The notes under the pieces: generated by a model
The model's database searches: none
What the model saw: the letters and a program-made list of their open reading frames with translations, nothing else
What the model was told of the DNA's origin: nothing
Program-made: the position numbers and the translations under genes
NCBI GenBank assembly: GCA_018780035.1
Contig: JADMKE010000014.1
Coordinates: forward strand, 73,271 to 137,270
Source of the DNA: Candidatus Sericytochromatia bacterium
GTDB lineage: Bacteria; Cyanobacteriota; Sericytochromatia; UBA7694
Reading direction: 5' to 3'
DNA: 64,000 nucleotides
Shown here: positions 1-64,000 of the stretch, in pieces
Position numbering within the stretch: position 1 is the stretch's first letter
Layout of the letters: every line of letters begins with the position of its first letter

Positions 1-2723
1 ATCCAGACTATTACGAAGGTATAGAGCATAATCCAATATTTTTTGATCGGATGGCATTTGATTTGCCAAAATTTTTGTTTTTCCTTCATTAAGCTGATAA
101 CGTAACTGGATAAACTCTTGAGCAATAAGCATAAGATGGGACGGTATTTTTAAAATATCCGAAATACCCTCATCTATTTTTTGAATCAATGTCACATTAT
201 TGGTTTTATTAAATAAATCCCTATCTGAATCAGATACTGATAATTTTCGATGCAACTGAGCAAGTTCGTCAATTTGTTTAGCAGTCAAATCAGGGACAGG
301 AATACTTGTAATTTCCTCTGAAGAAAACCGATTACGATCGATTCCCCAGCCTTTACAATTAAAAAACAATAAATATTTCCCTATATTTGAATTTAAATAC
401 AGGGAAAGTGAGCGCAAATAATCTGAATCTTTTACCGGAGCGGATAAACCAATTTGCGCACCTGGGAATAAAAAATCTTGATCGCTATAAGCGGCATAGG
501 CTGGTGTCAAATAAATATGAGGGGCTAATGCTATGTCTAACCCTGATACCACTCCATTGTAATAAAACGCTTGTTTGTTATCCAGAGTTTCAATGGCCAA
601 ACCAGGAACAGTTAAACAAATACGCTTGGGCATTAATTTTGCATTCAGAAGTTGATACGTAGGCATCTCACCGATTAAAACGTTTTGGTAGGTCTTATTT
701 TGTTCGCTGACAACAGAGCGCCCTTGAGAGAGTTTCCATTGACGCGTTGTAATTAAATCTCCAAGGGTCGTTGTGAATATTCTTTTGAATCGCGTCAAAG
801 CTTGTTCATCACGAGAATTTCCCCACAAAGCCTGTTTCCAGATAAAGAAATCACCTGATTCTGCAAGAGATGGATCTATTGTTTTAATCTCATCCTCGTA
901 AAAGGTCAGTGCCCAAATCCGCTTTTGGTCTGTTGAACGATTCAAGGTTTGGTTAATAACAAAAGGCCCAAAATGAATGATCGGAGATTTGATTTGTTCT
1001 GATTTTGCTTTTGAATAAATCAGTGTTGCTGCCCGAGTTTTTGCTCTCCCAGCAAACAGCACATAAGCTAGATTTGAGAAGTTAGTAATCCTTTTAACTT
1101 GGTTTTGATTAAAAAATACTTGACGGTATTTGAAAGAGGTTTGATTAAATAAGCTTGTAGCTTTAATCAGTAAGGCCACACAACCATTTTCTGCCAAGGC
1201 TTCTGTTACACGCCAACTAAAAGCTTCACTGAGACAGTATTGACCAACAGGATATCGGTTGACATTCTTATTTAACCAATCCCAGAAATGAGGTTGATCT
1301 TGTTTTAATTGATTTTTATTGAGTTCAGTCCAAGGCGGATTGCCAATAATCCAATCAAACTTTAAATCGTTTTTCCAAATACTAGCTTGGTCATCAAAAA
1401 AGTCAGCATAGAAGATATTTCGATTATGAAGACATGGGAAACGAAAATCTTTATTTTCATGTAAATCAGGGGCTTCAACATAACTTAAAAGTGTAAGTAA
1501 TAGACTAAACTCAGTTATATAACAAGCTTGCTCAATCAGTTCAACACCATAAATATTTTCTTGTAAGAGCCTACTTAATTTTTGAAGTGTGAGTTTTTTG
1601 CCCTTATTTTTGCGTATTTCTATTTCAATTAAACGGCGATAAGACAAAACCAAAAACACTCCAGAACCACAAGAAGGATCAAGGATTTTCATACCTTTTT
1701 CTAAGGGTTTGACACTGTTTAATTCACAAAGTAAATAATCAGCAACAAATTCACGGGTATAAACGGCTCCAGCATGTTTAGCTTGGCCTTCTGAGTGTAA
1801 GAATTGTTCATAAATCGAAGAGAGCATTTCTATGGGAATACAAGAAAAATCGTAAATTTTAAAATCAGGTAAGACCAATTGACCAGAGACCTGATCACCT
1901 CTAAAAACCGCAGCTACAAAATGAATAAATTCGTCAGCCTTTACACCCAATTCTTGAATGTTTAAAGGAAAAACTTGCCCGTTAAAACGCTGTTCCAAAA
2001 CCATTATCAAGGTTTGCAAAGCTTGGGAAGAGGTCTGATCACCAGTAATATTACTGAGTTTAAGCCCATATTGTGCGAGCCAAGCATCTGTTAGAATTTC
2101 GCGTTCAACCAAATAGTAAATATAAATATATTTCCCAATCAAACAGTGTGCCAACTTGCGTTCAATACCTTTAGAAATGAGGGCATCACTAAGTTCTTTG
2201 AGGCTTTTGAGCAGACGCTGATCTACCCGTTTTTCAGGAGTTACATTTTTGGATTGGGTTTGCCATATACGCCCAGAATCTATTTCATGAGCATAAAAAT
2301 CTTGGAGAGTTCTAGCAATCTCTGCTGCGTTTAGAGCTGACTCAGCTATTGGAGTATCTCGGCTTTGAGGATCTGAATTAAAATCAAAGCCACGATACAC
2401 TTTGACACGCTGAGGAAGAATGATGATAAGAAAAGGAGCTGCACCCAAATTCCAAAGTTTTTGATGAACTTTTCTGGCCTCTTGCTCTGTCTGAGCTTTT
2501 ACGACATGAACAGCAGGACGAGGAGGTAAAAGGGGCACTTGCTCTGATGAGGGAGTGGCACTGGTACGAAAAATGTAAGCACCACAAACATCCACGGTGG
2601 TTTCTTTTTTAAAGACCCGCCAAAGTGGCAAATTAAACTCATCTGCTTTATCTTCAGTTATCCAAGCATCTCCTGAATCAGGAGATGTGTAGCCGAGTTG
2701 TTCCAAAACTTGATTTGGATGCA
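1..2723 (-). CDS. N6-adenine DNA methyltransferase, large single-chain Type IIG (MmeI-like) or BREX PglX-like; partial. ATG at 2723; C-terminus runs past position 1, so at least 907 aa. Not in the ORF track because it has no in-window stop.
   Basis: Hand translation of the minus strand is open from 2723 to position 1. Motif I (K)ILDPSCGSGVFLV at about 1661-1700 and motif IV DWIIGNPPW at about 1331-1357, with about 330 aa N-terminal and at least 300 aa C-terminal to the catalytic core. Region is about 38% GC against about 58% elsewhere. Confidence 0.75.
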
Positions 2724-2954
2724 TGTTCTCACAATTTTGAGGTTGATATTTTTAGCGAACAGAGCAATAAAAGGACGGCTCCAGTCAATTGTAACACGGT
2801 TTTTTTGATGCCTAAACAAAATTTAACATCTAGGATCTTGAAAATTAAACTGTTGTATTCAAAACCTCTTTTAGGCTCTTATTAATTATTGAGTTGTTTT
2901 AAATGCAATACATCTACATTTGTTTATCTGACTCGACTTTTTACCCATAACAGC

Positions 2955-3143
2955 AATATTTGCAGACTTATCTATTTTACGCAAAATGAAGGTTCAGCCA
3001 GTATCCTCCGTTGGCCAAGGGCCTGATAAGAGAGGGCAACAGGAACCCCGCCGGTCCAGGATGGACAAAGGCGGGGTGACTCTTAGCCTGTTGCACGCAG
3101 GACGCGTGCGGCAGGCGGCCCGAACGTCAGGCCCTTGTGCCAA
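2955..3143 (-). repeat. Copy A of a conserved structured element of about 145 nt (GC-rich 16-bp closing stem, conserved ACGTTCGGGCCGCC box, internal hairpins) plus a conserved AT-rich 3' tail, sitting at the GC-content junction
   Basis: Reverse complement of 3001-3143 aligns with 63128-63272: a 5' block ttggcacaagGGCctgacgttcgggccgcc and a 3' block cagGCCcttggccaacgGAGGata; the tails share CTGAA...TTTTGCG...GTCT. The terminal stem carries compensatory changes between the copies. Confidence 0.5.
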
Positions 3144-3459
3144 CCGGAGCCACTAACCACGCTTCTGAAACCCCCATGAACGCCCAAACATGGACACATA
3201 AACACCTCTCGCCAAAGGGAAAAGGCTTTCCCTAGCACCAACACGGCTCGAAAAAAAATCACCCCAAAACACTGGAATATTTCCCCACCCCAATGGTATG
3301 CTCATCTTCAGACAGAGCAGCGCAGAGACAGGTTACTTCGGGATCTGCCGGTTGCAAAACCGTGCTGGTGCAAGTCCAGCTCCTCCGACTTCAACGGGGG
3401 ATGGCGAAAGTAGCAGACGCAGCAGATGTATAGCCCTGGCTCGCTTTTTTCTCTCTGTC

Positions 3460-5355
3460 TTATCCTTCAGCCAGCTCCGCCAATTCCAGCCAGCGCAATT
3501 CTTTGCTTTCGATCTCAGCTTCAAGCTCCCCAAAGGTTGCTGAAAGCTTCTGCAAACTGCCCGCCCCCAAATCACCCGGATTGGCCAGTTCCGCCTCCAT
3601 CTGCTGTTTGCGCGTCTGCAATTGCTCCAGCTCTTGCTCCAGCCCTTCGTACTCTTTTTGCTGCTTGTAACTCAACTTGGGCTTGTTCTCACGGGGTGGC
3701 TTGCGCTCAAGCGGCTTGTCTTCTTTGGATTTGTCTTCTTTGGCCTGTTGACGCAGGGCCTTTTCTTGCTCCTGCTGAGCCAACCAATAATCGGTATAAT
3801 TGCCAGGGAAATAAAGCACCTGGCCGTCGCCCTCAAAGACAAAGAGGTGATTGACCAGGCGGTCCATAAACCAGCGGTCATGCGAGACCACCAGCAAATT
3901 GCCTTTGAAGTCCTGGAGAAAGTCTTCAAGCACCTCAATCGTGGCAATATCCAAATCGTTGGTGGGTTCGTCCAGAATCAAGAAATTGGGATTTTGCAAA
4001 AGTACAGTCAGCAGATACAAGCGCCGCTTTTCACCCCCACTGAGGGTTGAGACTTGGCGCCAATGCACAGGCGCAGGAAAGAGAAAGCGCTCCAGCATCT
4101 GGGCTGCCGTGATCTGGCCCCCGCCGCGCACTGGCAAAACCTCAGCAATTTCTTTGATCACCTCAATCACCCGCTGGTCGTTGCGAAAATGCATATTCTG
4201 CTGGCGGTAATAGGCCAATTCAATGGTCTCCCCAATCACGACTTCGCCCTGATCCAACGGCTGCTCACCCACCAGCAAATTGAGGAAGGTACTTTTGCCG
4301 CTGCCATTGGGGCCCACCACGCCGATGCGGTCGCCTTTGGAGAAGTCATGGCTAAAATCTTTTAAAACCACTTTATCGCCAAAGGCCTTGGCCAGATGGT
4401 GCAATTCGAGAATTTTGCCCCCGAGGCGGGGCATGAGAATATCCAGGCTCAAAGCCCCTTCGCCAGAGACCGATTCCAGTTCATCTTGGAGCGAGAGAAA
4501 GGCCTCGGAGCGGGCCCGCGACTTGGTGCCCCGCGCGCGCGGCTGTTTGCGAAACCAGGCCAATTCGCGCCGGTAGCGGTTGCGGGCCACTTCGGTCTCG
4601 CGGGATTCGCGTTCGAGGCGGGCATATTTTTGCGCCAAATAATCGCTGAAGCCGCCGCTGACCCGGTAGAGTTGTCCCTGTTCGAGTTCGAGAATTTCAT
4701 CGCAGACCGCTTCGAGAAAATAGCGGTCGTGGGTGACCATTAAAAGCGTCATCGACTGGCTGGTCAGGTACTGCTCCAGCCATTCCATCATGTCGAGGTC
4801 GAGGTGGTTGGTGGGCTCATCCAGAATCAAGAAATCCGGGGCATCGAGCAGGGTTTGGGCCAGGGCGATGCGGCGCTTTTGGCCCCCCGACAAAACCGCC
4901 ACAGGCTGTTCCAGGCCATCAATTTTGAGGCGCGAGAGAATCTGCTGGGCCATAACCTGGTAATCCCAGGCATGTAGGCGTTCCACCTCGGCATAAGCCC
5001 GCTGAATTTGCGCGGTGTCTTGGCTTTTCAGCGCCACTTCGTAAGCGTGAATCGCCCTGAGTTCGGGGCGCTCTGAAGCATAAAGCGCCTGCATCACCGT
5101 GTGCTCGGGGTTGAGTTCGGGCTCCTGGGGCAAAAATCCAACGCGAATGTCTCGGGCCCATTCAATCCGGCCCTGATCTGCCGGTTCTTCGCCAGCCAGA
5201 ATGCGAATCAGGGTGGTTTTCCCCGTGCCATTGCGGGCCACCAGCGCCACCCGCTGGCCTTTGCTGAGCGAAAAGGCCACGTCTTTGAACAAAACTTTGT
5301 CATGGTATGCCTTGGACAGGCTGTCTACACGCAGATAAAACACAGGGGCCTCCAA
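3460..5355 (-). CDS. ABC-F family ATPase (tandem ABC domains, Uup/YheS-like, C-terminal coiled coil)
   Basis: Two Walker A motifs (ARNGTGKTTL and GPNGSGKSTF) and two ABC signatures (LSGGQKRRIAL and LSGGEKRRLYL); no transmembrane domain; charged coiled-coil tail. Confidence 0.9.
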   Translation of the reverse strand: MEAPVFYLRVDSLSKAYHDKVLFKDVAFSLSKGQRVALVARNGTGKTTLIRILAGEEPADQGRIEWARDIRVGFLPQEPELNPEHTVMQALYASERPELRAIHAYEVALKSQDTAQIQRAYAEVERLHAWDYQVMAQQILSRLKIDGLEQPVAVLSGGQKRRIALAQTLLDAPDFLILDEPTNHLDLDMMEWLEQYLTSQSMTLLMVTHDRYFLEAVCDEILELEQGQLYRVSGGFSDYLAQKYARLERESRETEVARNRYRRELAWFRKQPRARGTKSRARSEAFLSLQDELESVSGEGALSLDILMPRLGGKILELHHLAKAFGDKVVLKDFSHDFSKGDRIGVVGPNGSGKSTFLNLLVGEQPLDQGEVVIGETIELAYYRQQNMHFRNDQRVIEVIKEIAEVLPVRGGGQITAAQMLERFLFPAPVHWRQVSTLSGGEKRRLYLLTVLLQNPNFLILDEPTNDLDIATIEVLEDFLQDFKGNLLVVSHDRWFMDRLVNHLFVFEGDGQVLYFPGNYTDYWLAQQEQEKALRQQAKEDKSKEDKPLERKPPRENKPKLSYKQQKEYEGLEQELEQLQTRKQQMEAELANPGDLGAGSLQKLSATFGELEAEIESKELRWLELAELAEG

Positions 5356-5489
5356 ATGGGGAATACTCTATTCTGCCACAGGCCAGGAAAGTCAGGGAAA
5401 GATGCAGGCCCAGAACAGGATGAAAACAGGATGAAAACAGGCCCAGAAAAGCCCCCAAAAGAACCACGTAAAAAAATGGCAACCGTATG

Positions 5490-5518
5490 TTGACAATGTT
5501 AACATTAGATGTTTTAAT
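5490..5518 (+). promoter_or_regulatory. Sigma70-like promoter (TTGACA, 17-nt spacer, TTTAAT) with embedded palindrome TGTTAACA, upstream of 5536
   Basis: Read directly: ttgaca atgttaacattagatgt tttaat. Confidence 0.45.
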
Positions 5519-5535
5519 ATTTTTATGAGATAAAA

Positions 5536-6360
5536 ATGCTCTCAAAAACAAACACAACTCAGGTGGACAAAGCAATGGGTGATATCAACAGCTCTTTCGT
5601 CAAACAGCAAATTCAAAACTTGAACCAAGTCAAGCCACAACAAACACAGAACACAGAGAAAAAGCCTGTGGAGTCTTCGATTGGTCAAACTGAATTTCAA
5701 GCGCGCAAAGCCATGTTTGAAAAACAGACATCCCGCGAACCTGAATTGGGACAAGAGATACGTGGACAAGTGGAATCGGGTCTGAATGAGATCAGCGGCG
5801 AAAAACTTCAGAAAAATTTTAAGCTCTTTGAGAGCACATTTATAGGAGATGCCGAAAAGGCAAGCTCTGCTGAACCCCCCTCGTTTCCTGAGCACCCCAA
5901 ACAGGTCCAAATGCCCCAGCATCCCCATGTCGAGGAAATCGACCTTGAAGAAGAGCAAAACGATGGCAAGGAAACCGAAGAATCGCCTTCCTTGACGGTC
6001 AAAGAGCCCTCTCAACCCGTCTCAACAGAAGTAGGAAATGCCGAAATGGCGAGCTCTAATGAGCCACCCCGGCTTCCCCAACACCCCAAACAGATCGAAA
6101 TGCCCCCGCACCCCAAACAGGTCGAGGAAATCAACCTTGAAGAAGAGCAAAACGGTGGAGAGGAAGAACAAACCCTTGAGCAAACAGAGCAGCCCAAAAC
6201 GGAGCAGCCCAACCGGCCGGTAAATGCCAATCACCCACCTAGCTCCCCTCCCGTTATCCATTCTGGCAAAGAAAACCCACTGAATGTATCCGTCAACCCG
6301 CCCAAGCAACCACAACAGTCCGAAGCAGATGTCAACGAAGCCGACGAAGACGAGATGTAA
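5536..6360 (+). CDS. Acidic, Pro/Glu-rich hypothetical protein with two long internal tandem repeats
   Basis: Repeat SSxEPPxxPxHPKQxxMPxHPxVEEIxLEEEQN occurs twice; promoter-like sequence upstream. The antisense ORFs 5542..6015 and 6022..6528 were judged spurious. Confidence 0.55.
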   Translation: MLSKTNTTQVDKAMGDINSSFVKQQIQNLNQVKPQQTQNTEKKPVESSIGQTEFQARKAMFEKQTSREPELGQEIRGQVESGLNEISGEKLQKNFKLFESTFIGDAEKASSAEPPSFPEHPKQVQMPQHPHVEEIDLEEEQNDGKETEESPSLTVKEPSQPVSTEVGNAEMASSNEPPRLPQHPKQIEMPPHPKQVEEINLEEEQNGGEEEQTLEQTEQPKTEQPNRPVNANHPPSSPPVIHSGKENPLNVSVNPPKQPQQSEADVNEADEDEM

Positions 6361-6400
6361 AACGGCAGGAAACCTCTGGTGTCTTGGTTTCCAAAGCTGG

Positions 6401-8200
6401 TTAATTCTGGGCCAAGGCGCAAGCCGCTTCGACTTTGAGCTGACAGGCCTTTTGAAAGCTCTGTTTGGCCTCTGCGCCTTTGCCCGCTTGGGTCTGAATC
6501 TGGCCCAATTGGTACCAAGCGGGGCCATAGTCTGCCTGCAAACTCAGGGCTTTTTCCAGGTCGGTCTGGGCCAGATCGTATTTTTTCTGGTTCAGATAGA
6601 CCTCTGCGCGCGAGCTGAGAATATCTGGCGAGTCGGGAAAGGCCTTGAGCACCGTTGCATATTCGGCCAAGGCCTCTTCATGCCGCCCCGTCCAATTGTA
6701 AATATCTCCACGCATCACATGGGCAGCCAGAACCCGTGGATCGAGTTCGAGAATGCGCGTGGCATCCCCCAGCGCGATCTCGTATTGTTTACTCTGGATC
6801 GCCAAAACCGCCCGCGCTTTAAAGGCCTGCAAAAATTGATTGTCGGCCTTGATGGTGGCAGTATAAGCGGCAATGGCTTTGTCAGGCTGTCCCTGGTTTT
6901 CATGAATCTGGCCGATATAAAAATGGGCAGAGGCATTACCCGGTGCCATTTTTGTAATCCACTCAAAATCTGCCAGGGCCTGGGGAAAATTTTTGAGTTG
7001 GGCATGGGTCAAGCCACGATTGCCATAGGCATCGAGAAAATTTGGCTGCAGCACAATCGCCTGGTCAAAGGCCTGCAGCGCCTGATCAGATTTGCCCATT
7101 TGATTCAGGGCGATGCCACGCAAATTCTGACTTTCGGCACGCTGGGGCTCCAATTTGAGGGCCAGTTCAAAATCCGCGAGGGCTTTAACGGGCTCACGCA
7201 CTTCGAGGTAGAGGCGGCCCCGGCTGTTGAGAATCGCCGCTTGGCTGATCAGCGGAAAATCTGTCGAAACGGGACTTTTGACGCTCAGGGCTTGGCTATA
7301 CGCGGCCAGGGCCTTTTCAAAATCCCCCTGGGCGGCATAGAGGTCGCCCATATTGGTATAGGGATTGGGACTGTCTTGGTGTTTGAGAGAGGCTTGAAAG
7401 CGCTCCAACGCTTTGGTCGGCTGGTTTTGAGCGGCATAGACCAAGCCCTGATTGTTGTAGGCATCGGCCAGATTCGGTTGGTATTTGATCGCCTGTTCAA
7501 AATGGGCCAAGGCCTCAGCATAACGATCCTGGGTATAGTCAATCACGCCGAGATAATTGTAAATCCGGGCATACTCTTGAGGGGTTGCCGGTTTGAACTG
7601 CAGGGCCTGCTTAAAATCTGCTTGGCTGGCCGGGTATTGCCCACGGGTATAATAATAAATGCCACGGGCCGTCAGAATTTCTGGGTTTTTGGGATCGCGT
7701 TTGAGGGCCTGGGTCAAATCTTCCAGGGCACCTTCGTTCTGTTTGAGGATGATCCGCAACAGGCCACGGGTAAGGTAGGCATCGCCATAATTGGGATCGG
7801 CTTTGAGGGCCTGAGTCAGATCTTCGTGGGCCAAGTCCAGCTTGCGCCAGACCATTTGTACCTTGGCTCGGCCATTGAGCGCGGCGGCATGGCTGGGTTT
7901 GAGTTTAAGTGCTTGGTTGAACTGGGCCAGGGCCTTGTCAAATTGATTCAGACCGCCATAGGCCCGCCCCAGGCGCACATAGACTTCGGGATCTTTGGGA
8001 GCCTGTTTGACGGCCTTTTGGCTGAGTTCCAAGGCTTTTTGCCATTGACTGGCCTTGAGGGCCTGATCCGCCGATTGCAACAGAGAAGACGTCGTCACAG
8101 CCGACGGTGTGCTCGGGGCTGCCTGTGCTGGCAGACTGCCCACGCTCCCTGCGGCAGCGATCAAAATACTCAGAACCAATAGGCGTGTCAGTTTTATCAT
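6401..8200 (-). CDS. Secreted TPR-repeat protein
   Basis: N-terminal signal peptide MIKLTRLLVLSILIAAAGSVGSLPAQA; many 34-aa TPR units (e.g. AYNNQGLVYAAQNQPTKALERFQASLK). Confidence 0.8.
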   Translation of the reverse strand: MIKLTRLLVLSILIAAAGSVGSLPAQAAPSTPSAVTTSSLLQSADQALKASQWQKALELSQKAVKQAPKDPEVYVRLGRAYGGLNQFDKALAQFNQALKLKPSHAAALNGRAKVQMVWRKLDLAHEDLTQALKADPNYGDAYLTRGLLRIILKQNEGALEDLTQALKRDPKNPEILTARGIYYYTRGQYPASQADFKQALQFKPATPQEYARIYNYLGVIDYTQDRYAEALAHFEQAIKYQPNLADAYNNQGLVYAAQNQPTKALERFQASLKHQDSPNPYTNMGDLYAAQGDFEKALAAYSQALSVKSPVSTDFPLISQAAILNSRGRLYLEVREPVKALADFELALKLEPQRAESQNLRGIALNQMGKSDQALQAFDQAIVLQPNFLDAYGNRGLTHAQLKNFPQALADFEWITKMAPGNASAHFYIGQIHENQGQPDKAIAAYTATIKADNQFLQAFKARAVLAIQSKQYEIALGDATRILELDPRVLAAHVMRGDIYNWTGRHEEALAEYATVLKAFPDSPDILSSRAEVYLNQKKYDLAQTDLEKALSLQADYGPAWYQLGQIQTQAGKGAEAKQSFQKACQLKVEAACALAQN

Positions 8201-8318
8201 GGGTGCTTACACTTACTCTCTCAGGCTTTCTCTGGCGATTTAATTGCTTCAACCCATTCAAAAAACGGGCGTTCTTACCATGATAACACCCACAGACCCC
8301 GCTCCGGTTTCTGCTACA

Positions 8319-8918
8319 ATGAAAGGCATGAAATCTGTTTTGAGCGGTCTTACCGCTGTTCTTTATACTGTTCTTTGCGCTTCGATGTGGCTCCAGGCGC
8401 AGCCAGCCTTGGCCATTCTGGGCGAAGATTATCTCATGATGCGCACGTATTTCCACAAACCCCGGCGCTATGACTTGGTCCACGAAGCCAAATTTAAAAG
8501 TTTTGCCGAATTGCGCAAAGAAATGCGACCGATTCAGGTCCATTTTTTTGCCAATGCCGAAGGCAAGATCAGCAAAGAATTCTGGAGTGCCGATGCCAGC
8601 CCTTGGACCTTTGCGCAGGCCAATAAAATCCGCGATGCGATCATGCGCCGCAGCCACAGCAATGCCTCGGGCAACAGCCTCGGTCTGACTTGGTATTACA
8701 GCGATGGCGCACGTGTGATGTACCGGGTGATTGGCCATCGCGTGATCAGCATTATGGCTGTCGACAAAGATTTTAACCCAGGGGATCTGGGCAAAATGCC
8801 ACAGTGGTTTGCCCCCCCCACAGCCAAACCCCAATTTCCCAAATATCTGCCGCCCGCTTCCCCGGCAGCACCGGCATCACCGGCTCCCAAGGTCAGCCCA
8901 CCCCCCGCACAGCGATGA
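8319..8918 (+). CDS. Hypothetical secreted protein with Pro-rich C-terminus (start moved to the internal Met before the signal peptide)
   Basis: MKGMKSVLSGLTAVLYTVLCASMWLQAQPALA signal-like N-terminus; the ORF-track start at 8244 is further upstream. Confidence 0.45.
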   Translation: MKGMKSVLSGLTAVLYTVLCASMWLQAQPALAILGEDYLMMRTYFHKPRRYDLVHEAKFKSFAELRKEMRPIQVHFFANAEGKISKEFWSADASPWTFAQANKIRDAIMRRSHSNASGNSLGLTWYYSDGARVMYRVIGHRVISIMAVDKDFNPGDLGKMPQWFAPPTAKPQFPKYLPPASPAAPASPAPKVSPPPAQR

Positions 8919-10090
8919 AAAAAAATACATGGCTTTTGTCTGGCCTGACCTATCTCAGTGTGTGTTTTTCAGCATCAGCACAACCAGCCTGTTTGGGGCT
9001 GCTGACCGAGTGGCAACTCAAGGCCCCTTCTCCCGATGGCCAGCCAACCCTGCGCCAGCAATTTCTAGAACGCCTGTCTCAGGAACATCAGGCGCTGGGC
9101 CTGGAGCAAGACGAACCCCAGATTTTGCCTCACCCAGAGCCAGATCATCTGCTGCTGTGCCTCAGCGAAAATTACCCATTGCAACAGGTCTTGGCCAAGC
9201 GCACACAAAAAACGAGCTTTGAAATACGCCAGCCGATGAAAGGCACCCAAGACCTCTGGGCCCCCACAGGCCTAAACGGCTCTCAACTGCTCAAAGTTAC
9301 CCTCAAAAAGCAACCCGAACCCGGTGTCGAAATCCAATTGGATCACAATGGCAGCCAGATTCTGGCCCGTTTGAGTGTGGGGCTGCTCAAACAAAAAATG
9401 GGGCTGTATTTAAATGATCAGCTTTTAATCGCCCCCCAGGTCATGTCGGTCATTACCGATGGGCGGCTGCTGATCACGGGTTCAGATCTCAAAGCCATGG
9501 AAAACCTGACCCAAAAACTCGAATCGGCCCGTGTGCCTTGGCCCGATGTAGAATTATTGGCCATTGAAGTGGGGCACTACAGCGAGGCTTTGCAAAAACA
9601 AGTGCCGCCAGAGTTGCAGGCTTTGCTCAACAAACACTATCCCGGCTGGTATTTTCCCAAAGGCCTCAGTGCCATTGGCCAAGAACATTATTGGCAAGAA
9701 AAACCGCCTTTTACGCCGTTTTGGATCAAGGGCGATTTTGATGGCAATGGTACAGAGGACCACGCCCTGCAAATTCGCCACCCCGCAGGCAAAGAGGGCA
9801 GCCGCGAGACCATTCTGATCCTGAGTCGCCAAAAAACCAGCCAAAATCCAGGCCAAAATGCCAGCCAATATCTGCCACTGGTTTTGGACCAGACGGCCCC
9901 CGCCCATTTGCGCACGTGGTCGGGAGCCTCGCTCTGGCGTTACCCCGCAGGCAGCAAAATGTACAATTTTGAAACCAAAAAAGAATTTATCACAACCCAC
10001 GAAACATTGGCTCTGCACTTTTGGGGCAAAGGGGCCATGGCCTGGACGTGGGACGGAACCAGCTTTAAAGACATCACCATTGGCGACTGA
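8915..10090 (+). CDS. Hypothetical secreted protein/lipoprotein (start at MKKNTWLL; ATGA overlap with the upstream gene)
   Basis: Signal peptide MKKNTWLLSGLTYLSVCFSASA; 4-nt overlap with the previous stop suggests translational coupling. Confidence 0.5.
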   Translation: MKKNTWLLSGLTYLSVCFSASAQPACLGLLTEWQLKAPSPDGQPTLRQQFLERLSQEHQALGLEQDEPQILPHPEPDHLLLCLSENYPLQQVLAKRTQKTSFEIRQPMKGTQDLWAPTGLNGSQLLKVTLKKQPEPGVEIQLDHNGSQILARLSVGLLKQKMGLYLNDQLLIAPQVMSVITDGRLLITGSDLKAMENLTQKLESARVPWPDVELLAIEVGHYSEALQKQVPPELQALLNKHYPGWYFPKGLSAIGQEHYWQEKPPFTPFWIKGDFDGNGTEDHALQIRHPAGKEGSRETILILSRQKTSQNPGQNASQYLPLVLDQTAPAHLRTWSGASLWRYPAGSKMYNFETKKEFITTHETLALHFWGKGAMAWTWDGTSFKDITIGD

Positions 10091-10110
10091 TGGGCCTCAG
10101 GTCAAATGAA

Positions 10111-10145
10111 AAGCCCCTGCTTTTTCGCAGGGGCTTTGTTTTAAG
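10111..10145. terminator. Bidirectional rho-independent terminator between convergent genes
   Basis: aagcccctgc tttttc gcaggggctt followed by a T-run. Confidence 0.6.
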
Positions 10146-10169
10146 TCGAATTTTGATTCAGAGGCTGAA

Positions 10170-22180: not shown

Positions 22181-22714
22181 CTAGACCAGAGATTGGGCCA
22201 GTCCAGCCAATTGGGTTTTGAGTGAGCCGTCGATCATGCGATCGCCAATTTTGATGCGCACACCGCCCAAGAGGGACGGATCTGTTTCACAGCGCATTTC
22301 CACGGACTGACCGAGATAATCTTCAAGTTCCTGTTTGAGCAAGACCTCTGTCTTCTTAACCAAGGGAACTGCTGTAACCACTTCTGTGACTACTTTTTTG
22401 TGCAGCTGATTAAGCAAGCGCTGGTATTCAGCGGCAATTTCACTCAGATAATTTTCACGTTTTTTGTCTACCAACAGGTAGAGAAAATTCAGCATTTCAG
22501 CTGGGATTTTGGCTTCAAACAGCTGTGTGAAAGTTGAACGTTTGTCGTTTTTTTTAATCACAGGATGCTGTAAGATGCGTTTCAAATCGGGATTTGAATT
22601 GACCAAGTCACACACACTGTGCAATGTGGCGCCAAATTCATCCGCTTTATTTAAGTCGTGGGCCAGGCCAAACAGCGCTGCGGCATAGCGCTCAGCAATG
22701 ACTTTTTGCTTCAT
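22181..22714 (-). CDS. atpH: ATP synthase delta (OSCP) subunit
   Basis: Size and position; ERYAAALF N-terminus typical of delta. Confidence 0.8.
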   Translation of the reverse strand: MKQKVIAERYAAALFGLAHDLNKADEFGATLHSVCDLVNSNPDLKRILQHPVIKKNDKRSTFTQLFEAKIPAEMLNFLYLLVDKKRENYLSEIAAEYQRLLNQLHKKVVTEVVTAVPLVKKTEVLLKQELEDYLGQSVEMRCETDPSLLGGVRIKIGDRMIDGSLKTQLAGLAQSLV

Positions 22715-23199
22715 GATTTAAACTCCTTGAAGTCTTTGAGAGAGAAGGCAAAATCTTCCACCAAAGCGGAATGGCCCTTTTGGTCGAGACGTTGGCTTGC
22801 CATTTCTTGGGCGGTGGCCATGACCTGATTGACCAAATCAGCTTTGAGACGCAGTTTGAGATTGTGAAATTCCTGCTCAATCTGGCGCTCCATGCGGACG
22901 CGCAAAGCCTCAATCTCGCGGACAGTATCTGTTTCAATTTTGCTCGCAGCGGCGATGCCACGGGCTTCAGCCTCTTGGCGAATCGAGGCAATTTCTTGCT
23001 CAACCACAGCCATTTGGCGTTTATGGGATTCCAATTCCTGGTTGATATCTGCCAGGTTTTTTTCGGCCTCTTCTACAGAATGAATGATTCCCTGTTGTTT
23101 TTTATCCATGGCCTCAGAAATTTTGGGAACCACAAATTTAAACAGCAAGAAAACCAAAATACCAAAATTGAGAACCGAAGCAACGATGAGATTTAACAT
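22711..23199 (-). CDS. atpF: Fo ATP synthase b subunit
   Basis: N-terminal TM helix plus long charged coiled coil; ATGA overlaps with flanking genes. Confidence 0.8.
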   Translation of the reverse strand: MLNLIVASVLNFGILVFLLFKFVVPKISEAMDKKQQGIIHSVEEAEKNLADINQELESHKRQMAVVEQEIASIRQEAEARGIAAASKIETDTVREIEALRVRMERQIEQEFHNLKLRLKADLVNQVMATAQEMASQRLDQKGHSALVEDFAFSLKDFKEFKS

Positions 23200-23654
23200 T
23201 ATCCGACGCTCACTTCTTGTTTGCTCTCGGGTTCAGATAAACCCAGCAACTGGGCCAGAATCAACTCGGCCAGGGGATTCACTTCTTTTTCAAGCGATGA
23301 ACGCAAACCGGCTTCTTGACCTGCCAATTCTTCTTTGGCCTCATTCATACGGGCTTCCATTTCAGCGTTGACATTGCGCAATTCTGCTTCACGCGCTTGG
23401 GTGGCTGCAGCCACTTGGGAGGAGACCAATTCAAAGGCCTCCTGGCGGGCAGCATCCAGCTTCTGATGATAGCCTTCGCGCATGGATTTTAACTCTTGCA
23501 TGCGGCTTTCAGCGGACTTACGCGCGCCGTCAACAGCTTCTTGGCGTTCACTCTGAATGCGCAGAATCGGCTTAAAAAAGATTTGGTTTAAAATGGCCAA
23601 TAATACGAGAAAATTAATGGCCTGGATTAATATTGTTGCATCAAATTCAACCAC
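23199..23654 (-). CDS. Fo ATP synthase b' subunit
   Basis: Second b-type subunit (TM helix plus coiled coil) immediately upstream of atpF. Confidence 0.7.
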   Translation of the reverse strand: MVEFDATILIQAINFLVLLAILNQIFFKPILRIQSERQEAVDGARKSAESRMQELKSMREGYHQKLDAARQEAFELVSSQVAAATQAREAELRNVNAEMEARMNEAKEELAGQEAGLRSSLEKEVNPLAELILAQLLGLSEPESKQEVSVG

Positions 23655-23711
23655 GTGTGCTACTCCTACTCCAGAATCTACGACAGTTTTTGCTACAATT
23701 TCGCGACAGAA

Positions 23712-23746
23712 AGTTCGCTACAGTTCGCTACAGTTCGCTACAGTTG
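23712..23746. repeat. Perfect 3x tandem repeat (agttcgctac) in the ATP synthase operon leader
   Basis: aagttcgcta cagttcgcta cagttcgcta cagttggtg. Confidence 0.6.
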
Positions 23747-23984
23747 GTGATGCAGAAGTATAGCATTCTTGATGGGGAATCAGCCAGGGAATGGAAGGGA
23801 GTAAGGGGTAGGTGTTAGGTTTTAGGTGTTAGCAGAAAAAGGCAAAAAACAGGCATTTCTCGCTCAGGTTTTAGGTTTCAGCTAAAAAACCAGTGGCAAA
23901 GCCACCCAAACAGAGACAAAGCAAAACCCCCAATGGGCTCTGTCTTCTCTCTTTTGCTAAAACCGAGAACCTGAACCCTAAAAG

Positions 23985-25883
23985 CTATCTAAACAGGGTA
24001 TTGATATCGTCCACAACGGCGTTGTGGGTGCTGATAATTTTGGAGATGGCGGCAAAGACCTTCTGGGCCAAACCGAGCATCGGTACATACTCTGTCAGCG
24101 AGGCCGTCGACGTTTCGAGTGACGCCTGCGCAATGCGAGAGCGCTGACGTTCTTGCCAGGCATTTTTGACTTCAACAGCAGCAAAATTGGTCTGATTGAC
24201 GCTGAAAATATCCCCTGCGCGCAAATGGTTGTATTTGCCTTTGAGGTCAGCCACCATGGCATGCACTTCAAGATTGTTAAAATCATTGCGCACAGAGACA
24301 TAGCCGCTGATATCGCGTCCAGCGCCGCCCAAATCAAAGGTTTGAACAGCCCCATTGACAGAAAATGTCAAAATCTTATCGGCGCTCAAGGTCGTCACGA
24401 CCCGTGCCATGGCACCCACCAAGGGCACACCGACAGCCGTGGCAGGCAAAGCAATTGCAGCCATTGGCAAGGTACCAACAGGGGGCGCGATCTGAACCGG
24501 GTTTTTGTCGTAACCATTGGGGTATTGCATGACCCTGACGGTTCCCGCCACAGGGTTATAAATAACGGCAAAGCCGCCTGAATTGAGCCTGTGGGGATCA
24601 TCTTGGCCAAAGCCAACAACCAGGGTAGAACCCACATCATTGCTGACCCGAACATCCATCTCTAATTCAAATTCAGATGTGGCACGGGACTCGCCCACAA
24701 CCATCCCGGCTGAGCCAAGGGTATTGCGGGAACTCAGAAAGCCATTGACTTTATCATGGGTATAAAGCGCAGCAGGCTGGCTGTACTGGGTCAAGAACGT
24801 CGTGGCAATCGGGTATGCACCAGCCACATTGCCCGCATCCAAGACACTGTAAGCAGCACTTGTGCTGTTATCAATATCTTCATAGCTGCGGATCACGGTT
24901 TCAGGCACGCTGTTGGCATTGAGGTCTTCGGTATTGGTGGCGGCTTGGTTAAAGCCAAATTTAAAGAATTTGCGGAAGGCATCTCCGTTATTGCCACCAA
25001 AAATAATTTGGGTATTGGCCCCCGGAACCGTTTGTTCGTTGCGAATGATCAGGCGATCTTGCACAGGCTCATAGACAGCACTGACACGGCCCCCAAAACC
25101 GGCACCATAGGCATTGATAGCGGCAACCACACTCGGAATAGTGGCGGTTGTCGGGTCAAAGGCCGCGAAGTTAAACACACCGTTGACACCAAAATCAATG
25201 TCCAAACCCGCCAAACCTGTGGGCCAACCGGGATTATTCACTGCGGGCAAAATATAGGGATCATCGTAAATATAGGTCATGCCATCAGTGGTTGTGGAAA
25301 AATCGTTTTTAATCCGCAGAGGCAGATCGCCATCGACTTGAAAAACCGTGGAGCCGTATTGAGACATCAAAAGGCCATCGCGATTGGCCACACTGACCAA
25401 GAGCAAAGATTTATCGCCATATTTGAGTAATTCTTTGGAATAGCCATCAATACTAAAGGTATCAGAACGATCCGTGATGTCCCGGCGAATAAAACCCTGA
25501 CCACTGGAGACCACTTTTAAGCCAGCACTGTTGGCCAAATAACCTTCACTGGTCCAGTGAAACTCCCCATCACGGGTGAGAAAATAACGTCCTGCATTAT
25601 CCGCCAAGACAAAGAAACCCTCTCCTTGAATGGCAAAATGTGCTGAAGACTCAGAATTGACAATGGAACCCTGTCCCCACTCCATACTTGTGGCTTGAAC
25701 ACTCATGGTTGAAGCGGGAATAAAGGTATCTGTAGTGGTATAGAGTTGGCCCAGACCATCGGTAATACTCATGCGCGTGGGCTTATAAGCAGTGCGCGAA
25801 GTGCCTTGCATATTGCCGTTAATAATACCGATCCAGGAGTTGACTGCAACGAGGGAATTGACACCAACTTTTTCGAGAGCCAT
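23985..25883 (-). CDS. flgE: Flagellar hook protein FlgE-like (large, with inserted central domain), paralog 1
   Basis: N-terminus VNSLVAVNSWIGIINGNMQGTSRTAYK resembles the FlgE/FlgG rod-hook N-terminal motif; C-terminus LETSTASLTEYVPMLGLAQKVFAAISKIISTHNAVVDDINTLFR resembles the FlgE C-terminal [43 protein letters not shown]. Confidence 0.75.
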   Translation of the reverse strand: MALEKVGVNSLVAVNSWIGIINGNMQGTSRTAYKPTRMSITDGLGQLYTTTDTFIPASTMSVQATSMEWGQGSIVNSESSAHFAIQGEGFFVLADNAGRYFLTRDGEFHWTSEGYLANSAGLKVVSSGQGFIRRDITDRSDTFSIDGYSKELLKYGDKSLLLVSVANRDGLLMSQYGSTVFQVDGDLPLRIKNDFSTTTDGMTYIYDDPYILPAVNNPGWPTGLAGLDIDFGVNGVFNFAAFDPTTATIPSVVAAINAYGAGFGGRVSAVYEPVQDRLIIRNEQTVPGANTQIIFGGNNGDAFRKFFKFGFNQAATNTEDLNANSVPETVIRSYEDIDNSTSAAYSVLDAGNVAGAYPIATTFLTQYSQPAALYTHDKVNGFLSSRNTLGSAGMVVGESRATSEFELEMDVRVSNDVGSTLVVGFGQDDPHRLNSGGFAVIYNPVAGTVRVMQYPNGYDKNPVQIAPPVGTLPMAAIALPATAVGVPLVGAMARVVTTLSADKILTFSVNGAVQTFDLGGAGRDISGYVSVRNDFNNLEVHAMVADLKGKYNHLRAGDIFSVNQTNFAAVEVKNAWQERQRSRIAQASLETSTASLTEYVPMLGLAQKVFAAISKIISTHNAVVDDINTLFR

Positions 25884-25996
25884 GTGAGTTGCCTTTCAGT
25901 GCTGTAAATGGGTGCGGAAAGACCCTAGATTCATTTTAGCGGATCAGCTTTGTTTTGAGTTCACGACTTATCAGGAATTTAATCACAAAAAAAAGT

Positions 25997-26010
25997 ATTT
26001 TGCAATTTTT
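25997..26010. promoter_or_regulatory. TTTTGCAATTTT palindromic motif upstream of flgE paralog 1
   Basis: Near-identical motif GAAAATTGCAATTTT at 27998..28012 upstream of paralog 2, and gaaaattgcaatt at 17288..17300. Confidence 0.35.
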
Positions 26011-26026
26011 AATTTATTTTTAATAC

Positions 26027-27943
26027 TTATCGCAGGGTGCTGTTGATATCATCAATCATCGCATTTTGGGCGGAAATGATTTTCGAAATCGAAGCAAAAA
26101 CTTTTTGAGCAAGCGCCAACATCGGCACATACTCGGTCAAAGAGCCCGTCGAAGACTCCAGCGACGATTGCACAATTCGGGTGCGCTGCCGCTCTTGCCA
26201 GCGCTCAAGAATTTCTGGAGACGAGACATTGGTGGGACTCATGCTGACCACATCCCCCGTGCGCATCACATTGTAGGGCTGATGAAAATCGGCCCTTAAA
26301 TTATGCACCTGCAAAAAATTGGCTGCATTGCGCAGCGAAAGATAGCCATTGATCTCATCAGCGGCACCCGCCAGATTAAACGAGACCGTCGCACCATTGA
26401 TGTTTAAGGTGAGGATTTGCTCTTCATCCATTTTCACCACCATGCGCCGCAGGGGATCGGCCCCCGTAGGAGGAGCCCCGGCTGCGGTGATCCCCAGCGT
26501 GGCTGTTTGCAAGGTGACAGCTGCTCCATTGGCATCACGGGGGCGTTGTTGCAGGGTCACAGCGCCCGTACCCGTATTGTAAATCAAGGCGTAGCCAGAA
26601 GAGTTAATTTTGTGGGCATCGGTTTGACCAAAGCCAAAGACGATCACCCCCGCAGAGGCTTTGTATTCAACTTCCACATCAAAAATCGCAGTTTGTTGCG
26701 ATTCCCCGATCACCATCACGCCAGAGCCACCGGCTGTGGCATCGGATTGCAAAAATCCATTGGGTTTATCGTGAAAATAGGTGGCCGGGTGAACAGGCCC
26801 CAAGCTGAGAGACTGAAGGGTGGCGTTTAAATCCACCGCGGCCAAATCCAAGGCAGTCCGAAACCGGCTATTGTCGATATCGATGTGACTGCTCAAGACC
26901 GTTTCCAGATTGGCATCGTTGTCGCGATCGTCAATCGGCAGACTGGATTGGTTCTGGTCAAATTGGAAAAATTTGCGAAAAGACAAGCCATTGGCTCCCC
27001 CCAAGACAATGGGGGTATTGATCACGCCTCCGCCAATATTCTGTTCGTTGTGAATAAAGAGCTGATCTGAATCAATGTCAAAATAGGCCGAGACCCGTCC
27101 ACCCACCGTGGCACCATAATTATTGATCGCACTCACAATATGCGTAATGGTATTGGCATTGGCATCAAAATCAACGCCCACCCCCAAAGGGTTAAAGGCA
27201 TTAAAATTGAAAAAGCCATTGTCGCCAAAATCGATTGAAAAATCACTCGAATAGCCCGGTGGTGGAACCGCAATAAAAGGAACCCATTCGGGATCATTGA
27301 CCGCAGGCAATTGCAGCGGGTCGTCATAGATCAGGCTCAGACCATCGGTGGTTTCGCTCATGTCATTGCGCAAACGCAAAGGCAGCCCACCATCAATCGA
27401 AAAGACTGTGGAGCCAAATTGGCTCATGCGCAAGCCATCGCGATTGGCCACATCCACCACCAACAGAGATTTATCACCGTAGCGCAGGAGTTCTTCGGAA
27501 TTGCCGTTGGGGTCAAAGGTGTCGGAGCGATCACGGCGGTCGCGACGGATAAAGTCTTGACCACTGGAAATCACTTTTAAACCCGCACTGTTGACCAAAT
27601 AGCCATTGCCATCCCAGTGAAACTCCCCATCGCGGGTCAAATAATAGCGGCCAGCAGTATCAGCCACCACAAAAAAACCTTCGCCTTGCAAAGCAAAATG
27701 GCTGCTCTGATCAGAATTAATGATCGATCCCTGGGCCCATTCCCAGGAAGTGGCTTGCACAGTGAGGGTCGGCAAGGGGGTAAAAATCTCATTTTGGGTA
27801 TACAAATAGCCAGAGCCATCTGTGAGGTGGGGTCTCACCGTTTTGTAACCCACACGCGAGGCTCCCTGAAGATTGGAATTGATCAAACCAATCCAGGAAT
27901 TCACAGCCAGAAGTGAGCGAACCCCGACCTGGGTCATCGACAT
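26027..27943 (-). CDS. flgE: Flagellar hook protein FlgE-like, paralog 2 (tandem duplicate)
   Basis: Same N- and C-terminal motifs; roughly 50% identical to paralog 1 with divergent central domain. Confidence 0.75.
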   Translation of the reverse strand: MSMTQVGVRSLLAVNSWIGLINSNLQGASRVGYKTVRPHLTDGSGYLYTQNEIFTPLPTLTVQATSWEWAQGSIINSDQSSHFALQGEGFFVVADTAGRYYLTRDGEFHWDGNGYLVNSAGLKVISSGQDFIRRDRRDRSDTFDPNGNSEELLRYGDKSLLVVDVANRDGLRMSQFGSTVFSIDGGLPLRLRNDMSETTDGLSLIYDDPLQLPAVNDPEWVPFIAVPPPGYSSDFSIDFGDNGFFNFNAFNPLGVGVDFDANANTITHIVSAINNYGATVGGRVSAYFDIDSDQLFIHNEQNIGGGVINTPIVLGGANGLSFRKFFQFDQNQSSLPIDDRDNDANLETVLSSHIDIDNSRFRTALDLAAVDLNATLQSLSLGPVHPATYFHDKPNGFLQSDATAGGSGVMVIGESQQTAIFDVEVEYKASAGVIVFGFGQTDAHKINSSGYALIYNTGTGAVTLQQRPRDANGAAVTLQTATLGITAAGAPPTGADPLRRMVVKMDEEQILTLNINGATVSFNLAGAADEINGYLSLRNAANFLQVHNLRADFHQPYNVMRTGDVVSMSPTNVSSPEILERWQERQRTRIVQSSLESSTGSLTEYVPMLALAQKVFASISKIISAQNAMIDDINSTLR

Positions 27944-27997
27944 AGCGGACCTGCCTGCAGAAAATGGGATTTAAACTTTATTGTAAGCAGCCACGCG

Positions 27998-28012
27998 GAA
28001 AATTGCAATTTT
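27998..28012. promoter_or_regulatory. GAAAATTGCAATTTT palindromic motif upstream of flgE paralog 2
   Basis: Perfect 14-bp palindrome AAAATTGCAATTTT about 55 nt upstream of the ATG. Confidence 0.35.
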
Positions 28013-28017
28013 ATCCC

Positions 28018-28785
28018 TCAGCCGATTTGCGCGCAAAGACGTTGCCGCACCACTTCGTACATGGCCAGAGAGGCCGCCACAGAAGCATTTAAGGAACGAT
28101 CTCCCTGCATCGGAATGTGCACCAAGCGATCGCAGTGTTTTTGTACATTGGGTCTCAGACCTTTGTGTTCGCTGCCGATCACCAAAGCCACAGGCCCTTT
28201 AAAATCGGCCTGAAAATAGCTCTCGTGCGCATCAAGAGCAAAGCCTGTGCTCCAAATATTCATTTCTTGCAAATCTTCCAGGGCCCGGCTGAGATTGGTC
28301 ACTTGAATCACGGGAATATTTTCAATCGCGCCAGCTGAGGCTTTGGCCACCCCTTCAGTCAGTCCCACTCCGCCATGGCGGGGAATGACCACCCCATCAG
28401 CGCCTGCGGCTTCTGCGGTGCGTAAAATCGCACCCAGATTGTGGGGGTCTTGAATCTGATCGAGCAGGATCACAAAGGGATCGCCCTCTTTGGCCCGCAA
28501 CTGCGCGCAGAAGTCTTCCCAGGAGAGGTACTCATAACTGCCCGTATCTGCGACCACGCCTTGGGTTTGCACACCGGGCGGACAGATTTTTTGCAGCCGT
28601 TCGGGCGGCGCAACCTGCACAGGAATGCCCTGTTCACGGGCCAATAATTGAAATTCTTTTAAAATACGTGGTTCGAGATTATTTGCCAACCAGAGCTTAT
28701 AAACGGGGCGTTCGTTCTTGAGGGCCGAACGCACAGGGTGTTTGCCATAAATTCGGGCAATCGAAGCTTCATCCGTCGAATTCAT
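28018..28785 (-). CDS. rlmB: SpoU/TrmH-family 23S rRNA (guanosine-2'-O)-methyltransferase
   Basis: KHPVRSAL N-terminal substrate-binding domain; SPOUT core HNLGAILRTAEAAG...GSEHKGL. Confidence 0.8.
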   Translation of the reverse strand: MNSTDEASIARIYGKHPVRSALKNERPVYKLWLANNLEPRILKEFQLLAREQGIPVQVAPPERLQKICPPGVQTQGVVADTGSYEYLSWEDFCAQLRAKEGDPFVILLDQIQDPHNLGAILRTAEAAGADGVVIPRHGGVGLTEGVAKASAGAIENIPVIQVTNLSRALEDLQEMNIWSTGFALDAHESYFQADFKGPVALVIGSEHKGLRPNVQKHCDRLVHIPMQGDRSLNASVAASLAMYEVVRQRLCAQIG

Positions 28786-29282
28786 AGATTTTCTTCTTTC
28801 AAGGGTTCCAGCTCTACCAATACCTGACCGGTACTGACAGACTCTCCCGCAGCACAGTGAACTTTTTGCACTTGGGCCGCAAATGGGGCATTTAAAGCGG
28901 TTTCCATTTTCATCGATTCGAGAATCACCACAGGATCCCCCACTTCAAGCACTTGCCCGACGCTGACATTGACCTGCAGGACTTTGCCCGTCAGTGGCGC
29001 TTCGATCAAATTGGAGTGGTTCAGGTCGTGGATCTGCCCCGCATTTTTCTTGATCCGCTCCAAGACAAAGCTCTGGCCCTGAAACGAAAGCATGAGTTGG
29101 TTGCGCTCCTGCAGCCCCTGCACCACTGAAACCTGGGCTCCCTGGCGCACCAGAAAAGAACCGGGCTCCAATTCTTGCACAGTGAGCAGATCTTCACCTT
29201 CTGGTGAGGTAAAGACAAAGTTCTCTTCTTGCCAAAGACCTTTGAGATCGAGAATCTCCTGCTGGTGCTTGTAGAGCGCCAT
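28782..29282 (-). CDS. Biotin/lipoyl-attachment (BCCP-like) domain protein, orphan (no accC/accA nearby)
   Basis: C-terminal hammerhead IEAPLTGKVL...DPVVILESMKMETALNAP with ESMKME resembling the biotinyl-lysine EAMKM motif. Confidence 0.65.
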   Translation of the reverse strand: MALYKHQQEILDLKGLWQEENFVFTSPEGEDLLTVQELEPGSFLVRQGAQVSVVQGLQERNQLMLSFQGQSFVLERIKKNAGQIHDLNHSNLIEAPLTGKVLQVNVSVGQVLEVGDPVVILESMKMETALNAPFAAQVQKVHCAAGESVSTGQVLVELEPLKEENL

Positions 29283-30679
29283 TAATATTTGCCCCCACCT
29301 GTGGCCTTGGTACCGGTGGCAATGGCAATACTGGCGCTGGCCCCAATCCGGGTCGCCCCCGCCTGAACCATTTTGATCGCCGTTTCGCGATCGCGAATGC
29401 TGCCAGAGGCCTTCACTTCCATGTCTGGGCGAATCGTGCGGCGCATCAGAGCCACATCCTGCTCAGTGGCGCCAGCGGTGCCAAAACCCGTCGAGGTTTT
29501 AACAAAGTGTGCACCGGCATTGGTCGAGAGTTGGCAGGCCAAGACCTTTTCGCTGTCGCTGAGCAAAGAGGTTTCAAAGATCACCTTGACCGTATTTCCT
29601 GCAGCAGCCTGCACCACTGCCCGGATATCTTCTTCAACGAGTTTTTCTTTGCCACTTTTGAGCGCCCCGACATTTAAGACCATGTCAATTTCTTGGGCCC
29701 CATTGGCAATGGCATTGCGGGTTTCATCGGCTTTGGTCTTGCTGTCGGTGGCACCCAGGGGAAAACCAATCACAGTACAGACCTTGACGGGCGTGCCTTT
29801 GAGCAATTGGGCACTCAGCGGTACCCAAGTGGGATTGACGCAAACTGAAGCAAAGCTGTATTGTTTGGCCTCGGCGCAGAGCTGACGGACCTGGGCTTCG
29901 GTGGCCTCGGGTTTGAGCAGGGTGTGGTCGATCAAAGGGGCCAAATCGGCAGGCACGGGATGCATGCCCAAGGCAGAGGCCACCCGTTGAGCCCCGGATT
30001 GCACCAGCGAGCGTACCCGGTCGGTACAGGCCGAAGCACAATTGCCTTGCAATTCACAGCCCTGGCAATTGGCGGGCAAACTCGGGGCTTTGCCTGCGGC
30101 TGAAATGGCATCAGCCATGATTGAAACCGGCAGCGGAGGCAGGGGAAAAATATGTTCCAAATCGCTCAGGCGGCCTAATTTGACCCCCAAAGTACTCAAT
30201 TTTTTGCCCAATTCACTTTCGTGTTCGAGCATAAAATCGTCCAACAGCAACGCCGTTTTGCTGCGACTGAGGGCCTCAACCACCAGGGCCGAAGCCAGAC
30301 TTTCCCGGTTGAGACGGCCAATTTGCTGCAAGAGCGTGCGGTTGGCACCGACAATTGCAAGGCGGTCAACACTGTCGAGCAAAGCTTTGGCTTGGCCGGG
30401 ACGGGCCTCGGGACTCATAAAGGAGATCTCCAGGCCTTGGGCCTCAAAAGGCGCATTGCTCCACAGGCCCTGGGCCCATTTCGGGGCCACCAATTGTAAA
30501 TGGGCCCGCGACTTCCACTGGCCGAGTTTGGCCAGCACAGGCTGCAAATCCAAATCCGAGCGGGAGAAGACGATCAAAACACGGCTATAAGGCACAGCAG
30601 GGGACTGCGCGGCCTGGCCGCCATAGAGTTCGGAGAGCAGTTCGCGGGTCACTTCTTCAGCAATTTTTTCAATATTCAT
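29282..30679 (-). CDS. deoC: Deoxyribose-phosphate aldolase (DeoC) fused to a novel roughly 200-aa N-terminal domain carrying a CxxCx5Cx3C cluster
   Basis: C-terminal half has DeoC blocks ([62 protein letters not shown]). Start set at MNIEKIAEE (ATG about 30679), 5 nt after the rpiB stop; the ORF-track N-terminal extension to 31129 overlaps rpiB and was rejected. Confidence 0.75.
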
Positions 30680-30683
30680 AAGG

Positions 30684-31142
30684 CTATTTTCCGAATCCGT
30701 AAATTTGCTTTTCGAGGTGCAGAATCTTGTCGATGCGCTTTTGATGGCGCGCCTCAAAGGTTGTTTCGAGCCAGACTTTGACAATTTCTTGGGCCAGCCC
30801 TGTGCCGACAACCTGAGAGCCAAGGGTGAGTACATTGGCCTGATTGTGGGCCCGGCTGTTGCGGGCCATGTAGATATCGTTGCAATTCCCTGCGCGCACA
30901 CCCGGCAGTTTATTCGCCACCATCGCGCTGCCGATCCCGGCCCCATCGACAATAATGCCCAAGGGAAACTGGCCCTCAGCCACTGCAGCAGCCACCAAGA
31001 AGGCAAAATCAGGGTAATCCACGGCCTCGGTACTGTGGGTGCCAAAGTCCACCACTTCGTAGTGAAAGGTGTCTTTGATATATTGCTTGAGTTTCTCTTT
31101 GAGTTCGAAGCCGCCGTGATCGCTGCCAATTGCCAGTTTCAT
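30684..31142 (-). CDS. rpiB: Ribose-5-phosphate isomerase B (RpiB/LacAB family)
   Basis: [18 protein letters not shown]...[17 protein letters not shown]...LTLGSQVVG; start chosen at MKLAIG, the upstream 43-aa extension being doubtful. Confidence 0.8.
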
Positions 31143-31289
31143 GCTGTCTAAACCTGTGCCTGAGATTGTACCTGAGATAAGGCAGAAACGGGGGATCGCC
31201 GCAGTTTTCATCCAGAGAGGGCAACCCAGCCTGCCGCATGTCATCTTACCACGGATGGGCCTGTGCGTCACGCAGGGCCCGTCATGAGC

Positions 31290-41200: not shown

Positions 41201-42349
41201 CAATTCAGACAGACATTGATGCGCCGCCTGTAAAAGGGGGGCTGGCTGAGTCAAACTTAAAGGATGAAAGGCAGCACGCACATAATTGATCACCCAATAA
41301 GAATAATAACGCTGATCGCGCTGAAAAAGAGGATCTTTAAGGACTTCAGGCAAAAGAGCCAAAGCCAAGGGATTTTCGGCCTGCACCAAGGTCAGCGCCT
41401 CGCTCTCCAAGCGCAGCAAAGGGAATTGGGTATGTTTTTGTAAGCGTGCTTGAACCCGTTCTCGAAACTGAGACGCCTTTGCGGCCAATTCGGCACGCAG
41501 GGCCTGAAAACAGCCCAACAAAGACAAAGTGGGTCTGAGCGTGTTGAGCGCTTGCTGCATCTGGCTGCGGCGCTGCGGATCAGCCTCTAATTCTGTCAGA
41601 ACCCCCTCCACCTGGCCGGGTGCATAGGTCAGATAATGTTCTCCCGCCCGCACACAGGCAGGCAAGCCATTGAGCCCTTCAGGGCAGAGCAGCAAAGCCC
41701 CACAGGCCAGCACCTCCAGCATCCGCGCTGTGAGGGTGGGATCGTCGCAGATCACATAGCGGCTGCGCTGGAAATAAAAGGGCAAAAAAGCGGGCGTGGT
41801 GGCAATAAAATAGCGGCATTTCAAGGGCAGGGCTTCATAGCTGGGTAAAGCTGGGGAATAGGGGTTGCTGGCGATATAGATCAGGTCATAAAGCAGATCA
41901 CAAAGCGGATCTGGCGTCGGCAGTGGCTGGTGCAAATCTGTTTCAATGCCCTGCCAACGGGTCTCCAATACAGGCAAACCCAAGCGCCGAAAAAGGGCAA
42001 ACGCAGCTTCAGACAAAGCCACAACCCCATCATAAAGGGCAAAAGTTTGACGGATATCCGCTTCGGCCAGGCCCCAGGGCACATCGGCAAAGGCAATCAG
42101 CGGCAATGGGCTTTGAAAGGCTTGGCGGGGCGGCAGACGTTTGTGAGGCTCCAAGAAAAAGACCCACTCGGCTTCAGGCAAATGGGCCAAGCGCAAGGCA
42201 TCCAAGCTCGGCAATTGAGCGCTGACCTGGGTTCCCGGCAATTCATAATTAAAGGCCTTGCTCTCTAAGGGAGCCTGTTCTGCAGCCAAGGTCCGGCGCA
42301 GAGCCTGATCCAACCCCTGGCGGAAGTCGGGTCCCCAGAGTATTTTCAC
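38300..42349 (-). CDS. Giant 1349-aa protein: GT4-family glycosyltransferase domain(s) with TPR/helical repeat regions
   Basis: GT4 signature around [18 protein letters not shown]...[31 protein letters not shown] (EX7E); long Leu/Ala-rich helical repeats. Confidence 0.7.
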   Translation of the reverse strand: [1349 protein letters not shown]

Positions 42350-42352
42350 AAA

Positions 42353-43672
42353 TTACAACCAGACAATGCGGGCCCGCGCGGGCTGACAGTCGCGCAGGGC
42401 ATTGCGGGTATCCACCAACAGCGGCAAATGATTACACAGCGCTTGGTAATCAACGCCTTGCCGGTGGTGGGTGATAACCACACCACAGGCATAGTCTCCC
42501 AATGACGCAAAAGAGACTGAGCGAAGGGTCTGTCCTTCGAGCTCAAATTGGGGAATATACGGATCAAAGTAATCCACAAGCGCCCCTTTGGACCAGAGCA
42601 ATTGAATCAATTCCAAAGCAGGTGATTCACGCATATCATCGACATCGGATTTATACGCCACGCCGATCACCAGCACTTTGCTGCCTTTGAGCGGCAGACT
42701 GTGGTCGTTGAGGGCTTCCATGATCAATTGCAGCACCTCGCGGGGCATGGCAGAGTTGATCTGCTCTGCCAGGGCCATAAAACGCGGTTCGTAGCCGTGC
42801 AAACGCGATTTCCAGATCAGATAATGGGGGTCAAGGGGAATACAGTGGCCGCCAATACCGGGTCCGGGTAAAAACTTCATAAAACCAAAGGGTTTGGTGG
42901 CAGCCGCATCAATCACTTCCCAGACATCCACACCCAAAACCCTGCAAATGCCCGCAAATTCGTTGACCAAGGCAATATTCACACTGCGAAAGGTATTTTC
43001 GAGAATTTTGGCGGCCTCCGCCACACGGGCCGAAGACACGCTGTGAACCTGTCCCATTACCTGTTTATACAAAGCAGCAGCCACTTCGGTGCAGGCAGGG
43101 GTCACTCCCCCCACCACTTTGGGAATTTTTGCGACCTGAAACTGTTTATTGCCGGGATCAATGCGCTCAGGTGAAAAAGCCAATAAAAAATCTTGGCCGA
43201 CGGTGTGGCCCGTTTTTTCAAACATCGGCAGGAGAATCTCGTCGGTGGTACCAGGATAAGTCGTGCTCTCCAAGATCACCAAATGGCCCGGTCTGAGAAT
43301 TTTAACAATCTCTTCAGCAGCTGCCAGAATATACGAAATATCTGGTTCTTTGCTTTTGCGCAAAGGGGTGGGCACACAGATAATCAGGGCATCTGCGTCT
43401 TTTAAATGGGCAAAATCGCTGCTAAAAACCGTGCCTGGCAGACCATTTAAACGGGCCACAAAATCGTCAGGGATGTCCTGGATATAAGATTTTCCGGCTT
43501 GCAAAGCCTGAATTTTGCGGGCATCCACATCGATACCTGTCACGGCAAAGCCCTCTCGGGAAAAGGCCTCCAAAAGTGGCAAGCCAACATAACCCAGCCC
43601 AATCACACCGATCCGGGTGCTGCGCTCGGTCAGGCTCTGTAAAAATTCTGAAACGAGGGATGTGTTTGACAT
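42353..43672 (-). CDS. UDP-sugar/nucleotide-sugar 6-dehydrogenase (UDP-glucose/GDP-mannose dehydrogenase family)
   Basis: N-terminal Rossmann IGVIGLGYVGLPLL; catalytic Cys region GGHCIP; C-terminal UDP-binding domain. Confidence 0.9.
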   Translation of the reverse strand: MSNTSLVSEFLQSLTERSTRIGVIGLGYVGLPLLEAFSREGFAVTGIDVDARKIQALQAGKSYIQDIPDDFVARLNGLPGTVFSSDFAHLKDADALIICVPTPLRKSKEPDISYILAAAEEIVKILRPGHLVILESTTYPGTTDEILLPMFEKTGHTVGQDFLLAFSPERIDPGNKQFQVAKIPKVVGGVTPACTEVAAALYKQVMGQVHSVSSARVAEAAKILENTFRSVNIALVNEFAGICRVLGVDVWEVIDAAATKPFGFMKFLPGPGIGGHCIPLDPHYLIWKSRLHGYEPRFMALAEQINSAMPREVLQLIMEALNDHSLPLKGSKVLVIGVAYKSDVDDMRESPALELIQLLWSKGALVDYFDPYIPQFELEGQTLRSVSFASLGDYACGVVITHHRQGVDYQALCNHLPLLVDTRNALRDCQPARARIVWL

Positions 43673-43759
43673 GGATTTTATTATACCCTTGTTATACCCC
43701 TGATCGTGAGCCGCTGTAATTGCTCTGATTCAAACCGAAGAAAGGCCAGAGATTGAGAT

Positions 43760-44377
43760 ATGCCCGCCTGTCCCTGCTGCCAAAATTCTGAACATCAACG
43801 GGAGCGCACCGCTTATGGCGACTGGAGCCGCTGTCTGAAATGTCGGGCCATTTACACCCCCACCCCCAACACCGCGATGCCTGCCGTACCCAGGCCCCAG
43901 AACGCCTTAAACATCTTTCAAGCCAGAGAAGATGAGACGGGCTTGCATCTCTCCTGGCAAGCCCCCTCCCCGAAAATTTATCTTGCCACAGGCGGAGTGA
44001 CAGCTTTCTTTGGCGGACTGTTTCTACTCGGTGGTGTGTGGCTGGGCCATTGGAGCTATGCCCTGATCGGTCTGCTCTTCGGGGGACTCATGCTCTGGGG
44101 CGGCTTGACTCAAGTGCGCAAAGGCCTCAACACCCACCAAATCAGCCTTTTAGCCACAGGCAAAATCAGCGTAAAAACGGGCCCTTGGCCCCATCAGGGC
44201 TATCCCTTTGAGGCAGAACTCGGCAGCCCCCTGTTTTGCCGCTGCTCGCGCCAAGAGCGCCTGGATTTATATCATTTGTATGCCCTGCAAAACGGCAAAG
44301 CCAAGCTGCTGACACCTGCTGAATTGGAAAGCAAAGAACAGGCGTTTTGGCTGCTTAATCTCTGTCAATCGCGCTGA
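43760..44377 (+). CDS. Hypothetical zinc-ribbon/TM protein
   Basis: N-terminal CPCC...CLKC, two TM helices. Confidence 0.45.
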   Translation: MPACPCCQNSEHQRERTAYGDWSRCLKCRAIYTPTPNTAMPAVPRPQNALNIFQAREDETGLHLSWQAPSPKIYLATGGVTAFFGGLFLLGGVWLGHWSYALIGLLFGGLMLWGGLTQVRKGLNTHQISLLATGKISVKTGPWPHQGYPFEAELGSPLFCRCSRQERLDLYHLYALQNGKAKLLTPAELESKEQAFWLLNLCQSR

Positions 44378-45801
44378 CAGCGCCAGACAGGCATGGCCTG
44401 GCTGATGCCTTTGAGAAAGGCCGAACGGGCCTCAAAGCGATAACCAGCCTCGGTTAAAATCGCCTCGGTGCTGGGGTTTAACACCGTTTCACTCACCCAA
44501 ATCTCGCCCGCCTCAGCCAGACCCTGAATGCGGGCCGCCAAATTGACCGTCTGCCCGAAGAAGTCGAGACGTTCGTTGGCATTGACCGCCAAAACCGGCC
44601 CGGTATGCAAACCCACTTTGAGCCCCAATTGCAACTCAGCCCCAGGCTGATTGAGGGTATCAATGTCCGCGACCATTTCCAGGGCTGCGCGCAGACCATC
44701 TGCTGGGCTGGAAAATGTCGCCATAATCGCATCACCAATCGTTTTGACCACCGAACCTGCATGGCGGCGGGTACAGGCCGTCAACAGGTCAAAATGGCGC
44801 TGCACCAAGGCATAAGCCTGGTAGTCCCCGGTTTGTTCATACATCGCTGTCGAGCCTTTGAGATCGGTAAACATTACAGTCTGGCTACCAATCGAGAGAC
44901 GCAGATCGGGATCCAATTGCTGCATTTTATACAATTCGCGAAAGGTCTGGTGATTGAGCAGCATTTGGGCACTTAAAAAGGGCAATAACTGGCTGGGATG
45001 CGACTGCAAAACTGCCAGCATTGCTTCAAAATCGTATTTCCAAAAGGTCAAAATCCGGGTGGTGGCACTGCAATTGTGAATCCGCAAACTGACCTCACCG
45101 GCAGGCAATTGGCGCTCGTTTTCAACAAAACCCTGCTCGCTGATATCCGTATCCACAACCACGGGCAATGCAGCCAACTCACTGCCCGTTTTGAGCCAAA
45201 ATTGGCTGTGGCTCTGCAGATTGAGCACCCGGTAGAGAGAATTGGGTTCGGCCTGCAGAGGCAAAGCCACTCGCTCATTGGGTTCCACCCAATACAGCCC
45301 CAAACAGAGGGACTGCATCAAGGGCAATAATTCAGGCGCATGTTTCATGCTGGCCGAGAAATAACTGCGATAATAGTTTTCAAGGCTGGCCAGGGGATTT
45401 ACCTGTTCTGAAAAATCGGCAATCCCCGGATGTAAGCTGAAGGTCACTTCCACCTGCCGATCCAGCGAAAAATCCACGTCCTGATTGCAAACAGGGCAAA
45501 AGGCATGGCCCTCTTTTAAGCCGTTGATACTCCCATAGGTGTATTCGGTGCTGCCACAGCCCAGGCAGACAACGGTCCAATTCAAGTCAAAGAGGCCAAT
45601 CCGGGTGCTGTAGAGCAAGAGGTCGAGCAAACTGGAAAGGTCAAAATTGTAATCCTGTGCCAATTGCAAAGGATTTAAGCGCAGCAATTGCCAAGGGCTG
45701 AGTTGGGGCAAGAGCTCGCCAAAACGCTGAACCAATCCCGCTGGCAATTGGGGATAATGCTCCAGGGCTTTGAGTTTGCGTTGCAAGGTATCTGTCAACA
45801 T
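44365..45801 (-). CDS. Class III adenylate/guanylate cyclase with N-terminal zinc-ribbon-containing sensor region
   Basis: Cyclase core VMFTDLKGSTAMYE...VKTIGDAIMATF...GLHTGPV; CLGCGS...CPVC ribbon near the N-terminus. Confidence 0.8.
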   Translation of the reverse strand: MLTDTLQRKLKALEHYPQLPAGLVQRFGELLPQLSPWQLLRLNPLQLAQDYNFDLSSLLDLLLYSTRIGLFDLNWTVVCLGCGSTEYTYGSINGLKEGHAFCPVCNQDVDFSLDRQVEVTFSLHPGIADFSEQVNPLASLENYYRSYFSASMKHAPELLPLMQSLCLGLYWVEPNERVALPLQAEPNSLYRVLNLQSHSQFWLKTGSELAALPVVVDTDISEQGFVENERQLPAGEVSLRIHNCSATTRILTFWKYDFEAMLAVLQSHPSQLLPFLSAQMLLNHQTFRELYKMQQLDPDLRLSIGSQTVMFTDLKGSTAMYEQTGDYQAYALVQRHFDLLTACTRRHAGSVVKTIGDAIMATFSSPADGLRAALEMVADIDTLNQPGAELQLGLKVGLHTGPVLAVNANERLDFFGQTVNLAARIQGLAEAGEIWVSETVLNPSTEAILTEAGYRFEARSAFLKGISQAMPVWRCQRD

Positions 45802-45918
45802 TATTCAGCACCTCTTTGGAATGGGCTTTTGCCTCAATAGCTTACGCCTTTCGCTTTCTGAGGTCAAATCAGTCATGGGTTGAGTACAATAGACAGAGCC
45901 CTTGCCAAAGGAGAAAAA

Positions 45919-46311
45919 ATGAATATCGGCCAACTCGCCAAAGCTTCAGGCGTCAATGCCAAGCTTATCCGCTATTACGAATCAATCGGCCTGATTCCCC
46001 CCGCTGAGCGCAGCGAATCAAATTACCGCATCTACCGCGATACAGACGTGCATTTTCTCAAATTTATCAAACGCGCGCGCAAACTGGGCTTTGGCATTCC
46101 AGATATTCAGGTGCTGCTCAGCCTCTGGCAAGACAGTGCCCGCTCAAGTGCCGAGGTCAAAGAATTGGCAAACAAACACATTCAGACTCTCGAAGCCCAA
46201 ATGGCCGAAATGACGGCCATGCTCAATACCCTCAAACGCCTGTCCCACAATTGCCACGGGGATCAGCGCCCGGAATGCCCGATTATCGAAGAACTGGCTC
46301 AAGAATATTGA
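45919..46311 (+). CDS. cueR: MerR-family Cu(I)-responsive regulator CueR
   Basis: MNIGQLAKASGVNAKLIRYYESIGLI HTH; C-terminal metal loop CHGDQRPECP; good RBS ggagaaaaaATG. Confidence 0.85.
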   Translation: MNIGQLAKASGVNAKLIRYYESIGLIPPAERSESNYRIYRDTDVHFLKFIKRARKLGFGIPDIQVLLSLWQDSARSSAEVKELANKHIQTLEAQMAEMTAMLNTLKRLSHNCHGDQRPECPIIEELAQEY

Positions 46312-46358
46312 CCCAAAAGTATTTAAACTTCGCATTTAAATTTTTCTCCAGGGGCTTT

Positions 46359-46379
46359 ACCTTCCCATTGTTGGAAAGT
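46359..46379 (+). promoter_or_regulatory. CueR operator / MerR-type promoter (ACCTTCC-N7-GGAAAGT dyad within a long-spacer promoter)
   Basis: ctttACCTTCCcattgttGGAAAGTttatcct matches the CueR box ACCTTCCnnnnnnnGGAAGGT; upstream of 46431. Confidence 0.6.
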
Positions 46380-46430
46380 TTATCCTAAGTGTAGACCTCA
46401 ATACAGAGAGACTTACTCAACAGGAAAAAC

Positions 46431-47867
46431 ATGATGCCCCTACTGAAAACCACCCCCCTTGTATTGCTCCTGGCAGCCAGCTTAAGTGCGGCTCCGGCCT
46501 GGGCCCAAACACACACACATCCCCCCGCCACAGAACAGACTGACCCCACAGCCACAGATCACACAGCCATGAACCACACGGAAATGGACCACACCACCCA
46601 CGCCAACCCCGTTACCCACACCCTGATGCAGCGTGCCCGCACCCTGGGTTCGGGCACAAGCTTGCTACCGCAGGAGAGCCCCATGCGCATGTGGAGCCTC
46701 GAAAGCGGCGACTGGCTCTGGATGTTCCACGGCGATCTGGTTGGCGGCTATAACCAGCAGGGCGGCCCCCGTGGCGCCCAGACCTGGGCCGCTGAAAACT
46801 GGGCCATGGCAATGGGATCGGGGCAGCTCGGCCCCGGCATTCTCGATTTGCGGGCGATGTTCAGCCTCGAAGCTTTGACGCTGCCCCCGGGTGGCACCCC
46901 CGAACTCTTTCAAACGGGCGAAACCTATCAAAATTTGCCCCTGCGCGATAGGCAACACCCCCACGACCTGCTGATGGAATTGGCCGCACGTTATACCTAC
47001 CAGCCCAGCCCTGATTTAAACTTTTTTGGCTATGCTGGTCTCGCTGGCGAGCCCGCCCTGGGGCCCTCGGCGTTTATGCACAGACCTTCCGGGGCCGACA
47101 ATCACTGGGCCCCCCTGGCGCACCATTTGCAAGACGCCACCCATATCAGCTACGGCGTGGGCACTTTGGGCGCACGTTGGCAGATGTTTCAGCTCGAAGC
47201 TTCCCTTTTTAATGGGCGGGAACCCGATGAAAACCGCTTTAATCTTGACTTTGGCCCCCTCGATTCCTGGTCGACGCGTCTGAGCTGGATTCCCAGCCAA
47301 AACTGGGTGGCCCAGGTCTCCTATGGCCAGCTCAAATCCCCCGAGGCCTTGGAGCCGGGAGATGTCCATCGCAGCACAGCCTCTGTCACCCACGTGACAG
47401 AACTGGGCGAGGGCCTGCTCTCGAGCACTGCAATCTGGGGCATGAACCAGGAGTTTCACGGCGAAAGCCGGGTCTTACACAGCTTTGGGCTCGAAAGCCA
47501 ATACGACTGGGATATGCAGCGCAACCACGTCTATGGCCGCCTCGAAGTGGTGGATAAATCGGGGCTGGATCTGATTGCCAGCAGCGAAGCAAATCACCAC
47601 AATTTGTACCGGATTACGGCTTTAACCCTGGGTGGCATTCGCGAATTGGACTGGAGCGAACATTTTGACTTGGGCCTGGGGGCCGACGCCAGCCTGTATT
47701 TTGGCGATGCCCAGGTGCGCCAAACCTATGGCGAAATGCCCTATGGCTTTCGGGTTTATCTGCGCCTTCGTCCGCCCACCATGCAGCACACGGCCCCAGC
47801 TGCAACGGCGGAAACAGAATCCCGCAGTTGGATTCTGCCCGCCGAAGACGGTGAACACAATCATTGA
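46431..47867 (+). CDS. Secreted His-rich protein, probable outer-membrane beta-barrel, putative member of the CueR copper regulon
   Basis: Signal peptide; His-rich N-terminus (HTHPP, HTAMNHTEMDHTTHANPVTH); alternating beta-strand-like C-terminus. Confidence 0.55.
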   Translation: MMPLLKTTPLVLLLAASLSAAPAWAQTHTHPPATEQTDPTATDHTAMNHTEMDHTTHANPVTHTLMQRARTLGSGTSLLPQESPMRMWSLESGDWLWMFHGDLVGGYNQQGGPRGAQTWAAENWAMAMGSGQLGPGILDLRAMFSLEALTLPPGGTPELFQTGETYQNLPLRDRQHPHDLLMELAARYTYQPSPDLNFFGYAGLAGEPALGPSAFMHRPSGADNHWAPLAHHLQDATHISYGVGTLGARWQMFQLEASLFNGREPDENRFNLDFGPLDSWSTRLSWIPSQNWVAQVSYGQLKSPEALEPGDVHRSTASVTHVTELGEGLLSSTAIWGMNQEFHGESRVLHSFGLESQYDWDMQRNHVYGRLEVVDKSGLDLIASSEANHHNLYRITALTLGGIRELDWSEHFDLGLGADASLYFGDAQVRQTYGEMPYGFRVYLRLRPPTMQHTAPAATAETESRSWILPAEDGEHNH

Positions 47868-49672
47868 GTACCTGCCGTCCCAGATTCGCTGCCAAAGCGG
47901 CTTTCGAGCCGGGCGAGCGCCCCTTTGAGCTGCCGCCACTGGTCCTTGCGCAGGCGCTTGAGCAGCGAGGGGCGGGCCTGTTCGACCAAGGCCTTCACCC
48001 GCTCGAGGGTCTCGGCATTGCCGTGGCGACCTGCCATTTCCAAAACCTCTGTATAGACCAAATGGTGGCGCGAATAATCAAACCAGCCGGGGTCATGCGG
48101 CGGTTTGAGCAGGTCATATTCTGACTCTGCAGGCAAATTCAGGAGCGGATCGGTCTGAAAGGTATCAAGCAAAATATGAATCAATGCAGGCTGGGCCTGC
48201 ATTTTAAATAGGCGAAAAAAGGCCCCAATCAGATGCCAATGTTCGTACTGACTTGGATCATAGACTCCGGGCGGAAGATCTTCAAGGCGCGAGCGCTGGG
48301 GATCCAAGTCCAGAAAAATCCGCGCCAAGGCTGGCAATAACAAAGTGAGTGTCTCAGCACGGCAGGGCTGAACCAGGGCCTCAAACAGGTACTGAAAAAA
48401 CCAGCGTTGAAAGTCCAAGATATAAGGTCGCGGAGGCACCCTCATTTGTGCCGAAGAGGTCTGGAGAGAGGGCTTGAACCTTTCTTGAGCATAGCGCCGC
48501 GCCCACTCAACTTCTCCCTCCAACCAGGTAATCACGCGCTCAGCGGGCAAAGGCCAATCGGGCCAGTGGCAGTTGAGCCGTTCGACAAGCTTGTAAGCGA
48601 GACTGACCGCAGACTTACGTGCCAAGGCCGCATCGATCAGAGCAAACACGGCTTCGACCACAGCCGCAGAGGGCTGAAGTAACAAGCTGTCTACAGCCAA
48701 AATCACCATCCGCTCTCCGTCATCAGGAGAGCCAATACCCCGGTACAAAACGGGCAGCAGATCCAGCAAGGGGCGTTGCAAATCTGCTGCCAATTTCAGC
48801 TCATACGTCAACATCAGGGCCTTTTTCCAATACACAGCCTGGTAAATTGAGCCAGGAATAAACGGCGCTTCTTTGCCCGAGAGCTTGCAGCGAAAATCCA
48901 AAGCCAGAGTCAAGCACTGGATTTGAATCTCACGGGGATAATAGCTTAAACTCGCCAAGGCTGCCAGCGGCGCAGGGGTATGCGGCAAAGCCAACCAACG
49001 AGAGAACTCATGATACACGCAGGGGTCTTGCTGAGAGCCCAAGGCCTGCAAACACCAGGCCTGCACCCAGGGTGGCCAAATCTCAAGTTGGGCATAGAGC
49101 CGGGGCCGCAGTTCGGACCAAGGCATGGTTGCGATCAGATTTTGGGCGATCACTGGTTCAAAATCCCCACCCAGCCAGCGCTTTAAAAAAGCCTGAAACA
49201 CCAGCTCAGGGGATAGACCTTGCAAAATCTGGCCAATACCCGGCCAGCGGGCATGGGCCACAACCCAAGCCAAAATCCGCTCAGGGTGGCGCGGCTGAAG
49301 AGCGGCAGCCACTTTCAAGCGCAGCTCTCGGCGCTCCAGTTTAAAGGCCAACCAATCCAATAAATCGGCATCTGCCTCCGGGCAGCACAGAAGTCGGTCG
49401 AGAATCGCTTCACGGCAGGGCCAGTGGCGGCTCAAATGGGTCAGCAAAAACACCCCCACTTCAGCCAAAGCAGGGGCTTCAAAAGCAGTAGGATCAATCG
49501 GCACGCTGAGAAAGGCCTTCACGAGCAGCTGGCGAGATTCGGAATGGGCCCAGATCGCCTGTAAATGCTGGTAACGCACAGGGGCAGAGCAATCAGAATT
49601 CAAGAATCGCGTCAAAACAGCAGCCATACAATATCTCCAAGACTTTTTCTGTTCAGACAGCAGCCCAAGCAA
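47861..49672 (-). CDS. Hypothetical 603-aa Leu/Trp-rich helical repeat protein
   Basis: ORF only; no motif recognised. Confidence 0.45.
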   Translation of the reverse strand: MLGLLSEQKKSWRYCMAAVLTRFLNSDCSAPVRYQHLQAIWAHSESRQLLVKAFLSVPIDPTAFEAPALAEVGVFLLTHLSRHWPCREAILDRLLCCPEADADLLDWLAFKLERRELRLKVAAALQPRHPERILAWVVAHARWPGIGQILQGLSPELVFQAFLKRWLGGDFEPVIAQNLIATMPWSELRPRLYAQLEIWPPWVQAWCLQALGSQQDPCVYHEFSRWLALPHTPAPLAALASLSYYPREIQIQCLTLALDFRCKLSGKEAPFIPGSIYQAVYWKKALMLTYELKLAADLQRPLLDLLPVLYRGIGSPDDGERMVILAVDSLLLQPSAAVVEAVFALIDAALARKSAVSLAYKLVERLNCHWPDWPLPAERVITWLEGEVEWARRYAQERFKPSLQTSSAQMRVPPRPYILDFQRWFFQYLFEALVQPCRAETLTLLLPALARIFLDLDPQRSRLEDLPPGVYDPSQYEHWHLIGAFFRLFKMQAQPALIHILLDTFQTDPLLNLPAESEYDLLKPPHDPGWFDYSRHHLVYTEVLEMAGRHGNAETLERVKALVEQARPSLLKRLRKDQWRQLKGALARLESRFGSESGTAGTQ

Positions 49673-49981
49673 AAGGGTTCAGCTCCAGTTATAGTGCTCC
49701 CCAGTGTCAAGACAGCAAATCATGCAACTTTAACTCCCTGGTCTGAAGGTTCTGCAAAGTACACTTGATCTGGAGTCAAATTGTTTAATGCCTGGTGGTA
49801 CCTCCTCTGATTATAAAACGCCACATAGCGCTTTACACCTGATTTTAAAGCCAATACATGTGACCTTTACCCCGAAAAGTGGAGTCCCCGAAAAGAGTGA
49901 GCACTTAAAGTGGAAGCCGAGTTGACCCGTCACCTCCATATTTTGTACACTTTGAATAAGTACATATTTAAGAGGTGTTTC

Positions 49982-50260
49982 ATGCCCAGAGTCCCCGTGG
50001 ATGATAATGAGCGCATGAATTTGCGTTTGAAATCAGAGCAAAAGGCCCGTTTAATCCGAGCAGCCGCTTTGCAACAGACAGACCTGACCCATTTTATTCT
50101 ACAGCTGGCCCTGCGTGAGGCCGATGCAGTGATTGCCCGAGCCGAGCAGATTCAACTCAGTGAAAGAGATAGTTTGCGGGTACTTGATCTGCTCGAAAAC
50201 CCACCTGCACCCAACGCAAAACTGCGTGCGGCAGCAGCGGCACTGCCACCCCTCACATGA
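49982..50260 (+). CDS. DUF1778 (RHH) antitoxin of a GNAT-toxin TA pair (TacA/KacA-like)
   Basis: MPRVPVDDNERMNLRLKSEQKARLIRAA, the typical DUF1778 N-terminus; 4-nt overlap with the toxin gene. Confidence 0.75.
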   Translation: MPRVPVDDNERMNLRLKSEQKARLIRAAALQQTDLTHFILQLALREADAVIARAEQIQLSERDSLRVLDLLENPPAPNAKLRAAAAALPPLT

Positions 50261-50784
50261 CCCTTCCGGCTTGGTATGAAGTGCCCATCGCCAAAACCCA
50301 TGCCCGCAAAGATTTTGACTGTGGGGATGCAGAACTCAACCTCTTTCTCAGAAATCATGCCCGTCAAAGCCACGAAAAAGGGGGAGCGAAAACCTTTCTG
50401 GCGATTGACAGTGCCGATCAAAAAACCATTCTCGGTTTTTACAGCTTGGCCCCTGCTTCCTTAGCTTATGCACAAACACCTACTCTACTTCGGCGAGGGC
50501 TAGCTCGGCATGATATTCCAGGCTTTCGGCTCGCTCGTTTGGCCACCGCACTTTCTATGCAAGGCAAGGGTCTCGGCGGACAACTTCTGCTCATGGCCGG
50601 TCGGCGCTGTTTGCTGGCAGCCAATGAAGTGGGCGGGGTCATGCTGATCCTCGATGCCAAAAACGAACGGGCAGCTCAGTGGTACCAGAGTTATGGAGCC
50701 ATTCCACTTGAAGTCCAACCGCTGACCTTGGTTCTGCCTTTGGCTACCATTCAAGTAGCGCTTCAGGACGTTGCGAAAATTTGA
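50257..50784 (+). CDS. GNAT-family acetyltransferase toxin (TacT/AtaT/KacT-like)
   Basis: GNAT motif A around RLATALSMQGKGLGGQLLL; paired with the DUF1778 gene upstream. Confidence 0.75.
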   Translation: MTLPAWYEVPIAKTHARKDFDCGDAELNLFLRNHARQSHEKGGAKTFLAIDSADQKTILGFYSLAPASLAYAQTPTLLRRGLARHDIPGFRLARLATALSMQGKGLGGQLLLMAGRRCLLAANEVGGVMLILDAKNERAAQWYQSYGAIPLEVQPLTLVLPLATIQVALQDVAKI

Positions 50785-50931
50785 AAATTCTCACCATATA
50801 TATGGTCACGCTTTAAGCAAAGTATGAGTGTCCAGAACACAATAACACTTTTCTCCCCGATCGCTAGTCCCTGCTGTCACTCTTGTTCCCTATCAGGCAG
50901 AATATAGAGACCCATTTTGTCAAATCGTGGC

Positions 50932-51792
50932 TCAGTCCAGCTTAAATCCTTGAGCTATATAAAATTTGAAAAGAGGGGTTTTCATAAATTCAGGAGCAAA
51001 AGATCCATAAAATCTCAGAAGAGCTTCTGTTTTTGATTTTATTGCTGGATATGTACTCGCTAATTCAATGATATGCTCAGGCTGAGAAAAGACCATGCCT
51101 GCAAAAGTATTAAAATCTTCTTCTAGGTCAGAAGTCGAGTACTGGCTTAAAAAACCGATTTTGAGCAAAGCGGTTTCTTCTTCTGTTTTAAATCCTTCCT
51201 TCAGAGCTTCAGTTCCTGGATTTTCCTTTGTTTCATAGACATACTGAAAGTTTTTGGGGTTAATTTTTCGCCACTCAGAAACTGGGAAATTAAATTTTTT
51301 TAATAAAATAGAGCTGAATTCATGATGAAATGAATCCAAAACAAAGAGACGGTTATCTGTGGATGTTTGATCAGAGAAATTGGCAATAAACAAATCCCCC
51401 TTACCCCTCTCATCATAAAAAGCATATGTTGCCCCATACAATTGGCCATAGAGGTAAAGTCTTTTTGAAATCGCAATGGCACTCAGGCTTTCACTTATAA
51501 CTTTCTTGGGGTAGTTTCCCAATGCTTCTTTTAATGTTTCACAGAAAACAGCCCCGCTGCCAATATCTATAGATTCCGAGTGGGCATCCATAGGGGGTTC
51601 TCTCCATGAGGAATAGAAGACAGAATCGGGCTTCTCATAAACAATTTTAATGGCATAGTCTTTTTCTAAGCCAGATACGCAGCCCTCAAAAGAGGATGTA
51701 TCCCCTTTGCTTTGGGGGATACATCCTAAAAAGAAAAAACAGAATAGCAAAAACCGAGCACGAACACGCTTTAACATGAGAGGGTCTGGCAC
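50932..51792 (-). CDS. Low-GC hypothetical lipoprotein
   Basis: Lipobox-like FFLGC; low GC. Confidence 0.45.
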   Translation of the reverse strand: MPDPLMLKRVRARFLLFCFFFLGCIPQSKGDTSSFEGCVSGLEKDYAIKIVYEKPDSVFYSSWREPPMDAHSESIDIGSGAVFCETLKEALGNYPKKVISESLSAIAISKRLYLYGQLYGATYAFYDERGKGDLFIANFSDQTSTDNRLFVLDSFHHEFSSILLKKFNFPVSEWRKINPKNFQYVYETKENPGTEALKEGFKTEEETALLKIGFLSQYSTSDLEEDFNTFAGMVFSQPEHIIELASTYPAIKSKTEALLRFYGSFAPEFMKTPLFKFYIAQGFKLD

Positions 51793-52251
51793 TCAGTCTT
51801 CTGAATTTTTAGTCAATTTGTTTGGGCTTAGGAATCGGTCCTGGTACAGGAGGCTTGGGTGTTCCACCAGAAGGCGGCTTCTCAGGTTTGGGTTGTCATC
51901 TGGTTTTGAATTAACAGACACGTTCACTTTTTTACCCGGCTTACGTGGACGGCGGCGGATCTCTAAAAACCGCTTTTTTTCCTCGTTGGGGAGTGTGTCA
52001 TAAAAGCTCTTGACCAACTCCATAAAGGGACGGGTTAAAAAGTTTTTGAGGTTGTATTGGTAAATTCGGGTTGTGCCCAGTCTTTCAGAAACGAGAATCC
52101 CTGCCCGTTCATAGCGTTCGAGCTGCTTCTGCACCTGACTCACGGAGATCTCAAAATCATGGGCAATGGCTGAAGCGTAGGTCTTCCCATAATGATGAAG
52201 ATGCAAAAATACCCGCATGGCAGTGGGACTGCCTAAAATAGTGTCTAACAT
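51793..52251 (-). CDS. Winged-helix transcriptional regulator (low-GC island)
   Basis: MRVFLHLHHYGKTYASAIAHDFEISVSQVQKQLERYERAGIL, a wHTH pattern. Confidence 0.5.
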   Translation of the reverse strand: MLDTILGSPTAMRVFLHLHHYGKTYASAIAHDFEISVSQVQKQLERYERAGILVSERLGTTRIYQYNLKNFLTRPFMELVKSFYDTLPNEEKKRFLEIRRRPRKPGKKVNVSVNSKPDDNPNLRSRLLVEHPSLLYQDRFLSPNKLTKNSED

Positions 52252-52285
52252 AGACTTAGCATAAGGGAATCTGGGCAGATTTGTA

Positions 52286-52323
52286 AACCTACTTAATAGG
52301 TTAATCCACCTACTTAATAGGTT
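52286..52323. promoter_or_regulatory. Two direct copies of a 16-bp palindromic operator (AACCTACTTAATAGGTT) in the divergent promoter region
   Basis: aacctacttaataggtt (5 nt) acctacttaataggtt. Confidence 0.5.
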
Positions 52324-52424
52324 GATTTTATTAAAGAAGTTTTATTTTTTGTTCAAGTCATTTCGAATATTTCGATTAAAATGTTATGATACGGACGAAC
52401 AGCTATCAAGTATCATTGTGAATA

Positions 52425-52901
52425 TTGAGAGGGATGAGTATGACAGGTGCCCTTGCTGAATTGATGAAGCCGACCGAAGCTGAATCTCAACAGGCCAAAG
52501 AGACCGGTCGTCTCTTGGCTCGTCTCCTGCCTAAGCACTCTGAAGATCTACAACTCCAAGCAACGGATGTTCAGGGACAGAAACAAGCGATTCTTTTGCC
52601 TGCCTCAGCTGTCAAACTACTGGTTGCTCTGCTTGCTGAGATGGCTCAAGGCCATGCGGTTACACTGGTTCCCTATCATGCAGAATTAACCACTCAGCAA
52701 GCAGCGGATTTTTTAAATGTTTCGAGGCCCTATCTGGTGAAGCTCCTTGAAAGAGGGGAAATGCCCTTTCATAAAACGGGCAAGCATCGCCGGGTCCGCT
52801 TTGAGGATCTTCTTGTTTATCAGCAGAAGCTGAGAGAGGCCCGCTCCCTGGCTTTAGATCAGCTGACCGCTGAAGCCCAAGAGCTGGATCTCGGATATTG
52901 A
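52425..52901 (+). CDS. HTH (excisionase/MerR-like) DNA-binding antitoxin paired with a PIN toxin
   Basis: LTTQQAADFLNVSRPYLVKLLERGEMPFHKTGKHRRVRFEDL HTH; gene pair separated by 6 nt. Confidence 0.6.
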   Translation: MRGMSMTGALAELMKPTEAESQQAKETGRLLARLLPKHSEDLQLQATDVQGQKQAILLPASAVKLLVALLAEMAQGHAVTLVPYHAELTTQQAADFLNVSRPYLVKLLERGEMPFHKTGKHRRVRFEDLLVYQQKLREARSLALDQLTAEAQELDLGY

Positions 52902-52907
52902 ATTAGA

Positions 52908-53474
52908 GTGGTCTTTTCTGTTTTATTTGATGCCTGTGTATTTTTCCCAGCTCCGTTGCGGGATTTTTTACTGACTTTGGCAGAAACCGAGCTATTTCGA
53001 GCCAGGTGGACAGATCAGATTCACGAAGAATGGACCCGGAATTTGCTTCTACGAAGGCCGGATTTGAATCCTGAACGCCTCAAGCAGACCTGCCGGACAA
53101 TGAATCAATTCTTCCCTGATTCTCTGATTCAAGGGTATGAAGATTTGATTCCCCATCTGACCCTCCCGGATCAGAACGACCGCCATGTCCTGGCCGCAGC
53201 GATTCGGGGCCGCTGTGAAATCATTGTGACCCTCAATCTGAAGGATTTTCCGCCATCAGTCTTAAATGAATATGATATCGAAGCCCAACATCCTGACGAT
53301 TTTGTACTCAATACCATGGAGCTGGGAATGGATTCTGTGCTCTCAGCGATACGAAAACAGCGTGCCCGACTCAAAAATCCCCCCAAAACAGCGGAAGAAT
53401 ATTTAGAAACCTTGGAACGACAGGGCTTACCCATGACTTATCAGAGGCTGAAAGGCTATGTTGAGCTGATTTAA
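52908..53474 (+). CDS. PIN-domain nuclease toxin
   Basis: VLFDACVFFPA (first acidic residue), further conserved D/E spaced as in PIN domains; pairing with the upstream HTH gene. Confidence 0.65.
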   Translation: MVFSVLFDACVFFPAPLRDFLLTLAETELFRARWTDQIHEEWTRNLLLRRPDLNPERLKQTCRTMNQFFPDSLIQGYEDLIPHLTLPDQNDRHVLAAAIRGRCEIIVTLNLKDFPPSVLNEYDIEAQHPDDFVLNTMELGMDSVLSAIRKQRARLKNPPKTAEEYLETLERQGLPMTYQRLKGYVELI

Positions 53475-54649
53475 TCCTCACTGAGAGGCGAAATCTGACG
53501 AATGAGCTGATTGCCTTTATCTGCGACTAATAGAAGTCCCCTTTGATCAAGAGTTAGCCCCCAAGGTTCATTCAAGGAAGCTAAATCACCTCGGCACTTG
53601 TCTCTTGGAGGACAGGTAGAACGTCCAACCAAGCTGATCAGCTCAGTTCTGTCGGCGCTTAATTTAAAAATCTGGTGACTAAAAGAATCTGAAATATATA
53701 AAATGTCATTTTTATCCACAGCAATCCCTGTTGGCTGACTGAATGGCGAAGGATAGCCTTTGGGGTTTGTTTTTAAACCAGGGGCAATGACTGTGACAAC
53801 CTCTCTATTTCTGGTAATTTTTCGGAGGCTGCGATTACCGGAGTCTGTCACATAAATTTCGCCTTTCGTGTTAATCGCCAAACCAATTGGGGAGTCAAAA
53901 CGGGCGTCAAGGCCTTTACCATCTTTGAGACCTCTTTCCTTTTGAGCAGAACCCACAAACGTTGTTAATACACCTTGCTCAATCTTGCGAATACAATGAT
54001 TGTCTGTATCCGCAATGAAAATGACACCATCTTCATTAATCACAATTCCTTGTGGGGCTTTGAGTTGAGCGGGTTCTCCTTCAAGTTTCAGTACGGGTGT
54101 TTTTACCTCTACAACTTCGTCAGAAGTATTCGAAGAATTTAAATACCTAATTTGTTTTGAAAGAATGGAGGTACGTGCTGTATCTGGACCTAAGACAATG
54201 ATAATATTGTTATCTTTATCTATGGCCAGAGTTGGGACAATATCCCGTGGTTTTATGTACCCACCCCCAAAATCTCCTGGTCTCTTGGTATTGGTGAGTA
54301 TCTTTGCAAATCCAGTTGATGGTAAAGTTTTTGTATCCCCATTTTCCAAATCTATTTGATAAACAATGTCTGAGCGTTCTCCCCCAACTGTGGAATAGAG
54401 TTTATTGTCCTTATCTAAAGCAATCCATGTTGGTTTTTCTAAGGACTGATTGGTCTTTAAAGCTGTTATATTTACTTTATCCGCCCGCATCAAATGACTC
54501 TCAACCCATTGATTGCGAGCAGTAGGTACTAACAAGGAATAAGGGTGTTTCTGTACTGCGAATTTTTCTTCATTTAAATTGATGCTGCACGCCAATAAAC
54601 CACTGAATAATGAGAATAAACCCATCCATTTGAATAAGTGAAATGGCAT
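53471..54649 (-). CDS. NHL-repeat lipoprotein (beta-propeller)
   Basis: Repeated GxxxFxxPxGIAVDxxGNIYVxD units; lipobox LLAC. Confidence 0.75.
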   Translation of the reverse strand: MPFHLFKWMGLFSLFSGLLACSINLNEEKFAVQKHPYSLLVPTARNQWVESHLMRADKVNITALKTNQSLEKPTWIALDKDNKLYSTVGGERSDIVYQIDLENGDTKTLPSTGFAKILTNTKRPGDFGGGYIKPRDIVPTLAIDKDNNIIIVLGPDTARTSILSKQIRYLNSSNTSDEVVEVKTPVLKLEGEPAQLKAPQGIVINEDGVIFIADTDNHCIRKIEQGVLTTFVGSAQKERGLKDGKGLDARFDSPIGLAINTKGEIYVTDSGNRSLRKITRNREVVTVIAPGLKTNPKGYPSPFSQPTGIAVDKNDILYISDSFSHQIFKLSADRTELISLVGRSTCPPRDKCRGDLASLNEPWGLTLDQRGLLLVADKGNQLIRQISPLSED

Positions 54650-54666
54650 CTCAGCCCCCCCCTATT

Positions 54667-56646
54667 TTAAGCAAAGTACTGCGTCCAAAAGGCATTGGTC
54701 AGCAGGCGGTTCTTGGAGATCACCCGCAGCGTGCTGCCGGTGTGCTTTTCGATCAGGCGGTAGTTTTGTGGCTCGACTTTGAGCTCGGTTTCGAGCGTAT
54801 TGGTCAGCAATTGCTCCAACATGCGCGTGCAGGCCTCGGCTGAGCGCACGACCAAAATGCCATTGAGCACCCCCGAAGAGAGAATCACCTGCAAGGCCAG
54901 CGGGTGCACCTCTTTAAAGGTATGTGCCCGGCGCTCAAAAAACAGCGCGGCCTGCACCAATTTGTCGATCAAGACCCCACGCAAATTCTCGGGCAGCAGG
55001 GGCCGCGCCGTTGGCCGCGAGCGCAGGGTCAATTCATCGAGCCAAGCACGGGCCTGAATCTGACTGTCGGGATCGAGCTCTTTGATCTCGCCATAGAGGT
55101 CAAAATCTGCCCAATGCTGTTCGATCAACTCGGCAAGGGCCTGTGGGGCCAATTTTTGCAATTGGGCGGTTAAAATCTTGCCGACCATGCCCTGCCGATC
55201 GAGGTCTTCATCCAGTTCCAGCTTCAAATCCTGCATCCAGACGCGCAGGGAATGTTCGTGTTCGCGCATGAGCGATTCGCTGTTGATCCCCTCTGCCGCT
55301 GAAAAGAGGCGGGGCACGTAGACGATCACGGGTTTGCCCTGGCCCAGTGCCACCGAGGCCTCGGAGTCTTTGCCAAAGGTATCCCCTTTTTGGGCCATAT
55401 AAATGGTCAAGCTGGCGCGTTTGAGCATCAGGGCCTCGACCAGGCCTTTGGCTACCCGGTCGGAGATCCACGAGAGGGTGGGATTAAAATAGCGCAGGTG
55501 CAAAGGCGCAATCCGGGGATCGTTAAAAATCGTCTCAACAAAGGTATTCACCGAGATAAAATCCGCCCGCTCGCGCATGGAAGTGGCGATGTAGACGTCC
55601 ATAAAGGGTTCGGTGAGATAAGCCGAAAGGTTTTGCTGGCCCATTTCTTGGGTTTCTTCGATCCGGGCCAGATCTTCGTCTTCGGGCGCCAGCCGGGCGG
55701 CTTCGCGCCGCACCTCGTCGGGGTCGACCTTGTTAAACAGGGTCTCTTCGATTTCAAGATCGGAGTCAAATTTGCGCAAGAGCGTCTGAATTCTGTGCAG
55801 TTTTTTGCTGGCAAAGAGCAAAATACTGCGCTGCACGTCTTCTTCGAGCCAAGTCGCCAACTCCAATAATTTGCTGTGCAACTCATGGCGCTCACGGTTT
55901 TCCCGGCGCACGCGCTCAGCAGAGATATACCCCAAATCGTCGAGGCGCTCGCGGGCAATCGGGCGAATCGTCTCAAAGGGGCGACGCAGGGTATACATCA
56001 TCTTGCTGATCGTCTCCAGCGGGGCCAAGGCATCAGCCAAAGCCACTTCTTCACAATTGGAGAGGGTTTTGTAAGCTTTGCGGAAAGAGCCATAAATGCG
56101 AATCGCCGTGGTCTGAAAGCGGCGCACCCGCTCTTCAAATTGGGCCACCGAGGCAAAATTACTCTGGCCGAGAAAACGCCGATAAAAAGCAGGGGTCACG
56201 CTGCGTTCGCCGTAAAAGGTCAGCAGGGCGTTAAAATGGGCGTGGGCCTGTACCATGCTCATCTGCACCTGGGCATCGAGCACATACTCGCTGATCGCTT
56301 CGATCAACATGCCCTGTGAGAGCGGGTCGAGGGTTTCCAGATTCAGACTTTTGCCGAGCATTTCCGACAAAGCCGCTTCAAAGGCAATGGCACTGAGATA
56401 ATCATCGTGGGTGACCACGCGCCAATCGGGGTCTTCCCCCATGTCTAAGACATCCGCCAGCAGGGTGAGGTCTTCGGGGCTGGGCATGCGCCGCCCCTGC
56501 TCCAAAAGGGTAATCACATTGCGACTGCGGCCCATGTGATCGGCCAATTTTTTTTGAGTCAAATTGTGACGCAAGCGGTATTTCAGTACAATATCCCCAA
56601 TCCGGCGAATGCCGGGCTGGATCTCTTCGGGACCGTGTTCAGCCAT
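54667..56646 (-). CDS. 659-aa XRE-family HTH protein with a nucleoside-2-deoxyribosyltransferase-like (NDT/SLOG-like Rossmann) domain and a C-terminal helical domain
   Basis: HTH LRHNLTQKKLADHMGRSRNVITLLEQGRRMPSPEDLTLLADVL; mid-region VYIATSMRERADF...ASLTIYMAQKGDTFGKDSEASVALGQGKPVIVYVP resembles the NDT-family pattern (DxGTAxExGYAxAxGKPV). Confidence 0.55.
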   Translation of the reverse strand: MAEHGPEEIQPGIRRIGDIVLKYRLRHNLTQKKLADHMGRSRNVITLLEQGRRMPSPEDLTLLADVLDMGEDPDWRVVTHDDYLSAIAFEAALSEMLGKSLNLETLDPLSQGMLIEAISEYVLDAQVQMSMVQAHAHFNALLTFYGERSVTPAFYRRFLGQSNFASVAQFEERVRRFQTTAIRIYGSFRKAYKTLSNCEEVALADALAPLETISKMMYTLRRPFETIRPIARERLDDLGYISAERVRRENRERHELHSKLLELATWLEEDVQRSILLFASKKLHRIQTLLRKFDSDLEIEETLFNKVDPDEVRREAARLAPEDEDLARIEETQEMGQQNLSAYLTEPFMDVYIATSMRERADFISVNTFVETIFNDPRIAPLHLRYFNPTLSWISDRVAKGLVEALMLKRASLTIYMAQKGDTFGKDSEASVALGQGKPVIVYVPRLFSAAEGINSESLMREHEHSLRVWMQDLKLELDEDLDRQGMVGKILTAQLQKLAPQALAELIEQHWADFDLYGEIKELDPDSQIQARAWLDELTLRSRPTARPLLPENLRGVLIDKLVQAALFFERRAHTFKEVHPLALQVILSSGVLNGILVVRSAEACTRMLEQLLTNTLETELKVEPQNYRLIEKHTGSTLRVISKNRLLTNAFWTQYFA

Positions 56647-56791
56647 GCTCTGCTTCTTTGCTCATTCTGATATTCAAGATTAAAATTTCAAGCAGCTTAA
56701 CACAGATAAAGCCTTCAACCAAGACACCCACAGGCTTCGCGCCTGATTTACGCCCAATTGGAAATTCAGAGAGACGGTGTATAATTGAAAG

Positions 56792-57184
56792 ATGAGTTAC
56801 GGACAGGATTTTGGCTACGGCACCGCCAGTGATCGCGGTTTGCTTTATTATTTGATTTTCCCAATGGATGTCTGGGGCAAACACCACCTTGACCCCGAAT
56901 ACCAGGTCTTCAGTGAGCAAAAACGCTATGAGATCTGGCCTATTTTTATTTTTCTGATGCCTGCTGTGGTCTTGGCTGCAGGCATGTTGCTCGATTTGGG
57001 CCTGTTTTCAGCCCTGTTTTTTTATGGCCTGGAGGGGATCTTACTGGCAGCGGTGTGTAAGTTTTACACCGAATTGGACGATTTCGGTTATGTCTTTGAC
57101 CTGGCCTTGAATTTCTGGCTATCTTTCCTGGTCTTGAGTCTGGTCTTTTTGGTGATTTTTGCGGTTATTGGGATTTTTCTCTAG
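56792..57184 (+). CDS. Small hypothetical membrane protein
   Basis: Three hydrophobic helices. Confidence 0.35.
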   Translation: MSYGQDFGYGTASDRGLLYYLIFPMDVWGKHHLDPEYQVFSEQKRYEIWPIFIFLMPAVVLAAGMLLDLGLFSALFFYGLEGILLAAVCKFYTELDDFGYVFDLALNFWLSFLVLSLVFLVIFAVIGIFL

Positions 57185-57222
57185 AAGCACGCGTAGATGG
57201 TAGAACACAGATAGAATCAAGG

Positions 57223-58632
57223 ATGGTTGTCAACATGGTACACAGATTTCATCACAGCTTCGCAGCACTGGCAGCAACAGCACTCTCTCTTTCTTTGATC
57301 TGGACCAGCCCCGTTTCCGCTCAAACGCCCCAAGTTGAAACCAAGCGCCCCGTCAAGGTCTATTCTTTGCCCGGTCAATTGGACAGTGTTCCTGTTTTTA
57401 ATAGCAACAGCCCCGAATTGGTGCTGGAAGAGGGCATTTTGCTCTCCAGTCTGCCCGGCCCCGAAAACAGCCAAGTGCCTTTTCTGAATTTTGCCTTTGA
57501 AGGGGATTTTTCGGTTTTTACCCACCACATTACCAAAGACAATACCCCTGGTGAACGCCTTTTGTACACGGGTCTTTTGGCCAGCAACCAAAGCGATCGG
57601 CCGATCAAATTACAACTCAAAGCCGGAGCCAGCTATCTCAGCCAGCCCGATGCCCTCTTTCTACCTCTGCCAGCCTTAAAAGCCAATCCCGACGCCCAGA
57701 TTTATGCAGGGCCTGGCGATCGGGTGGCCACCGAACTGGTGGCCGGTAAGTCTCAGTATTCCCCCATGAACTTTGAAATCCCTCCCCGTTCAACCGTGCT
57801 GCTTTCGAGCTTGCCCATTCCCACTGATGTGGAAATTCTGCCCCCGATCAATGGCCGCTCAACCCTGATGCATTTTCACAGCGATGGGCCCATTTATCTC
57901 TCCCATGTGGCCCGTTTTGCAGATAACGACGGCAGCGGGTTTAAGTCCCCAACCCTAGAGGATTACCAAAGTGTCCTCAACACCCGCAAATTGGCGGGTC
58001 CCCGCGACAATACACCCACCGTTTACGATCCTCAAGATCCTCCCCCTGGCGGCAAATTTATCTATGGCCGTGTGGCAGGTATTCAAAAGGGTGCCGGTTG
58101 GCATGGCAACTTCTTTCAAAAAACAGCGATTTTGCAAATGCCCGCAGCAGGCCAAACGATCGCTTACCCAATTTCATCGCTCTATCTCAAACGCTATGGT
58201 ACTGCCCAAAACCAAAGCGCTGATCTGTTTAAACGCTATCCCGACACGTCTTACCAAGCGCATGGCAATTACGGTGTCAATTACCAATTGAACCTGCCCT
58301 TTAACAATCCCGACCCCTTTTACCGCAATTATGTGCTGCGTTTGACCCATCCAGCCATGATCAGCGGCTCGGCCCCCAATGTCACCTTGACCTATCGCTA
58401 TCCCCCAGATAAACAGGTGGTCTTCAGAGGCAGTGTGCGTTTGGAATGGACCGATGAATTTAATCAAAAGCAGGATCATCTTGTACACCTGGCCTTGCGC
58501 CATGGCGAAGAAGCGCCCCCATTGGCCCTTTTGACTATTCCCCCCGGACGCCGTTATGATCTCAAAATGAGCCTGATTTATCCGGCAGACGCAACACCGC
58601 CCCAATTGCTCAGTATCGAACGACTGGATTAA
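57223..58632 (+). CDS. Secreted hypothetical protein (DUF-type)
   Basis: Signal peptide ending SPVSAQTP; no known catalytic motif. Confidence 0.55.
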   Translation: MVVNMVHRFHHSFAALAATALSLSLIWTSPVSAQTPQVETKRPVKVYSLPGQLDSVPVFNSNSPELVLEEGILLSSLPGPENSQVPFLNFAFEGDFSVFTHHITKDNTPGERLLYTGLLASNQSDRPIKLQLKAGASYLSQPDALFLPLPALKANPDAQIYAGPGDRVATELVAGKSQYSPMNFEIPPRSTVLLSSLPIPTDVEILPPINGRSTLMHFHSDGPIYLSHVARFADNDGSGFKSPTLEDYQSVLNTRKLAGPRDNTPTVYDPQDPPPGGKFIYGRVAGIQKGAGWHGNFFQKTAILQMPAAGQTIAYPISSLYLKRYGTAQNQSADLFKRYPDTSYQAHGNYGVNYQLNLPFNNPDPFYRNYVLRLTHPAMISGSAPNVTLTYRYPPDKQVVFRGSVRLEWTDEFNQKQDHLVHLALRHGEEAPPLALLTIPPGRRYDLKMSLIYPADATPPQLLSIERLD

Positions 58633-58643
58633 CGCCTTTTGCC

Positions 58644-59087
58644 ATGACTTTTGACATGAACGATGAAGACCGTTTTTCAGAGTCAACGCCCGGAGAGGGC
58701 CCGCTTTTCAAAGAGCGCAAGATTTTGGCTGTGGATGACGATCCCGATATGCTTGTGCTGATCACCCTGGTGATATCTAAAATTGTGGGGCACGTTTACC
58801 AAACCAATTTTCCGCGAGAGGGCCTGCGGCTGGCGATTACGTATAAACCCGATCTGATTATTCTCGACAACGACATGCCAGATATGAAAGGGGTGGAAGT
58901 CTTGAATAATCTGCGAGACATGCCCAATACCCGCCAAACGCCGGTATTGATGCTGACAGCAGACAATTCGGAGGCGTCCGTGAAGAAGGCCATCCAACAC
59001 CAAGCCAGTGGCTACCTGCTCAAACCCTTCAACCCAGTGAACTTGCGCGACGAAGTGGTCAAAATTCTGGCGGGACTCAAGCCCTAA
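58644..59087 (+). CDS. Stand-alone CheY-like response-regulator receiver domain
   Basis: KILAVDDDPDML...DLIILDNDMPDMKG...LMLTAD...K receiver pattern. Confidence 0.8.
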   Translation: MTFDMNDEDRFSESTPGEGPLFKERKILAVDDDPDMLVLITLVISKIVGHVYQTNFPREGLRLAITYKPDLIILDNDMPDMKGVEVLNNLRDMPNTRQTPVLMLTADNSEASVKKAIQHQASGYLLKPFNPVNLRDEVVKILAGLKP

Positions 59088-59101
59088 ACAAACAATGTTT
59101 T

Positions 59102-59146
59102 AAGCCCCAGACCCTTTCAAAATAGGGTTTGGGGCTTTTTTCATTT
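59102..59146 (+). terminator. Rho-independent terminator
   Basis: aagccccagaccc tttcaaaata gggtttggggctt ttttca. Confidence 0.65.
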
Positions 59147-59195
59147 GACAGCAATTCGAACAGAGACTTGACAGGGCCAAATCTATTTTGATATA

Positions 59196-59209
59196 CATCT
59201 AATTAGATG
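59196..59209. promoter_or_regulatory. Perfect 14-bp palindrome CATCTAATTAGATG (ArsR/SmtB-type operator candidate) overlapping a TTGACA-N17 promoter
   Basis: cttgaca...tgatatacatctaattagatgatt, 30 nt upstream of the arsR-family gene. Confidence 0.5.
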
Positions 59210-59241
59210 ATTATCTAAATAACTTAAGGAGGGCTGGTTCT

Positions 59242-59799
59242 GTGGATCAGCTTTTATTTGAACAATTATTGTCTTTTTTTAAGGCCTTGGCCGACGAAAA
59301 CCGCCTCAAACTGATCGGGATGCTGGCAGAAAAGGAGTGCAGCGTTGAAGAGCTAGCAACCCGTCTCAAGATCAGAGAGCCCACCGTTTCACACCATTTG
59401 GCGCGCCTGCGCGAATTGGACTTGGTGACCATGCGCAAAGAAGGCAATACCCATCTTTACCATTTGCAGGCCACGTCTCTGCACAAACTCAGCAAAGACG
59501 TGTTGTCACTGGAAAGTATTGCCGCTCCAGATCCCGAGCCAAACGAAGATCTCTGGGAGCGCAAAGTGCTCAAAGACTACCTGCAAGAGGGTCGCCTGAG
59601 CCAAATTCCCGCCAGTCGTAAAAAGCGCGAAGTAATTCTGCGTTGGCTGGTCAATCAGTTGGAATGGGAGAAACGCTATCCCGAAAAGGAAATCAACGCG
59701 TTTTTACTCCAATTTCACTGGGACTCGGCCACCTTAAGACGGGAGTTTATTATGACCCAATTGATGATGCGCGAAAACAACGTCTATTGGCGCATATAA
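59242..59799 (+). CDS. ArsR-family regulator with C-terminal DUF2087-like extension
   Basis: ALADENRLKLIGMLAEKECSVEELATRLKIREPTVSHHLARLRELDLV. Confidence 0.8.
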   Translation: MDQLLFEQLLSFFKALADENRLKLIGMLAEKECSVEELATRLKIREPTVSHHLARLRELDLVTMRKEGNTHLYHLQATSLHKLSKDVLSLESIAAPDPEPNEDLWERKVLKDYLQEGRLSQIPASRKKREVILRWLVNQLEWEKRYPEKEINAFLLQFHWDSATLRREFIMTQLMMRENNVYWRI

Positions 59800-60048
59800 A
59801 ACCACCACGAGCCAATTTTCCGGCTAATTTCCCGGCCAGTTGCCCCACCCTCTGGCCGGGATTTTTTCTGGCTTTTGGCAGCTGAAGATTTGATTAAGAA
59901 TATTAAGAAACAATTAAAATTAACTTTTTCTTAACCATCAGATAAATCAACCATAAGAAAGATATCTGGAGATACCCCCATAATAGGAACATAAAGCTCA
60001 AGTTAAAAAATTAAAATTCAAGTTAAGAATATAAAGAGGACCTTAAAA

Positions 60049-60633
60049 ATGACCATTACCGCTGTTAACCCCGCAGTACAAGTTCTCACCCCCCAAAATA
60101 CCTCCCCCACCCCTAAAGCAATCCAAACAAAGCCTACTGAAACCCAAACGCCCAGCATTCAGTCCGATTCTCTCTCTTTAAACAGCAAACAACCCAAACT
60201 CGGTGAATCCGTCAAAGAAGGTGTTAAATTCCAGACCGGCATGGGCGCCAAATGGGGCGCTGGCGGTGGTGCTATCGCTGGCGGTTTGGCCGTTCCCCTC
60301 TTGACCTACGCCTTTACCATGGGTGCTCCGCTGCAAAATCCCAAAATCTTCTGGGGCTCTTTGGCTGTAGGTGTTGTCGGTGGTGCCGTTGTCGGCGCTG
60401 GTATTGGAGCCGCAACAGGCGCCATGAACGGAGCTATCAACGGAGCCGTGGTCAGCGTCGCGAAAAACAAAACCCAAGCTCAATTGGGCACTGCAGCCCT
60501 GGCCGGCGTCAGCAACCTGGCTTACGACCTCTACAAAGGCAAATCCCTGCCCACGGCCCTGGTCTCCTCTGCGGTCACAGCGGGTGTGGCCGGTTGGGTC
60601 GGCGGCGTGATCTACGACCGCGCCACCAAATAA
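60049..60633 (+). CDS. Gly/Ala-rich hypothetical membrane protein
   Basis: GxxxG-rich hydrophobic repeats. Confidence 0.45.
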   Translation: MTITAVNPAVQVLTPQNTSPTPKAIQTKPTETQTPSIQSDSLSLNSKQPKLGESVKEGVKFQTGMGAKWGAGGGAIAGGLAVPLLTYAFTMGAPLQNPKIFWGSLAVGVVGGAVVGAGIGAATGAMNGAINGAVVSVAKNKTQAQLGTAALAGVSNLAYDLYKGKSLPTALVSSAVTAGVAGWVGGVIYDRATK

Positions 60634-60648
60634 AAGCTAAAAAGCGTT

Positions 60649-61515
60649 TTGAAGCAGCCTCAAAAGAGGCTGTTTCGCTTTTTGGGGCCTCATTATCTAA
60701 CAGGAAAAAATATGCACACAGCGTTTACCCCTTCAGCCGTCCAAGCCAACCTCAACCGCATTTATGATCAGGGGTTTGCCTCAGATTTTCACGAAGAGTT
60801 TTTTAGCCACAGCGGCTTCTCCAATTTTGGCTATTGGACGCCGGGCCTAAGCCAACCCGCGGAAGCTGCAGAAGCCTTGGTTTTGGAACTCCTCAAACCT
60901 GTTCAACCGATCTCAGGCCCAATTCTTGATGTGGCCTGTGGTCAAGGCGGCACCACCCGCACCCTGTGCAAATTTGTGCCCGCTTCAGACATTTTGGCCA
61001 TCAATATTTCCACAAAACAATTGGCCGCAGCAGAGAGAAATGCCCCCGGTTGCCAGTTTCGCGCCATGAGTGCCACGGCTCTGGATTTGCCCGATCAGAG
61101 CCAAGCCGGCATTTTATGCGTCGAAGCCGTCTTCCATTTTGAAACCCGGCGGCGCTTTTTAAAAGAGGCCCTGCGCGTCTTAAAACCCGGTGGCTGGCTG
61201 GCCCTGAGTGATGTGCGTTTTAAGTTTCCGCCCCCGGCCCGGATTATTCCTCCCGCCAACCACTTTCACCATCTGCGGGAATATGCCCAAATATATACCG
61301 ATGCGGGTTTTGAACCTGCGGTCATTCGCTCTGTACTCAAACCGACCTGGAAGGGCTGCCGCAACGCCCTGCGGGCCTATGCCCTGAAACGCCTCAAAAG
61401 ACAGCCTTCGCCCCAAACTTTCAAAGAGTGGAGTATGAACGAATTGCGCTGCCAACTTTATGATGCCGTCTTCAGCGATTATTTGCTGGTCAATGTGCGC
61501 AAACCGCTCGCTTAA
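60649..61515 (+). CDS. Class I SAM-dependent methyltransferase
   Basis: ILDVACGQGGTT motif I; LKPGGWLALSD. Confidence 0.8.
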   Translation: MKQPQKRLFRFLGPHYLTGKNMHTAFTPSAVQANLNRIYDQGFASDFHEEFFSHSGFSNFGYWTPGLSQPAEAAEALVLELLKPVQPISGPILDVACGQGGTTRTLCKFVPASDILAINISTKQLAAAERNAPGCQFRAMSATALDLPDQSQAGILCVEAVFHFETRRRFLKEALRVLKPGGWLALSDVRFKFPPPARIIPPANHFHHLREYAQIYTDAGFEPAVIRSVLKPTWKGCRNALRAYALKRLKRQPSPQTFKEWSMNELRCQLYDAVFSDYLLVNVRKPLA

Positions 61516-61519
61516 AGCC

Positions 61520-62368
61520 TTATTTGGCTTTGCGCACCACGCTGAATTTTAAGAGCATTTTTTCGATCAACACATCTGGCAAAAGTTTGCGCAAAAGCAG
61601 GGCGTTTTTGGCATCTGTGCCCGCCCCATAGCGCAGCTTGGGCACAGCTGTTTGTAGGGCTTTGGCAACCACTTGGGCCACGACCTCGGGGGCTGTGCCT
61701 TTGGTGCCAATGCGCTCCAAGGCGCGCTCAAAGCTGGCAAAGGCATTGGCGTAACGTTCCAAGGCTTGCGGGGGCAATTCCTGTTTGAGGGCGCTGAAAA
61801 GCAACTTTGACTTTTGAAAGATCGGCGTGCGAATCACACCGGGTTCGATCAAACTGCAATAGATCTGCCAGGGCCAGAGCTCCAAGCGCAGGGCCTCGGT
61901 CAGCGATTCCAGCGCAAATTTGGAGCTGCAATAGGGCGATAAAAAAGGCGTGGTGATCTTGCCATTGACCGAAGACATATTTACAATCCGGCCCGGCGAG
62001 CCCTTGCGCAAAAGCGGCAAACAGGCCTGAATGCCTTGAATCACAGCAAAATAATTGACCTCAAACTGGCTGCGAAAGCGCTCCAAGGGCAGGTATTCAA
62101 TCGGGCCTCCCAGGCCAATACCCGCATTGTTGATCAGGGCATAGAGCCCTTGTGCGGGCTCCTGTTCGGCAATCAAAGCTGTGACCGCCTGCCAATCAGC
62201 GGCCGAGCAGACATCGAGCAAGACAGGGGTGATCCGCTCAGCAGAAGGAGTTTCAGGCAAAGTGCGATAGCCCGCATAGACATGGTAGCCGCGTTCAGCA
62301 AGATAGGTGGCGCAGGCCTCACCAATCCCTGTGGAAGCACCTGTGATTAAGACTGCTTGGGGCCTCAA
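61520..62368 (-). CDS. Short-chain dehydrogenase/reductase (SDR)
   Basis: VLITGASTGIG cofactor motif; YxxxK region (YCSSK). Confidence 0.85.
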   Translation of the reverse strand: MRPQAVLITGASTGIGEACATYLAERGYHVYAGYRTLPETPSAERITPVLLDVCSAADWQAVTALIAEQEPAQGLYALINNAGIGLGGPIEYLPLERFRSQFEVNYFAVIQGIQACLPLLRKGSPGRIVNMSSVNGKITTPFLSPYCSSKFALESLTEALRLELWPWQIYCSLIEPGVIRTPIFQKSKLLFSALKQELPPQALERYANAFASFERALERIGTKGTAPEVVAQVVAKALQTAVPKLRYGAGTDAKNALLLRKLLPDVLIEKMLLKFSVVRKAK

Positions 62369-62943
62369 GCGGGGTGCGCCTCATCGGCTTTCTTGGAGCT
62401 CTGTTCTGGAGAGGGTGGCTGGTCTGAATCTTTTTCTGGCGTTTTTTCTTTGGCTTTTTCTTTGGCTCCTGGCTGAAAGGCATGAAAGAGCAAGAGCCCG
62501 CCCCCAATCATAATCGCCACATCGGCCACGTTAAAAATATTGGTGTGCATCCAGCTGATGCCTTTGAAGCCAATATACATAAAGTCCACGACATGGCCGT
62601 AGAGGGCGCGGTCGATCAAATTGCCGAGACCGCCCGCCAAGACGAGTGAGAGCGCGATCGTGACGATCAAGGGTTGGGCTGTTTTAATGATGTACCCCAT
62701 CAAAACAGCCAGAATCAGGCCCACGCCAACGGTAAACACCAATTTCCGGATCGGGTCGGGGAGTTGGCTGCCCAAACTGCCCCAGGCACCGGGGTTGAGG
62801 GCGTATTGCAGGCGGACGGTGTCATCCCAGAAACTGATCGCAGGTTTGCCCATTAAATGGGCGGTGGCCTGCATTTTGGTGAATTGATCGGCCCCGACAA
62901 AGGGCAGGCAGATCAAGAGCATCCATAAAAAACGATCGCGCAT
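62365..62943 (-). CDS. lspA: Lipoprotein signal peptidase II
   Basis: GGLGNLIDR and FNVAD boxes; four TM helices. Confidence 0.85.
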   Translation of the reverse strand: MRDRFLWMLLICLPFVGADQFTKMQATAHLMGKPAISFWDDTVRLQYALNPGAWGSLGSQLPDPIRKLVFTVGVGLILAVLMGYIIKTAQPLIVTIALSLVLAGGLGNLIDRALYGHVVDFMYIGFKGISWMHTNIFNVADVAIMIGGGLLLFHAFQPGAKEKAKEKTPEKDSDQPPSPEQSSKKADEAHPA

Positions 62944-63127
62944 AGGTCATCCTGTTTAAATCTGAATATTCCTAGCATTGTAACGTATTTTGGGGGTAAT
63001 GCTAGTTTGTGGGGGAGCCGTTGAAGGGCTTGTGCTGTTTTGGAGGTTCTCTTGGCGGGCCCAGGGGCTTGCTTTTTGCTTGGAAGGGCAATTCGTTTTG
63101 GCGTGGCGAAAAGGGCAATCGGCTCGT

Positions 63128-63315
63128 TTGGCACAAGCCCCTGACGTTCGGGCCGCCCCTTCGACTCCGCTCAGGGAGCGGCAGGCAAGAGCTGGTGTTC
63201 TGAGCGAAGTCGGTGTGGGGTCCTGAGCGAAGTCGAAGGACTCTTTTCAGGGGCTTGGCCAACGAAGATAACAACTGAATTATGAGTTTTTTGCGATTTA
63301 ACTTGTCTACTTAAT
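63128..63315 (+). repeat. Copy B of the conserved structured element (inverted relative to copy A), again ending at a high-GC/low-GC junction
   Basis: See copy A. The closing stem here is aagCCCctg/cagGGGctt against aagGGCctg/cagGCCctt in copy A, i.e. compensatory. Confidence 0.5.
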
Positions 63316-64000
63316 AATTTATCAACCAATTTACAACTTTTTCTGATGCAGGTGATTTCAAACCAAAACTATTCAAGGTTTCAATTCGTTTTAAAATCAA
63401 ATAGAGGTGATTTGGATATGTCTTTTGGTATTTTTCAAAATAGAAATAAGCCAAATCCAGATTATTCTTGAGCATATGGGCCAAAGCAAGATTTAGATGG
63501 GCATAACTCGCCTCAGGCTCTAAGTTTAAAACGATTTCACAGGCTTCAATCGATAAATCAATTTCATCTGTAAAGAGGTAAACCCAGGCCAATAATAAGT
63601 AGAGCATTTGGTTGTGATGATTGGATTTGAATGCAGCCACTAAATTTTGACGCGCTTCTTGAAAGTGTTGCAGGGATGTCAATACACGACCAAGGCCAGC
63701 GTAAATATATTCACTCTTTTCAGGTTCTGCAGCATGAAAACGTTGAAACATATGAATGGCTTTCTCTGCATTGTGCTCAGCAAGTAAGGAATGCCCCAAA
63801 CCCAAATAGGCTTGGGAATTTTCTCGATTGACCAGCAATGACATTTCAAAATCGGCTTGGGCCGAAGCCGTTTGTCTTAAGCTTAAATAGATGATTCCCC
63901 GTTGAACGTAGAAATGGGATAAATCTGTTTCTCCCCTTCTGTAGGCGCTCAACTCCAGGGCCTGATGCATAAACTCAAGCGCAGTCTCATTTTCTCCAAA
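63311..64000 (-). CDS. TPR-repeat protein, lower GC; reading frame is open to the window end, so the N-terminus probably lies beyond 64000
   Basis: TPR-like 34-aa units (AYLGLGHSLLAEHNAEKAIHMFQRF...); no in-frame stop between 63970 and 64000 on the minus strand. Confidence 0.65.
   Translation of the reverse strand, partial: FGENETALEFMHQALELSAYRRGETDLSHFYVQRGIIYLSLRQTASAQADFEMSLLVNRENSQAYLGLGHSLLAEHNAEKAIHMFQRFHAAEPEKSEYIYAGLGRVLTSLQHFQEARQNLVAAFKSNHHNQMLYLLLAWVYLFTDEIDLSIEACEIVLNLEPEASYAHLNLALAHMLKNNLDLAYFYFEKYQKTYPNHLYLILKRIETLNSFGLKSPASEKVVNWLINY

Follow-up and report, generated by a model that had tools for sequence, protein, structure and literature searches.

What cuts DNA for the large adenine methyltransferase whose gene runs off the left edge of this stretch of Candidatus Sericytochromatia DNA? 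The window, by which we mean the whole analysed stretch of 64,000 nucleotides, holds only part of that gene. From the letters of the window, the sequence-only reading had proposed a single-chain N6-adenine methyltransferase, either MmeI-like or PglX-like. From the complete gene, its neighbours and its homologues, we conclude that the cutting enzyme is most likely a small, separate nuclease whose gene lies just outside the window.

An open frame of 917 codons runs along the minus strand from position 2751 to position 1, where its final codon is completed; counted from the earliest ATG of this frame (2724-2722), 908 aa lie within the window. In each of the other five frames the longest stretch without a stop is only 53-99 codons, so that in DNA of 37% GC a frame of this length is far beyond chance. 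The strand had been described as open from 2723 to 1, for at least 907 aa; the long open minus frame stands, but a frame starting at 2723 contains many stops. It had also been noted that the gene was invisible to the list of open reading frames, and indeed the gene is missing from that list because its frame runs past the end of the window. The two motifs picked out by the sequence-only reading, ILDPSCGSG and DWIIGNPPW, are both found in the protein (Table 1), with motif I upstream of motif IV, the order of the gamma class. Among full-length genomic homologues, DPxCGSG is kept in 63 of 68 family members and GNPPW in 64 of 68. The GC content of the gene is 37.2%, compared to a window mean of 50.6% and a median of 0.527 for 1-kb bins; the contrast of about 38% with a genome of 58% drawn earlier thus holds for the low-GC island but not for the background, which is about 51-53%.

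The gene is completed by a second contig. Contig L082 is 100% identical to window positions 3070-1 over 3070 bp, without a mismatch, and is therefore the window's own leftward continuation (window position = 3071 - L082 position). On L082 the large gene spans 347-3400: no stop or frameshift interrupts it just past position 1, and it runs on for 109 further codons and a stop to the left of the window, which brings the protein to 1017 aa. A full-length homologue of 1016 aa (P0001), 97% identical, comes from a sister Candidatus Sericytochromatia MAG, on a contig (L001) that is syntenic with the window. At the junction on L082, the TGA stop of the large gene overlaps by 4 bp (GTGA) the GTG start of a gene for a 223-aa protein, P0122, which we call the partner. 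The neighbourhood is not one of ordinary housekeeping genes around a protein that matches only standalone gamma-class methyltransferases.

Table 1. Features of the large gene, its partner gene and the surrounding island
Feature	Position	Strand	Basis
Large subunit gene, aa 1-908 of 1017	window 1..2724	minus	open frame, family matches and identity with L082
N-terminal alpha/beta domain, restriction-endonuclease-like fold without conserved catalytic residues	aa 1-115, window 2380..2724	minus	
Degenerate (D/E)xK remnant, RPAVHVVKAQ (family consensus RPAVYVAEAK)	window 2491..2520	minus	family alignment
Helical connector, resembling the HsdM N-domain and the Type IIG connector	aa 116-300, window 1825..2379	minus	
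Methyltransferase motif I (SAM binding), ILDPSCGSG	aa 347-355, window 1660-1686	minus	
Methyltransferase motif IV (catalytic), DWIIGNPPW	aa 457-465, window 1330-1356	minus	
Variable block, putative target-recognition region	aa ~441-960 (441-908 in window), window 1..1404	minus	
Partner gene P0122 (predicted nuclease), 223 aa	L082:3397-4068 = window -326 to -997	minus (same strand as large gene)	
Low-GC island, ~5.4 kb, GC 0.30-0.42	window 1..3000 (part), leftward to about -2430		composition profiles
tRNA array, left boundary of the low-GC island	L082:5509-5969		

Beyond the partner gene, L082 carries an ORF of 254 aa resembling a signal-peptide protein, a Phd antitoxin gene with a 47-aa VapC remnant, and five tRNA genes, followed by an AraC regulator, a 506-aa protein and a GGDEF/EAL protein. 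We rejected the 254-aa ORF and the Phd/VapC remnant as parts of the system, since they are not conserved beside the homologues. Because the ~5.4-kb low-GC island adjoins a tRNA array, the two-gene module was probably acquired horizontally. We found no att-like direct or inverted repeats of at least 11 bp joining the two boundaries of the island and no tRNA genes in window positions 1-12000; the sole Rfam match near the locus is sub-threshold. No second methyltransferase was found in the second low-GC segment of the window.

The large protein is a gamma-class N6-adenine methyltransferase with the layout of a Type IIG enzyme. Its Pfam matches are Eco57I, N6_Mtase and MmeI_Mtase, with N6_Mtase and Eco57I above their cut-offs, and the best PADLOC models are the REase_MTase_IIG (Type IIG) profiles, which match nearly end to end (aa 82-889, 5e-58). 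The order of its parts, a restriction-endonuclease-like (RE-like) fold, a helical connector, the methyltransferase and a putative C-terminal recognition region, is that of the Type IIG and IIL enzymes MmeI, Eco57I, BpuSI and DrdV. The model of the N-terminal 300 aa matches HsdM N-domains, DrdV, BpuSI, HsdR nuclease domains and proteins with RE-like folds. Resemblance to MmeI, proposed earlier, was recovered by the profile searches (PF20473 MmeI_Mtase, 50 bits), but similarity to this enzyme is confined to the methyltransferase core, the only part of MmeI reached among solved structures by either the single sequence or the family profile (aa 276-466 for the profile). The N-terminal, helical, TRD and C-terminal domains of MmeI have separate Pfam models, none of which matches the large protein at E ≤ 0.1; we therefore did not place it in the MmeI family (Type IIL). 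Type IIG enzymes are defined as gamma-methyltransferases with an N-terminal DNA-cleavage domain (PMC3874165). The large protein has the methyltransferase core of this class, with motif I preceding the NPPY/F/W motif, and a nuclease-like N-terminal fold, but lacks a catalytic PD...(D/E)xK site in the same chain.

We examined the neighbours of homologous large genes in 80 genome loci from many phyla by clustering the ORFs around them. A family of ~220-aa proteins is encoded directly downstream of the large gene on the same strand, with a median gap of -3. An HMM of this family finds the partner in 70 of the 80 loci, while the remaining 10 break off at the end of a contig, so that the partner is present in 70/70 loci with room for it. 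The window's own genome also has it, intact. Conversely, around the partner in metagenomes, all loci with enough upstream sequence (73/73) carry the large gene there; seven further loci have no room for it. The linkage of the two genes is thus obligate in both directions. The distribution of the module across phyla is patchy.

This probable two-gene restriction-modification (RM) system is widespread but unannotated. Searches of Pfam, NCBIfam, PHROGs, PADLOC and the sequences of the PDB gave no match to the partner, and every annotated member that we saw is named 'hypothetical protein' in its source. The family comprises 2,542 clusters at 50% identity (E ≤ 1e-3), and the best 150 of these 2,542 relatives are all stand-alone proteins of 180-240 aa, with no fused (Rosetta-stone) form of large protein and partner among them. 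The one apparent fusion, at L079 of a MAG, is a locus truncated as if by deletion, and L006 is a degraded locus; neither was used as evidence. We also considered that the partner might be a split-off copy of the N-terminal domain of the large protein, and rejected this, as profile-profile comparison of the two gave an hhalign probability of 0.4%. The partner is not homologous to the N-terminus, and thus did not arise by simple gene fission.

The partner is predicted to have a PD-(D/E)xK nuclease fold with conserved catalytic residues. In alignments of 39-57 sequences E42, D91 and K110 are invariant, and E108 is conserved in at least 90% of members. In an AF2 model (pLDDT 90.3), D91 sits just before the strand 92-96, and E108 and K110 lie within the strand 104-113; P0122 thus has the acidic residue, the (D/E)xK on the consecutive strand and the upstream helix Glu that characterize PD-(D/E)xK nucleases. 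Weaker structural matches of the partner include CdiA-CT toxins, RecU, Bax1 and NucC.

The putative recognition block of the large protein is exchanged against a constant partner. Of the whole large protein, aa ~441-960 is the stretch with the lowest conservation and the most indels; it is overlapped by the PADLOC IIG alignments, which extend to aa 889. Among 92 loci with both proteins full-length, 55 pairs have partner identity of at least 0.85. In these pairs the mean identity is 0.92 for the N-terminal domain and 0.95 for the C-terminal tail, but 0.60 for aa 601-950 (minimum 0.41). In the pair L028 and L094, for instance, the partners are 0.96 identical, the N-termini 0.97 and the C-termini 0.98, but the recognition blocks 0.44. 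In sliding bins the exchanged block is bounded by ~aa 441 and ~aa 960. Where partner, N-terminus and C-terminus of two loci are 85-100% identical, the bins of 40 aa across aa 561-880 drop to 17-50%, with minima of 0.17-0.28 at aa 641-720; outside the block, large proteins with near-identical partners remain 82-96% identical. We describe the boundary at ~aa 441 as just after motif IV; motif IV itself spans aa 457-465. The converse mosaic is seen between the window's genome and the sister MAG, which differ by one mismatch in the 2.1 kb across aa ~85-785 but diverge by ~10-12% in the partner and at both ends of the large gene (the N-terminal tip and the last ~130 codons). Divergence of the partner correlates about equally with that of all domains of the large protein (r 0.66-0.88), and the correlations thus identify no docking surface.

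The exchange of blocks against a constant nuclease suggests that the partner is not itself sequence-specific, since an autonomous endonuclease that kept its specificity would kill a host whose methyltransferase had been retargeted. This bears directly on the strongest of the other explanations, that the locus is an ordinary Type II pair in which the 223-aa protein is an autonomous, sequence-specific BamHI-like endonuclease and the large protein its cognate, unusually large gamma-class methyltransferase. Blocks that are 41-50% identical could in principle still read the same sequence. However, partners that are 85-96% identical stand beside such blocks, and an unchanged autonomous endonuclease would then attack its host. 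Moreover, a plain methyltransferase would need no 300 aa of RE-fold and connector conserved like its catalytic core, and it would be unusual for one endonuclease family to be locked to one methyltransferase family across phyla, given how fast Type IIP enzymes evolve. We consider an ordinary Type II pair unlikely.

The N-terminal nuclease site of the large protein is degenerate throughout the family. The sequence-only reading had seen a D...VVK arrangement here and suggested that the nuclease may be degenerate, which our alignment bears out, although the residues fall differently: the K of VVK (K76) aligns with the consensus E, and Q78 with the consensus K. Among the 68 full-length genomic homologues, E occupies the ExK position in 46 and the ExK itself is found in 19, but the K is freely replaced (by Q, D, N, E, R, A and others), 46 members carry Gly in the 'D' column, and the complete D plus ExK occurs in a single one. 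Across the family, aa 1-113 contain no invariant acidic residue; in the beta-sheet core (aa 40-115) neither acidic nor basic residues are invariant, the invariant positions being occupied by Gly, aromatic or hydrophobic residues alone. Nonetheless, the mean pairwise identity of the N-terminal domain (0.50) is close to that of the methyltransferase core (0.53). Conservation of a dead domain to the same degree as the methyltransferase core suggests that it is retained for a non-catalytic role.

These observations also weigh on the possibility that the large protein is a single-chain Type IIG or IIL enzyme that still cuts with non-canonical residues, the small protein being a second-strand cutter, as in Type IIT enzymes, or a regulator. 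The nuclease-like fold and the frequency of E at the ExK position would fit such an enzyme; furthermore, catalytic residues are sometimes recruited from elsewhere in a protein, and heterodimeric enzymes of one large and one small subunit exist (PMC4081073). The replacement of both E and K in the window's own protein, the near absence of the complete triad from the family and the lack of any invariant charged residue in the sheet core nevertheless make an active single chain improbable, more so than the ordinary Type II pair.

More doubtful still is a role outside restriction, with an epigenetic or orphan methyltransferase and a small PD-(D/E)xK protein that is a repair nuclease or a toxin held in check by the methyltransferase. 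PD-(D/E)xK folds do serve many roles, and the toxins and the other non-restriction proteins among the weaker structural matches of the partner are in keeping with this. The location in an island, the patchy distribution across phyla, the swapping of blocks and the strict coupling of methyltransferase and nuclease, however, form the pattern expected of restriction-modification, and we regard a non-restriction role as very improbable.

The reading of the large protein as the methyltransferase of a multi-gene defence system (BREX PglX or DISARM), or as a methyltransferase-only relic of one, is effectively refuted: the similarity is limited to part of the methyltransferase core, and in the 70 genome and 73 metagenome loci with room for it, no neighbour other than the small nuclease is conserved. 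PglX, DrmMI and mad2 profiles do match, weakly, and the solved PglX and BrxX structures, themselves large gamma-class N6-adenine methyltransferases, have the methyltransferase core and the motif I region in common with the large protein. The PglX profiles, however, cover only ~70 aa around motif I (about aa 343-430), and the NCBIfam BREX methyltransferase models reach 22-41 bits, where their curated cut-offs are 400-900; the DrmMI match is 28 bits over about 75 aa, and the mad2 profile is likewise limited to the methyltransferase core. On both the window's own contig and the sister contig, we found no PglZ, BrxC, BrxL, BrxA/B or Drm genes in the ~10-11 kb to each side of the large gene, and none for a Drm helicase, DUF1998 or PLD proteins near it; no BREX genes are among the conserved neighbours of the 80 genome loci. 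BREX, DISARM and MADS were therefore rejected on profile coverage, score and neighbourhood. Of the two resemblances proposed at the outset, the Type IIG/MmeI-like one survives and the PglX-like one does not. Similarly, partner genes such as PglZ, BrxC or DISARM components had been expected to the left of the window; a partner gene is there, but it is that of the small predicted nuclease. Nor is the locus methyltransferase-only, as had been suggested, since this strictly co-occurring gene overlaps the stop codon of the large gene just left of the window.

Our preferred explanation, which we consider probable, is a split RM system derived from Type IIG, in which the large subunit recognizes and methylates DNA and a recruited small PD-(D/E)xK subunit cuts it. 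The large subunit would recognize its DNA target through the swappable region of aa ~441-960 and methylate adenine through its gamma-class methyltransferase, while its N-terminal domain would have kept the restriction-endonuclease fold and lost the catalytic D...ExK. Cleavage would be carried out in trans by the 223-aa nuclease, whose gene appears to be translationally coupled to the large gene through the GTGA overlap. The partner, which would have no sequence specificity of its own, would probably dock where the large subunit is constant, on the dead N-terminal fold, the C-terminal tail (aa 961-1016) or both, to form a physical complex, and would then cut unmethylated DNA near the sites bound by the large subunit. 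A bolder version of this explanation is that the family represents an unrecognized, motor-less 'M~S + R' subtype of RM, in which the dead nuclease-fold domain is a docking or licensing platform for a universal, non-specific trans nuclease that is retargeted by swapping aa ~441-960. We hold this more tentatively, as a serious possibility that falls somewhat short of probable.

The split system that we propose resembles several known systems and differs from each. Its putative recognition block is exchangeable, as in the MmeI family; unlike the Type IIG and IIL enzymes, its large protein family is without the catalytic D...ExK and has an obligate separate nuclease gene attached. In Type III RM systems (Mod and Res, such as EcoP15I), an upstream M~S subunit recognizes and methylates DNA, and a downstream R subunit depends on Mod for targeting. 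Res, at ~900-1000 aa, contains an SF2 ATPase motor, and Mod belongs to the beta class of methyltransferases. The arrangement here is similar, with the dependence of the partner on M~S being proposed, but R is only 223 aa and has no ATPase, and M is gamma-class. In Type IIT enzymes (BsrDI, BtsI, BspD6I/BstNBI), a large subunit recognizes the site and a small subunit of ~186-220 aa, without specificity, adds a catalytic site (PMC4081073). This division between a recognizing large subunit and a small catalytic one would be shared, but the Type IIT large subunit is nuclease-active, has no methyltransferase and is protected by separate methyltransferases, whereas the large subunit of the present system is itself the methyltransferase and has a dead nuclease site.

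We found no description of this two-gene family in the literature; the nearest is a 'split' Type IIG system hypothesized for HVO_A0006 and HVO_A0237 of Haloferax volcanii (PMC4389544). In both cases a Type IIG-like methyltransferase goes with a separately encoded PD-(D/E)xK nuclease. The Haloferax case, however, is an isolated one (PMC4389544): the nuclease there is a piece of a fused gene, shows homology to the Type IIG N-terminus, has transposases on its flanks and is not linked to the methyltransferase proposed to work with it, whereas here the partner is not homologous to the N-terminus, the dead domain has been retained and the two-gene operon is conserved across phyla.

If the split system is as we propose, defence-finding and REBASE-style pipelines call members of this family complete single-gene Type IIG enzymes or plain methyltransferases and miss the component that cuts; if the motor-less 'M~S + R' subtype is real, the annotation is wrong for many loci labelled 'Type IIG' or 'class I SAM-dependent DNA methyltransferase'. 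With a named profile for the partner, RM systems would be better annotated in Cyanobacteria, Sericytochromatia, Acidobacteriota, Chloroflexota, Verrucomicrobiota and other phyla. A constant nuclease with a naturally swappable recognition block would be attractive for engineering new specificities, and the motor-less subtype would offer a naturally modular scaffold for programmable cleavage. The system would add a missing organization, R + dead-r~gammaM~S, to the continuum of Type I, Type IIG and Type III, and would show what becomes of a fused nuclease domain once cleavage has been outsourced: it is kept, under selection as strong as that on the methyltransferase core.

The low-GC island that holds the large methyltransferase/recognition gene and its nuclease partner ends, on its far side, exactly at an array of five tandem tRNA genes: Leu(CAA), Leu(UAA), Leu(GAG), Leu(CAG) and Cys(GCA). 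No att-like repeats joining both ends of the island were found. The array and the other island genes left of the window lie on L082, the contig that extends the window leftward (see table). Among these genes is one for a Phd/YefM antitoxin, followed by a 47-aa ORF whose match is limited to residues 1-44 of VapC; together they look like a decayed toxin-antitoxin pair. The same stretch carries an ORF of 254 aa whose N-terminus resembles a signal peptide and whose GC of 0.31 is the minimum of the island; this ORF has zero family matches across the libraries searched and is not kept beside homologues elsewhere.

The ABC-F gene and the large gene flank a GC-rich and highly structured segment immediately outside the right end of the island, presumably the structured element mentioned in the sequence-only reading. 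When this segment was folded as minus-strand RNA, the minimum free energy was -97.6 kcal/mol (z = -6.95), and 0 of 200 shuffles reached this stability; an Rfam search of the segment returned no match at E ≤ 0.1. The Rfam model of the Twister-sister ribozyme also matches within this intergenic region, below its gathering score (26.2 bits, threshold 34, E = 0.026); this match is probably due to chance.

Table. Features in the window, on its leftward extension and in homologue loci
Feature	Location	Strand	Setting
Structured element	window 2990-3165		right of island
Twister-sister match	window 3347-3406	+	
254-aa ORF	L082:4168-4932	+	island
Phd/YefM gene, then 47-aa ORF	L082:5052-5443	-	island
Five tRNA genes	L082:5509-5969 (window about -2438 to -2898)	all on one strand	island edge
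AraC-family regulator, 506-aa protein	within L082:6233-9438		between tRNA array and GGDEF/EAL gene
IS630-like transposase fragments (HTH_29, DDE_3)	within window 10910-17296		
1075-aa ankyrin-repeat protein	window 13816-17043	+	within 10910-17296
MerR-family HTH gene (example)	L017:7457-7972		10 other loci likewise
DUF1643 protein (example)	L014:7395-7907		2 other loci likewise

Two segments of this genome are missing from the sister Sericytochromatia MAG. The first, window 10910-17296, is partly low in GC (0.34-0.41), and its ankyrin-repeat protein matches the PADLOC candidate family PDC-M72A (7e-38). The second, a stretch of ∼3.2 kb to the left of the window, encodes the AraC-family regulator and the 506-aa protein, the latter with a weak match to PD40 repeats. 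A further 1-kb bin of low GC (0.406, compared to a background of ∼0.53) is found at window 51001-52000.

Of the 80 genome loci with homologues, 11 have a MerR-family HTH gene of ∼170 aa that precedes the large gene by ∼28 bp in the same orientation and may encode a controller protein in one subclade; a DUF1643 protein takes its place in three loci. Neither is present upstream of the large gene in the window. The entire two-gene system is present a second time in the sister MAG, as a paralogous copy (L025, contig JBFWRL010000091.1, 56% identical). This copy and the one from a Candidatus Blackallbacteria MAG (L003) have the same N-terminal site and agree in the first 25 residues of the partner. 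At L079, the partner is fused in-frame to a truncated large gene; L006 has a truncated large gene and then a partner fragment and, judged by this gene structure, is a decaying copy. One large gene (L037) is on a contig of a Promethearchaeota (Asgard) MAG, a placement that may reflect either transfer or a binning error.

Divergence of the system from its syntenic counterpart in the sister MAG is mosaic. We compared L082 to the sister contig L001, setting window 371-2470 against window 1-370 plus 2471-3070. The central part of the large gene (371-2470) has a single mismatch in 2.1 kb. Divergence is ∼10-12% at the 5′ and 3′ ends of this gene and in the partner, and 8-16% in the flanking genome. 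This pattern of sequence divergence suggests that the block encoding the methyltransferase and recognition functions was recently exchanged between the lineages by recombination.

Follow-up and report, generated by a model that had tools for sequence, protein, structure and literature searches.

The Sericytochromatia, a sister group of the photosynthetic cyanobacteria, are uncultured, and to our knowledge almost nothing is known about the dynamics of their genomes. In this study, we examined a stretch of 64,000 nucleotides from a Candidatus Sericytochromatia bacterium (here called the window), near both ends of which a structured element occurs in inverted orientation next to low-GC DNA. What is this element, and how is it connected with the islands that it borders? 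The original prediction had offered three readings, namely a small structured RNA gene, an att site used for island integration, or the conserved end of a mobile element family.

The left copy (here named A) is a canonical repeat core of 151 nt on the minus strand (positions 3002 to 3152, running from 3152 to 3002, with its TTGGC beginning at 3143) and scored 167 bits (E = 1.4e-42) with the covariance model R1. In the consensus structure it is made up of a closing stem (P1), an internal loop, the hairpins P2 and P3, and a return strand, and its RNA fold reached −89.2 kcal/mol (z = −6.2 versus shuffles). The 5' arm of P1 (3128 to 3149, minus strand), CTCCG-g-TTGGC-a-CAAGGGCCTG, contains one extrahelical G and one extrahelical A. 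It is followed by a conserved box (3117 to 3127, minus strand) that is nearly invariant across 13 aligned copies; within the box, ACGTTC lines an asymmetric internal loop on its 5' side, and GGGC pairs with GCCC at positions 3034 to 3037. The interior harbors P2 (3086 to 3116, minus strand; tip G-UCC-U), a module that is swapped among paralogues, and the long hairpin P3 (3046 to 3076, minus strand; tip CA-UCC-UG), which shows compensatory changes in helices 6 to 8. The 3' part (3006 to 3037, minus strand) comprises the GCCC, the pyrimidine loop TCTCTTAT, and the P1 3' arm CAGGCCCTTGGCCAACGGAG. On the side of the core genes, A is preceded by a G/T-rich, C-poor extension (3153 to 3270, minus strand; C/A-rich on the opposite strand), with a G content of 0.35 and a C content of 0.15 in the 80 nt upstream of the copy.

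The right copy (B) is located on the plus strand (63119 to 63271, with TTGGC beginning at 63128) and has the stem, box, and 3' strand of A around an aberrant interior. R1 recognized it with 50 bits (E = 3e-11), and its RNA fold reached −84.8 kcal/mol (z = −7.0 versus shuffles). Its P1 5' arm and box, ACGTTCGGGCCGCC, span positions 63124 to 63157, and its P1 3' arm, CAGGGGCTTGGCCAACGAAG, positions 63248 to 63267, both on the plus strand. The interior (63158 to 63239) contains three copies of an 18-nt motif, CCTGAGCGRAGTCGAAGG, at 63158 to 63175 (minus), at 63222 to 63239 (plus), and, in degenerate form, near 63199 to 63215; a search with the motif gave two matches versus 0.05 expected. The motif is also present outside the elements in related genomes, and the B-type interior recurs in the copy L001 and in the truncated copy L009. 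A G/T-rich extension is found here as well, on the lspA side (62963 to 63118, plus strand), with a G-C skew of +0.24 over 62963 to 63115 and, in the 80 nt upstream of B, a G content of 0.38 and a C content of 0.17.

A and B share three segments: a 5' segment, TTGGCACAAGnnnCTG followed by ACGTTCGGGCCGCC, a pyrimidine stretch, and a 3' segment, CAGnnnCTTGGCCAA. The 30-nt 5' pattern TTGGCACAAGnnnCTGACGTTCGGGCCGCC occurs exactly twice in the 64 kb, with 0.00 occurrences expected from shuffles. Sequence and folds confirmed that the two copies are inverted and have in common the conserved box and a closing stem with a bulged A, which continues for 5 bp (CUCCG/CGGAG) past an unpaired G. Also, GGC/GCC in A versus CCC/GGG in B turned out to be a true two-pair compensatory flip, as originally claimed. 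The internal hairpins had been described as equal in size and different in sequence, which needs a qualification: the interiors are of two kinds, with a canonical one in A (tips R-UCC/UCG-U) and the three motif copies in B. A further claim, that about 45 nt of AT-rich 3' flank are conserved, had to be given up: the best local alignment, TTTTGCG, was equaled by 49% of the shuffles (p about 0.49), and the CTGAA beside A is part of locus-specific DNA common to the orthologues, not of the island.

We aligned 13 paralogues in the orientation of the original prediction (here called the reference strand) to describe the canonical element. A G/T-rich, weakly conserved lead-in of ~120 nt ends in a semiconserved GGGTAATCGG-like stretch and is followed by the P1 5' arm, CTCCG-g-TTGGC-a-CAAGnnnCTG, the loop ACGTTC, and GGGC. 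The interior is ordered as P2 (tip R-UCC/UCG-U), a short linker, and the long P3 (tip CA-UCC/UCG-UG), with UCG at about half of the hairpin tips, and the 3' part consists of GCCC, the loop TCTCTTWT, and the P1 3' arm. The P1 arms form at least 20 paired positions, are near-invariant across the copies, and contain the palindrome TTGGCCAA.

RNAalifold predicted 46 base pairs for this alignment, 18 of which change on both sides, versus 9.6 ± 1.8 in shuffled alignments (0 of 500 reached 18) and 4 to 9 in slid controls. Similarly, 93.3% of the cells in paired columns can pair, versus 85.4 ± 0.8% in shuffles. Compensatory changes affect P2 at columns 38/67, 41/64, 42/63, 46/59, and 48/57, and the P1 column pairs 20/137 and 21/136 are C-G in some paralogues and G-C in others; within the internal loop, the GGG/CCC helix shows a single switch from G-C to A-U (columns 32/123, in copy L011p). 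The expectation of a repeated structured element with covariation was thus borne out. Since palindromic paralogues can covary through templated correction, covariation is a weaker proof of RNA function here than it would be among orthologues, and part of it could stem from such correction of quasi-palindromes rather than from selection. Short open reading frames cross the element, and a conserved reading frame was ruled out by the compensatory pattern together with indels. A hammerhead-like core was rejected as well, with CUGACGU on one strand and CUGAUAAG on the other both missing the conserved core, no third stem, and no response from Rfam.

To define the range of the family, we scanned one genome per species for the exact pattern and found 16 loci, all in four closely related MAGs labeled Candidatus Sericytochromatia or Blackallbacteria. 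When the DNA around these loci was searched with profiles and covariance models, slightly diverged copies emerged beside the first ones. The count stands at 4 to 7 copies per MAG as a lower bound, and we put the family at roughly 5 to 10 per genome. A metagenome scan yielded one genuine copy (L017); another match (L018) was discarded as a chance hit within a coding region resembling a cupredoxin gene. No copy was detected in the viral contigs, plasmids, and phages searched. The genes flanking the copies in the window are 92 to 97% identical to those of the element-bearing genomes, and in all 4 to 6 such genomes compared, the copies are syntenic and occupy the same intergenic positions. In the nearest sister genomes (Blackallbacteria CG17 and a JGI contig; ABC-F 86% and LspA 65 to 75% identical), the ~20 kb surrounding the corresponding genes contained no copy, and in these sister species the whole corresponding region differs. 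ARAGORN found no tRNA or tmRNA, and Rfam 15 gave no match at gathering thresholds across the whole window, in line with the earlier failure to fit the element to tRNA, tmRNA, RNase P, SRP, or 6S RNA; a permissive Rfam search around A (E ≤ 10) peaked at 11.8 to 16.4 bits versus thresholds of 35 to 100. In a literature search, we came across no paper that deals with repeats or RNAs from this lineage. The element is an undescribed, low-copy family of ~150-nt multi-hairpin repeats that is seen only in one small lineage, the Blackallbacteria, which are non-photosynthetic relatives of cyanobacteria.

The copies are mosaics of exchangeable modules. P2 of A is the same as in L011m and L016, whereas the orthologues of A in L008 and L019 have another P2. 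Furthermore, an optional module of 67 nt with two hairpins, here named X, occupies one of two junctions, the one separating P2 from P3 or the one after P3, and is polymorphic between orthologous copies (L006 versus L014, L015 versus L002, and L007p versus L013p). X was not found outside the elements in roughly 370 kb searched.

The GC content falls next to both copies (A, ~0.55 to 0.37; B, 0.54 to 0.38), as the original prediction had stated. The left island (1 to 2992, minus strand; GC about 0.37) carries a type IIG restriction-modification gene (Eco57I/N6_Mtase/MmeI_Mtase) that continues past the window edge. The right island (63272 to 64000, minus strand; GC about 0.38) begins with a gene for a TPR-repeat protein (63311 to 63970) and shows no DNA homology to the cargo of L023, L027, and L011 at the same locus. 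Comparison with related genomes revealed convergent, inverted pairs of the element around islands of this kind. These pairs were found at three syntenic loci, around cargo that differs between near-identical strains (flanks 95 to 97% identical). One locus has ABC-F on one side and an AraC/GGDEF block on the other, another lies between a gene for a 319-amino-acid protein and lspA, and the third was observed in L007 and L013. The paired copies lie at 12198(+)/16167(−) in L019, 4946(+)/5840(−) in L011, 1798(+)/4749(−) in L023, 1537(+)/3103(−) in L007, and 1990(+)/3205(−) in L013; L024 also has a convergent pair, and the far copy in L005 is partial. At all six island borders, the same end of the element, the 3' end on the reference strand, faces the cargo. 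In several assemblies, contigs end inside the element, and its presence accounts for the breaks at these positions. At three solo loci, conserved neighbors are found on both sides. The neighboring genes follow no orientation rule; on either side, about half of them point to the element and half away.

The cargo between paired copies is 0.6 to 3.7 kb long and different in nearly every genome. At the ABC-F locus, the window has the type IIG restriction-modification gene, L019 and L008 have PIN/PhdYeFM together with two unknown membrane proteins, and L005 has HEAT-repeat proteins. At the lspA locus, we found the TPR gene in the window, Mrr in L011, an AHH nuclease plus Imm11 in L023 and L024, and a VWA/PP2C/kinase set in L027. 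No cargo is shared between different loci according to tblastx, and islands at one locus overlap partly in content. This overlap includes the relative L022, which has no element and nevertheless carries an island of partly homologous content at the ABC-F position, so that the hot spot does not depend on the element. Since sharing of cargo is partial and confined to one locus, piecemeal turnover at an old hot spot fits better than transfer of whole cassettes.

The positions at which homology between strains is lost also bear on how the islands are exchanged. At A, homology to L008, L019, and L005 crosses the element and a further 18 nt beyond the closing stem, ending at window position 2993/2992, and other strain pairs at this locus diverge 37 or 55 nt past the stem. 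At B, homology to the strains L023 to L026 (97% identity across 3.1 kb) is lost at 63156, directly after the box, and beyond this point the interior, the 3' arm, and the cargo of B all differ from theirs, which places the exchange point inside the element. Taken together, the breakpoints indicate borders that have no single fixed cut point and yet make use of the conserved 5' segment. The proposal that foreign DNA starts right at the 3' end of the element is borne out as an association with borders; the island begins 18 nt past the stem of A and inside B.

We also searched for enzymes that might move the element or its cargo. We screened the cargo against Pfam and drew on gene tables precomputed for nine island versions, with the two islands of the window covered up to its edges. 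No integrase or recombinase adjoined any of about 30 copies; the sole recombinase trace was a 164-amino-acid fragment with a serine-recombinase domain, ~8 kb from the copy in L027. Neither a transposase nor a reverse transcriptase or nuclease gene was consistently near the copies. Retrons, IS110 bridge RNAs, and TnpB/IscB guide RNAs were dismissed on the same grounds, with no reverse transcriptase, recombinase, or nuclease gene beside any copy. The only transposase remnant in about 480 kb analyzed was an unrelated IS630-like fragment, and the IS630-like fragments in the window (10965 to 12118) do not share their ends with the element.

The P1 arms form inverted repeats of the kind that terminate MITEs; they may not be terminal, since the extension of conserved composition lies outside the 5' arm. 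A scan of 14 copies for direct repeats of 3 to 8 nt (offsets of 0 to 140 nt at the 5' side and 0 to 40 nt at the 3' side) found no target-site duplication at the boundaries, the only recurring repeat being the trivial CGG of the stem. A clean presence/absence polymorphism of a single copy at an orthologous site was not seen in the genomes compared either, where only the internal module X is polymorphic, and mobility is therefore deduced from dispersal alone. With its non-coding, intergenic, imperfectly palindromic nature, dispersed copies, and optional internal modules, the element has the hallmarks of ERIC/BOX-type repeats. We class it with the ERIC, BOX, and Correia repeats rather than as a MITE, because target duplications are absent and mobility is unproven. 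Among the three readings of the original prediction, the conserved end of a mobile element family came closest, even though there are no target duplications and no linked transposase, and the positions are syntenic.

The two strands of the element differ in several respects. In 17 of 19 copies, the strand opposite to the reference strand has the better fold, by 3 to 19 kcal/mol. The z-scores favor it as well, with the more negative value in 8 of 10 copies and shuffle means that are alike for the two strands; in the minimum-energy folds, it has 21 distinct G-U positions versus 8 on the reference strand. The exceptions are the B-type copies (B and L001), in which the other strand folds better. 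On the reference strand, the ~120 nt on the side of the core genes have a mean G content of 0.34 and a mean C content of 0.15 over 22 copies. This G/T skew spans ~120 nt at independent loci and is reached by 0.7% of the 80-nt windows in the 64 kb. A search of the G/T-rich flank for Chi-like motifs returned TTTTGG(G) alone as recurrent, in 8 of 13 flanks, at the upper edge of the shuffle range. Read on the strand leading outward from the island, the 80 nt after the fold have a mean C content of 0.34 and a mean G content of 0.15 (22 copies) and are C-rich and G-poor in the manner of Rho-type sites. On transcripts running outward from an island, the more stable fold would be followed by such a tail, whose composition is what a Rho loading site should have; this is suggestive only. 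Neither sigma-70 promoters nor intrinsic terminators exceeded the shuffle expectation at the copies on either strand, no shared −10 or −35 element was visible by eye in the aligned flanks of both strands, and a U-tract after the structure is absent on either strand.

The reading that we prefer, with a probability of about one half, is that the copies are lineage-restricted, non-coding, modular palindromic repeats, similar to ERIC, BOX, and Correia-MITE elements, that border recombination-prone accessory islands. The copies would have spread once, in the ancestor of a small clade, and would now be fixed as island borders, with gene conversion homogenizing them patchwise. Their conserved arms may supply short homology for crossovers, and the long hairpins are possible points of breakage. 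Because the two borders are mutually inverted, recombination between them would invert an island, not delete it. Transcripts leaving an island would read the stabler strand and then the C-rich, G-poor tail and may thereby meet a barrier to read-through into the core genes, a hint from the strand asymmetries at a possible insulator role on the RNA level. Several observations count against this reading: the copy number is low for a MITE, target duplications and single-copy presence/absence polymorphisms were not seen, cargo is not shared between loci, three solo loci have conserved neighbors on both sides, and L022 has an island despite having no element.

The strand asymmetry could also be explained if the copies were independently transcribed small RNA genes, either sibling sRNAs or a protein-binding RNA, and their association with islands were secondary. 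The conserved fold, its internal loop, and the hairpin triloops would then bind a protein or target mRNAs, and the reverse-strand tips, CA-GGA-UG, indeed resemble CsrA-binding hairpins. The strong covariation, the higher conservation of loops than of stems, the better folding and additional G-U pairs of one strand, the strand-specific unstructured tail adjoining the fold, and the synteny of positions across species are all compatible with this account, as is a weak likeness to the two-hairpin Bacillaceae-1 motif, whose reverse complement has been proposed as a CsrA binder (PMC4333381). However, neither strand of the copies shows a conserved promoter or an intrinsic terminator, the copies take no preferred orientation toward their neighbors, the interiors of B and L001 are scrambled and fold better on the other strand, and the score for Bacillaceae-1 is 14.6 bits versus a threshold of 35 (E = 3.6). 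Conserved GGA in the loops of several hairpins, as in CsrB/RsmZ-like RNAs, was not found either; the reverse-strand tips are GGA in some copies, but roughly half of the hairpins have CGA, and L008, the orthologue of A, has it at both tips. Given that the family is furthermore dispersed at seven loci or more and yet confined to a very narrow clade, we regard small RNA genes as doubtful. It is unlikely, too, that the element is a purpose-built border module, i.e., a structured insulator or a site of breakage and recombination that is placed in inverted pairs around hypervariable cassettes of conflict genes. In an RNA version of this idea, cassette transcripts would fold into the multi-hairpin structure, expose the C-rich tail, and stop; in a DNA version, a hairpin would be cut, and the outward G/T-rich flanks would protect the core genome like Chi. 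Such a module would allow defense and toxin genes to be swapped at fixed sites while the neighboring core genes stay undisturbed, and we know of no dedicated cis-element of this kind in bacteria.

Two further explanations assign the exchange of cargo to an enzyme. The element could serve as a folded-DNA or duplex site for a recombinase encoded elsewhere, which would exchange or invert the cassette as at attC or inverted pdif sites. The convergent inverted pairs around discrete cargo at fixed loci would suit such a site, as would the palindrome TTGGCCAA in the arms and two attC-like traits, a stem in which one strand carries two extrahelical bases and a distal structure that varies. Also, the breakpoint in B falls at the most conserved 30 nt (the P1 5' arm and the box), as does, in A, the left edge of the P2 that has been swapped. 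Apart from the fragment near L027, however, no complete recombinase gene lies near any copy, and the arm ends, 5'-GTTGGC...GCCAAC-3', are arranged opposite to RYYYAAC...GTTRRRY of attC. The distances to the cargo junctions vary, cargo is not shared between loci, and partial sharing within a locus speaks for piecemeal gain and loss instead of the exchange of whole cassettes, all of which makes a recombinase site quite improbable. The proposed att site, an attachment site within a small RNA gene that integrase-bearing islands would use in the way of tRNA or tmRNA genes, accounts for the start of low-GC DNA at or near the same element end in both copies of the window. It is otherwise largely refuted, since no integrase was seen in any island, including complete cargos of 0.6 to 3.7 kb, islands end, at their far side, in a full copy of the element in inverted orientation rather than in a direct partial repeat, and the crossover position is not fixed. 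Moreover, evidence that the element is an RNA gene in the first place is lacking.

The family offers a clear low-copy case of a structured repeat that marks both edges of restriction, toxin-immunity, and toxin-antitoxin islands varying between near-identical strains. Should the link be causal, it would illustrate how a hot spot of defense-gene turnover is set up or insulated by a short cis-element. The covariance model R1 provides a marker for finding such hot spots.

Several known systems resemble the element in part. For the Bacillaceae-1 RNA motif (RF01690), the reverse complement was the strand proposed to bind CsrA (PMC4333381). Like our element, this motif consists of two consecutive hairpins, with the tips GUCCUG and CAUCCUG, and its functional strand is uncertain. 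It lacks a closing stem, a box, and an extension, UCG takes the place of UCC at half of our element's tips, and the similarity stays at the above-mentioned 14.6 bits, below the gathering threshold. With attC sites, the element has in common that structure is more telling than sequence, that extrahelical bases occur on one strand, that the distal part is variable, and that there is an association with gene cassettes. attC sites have the core RYYYAAC...GTTRRRY, lie in direct orientation in arrays, and are adjoined by an integrase gene. The arms described here, 5'-GTTGGCA...GGCCAAC-3', show the reverse arrangement and are off the consensus, and the copies form inverted pairs with no intI in view.

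In integron mobilization units, two copies of a MITE, a small non-coding repeat, bracket cargo that lacks a transposase (PMC3184786), as the paired copies do. These units and MITE-flanked integrons differ from our element in that the whole unit transposes, that they are found on plasmids, and that they generate target duplications. Here, in contrast, the borders are fixed in the chromosome, the cargo between them changes, and there are no duplications. BOX elements of Streptococcus pneumoniae are likewise non-coding, with paired 5' and 3' modules that enclose variable internal modules and a stable predicted RNA. They occur in more than 100 copies per genome, contain a tandem internal module, and are thought to be mobilized by an insertion sequence (PMC3184786). 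The family described here has few, syntenic copies, and its module X is a two-hairpin insert at two alternative junctions.

Much as in our family, longer variants of ERIC carry an internal insert of ~70 bp at defined sites, and ERIC positions are conserved between strains. ERIC elements have a terminal TA and target duplications (PMC3184786), neither of which is found in our element. The latter instead has a branched fold with at least two internal hairpins, a one-sided G/T-rich extension, and inverted pairs around cargo; there is no sequence similarity between the two, and they belong to different phyla. As reviewed together with BOX, Correia repeats, and integron mobilization units (PMC3184786), ERIC is an intergenic imperfect palindrome of ~130 to 150 nt that occurs in low to moderate copy number, in either orientation to genes, and in plasticity regions of the genome, and in each of these respects the element described here is like it.

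At the lspA locus, the site of the B copy of the structured repeat, the accessory genes lying between inverted repeat copies in two related contigs, L023 and L024 (from strains 97% identical to the window), encode an AHH-nuclease toxin and an Imm11-type immunity gene (L023 3266-4395; L024 1486-2582). This cargo is a polymorphic toxin cassette, bracketed by two copies of the repeat. Among all islands, the only recombinase-related match was a 164-aa open reading frame with a serine-recombinase "Recombinase" domain (PF07508) at 685-1179 of another related contig, L027. This apparent fragment is separated by about 8 kb from the repeat copy on the lspA side and sits at the opposite end of that strain's cargo.

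The contigs L025, L026, L028, L029, and L024, which come from independent Logan and JGI assemblies, all start within the structured repeat, as would be expected if the repeat and its strain-variable neighbor disrupt short-read assembly.

In the 5' flanks of most copies, on the core-gene side, runs of TTTTGG(G)G recur and there are several tracts of G3-5, for example at window positions 3153-3270 (minus) and 62963-63118 (plus). Because of these runs and tracts, formation of a G-quadruplex on the strand carrying them is conceivable; the TTTTGG(G)G count in the flanks is only at the top of the range obtained with shuffled sequence. A separate short repeat of 18 to 20 nt, CCTGAGCGRAGTCGAAGG, is found in the window (63158-63175 and 63222-63239) and in related genomes, including L012 (3570-3589) and the 3' flanks in L015 and L002. 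It occurs within B-type elements, i.e., copies with an aberrant interior, as well as at other places, one of them within a coding region of L011.

Another low-GC island of the window (10911-13771; GC, 0.34 to 0.41), which has no flanking structured repeat and is missing from the related strain L019, contains DDE_3 (10965-11297, minus) and HTH_29 (11720-12118, minus) fragments of an IS630-like transposase. Within the region 5407-6396, an open reading frame (5536-6360) encodes a low-complexity, acidic, and proline-rich protein with internal repeats and no Pfam match; it stands where L019 has an HTH-containing segment (L019 8015-9937). Finally, a lower-GC region (50900-55000; GC, 0.41 to 0.46) harbors genes for a putative zinc metallopeptidase, an HTH_20 protein, and an NHL-repeat protein, together with an HTH_17/PIN_3 gene pair (52425-53474). 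The HTH_17/PIN_3 genes are also present in L023 and L024, and their surroundings vary from strain to strain.

What the first reader, a model, noticed from the sequence alone, without database searches (positions are those of the whole stretch)
54667..56646. XRE-HTH protein fused to a nucleoside-2-deoxyribosyltransferase-like (SLOG/NDT-like) domain, co-oriented with an NHL-repeat lipoprotein and adjacent to the TA island
A 659-aa protein has a canonical Cro/C1 HTH at the N-terminus and a mid-region whose Rossmann-like pattern (VYIATSMR...; GKDSEASVALGQGKPVIVYV) resembles the NDT/SLOG family. That family recurs in nucleotide-centric conflict and signalling systems as nucleotide sensors or processors. 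The 17-nt gap to the downstream NHL lipoprotein suggests co-transcription. No described system with this architecture is known to me.
Basis: inference. Interest (0 to 1): 0.6.

Follow-up and report, generated by a model that had tools for sequence, protein, structure and literature searches.

The report
HTH-fused deoxyribosyltransferase-like enzyme, orphan family
This gene encodes a real but uncharacterised DNA-binding protein with an enzyme domain shaped like those that cut the base off nucleotides; it belongs to a rare family that moves between bacteria and probably acts in defence or nucleotide control, while the neighbouring lipoprotein gene is only a strain-specific passenger.

The parts
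54667..56646 (-). Complete ORF of 659 aa including the stop codon. Member of an uncharacterised family of about 650 aa, annotated in databases only as 'XRE-family HTH transcriptional regulator' or 'hypothetical protein'.
   Evidence: AlphaFold model with mean pLDDT 87.8 and pTM 0.80.
56664..56691 (-). Sigma-70-like promoter candidate (TTGAAA, 16-nt spacer, CAGAAT) ending 18 nt upstream of the ATG. A 12-nt AT-rich palindrome (TTGAAATTTTAA, 56680-56691) overlaps the -35 hexamer and is a possible operator for the protein's own HTH.
   Evidence: Consensus scan, palindrome, sequence. This is a consensus match only; any function is inferred.
56431..56583 (-). XRE/Cro-C1 helix-turn-helix domain (aa 22-72). 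It is the clade-specific 'head' of the protein.
55627..56409 (-). Conserved all-alpha middle domain (aa ~80-340) with motifs IYGSFRKA and DDLGYISAERV. No known family matches. It is part of the obligate core.
   Evidence: Secondary structure, alignment A1. Detected in 319 of 322 apparently complete relatives, including those without an HTH, and retained in the TIR-headed variant P0198.
55297..55614 (-). NDT/TIR-like Rossmannoid N-glycosidase-type domain (aa ~345-450). Strand beta1 carries DVYIATSMR (aa 350-358).
55360..55383 (-). Predicted active-site loop D422-T-F-G-K-D-S-E429. E429 is the putative catalytic nucleophile or general base, and D422 the putative sugar-hydroxyl ligand.
   Evidence: hhalign register D422<->Asp92, G425<->Gly94, E429<->Glu98 of 1f8x. 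Glu98 as the NDT nucleophile: Porter et al. 1995, as cited in PMC3710099. Conservation over 353 non-identical domains: E429 352/353, D422 341 D plus 12 E, G425 and K426 353/353.
54907..55281 (-). Helical linker region (aa ~456-580) with a helix-extended-helix (SAP/Rho-N-like) element and the clade-specific invariant WADFDL motif (aa 512-517).
54670..54906 (-). Conserved C-terminal module (aa 581-659): the invariant HPLALQVILSSGVLNGILVVRS segment, then an alpha/beta unit ending in STLRVIS...LLTNAFW. It is part of the obligate core and matches no known family.
   Evidence: Alignments. Detected in 321 of 322 apparently complete relatives. The HPL...GVLNG segment is modelled with low confidence in both models.

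Best explanation
The ORF encodes a self-contained multidomain enzyme from a rare, horizontally mobile, unannotated family. Its conserved core is a helical domain, an NDT/TIR-like N-glycosidase domain and a C-terminal module. I propose that the NDT-like domain cleaves, or exchanges, the base-sugar (N-glycosidic) bond of a deoxynucleotide. The substrate would be a free (d)NMP or nucleoside derivative, or possibly a nucleotide within DNA. E429 would act as nucleophile or general base and D422 would hold the sugar. The helical and C-terminal modules would gate this activity. In this clade the N-terminal XRE HTH, and perhaps the HeH-like element, would bind DNA, either to auto-repress the gene from its own promoter or to tether and restrain the enzyme. 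The biological role is most likely genetic conflict: a single-gene anti-phage or abortive-infection type effector that depletes or corrupts nucleotide pools. This is the logic shown experimentally for the NDT-like effector of retron Ec86. The NHL lipoprotein is not part of the system. Shown here: the gene, the HTH, the fold, the residue invariance, the distribution and the neighbourhoods. Inferred: catalysis, substrate, regulation and the defence role.
Confidence: 0.45

Rival explanations
1. Ligand-sensing transcription factor. The XRE HTH regulates genes, and the NDT-like domain is a non-catalytic pocket that senses a nucleotide or nucleoside, as SLOG and TIR-like sensor domains do in signalling systems.
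Against: About a third of apparently complete relatives have no HTH yet keep the whole core, so DNA binding is not the family's defining activity. The residues equivalent to the NDT nucleophile and sugar ligand are 352/353 and 353/353 (D or E) conserved. No gene or regulon is conserved next to it.
Confidence: 0.2
2. Housekeeping-type enzyme for nucleotide-pool sanitation or salvage. It would be a DNPH1/Rcl- or MilB-like (d)NMP N-hydrolase, or an NDT-like base exchanger, that removes non-canonical deoxynucleotides such as N6-methyl-dAMP released from Dam-methylated DNA. The HTH would auto-regulate expression.
For: The NDT-family fold matches include MilB, a CMP/hydroxymethyl-CMP hydrolase. Recurrent neighbours are thymidylate kinase, dNK, dCTP deaminase, dCMP-deaminase family, Ham1/ITPase and PfkB, and Dam-type methyltransferases are adjacent in about 9 loci. 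The core is very highly conserved, as expected for an enzyme acting on universal metabolites. The family is not found on phages or plasmids.
Against: It occurs in only about 0.2% of species, with a phylogeny that indicates horizontal transfer. A 550-650-aa multidomain architecture with swappable heads is atypical of salvage enzymes. Several of the nucleotide-gene neighbours themselves match candidate defence models, for example the Tmk-like protein to PDC-M51B, or sit beside SIR2 and NACHT genes. hhalign finds no match to DNPH1.
Confidence: 0.2
3. One reading: a two-gene system in which the HTH-NDT protein and the co-transcribed NHL-repeat lipoprotein work together.
For: In this strain the two genes are co-oriented and 17 nt apart, with no terminator-like site between them. 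The same arrangement occurs in L018.
Against: NHL is on the opposite strand, with a gene in between, in the 80% orthologue. It is absent from L003, L004, L006-L011 and from the immediate-neighbour sets of the genome-collection loci fetched (L012-L091). In L012 and L013 (96% and 95% nucleotide identity) synteny stops exactly at the target's stop codon, and the NHL gene plus the PIN/HTH_17 pair is missing.
Confidence: 0.03

Closest known systems
Retron Ec86 (Retron-Eco1, type II-A) NDT-like effector
   Same: It has an NDT-like N-glycosidase domain with a catalytic Glu (E106) joined to a DNA-contacting lobe. It is held in check while bound to DNA and is linked to DNA methylation, since phage Dcm (and, for retrons generally, Dam) acts as the trigger. 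It kills by depleting nucleoside derivatives (bioRxiv 10.1101/2023.08.16.553469). Our protein also combines an NDT-like domain with DNA-binding-type modules, and in some lineages it sits next to a Dam-type methyltransferase.
   Different: No reverse transcriptase or msDNA locus lies beside the gene: none appears among the called genes of 10 contexts, none among the families listed for the neighbour sets (only the 25 commonest families are listed), and none in the window's flanking ORFs that were scanned. PADLOC, which was expected to carry retron effector models, matches only the HTH. The protein is about twice as long, with its own helical and C-terminal modules. Activity is untested.
Nucleoside 2-deoxyribosyltransferase family (PF05014; e.g. 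L. leichmannii NDT 1f8x, E. faecalis 7m5h) and its hydrolase relatives DNPH1/Rcl and MilB
   Different: No sequence-level membership: there are no Pfam hits, a domain profile does not reach PDB NDT chains, and hhalign to DNPH1 finds nothing. Classical NDTs are free-standing proteins of about 150 aa that form dimers or hexamers. Here the domain is embedded in a 659-aa protein.
TIR-domain and DUF4062 (Swarozyc) NADases
   Different: There is no Pfam match to TIR, TIR_2 or DUF4062. NDT structures score higher than TIR structures, and the local motif aligns to NDT. One relative carries a separate, genuine TIR domain in addition to this domain, which suggests the two are not redundant.
Abi-NTD-NDT fusion proteins predicted by Anantharaman et al. 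2013 (PMC3710099)
   Same: The concept is the same: an NDT-type glycosidic-bond-cleaving domain used as a toxin or effector, fused to variable N-terminal sensor domains in conflict systems.
   Different: The N-terminal domains differ (XRE HTH plus a novel helical domain rather than AbiJ-NTD1). Those fusions carry recognisable NDT domains, whereas this domain escapes all Pfam models.
XRE-family controller (C) proteins and immune-system regulators (C.AhdI, C.BclI, C.Esp1396I, CapH)
   Different: Those are stand-alone proteins of about 70-100 aa. Here the HTH is covalently fused to the putative effector, and no operator has been demonstrated.

Membership tests
XRE / Cro-C1 HTH (PF01381, PF13560) | Profile match above the curated Pfam gathering threshold | tested here: met
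   HTH_31 38.7 bits (cut-off 27) and HTH_3 37.7 bits (cut-off 23), aa 22-72.
XRE / Cro-C1 HTH (PF01381, PF13560) | Five-helix lambda-repressor-like fold | tested here: met
XRE / Cro-C1 HTH (PF01381, PF13560) | Sequence-specific operator binding | not testable with these tools
   Only a promoter-like site with a 12-nt palindrome was found upstream.
Nucleoside 2-deoxyribosyltransferase family (PF05014 / clan Nribosyltransf) | Sequence-profile membership (Pfam model match) | tested here: not met
   No NDT-family Pfam hit at E<=10 for the window domain or for any of 20 diverse members. A domain profile run against PDB sequences finds no NDT.
Nucleoside 2-deoxyribosyltransferase family (PF05014 / clan Nribosyltransf) | Flavodoxin-like/Rossmannoid NDT fold | tested here: met
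Nucleoside 2-deoxyribosyltransferase family (PF05014 / clan Nribosyltransf) | Catalytic Glu nucleophile (Glu98 of LlNDT) after strand beta3, with the preceding Asp (Asp92) | tested here: met
   hhalign gives the same register with one NDT sequence (P=9e-4) and with a three-sequence profile (probability 72%, P=3.4e-5): D422<->D92 and E429<->E98. Conservation is 352/353 (E429) and 353/353 D or E (D422).
Nucleoside 2-deoxyribosyltransferase family (PF05014 / clan Nribosyltransf) | Dimer or hexamer with an active site completed by the neighbouring subunit; transferase or hydrolase activity | not testable with these tools
   Only a monomer was modelled, and no biochemistry was possible.
SLOG superfamily (LOG, DprA/Smf, YpsA-like) | Sequence or fold match to SLOG members | tested here: not met
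TIR domain / DUF4062 TIR-like NADases | Pfam TIR, TIR_2 or DUF4062 match | tested here: not met
   No such hits for the window protein or for the domain set.
TIR domain / DUF4062 TIR-like NADases | TIR fold with a catalytic Glu | tested here: inconclusive
Retron type II-A NDT effector system | Adjacent reverse transcriptase and msr/msd ncRNA | tested here: not met
   No RT domain appears in the window's flanking ORFs that were scanned, in the called genes of 10 contexts, or among the families listed for the neighbour sets (only the 25 commonest families are listed). No dedicated ncRNA search was run.
Restriction-modification (classical, methyltransferase-protected) | Cognate DNA methyltransferase encoded next to the effector | tested here: not met
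   There is no methyltransferase beside the gene in the window. A D12 Dam-type methyltransferase is adjacent in only about 9 of 80 related loci and is confined to two or three subclades.
   Synteny breaks at the stop codon in L012 and L013.

The most novel reading that the evidence does not exclude
The NDT-fold domain acts on DNA rather than on free nucleotides. Guided by its HTH and HeH/SAP-like modules, it would excise or exchange bases in DNA. That would make it the first NDT-fold 'restriction glycosylase' or DNA transglycosylase, a functional analogue of R.PabI or DpdA. It would explain the tight operons with Dam-type methyltransferase and DpdB-like proteins in some lineages (L058: target, methyltransferase and DpdB-like genes with 0-nt gaps) and the links to deoxynucleotide-supply genes. 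A second reading is also not excluded: that it makes a nucleotide-derived signal for the recurrent 8xMP membrane partner.
Probability: 0.12. Interest if true: 0.85.

Novelty: new variant of a known kind. Interest (0 to 1): 0.5.

Why it matters
NDT/TIR-type N-glycosidases are emerging as a major class of immune effectors; examples are TIR NADases, the retron NDT effectors and DUF4062/Swarozyc. This family carries an NDT-like catalytic domain that no public profile recognises. Databases therefore list it only as an 'XRE transcriptional regulator'. If it is active, it would add a new stand-alone architecture to nucleotide-targeting immunity or nucleotide-pool control. It would also supply an unrecognised catalytic family for annotation, and possibly a new nucleoside or nucleotide biocatalyst. 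Homologues exist in culturable Myxococcota, Rhodoferax ferrireducens T118 and Longimicrobium terrae, so the hypothesis can be tested directly. The result also warns against inferring operon partnerships from one genome: here the close neighbour is a strain-variable insert.

Tried and rejected
1. Sequence-level assignment of aa 80-659. Pfam, NCBIfam and PADLOC on the full protein, on three sub-fragments and on 20 diverse domain sequences gave nothing beyond the HTH.
2. phmmer of the protein and hmmsearch of a domain profile against PDB sequences gave only HTH hits and chance 'LRYFNPT' matches to UDP-glucose 4-epimerase at E~0.6. I rejected those as chance.
3. Full-length Foldseek against the PDB was dominated by the HTH and was uninformative for the other domains. 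The AFDB libraries were not available.
4. I noticed a visual resemblance between the beta1 loop VYIATSMR and the DNPH1 phosphate loop LYFCGSIR. hhalign against the verified DNPH1 sequence found nothing, so I do not use it as evidence.
5. The HeH/Rho-N resemblance of the region after the NDT-like domain could not be confirmed by sequence. It remains a structural observation.
6. The TIR-headed relative P0198 might have been strong immune evidence, but it is a singleton whose nearest relatives lack the TIR, so I down-weighted it.
7. The idea that the gene is phage- or plasmid-borne is rejected: no hits in either collection and one distant hit in IMG/VR.
8. Literature searches for 8xMP/PF24838 found nothing relevant.
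9. The window's 130-aa divergent membrane protein is not an 8xMP homologue.

Full report
OBSERVATION. The ORF is exactly as described: 54667..56646 on the minus strand, ATG start, 659 aa. A co-oriented 392-aa NHL-repeat protein (53471..54649; Pfam NHL E=1.4e-30) begins 17 nt downstream. Toxin-antitoxin modules flank the region: HTH_17 + PIN_3 at 52425-53474, and TacA1-like + GNAT at 49910-50784. The gene is real. It has more than 836 homologues, nearly all full-length at about 650 aa, with 44-95% identity over 97-100% of the query. The window comes from a Candidatus Blackallbacteria / Sericytochromatia genome; L012 encodes a 99%-identical protein.

No SLOG/LOG structure is among the 60 matches listed.

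IS THE NDT-LIKE DOMAIN A LIKELY ENZYME? At sequence level it belongs to no described family. There is no Pfam hit at E<=10 for the window domain or for 20 diverse members. A broadened domain profile does not reach any NDT chain in the PDB. I therefore tested active-site equivalence directly. The L. leichmannii NDT sequence was verified as identical to 1f8x. hhalign of the domain profile against it aligned aa 413-446 with NDT 83-115 and placed D422 on Asp92 and E429 on Glu98 (P=9e-4). With a three-sequence NDT profile the same register scored 72% probability, P=3.4e-5. Glu98 is the established NDT nucleophile (Porter et al. 1995, cited in PMC3710099). Across 353 non-identical family domains the counts are: E429 352/353; D422 341 D plus 12 E; Y352 352/353; R358, G425 and K426 353/353; D427 351/353; E404 352/353. 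This near-absolute invariance argues for catalysis. A visual resemblance of the beta1 loop to the DNPH1 phosphate loop was not supported by hhalign and is not used.

FAMILY STRUCTURE AND DISTRIBUTION. A scan of one genome per species found relatives in 326 of about 185,000 species. They are scattered over Sericytochromatia/Melainabacteria, Myxococcota, Planctomycetota, Acidobacteriota, Bacteroidota, Verrucomicrobiota, Proteobacteria, Campylobacterota, Elusimicrobiota, Gemmatimonadota and one archaeon. An exhaustive phmmer search with the core (aa 344-659) against 1.84 billion representatives found only 588 proteins at E<=1e-3. Of 322 apparently complete members, 202 have HTH, helical, NDT-like and C-terminal parts, and 117 have the same core without an HTH (median 548 aa). 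My sample is biased towards the HTH clade; in the unbiased representative list the short form is at least as diverse. The short forms have no Pfam domain at the N-terminus. One singleton has a genuine TIR head. A neighbour-joining tree is incongruent with taxonomy; for example, three Pyrinomonadaceae copies fall in three clades. The Sericytochromatia copies, however, form one coherent clade. The family is absent from 50,697 phage genomes and 72,556 plasmids and has one distant hit in 2.9 million IMG/VR contigs.

THE NHL NEIGHBOUR. In the 80% orthologue the NHL gene lies on the opposite strand with another gene in between. It is absent from other contexts, and no NHL cluster is shared among the 80 loci. 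Most tellingly, L012 and L013 are 96% and 95% identical in nucleotide sequence through the gene and its upstream flank, and their synteny ends exactly at window 54666/54667, the stop codon. L013 resumes at about 52327. The segment from about 52330 to 54666 (NHL plus the HTH_17/PIN_3 pair) is therefore a strain-variable insert. L012 carries a CoiA-like nuclease there, and L013 an HTH_20 plus a DUF2204 nucleotidyltransferase. Co-transcription in this strain remains possible, because no terminator-like site lies in the 17-nt spacer. It is not a conserved functional link.

WHAT DOES TRAVEL WITH THE GENE? No neighbour is universal. Among 58 immediate neighbours the recurrent families are: D12 Dam-type methyltransferase (9, mostly same strand with gaps of -40 to +86 nt), 8xMP membrane protein (6), thymidylate kinase (4), dCTP-deaminase-like (2) and dNK (1). 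Single instances include HEPN_Swt1, ABC-3C CTD6, DUF499, Eco57I and Uma2. A local HMM search raised the 8xMP links to 8-9 loci, and these include the short clade (L075) and the archaeon (L091). The methyltransferase-linked copies fall into two or three subclades that mix phyla. In L058 the target, the methyltransferase and a 769-aa DndB/DpdB-like protein (PADLOC DpdB E=4e-25) lie head-to-tail with 0-nt gaps. L046 and L047 have the candidate system PDC-M60 immediately upstream, and L054 has PDC-S14 (a GIY-YIG protein). Other contexts:
- Sorangium: Ham1, SIR2_2 and dNK, then the target, with RadC and NACHT genes nearby.
- Longimicrobium: PemK, a dCMP-deaminase-family gene, DCD and PfkB.
- L008: ParE, IS66, AAA, ORC/CDC6-like and PRTase-CE.
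- L010: PIN, Unstab_antitox and an integrase.
Second-shell neighbours are mixed, with a few OLD-TOPRIM/AAA_15, UvrD and integrase genes among many housekeeping genes. The defence and mobile-element association is therefore real but partial. I did not compute a background rate.

MECHANISM. The best-supported reading (confidence 0.45) is a self-contained effector whose NDT-like domain cleaves or exchanges an N-glycosidic bond of a deoxynucleotide, with E429 as nucleophile and D422 binding the sugar. The helical and C-terminal modules would gate the activity. In this clade the XRE head, and perhaps the HeH-like element, would bind DNA for auto-repression or tethering. A sigma-70-like promoter with a small palindrome lies 18 nt upstream. 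The closest validated analogue is the retron Ec86 effector. It has an NDT-like lobe with catalytic E106 and a DNA-contacting lobe, is restrained on msDNA, is triggered by phage DNA methyltransferase and depletes nucleoside derivatives. Conceptual precedents are the Abi-NTD-NDT fusions and the DUF4062/Swarozyc TIR-like NADase.

The rivals are a ligand-sensing transcription factor (0.20), a nucleotide-pool sanitation or salvage enzyme (0.20) and the NHL two-gene system (0.03). The most novel reading not excluded (0.12) is DNA-directed base excision or exchange by an NDT fold. Known restriction glycosylases all belong to the unrelated HALFPIPE fold (PMC10273834, PMC7806768; listed, titles and abstracts only).

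NOVELTY AND VERDICT. I found no description of this architecture in the searchable literature, and PADLOC 2.0.0 does not model it. It is best classed as a new variant of a known kind: an NDT/TIR-type N-glycosidase effector with accessory domains. Its catalytic domain escapes current profiles. Interest is moderate (0.5).

Noticed in passing
window 52328-54666 (boundary at 54666/54667): The segment holding the NHL lipoprotein gene and the HTH_17/PIN_3 toxin-antitoxin pair is a strain-variable insert. The 96%- and 95%-identical genomes L012 and L013 lose synteny exactly at the target gene's stop codon. In its place L012 carries a CoiA-like nuclease, and L013 an HTH_20 plus a DUF2204 nucleotidyltransferase. 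This is a hypervariable hotspot immediately downstream of the gene. No tRNA lies nearby.
   Followed up: partly
window 54650-54666 (spacer between the two genes): The 17-nt spacer contains a G8 homopolymer (AATAGGGGGGGGCTGAG) that forms the ribosome-binding region of the NHL gene. The related genome L018 has G5 at the same place. The tract length varies between strains, which could alter NHL translation. A phase-variation role is speculative.
   Followed up: partly
L037, L042, L054, L066, L067, L071, L075, L091 (positions): A small membrane protein of Pfam family 8xMP (PF24838), or a longer protein containing that domain, lies directly next to family members in 8-9 loci. These come from very different phyla and from both the HTH-bearing and HTH-less clades. 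It is absent from PADLOC, and I found no literature on it.
   Followed up: partly
L058:5995-11080 and L044:5995-11173: Compact cluster of the target gene, a D12 Dam-type methyltransferase and a 770-800-aa DndB/DpdB-like protein. The gaps are 0 nt in L058. In L044 the DpdB-like gene and the methyltransferase lie on the opposite strand and converge on the target. This suggests a DNA-modification-linked module in Bacteroidota.
   Followed up: partly
L006:5909-10094 (Sorangium sp. So ce1024): A same-strand run of Ham1-like ITPase, SIR2_2 and deoxynucleoside kinase genes, then the family member, with small gaps. RadC/ECF-sigma pairs and a NACHT ATPase lie nearby. It looks like a nucleotide-centred conflict cluster.
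   Followed up: no
L003:7093-8004, L011/L017:5114-5989, L022:5093-5989: In several other Sericytochromatia the gene's start overlaps by 4 nt the end of an upstream YlqF/RbgA-like circularly permuted GTPase gene, which follows an SBP_bac_5 gene. The window lineage has a different upstream arrangement.
   Followed up: no
L093:8001-10088 (protein P0198): A single metagenomic relative replaces the XRE head with a genuine TIR domain (TIR_2 E=1.2e-15) while keeping the helical, NDT-like and C-terminal core. Its closest relatives lack the TIR, so it is a one-off fusion.
   Followed up: yes
window 44368-45801 (-) and 50932-52251 (-): Other genes in the neighbourhood: a DUF5939 + adenylate/guanylate cyclase protein (478 aa), and an HTH_20 regulator (152 aa) directly followed by a Peptidase_Mx1-like putative lipoprotein (286 aa). 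Two large ORFs (46431-47867 and 47861-49672) have no Pfam match.
   Followed up: no
window 1-2000, 10001-14000, 22001-24000: Several segments have a markedly lower G+C (0.36-0.46) than the window's typical ~0.53, which may mark further acquired regions.
   Followed up: no
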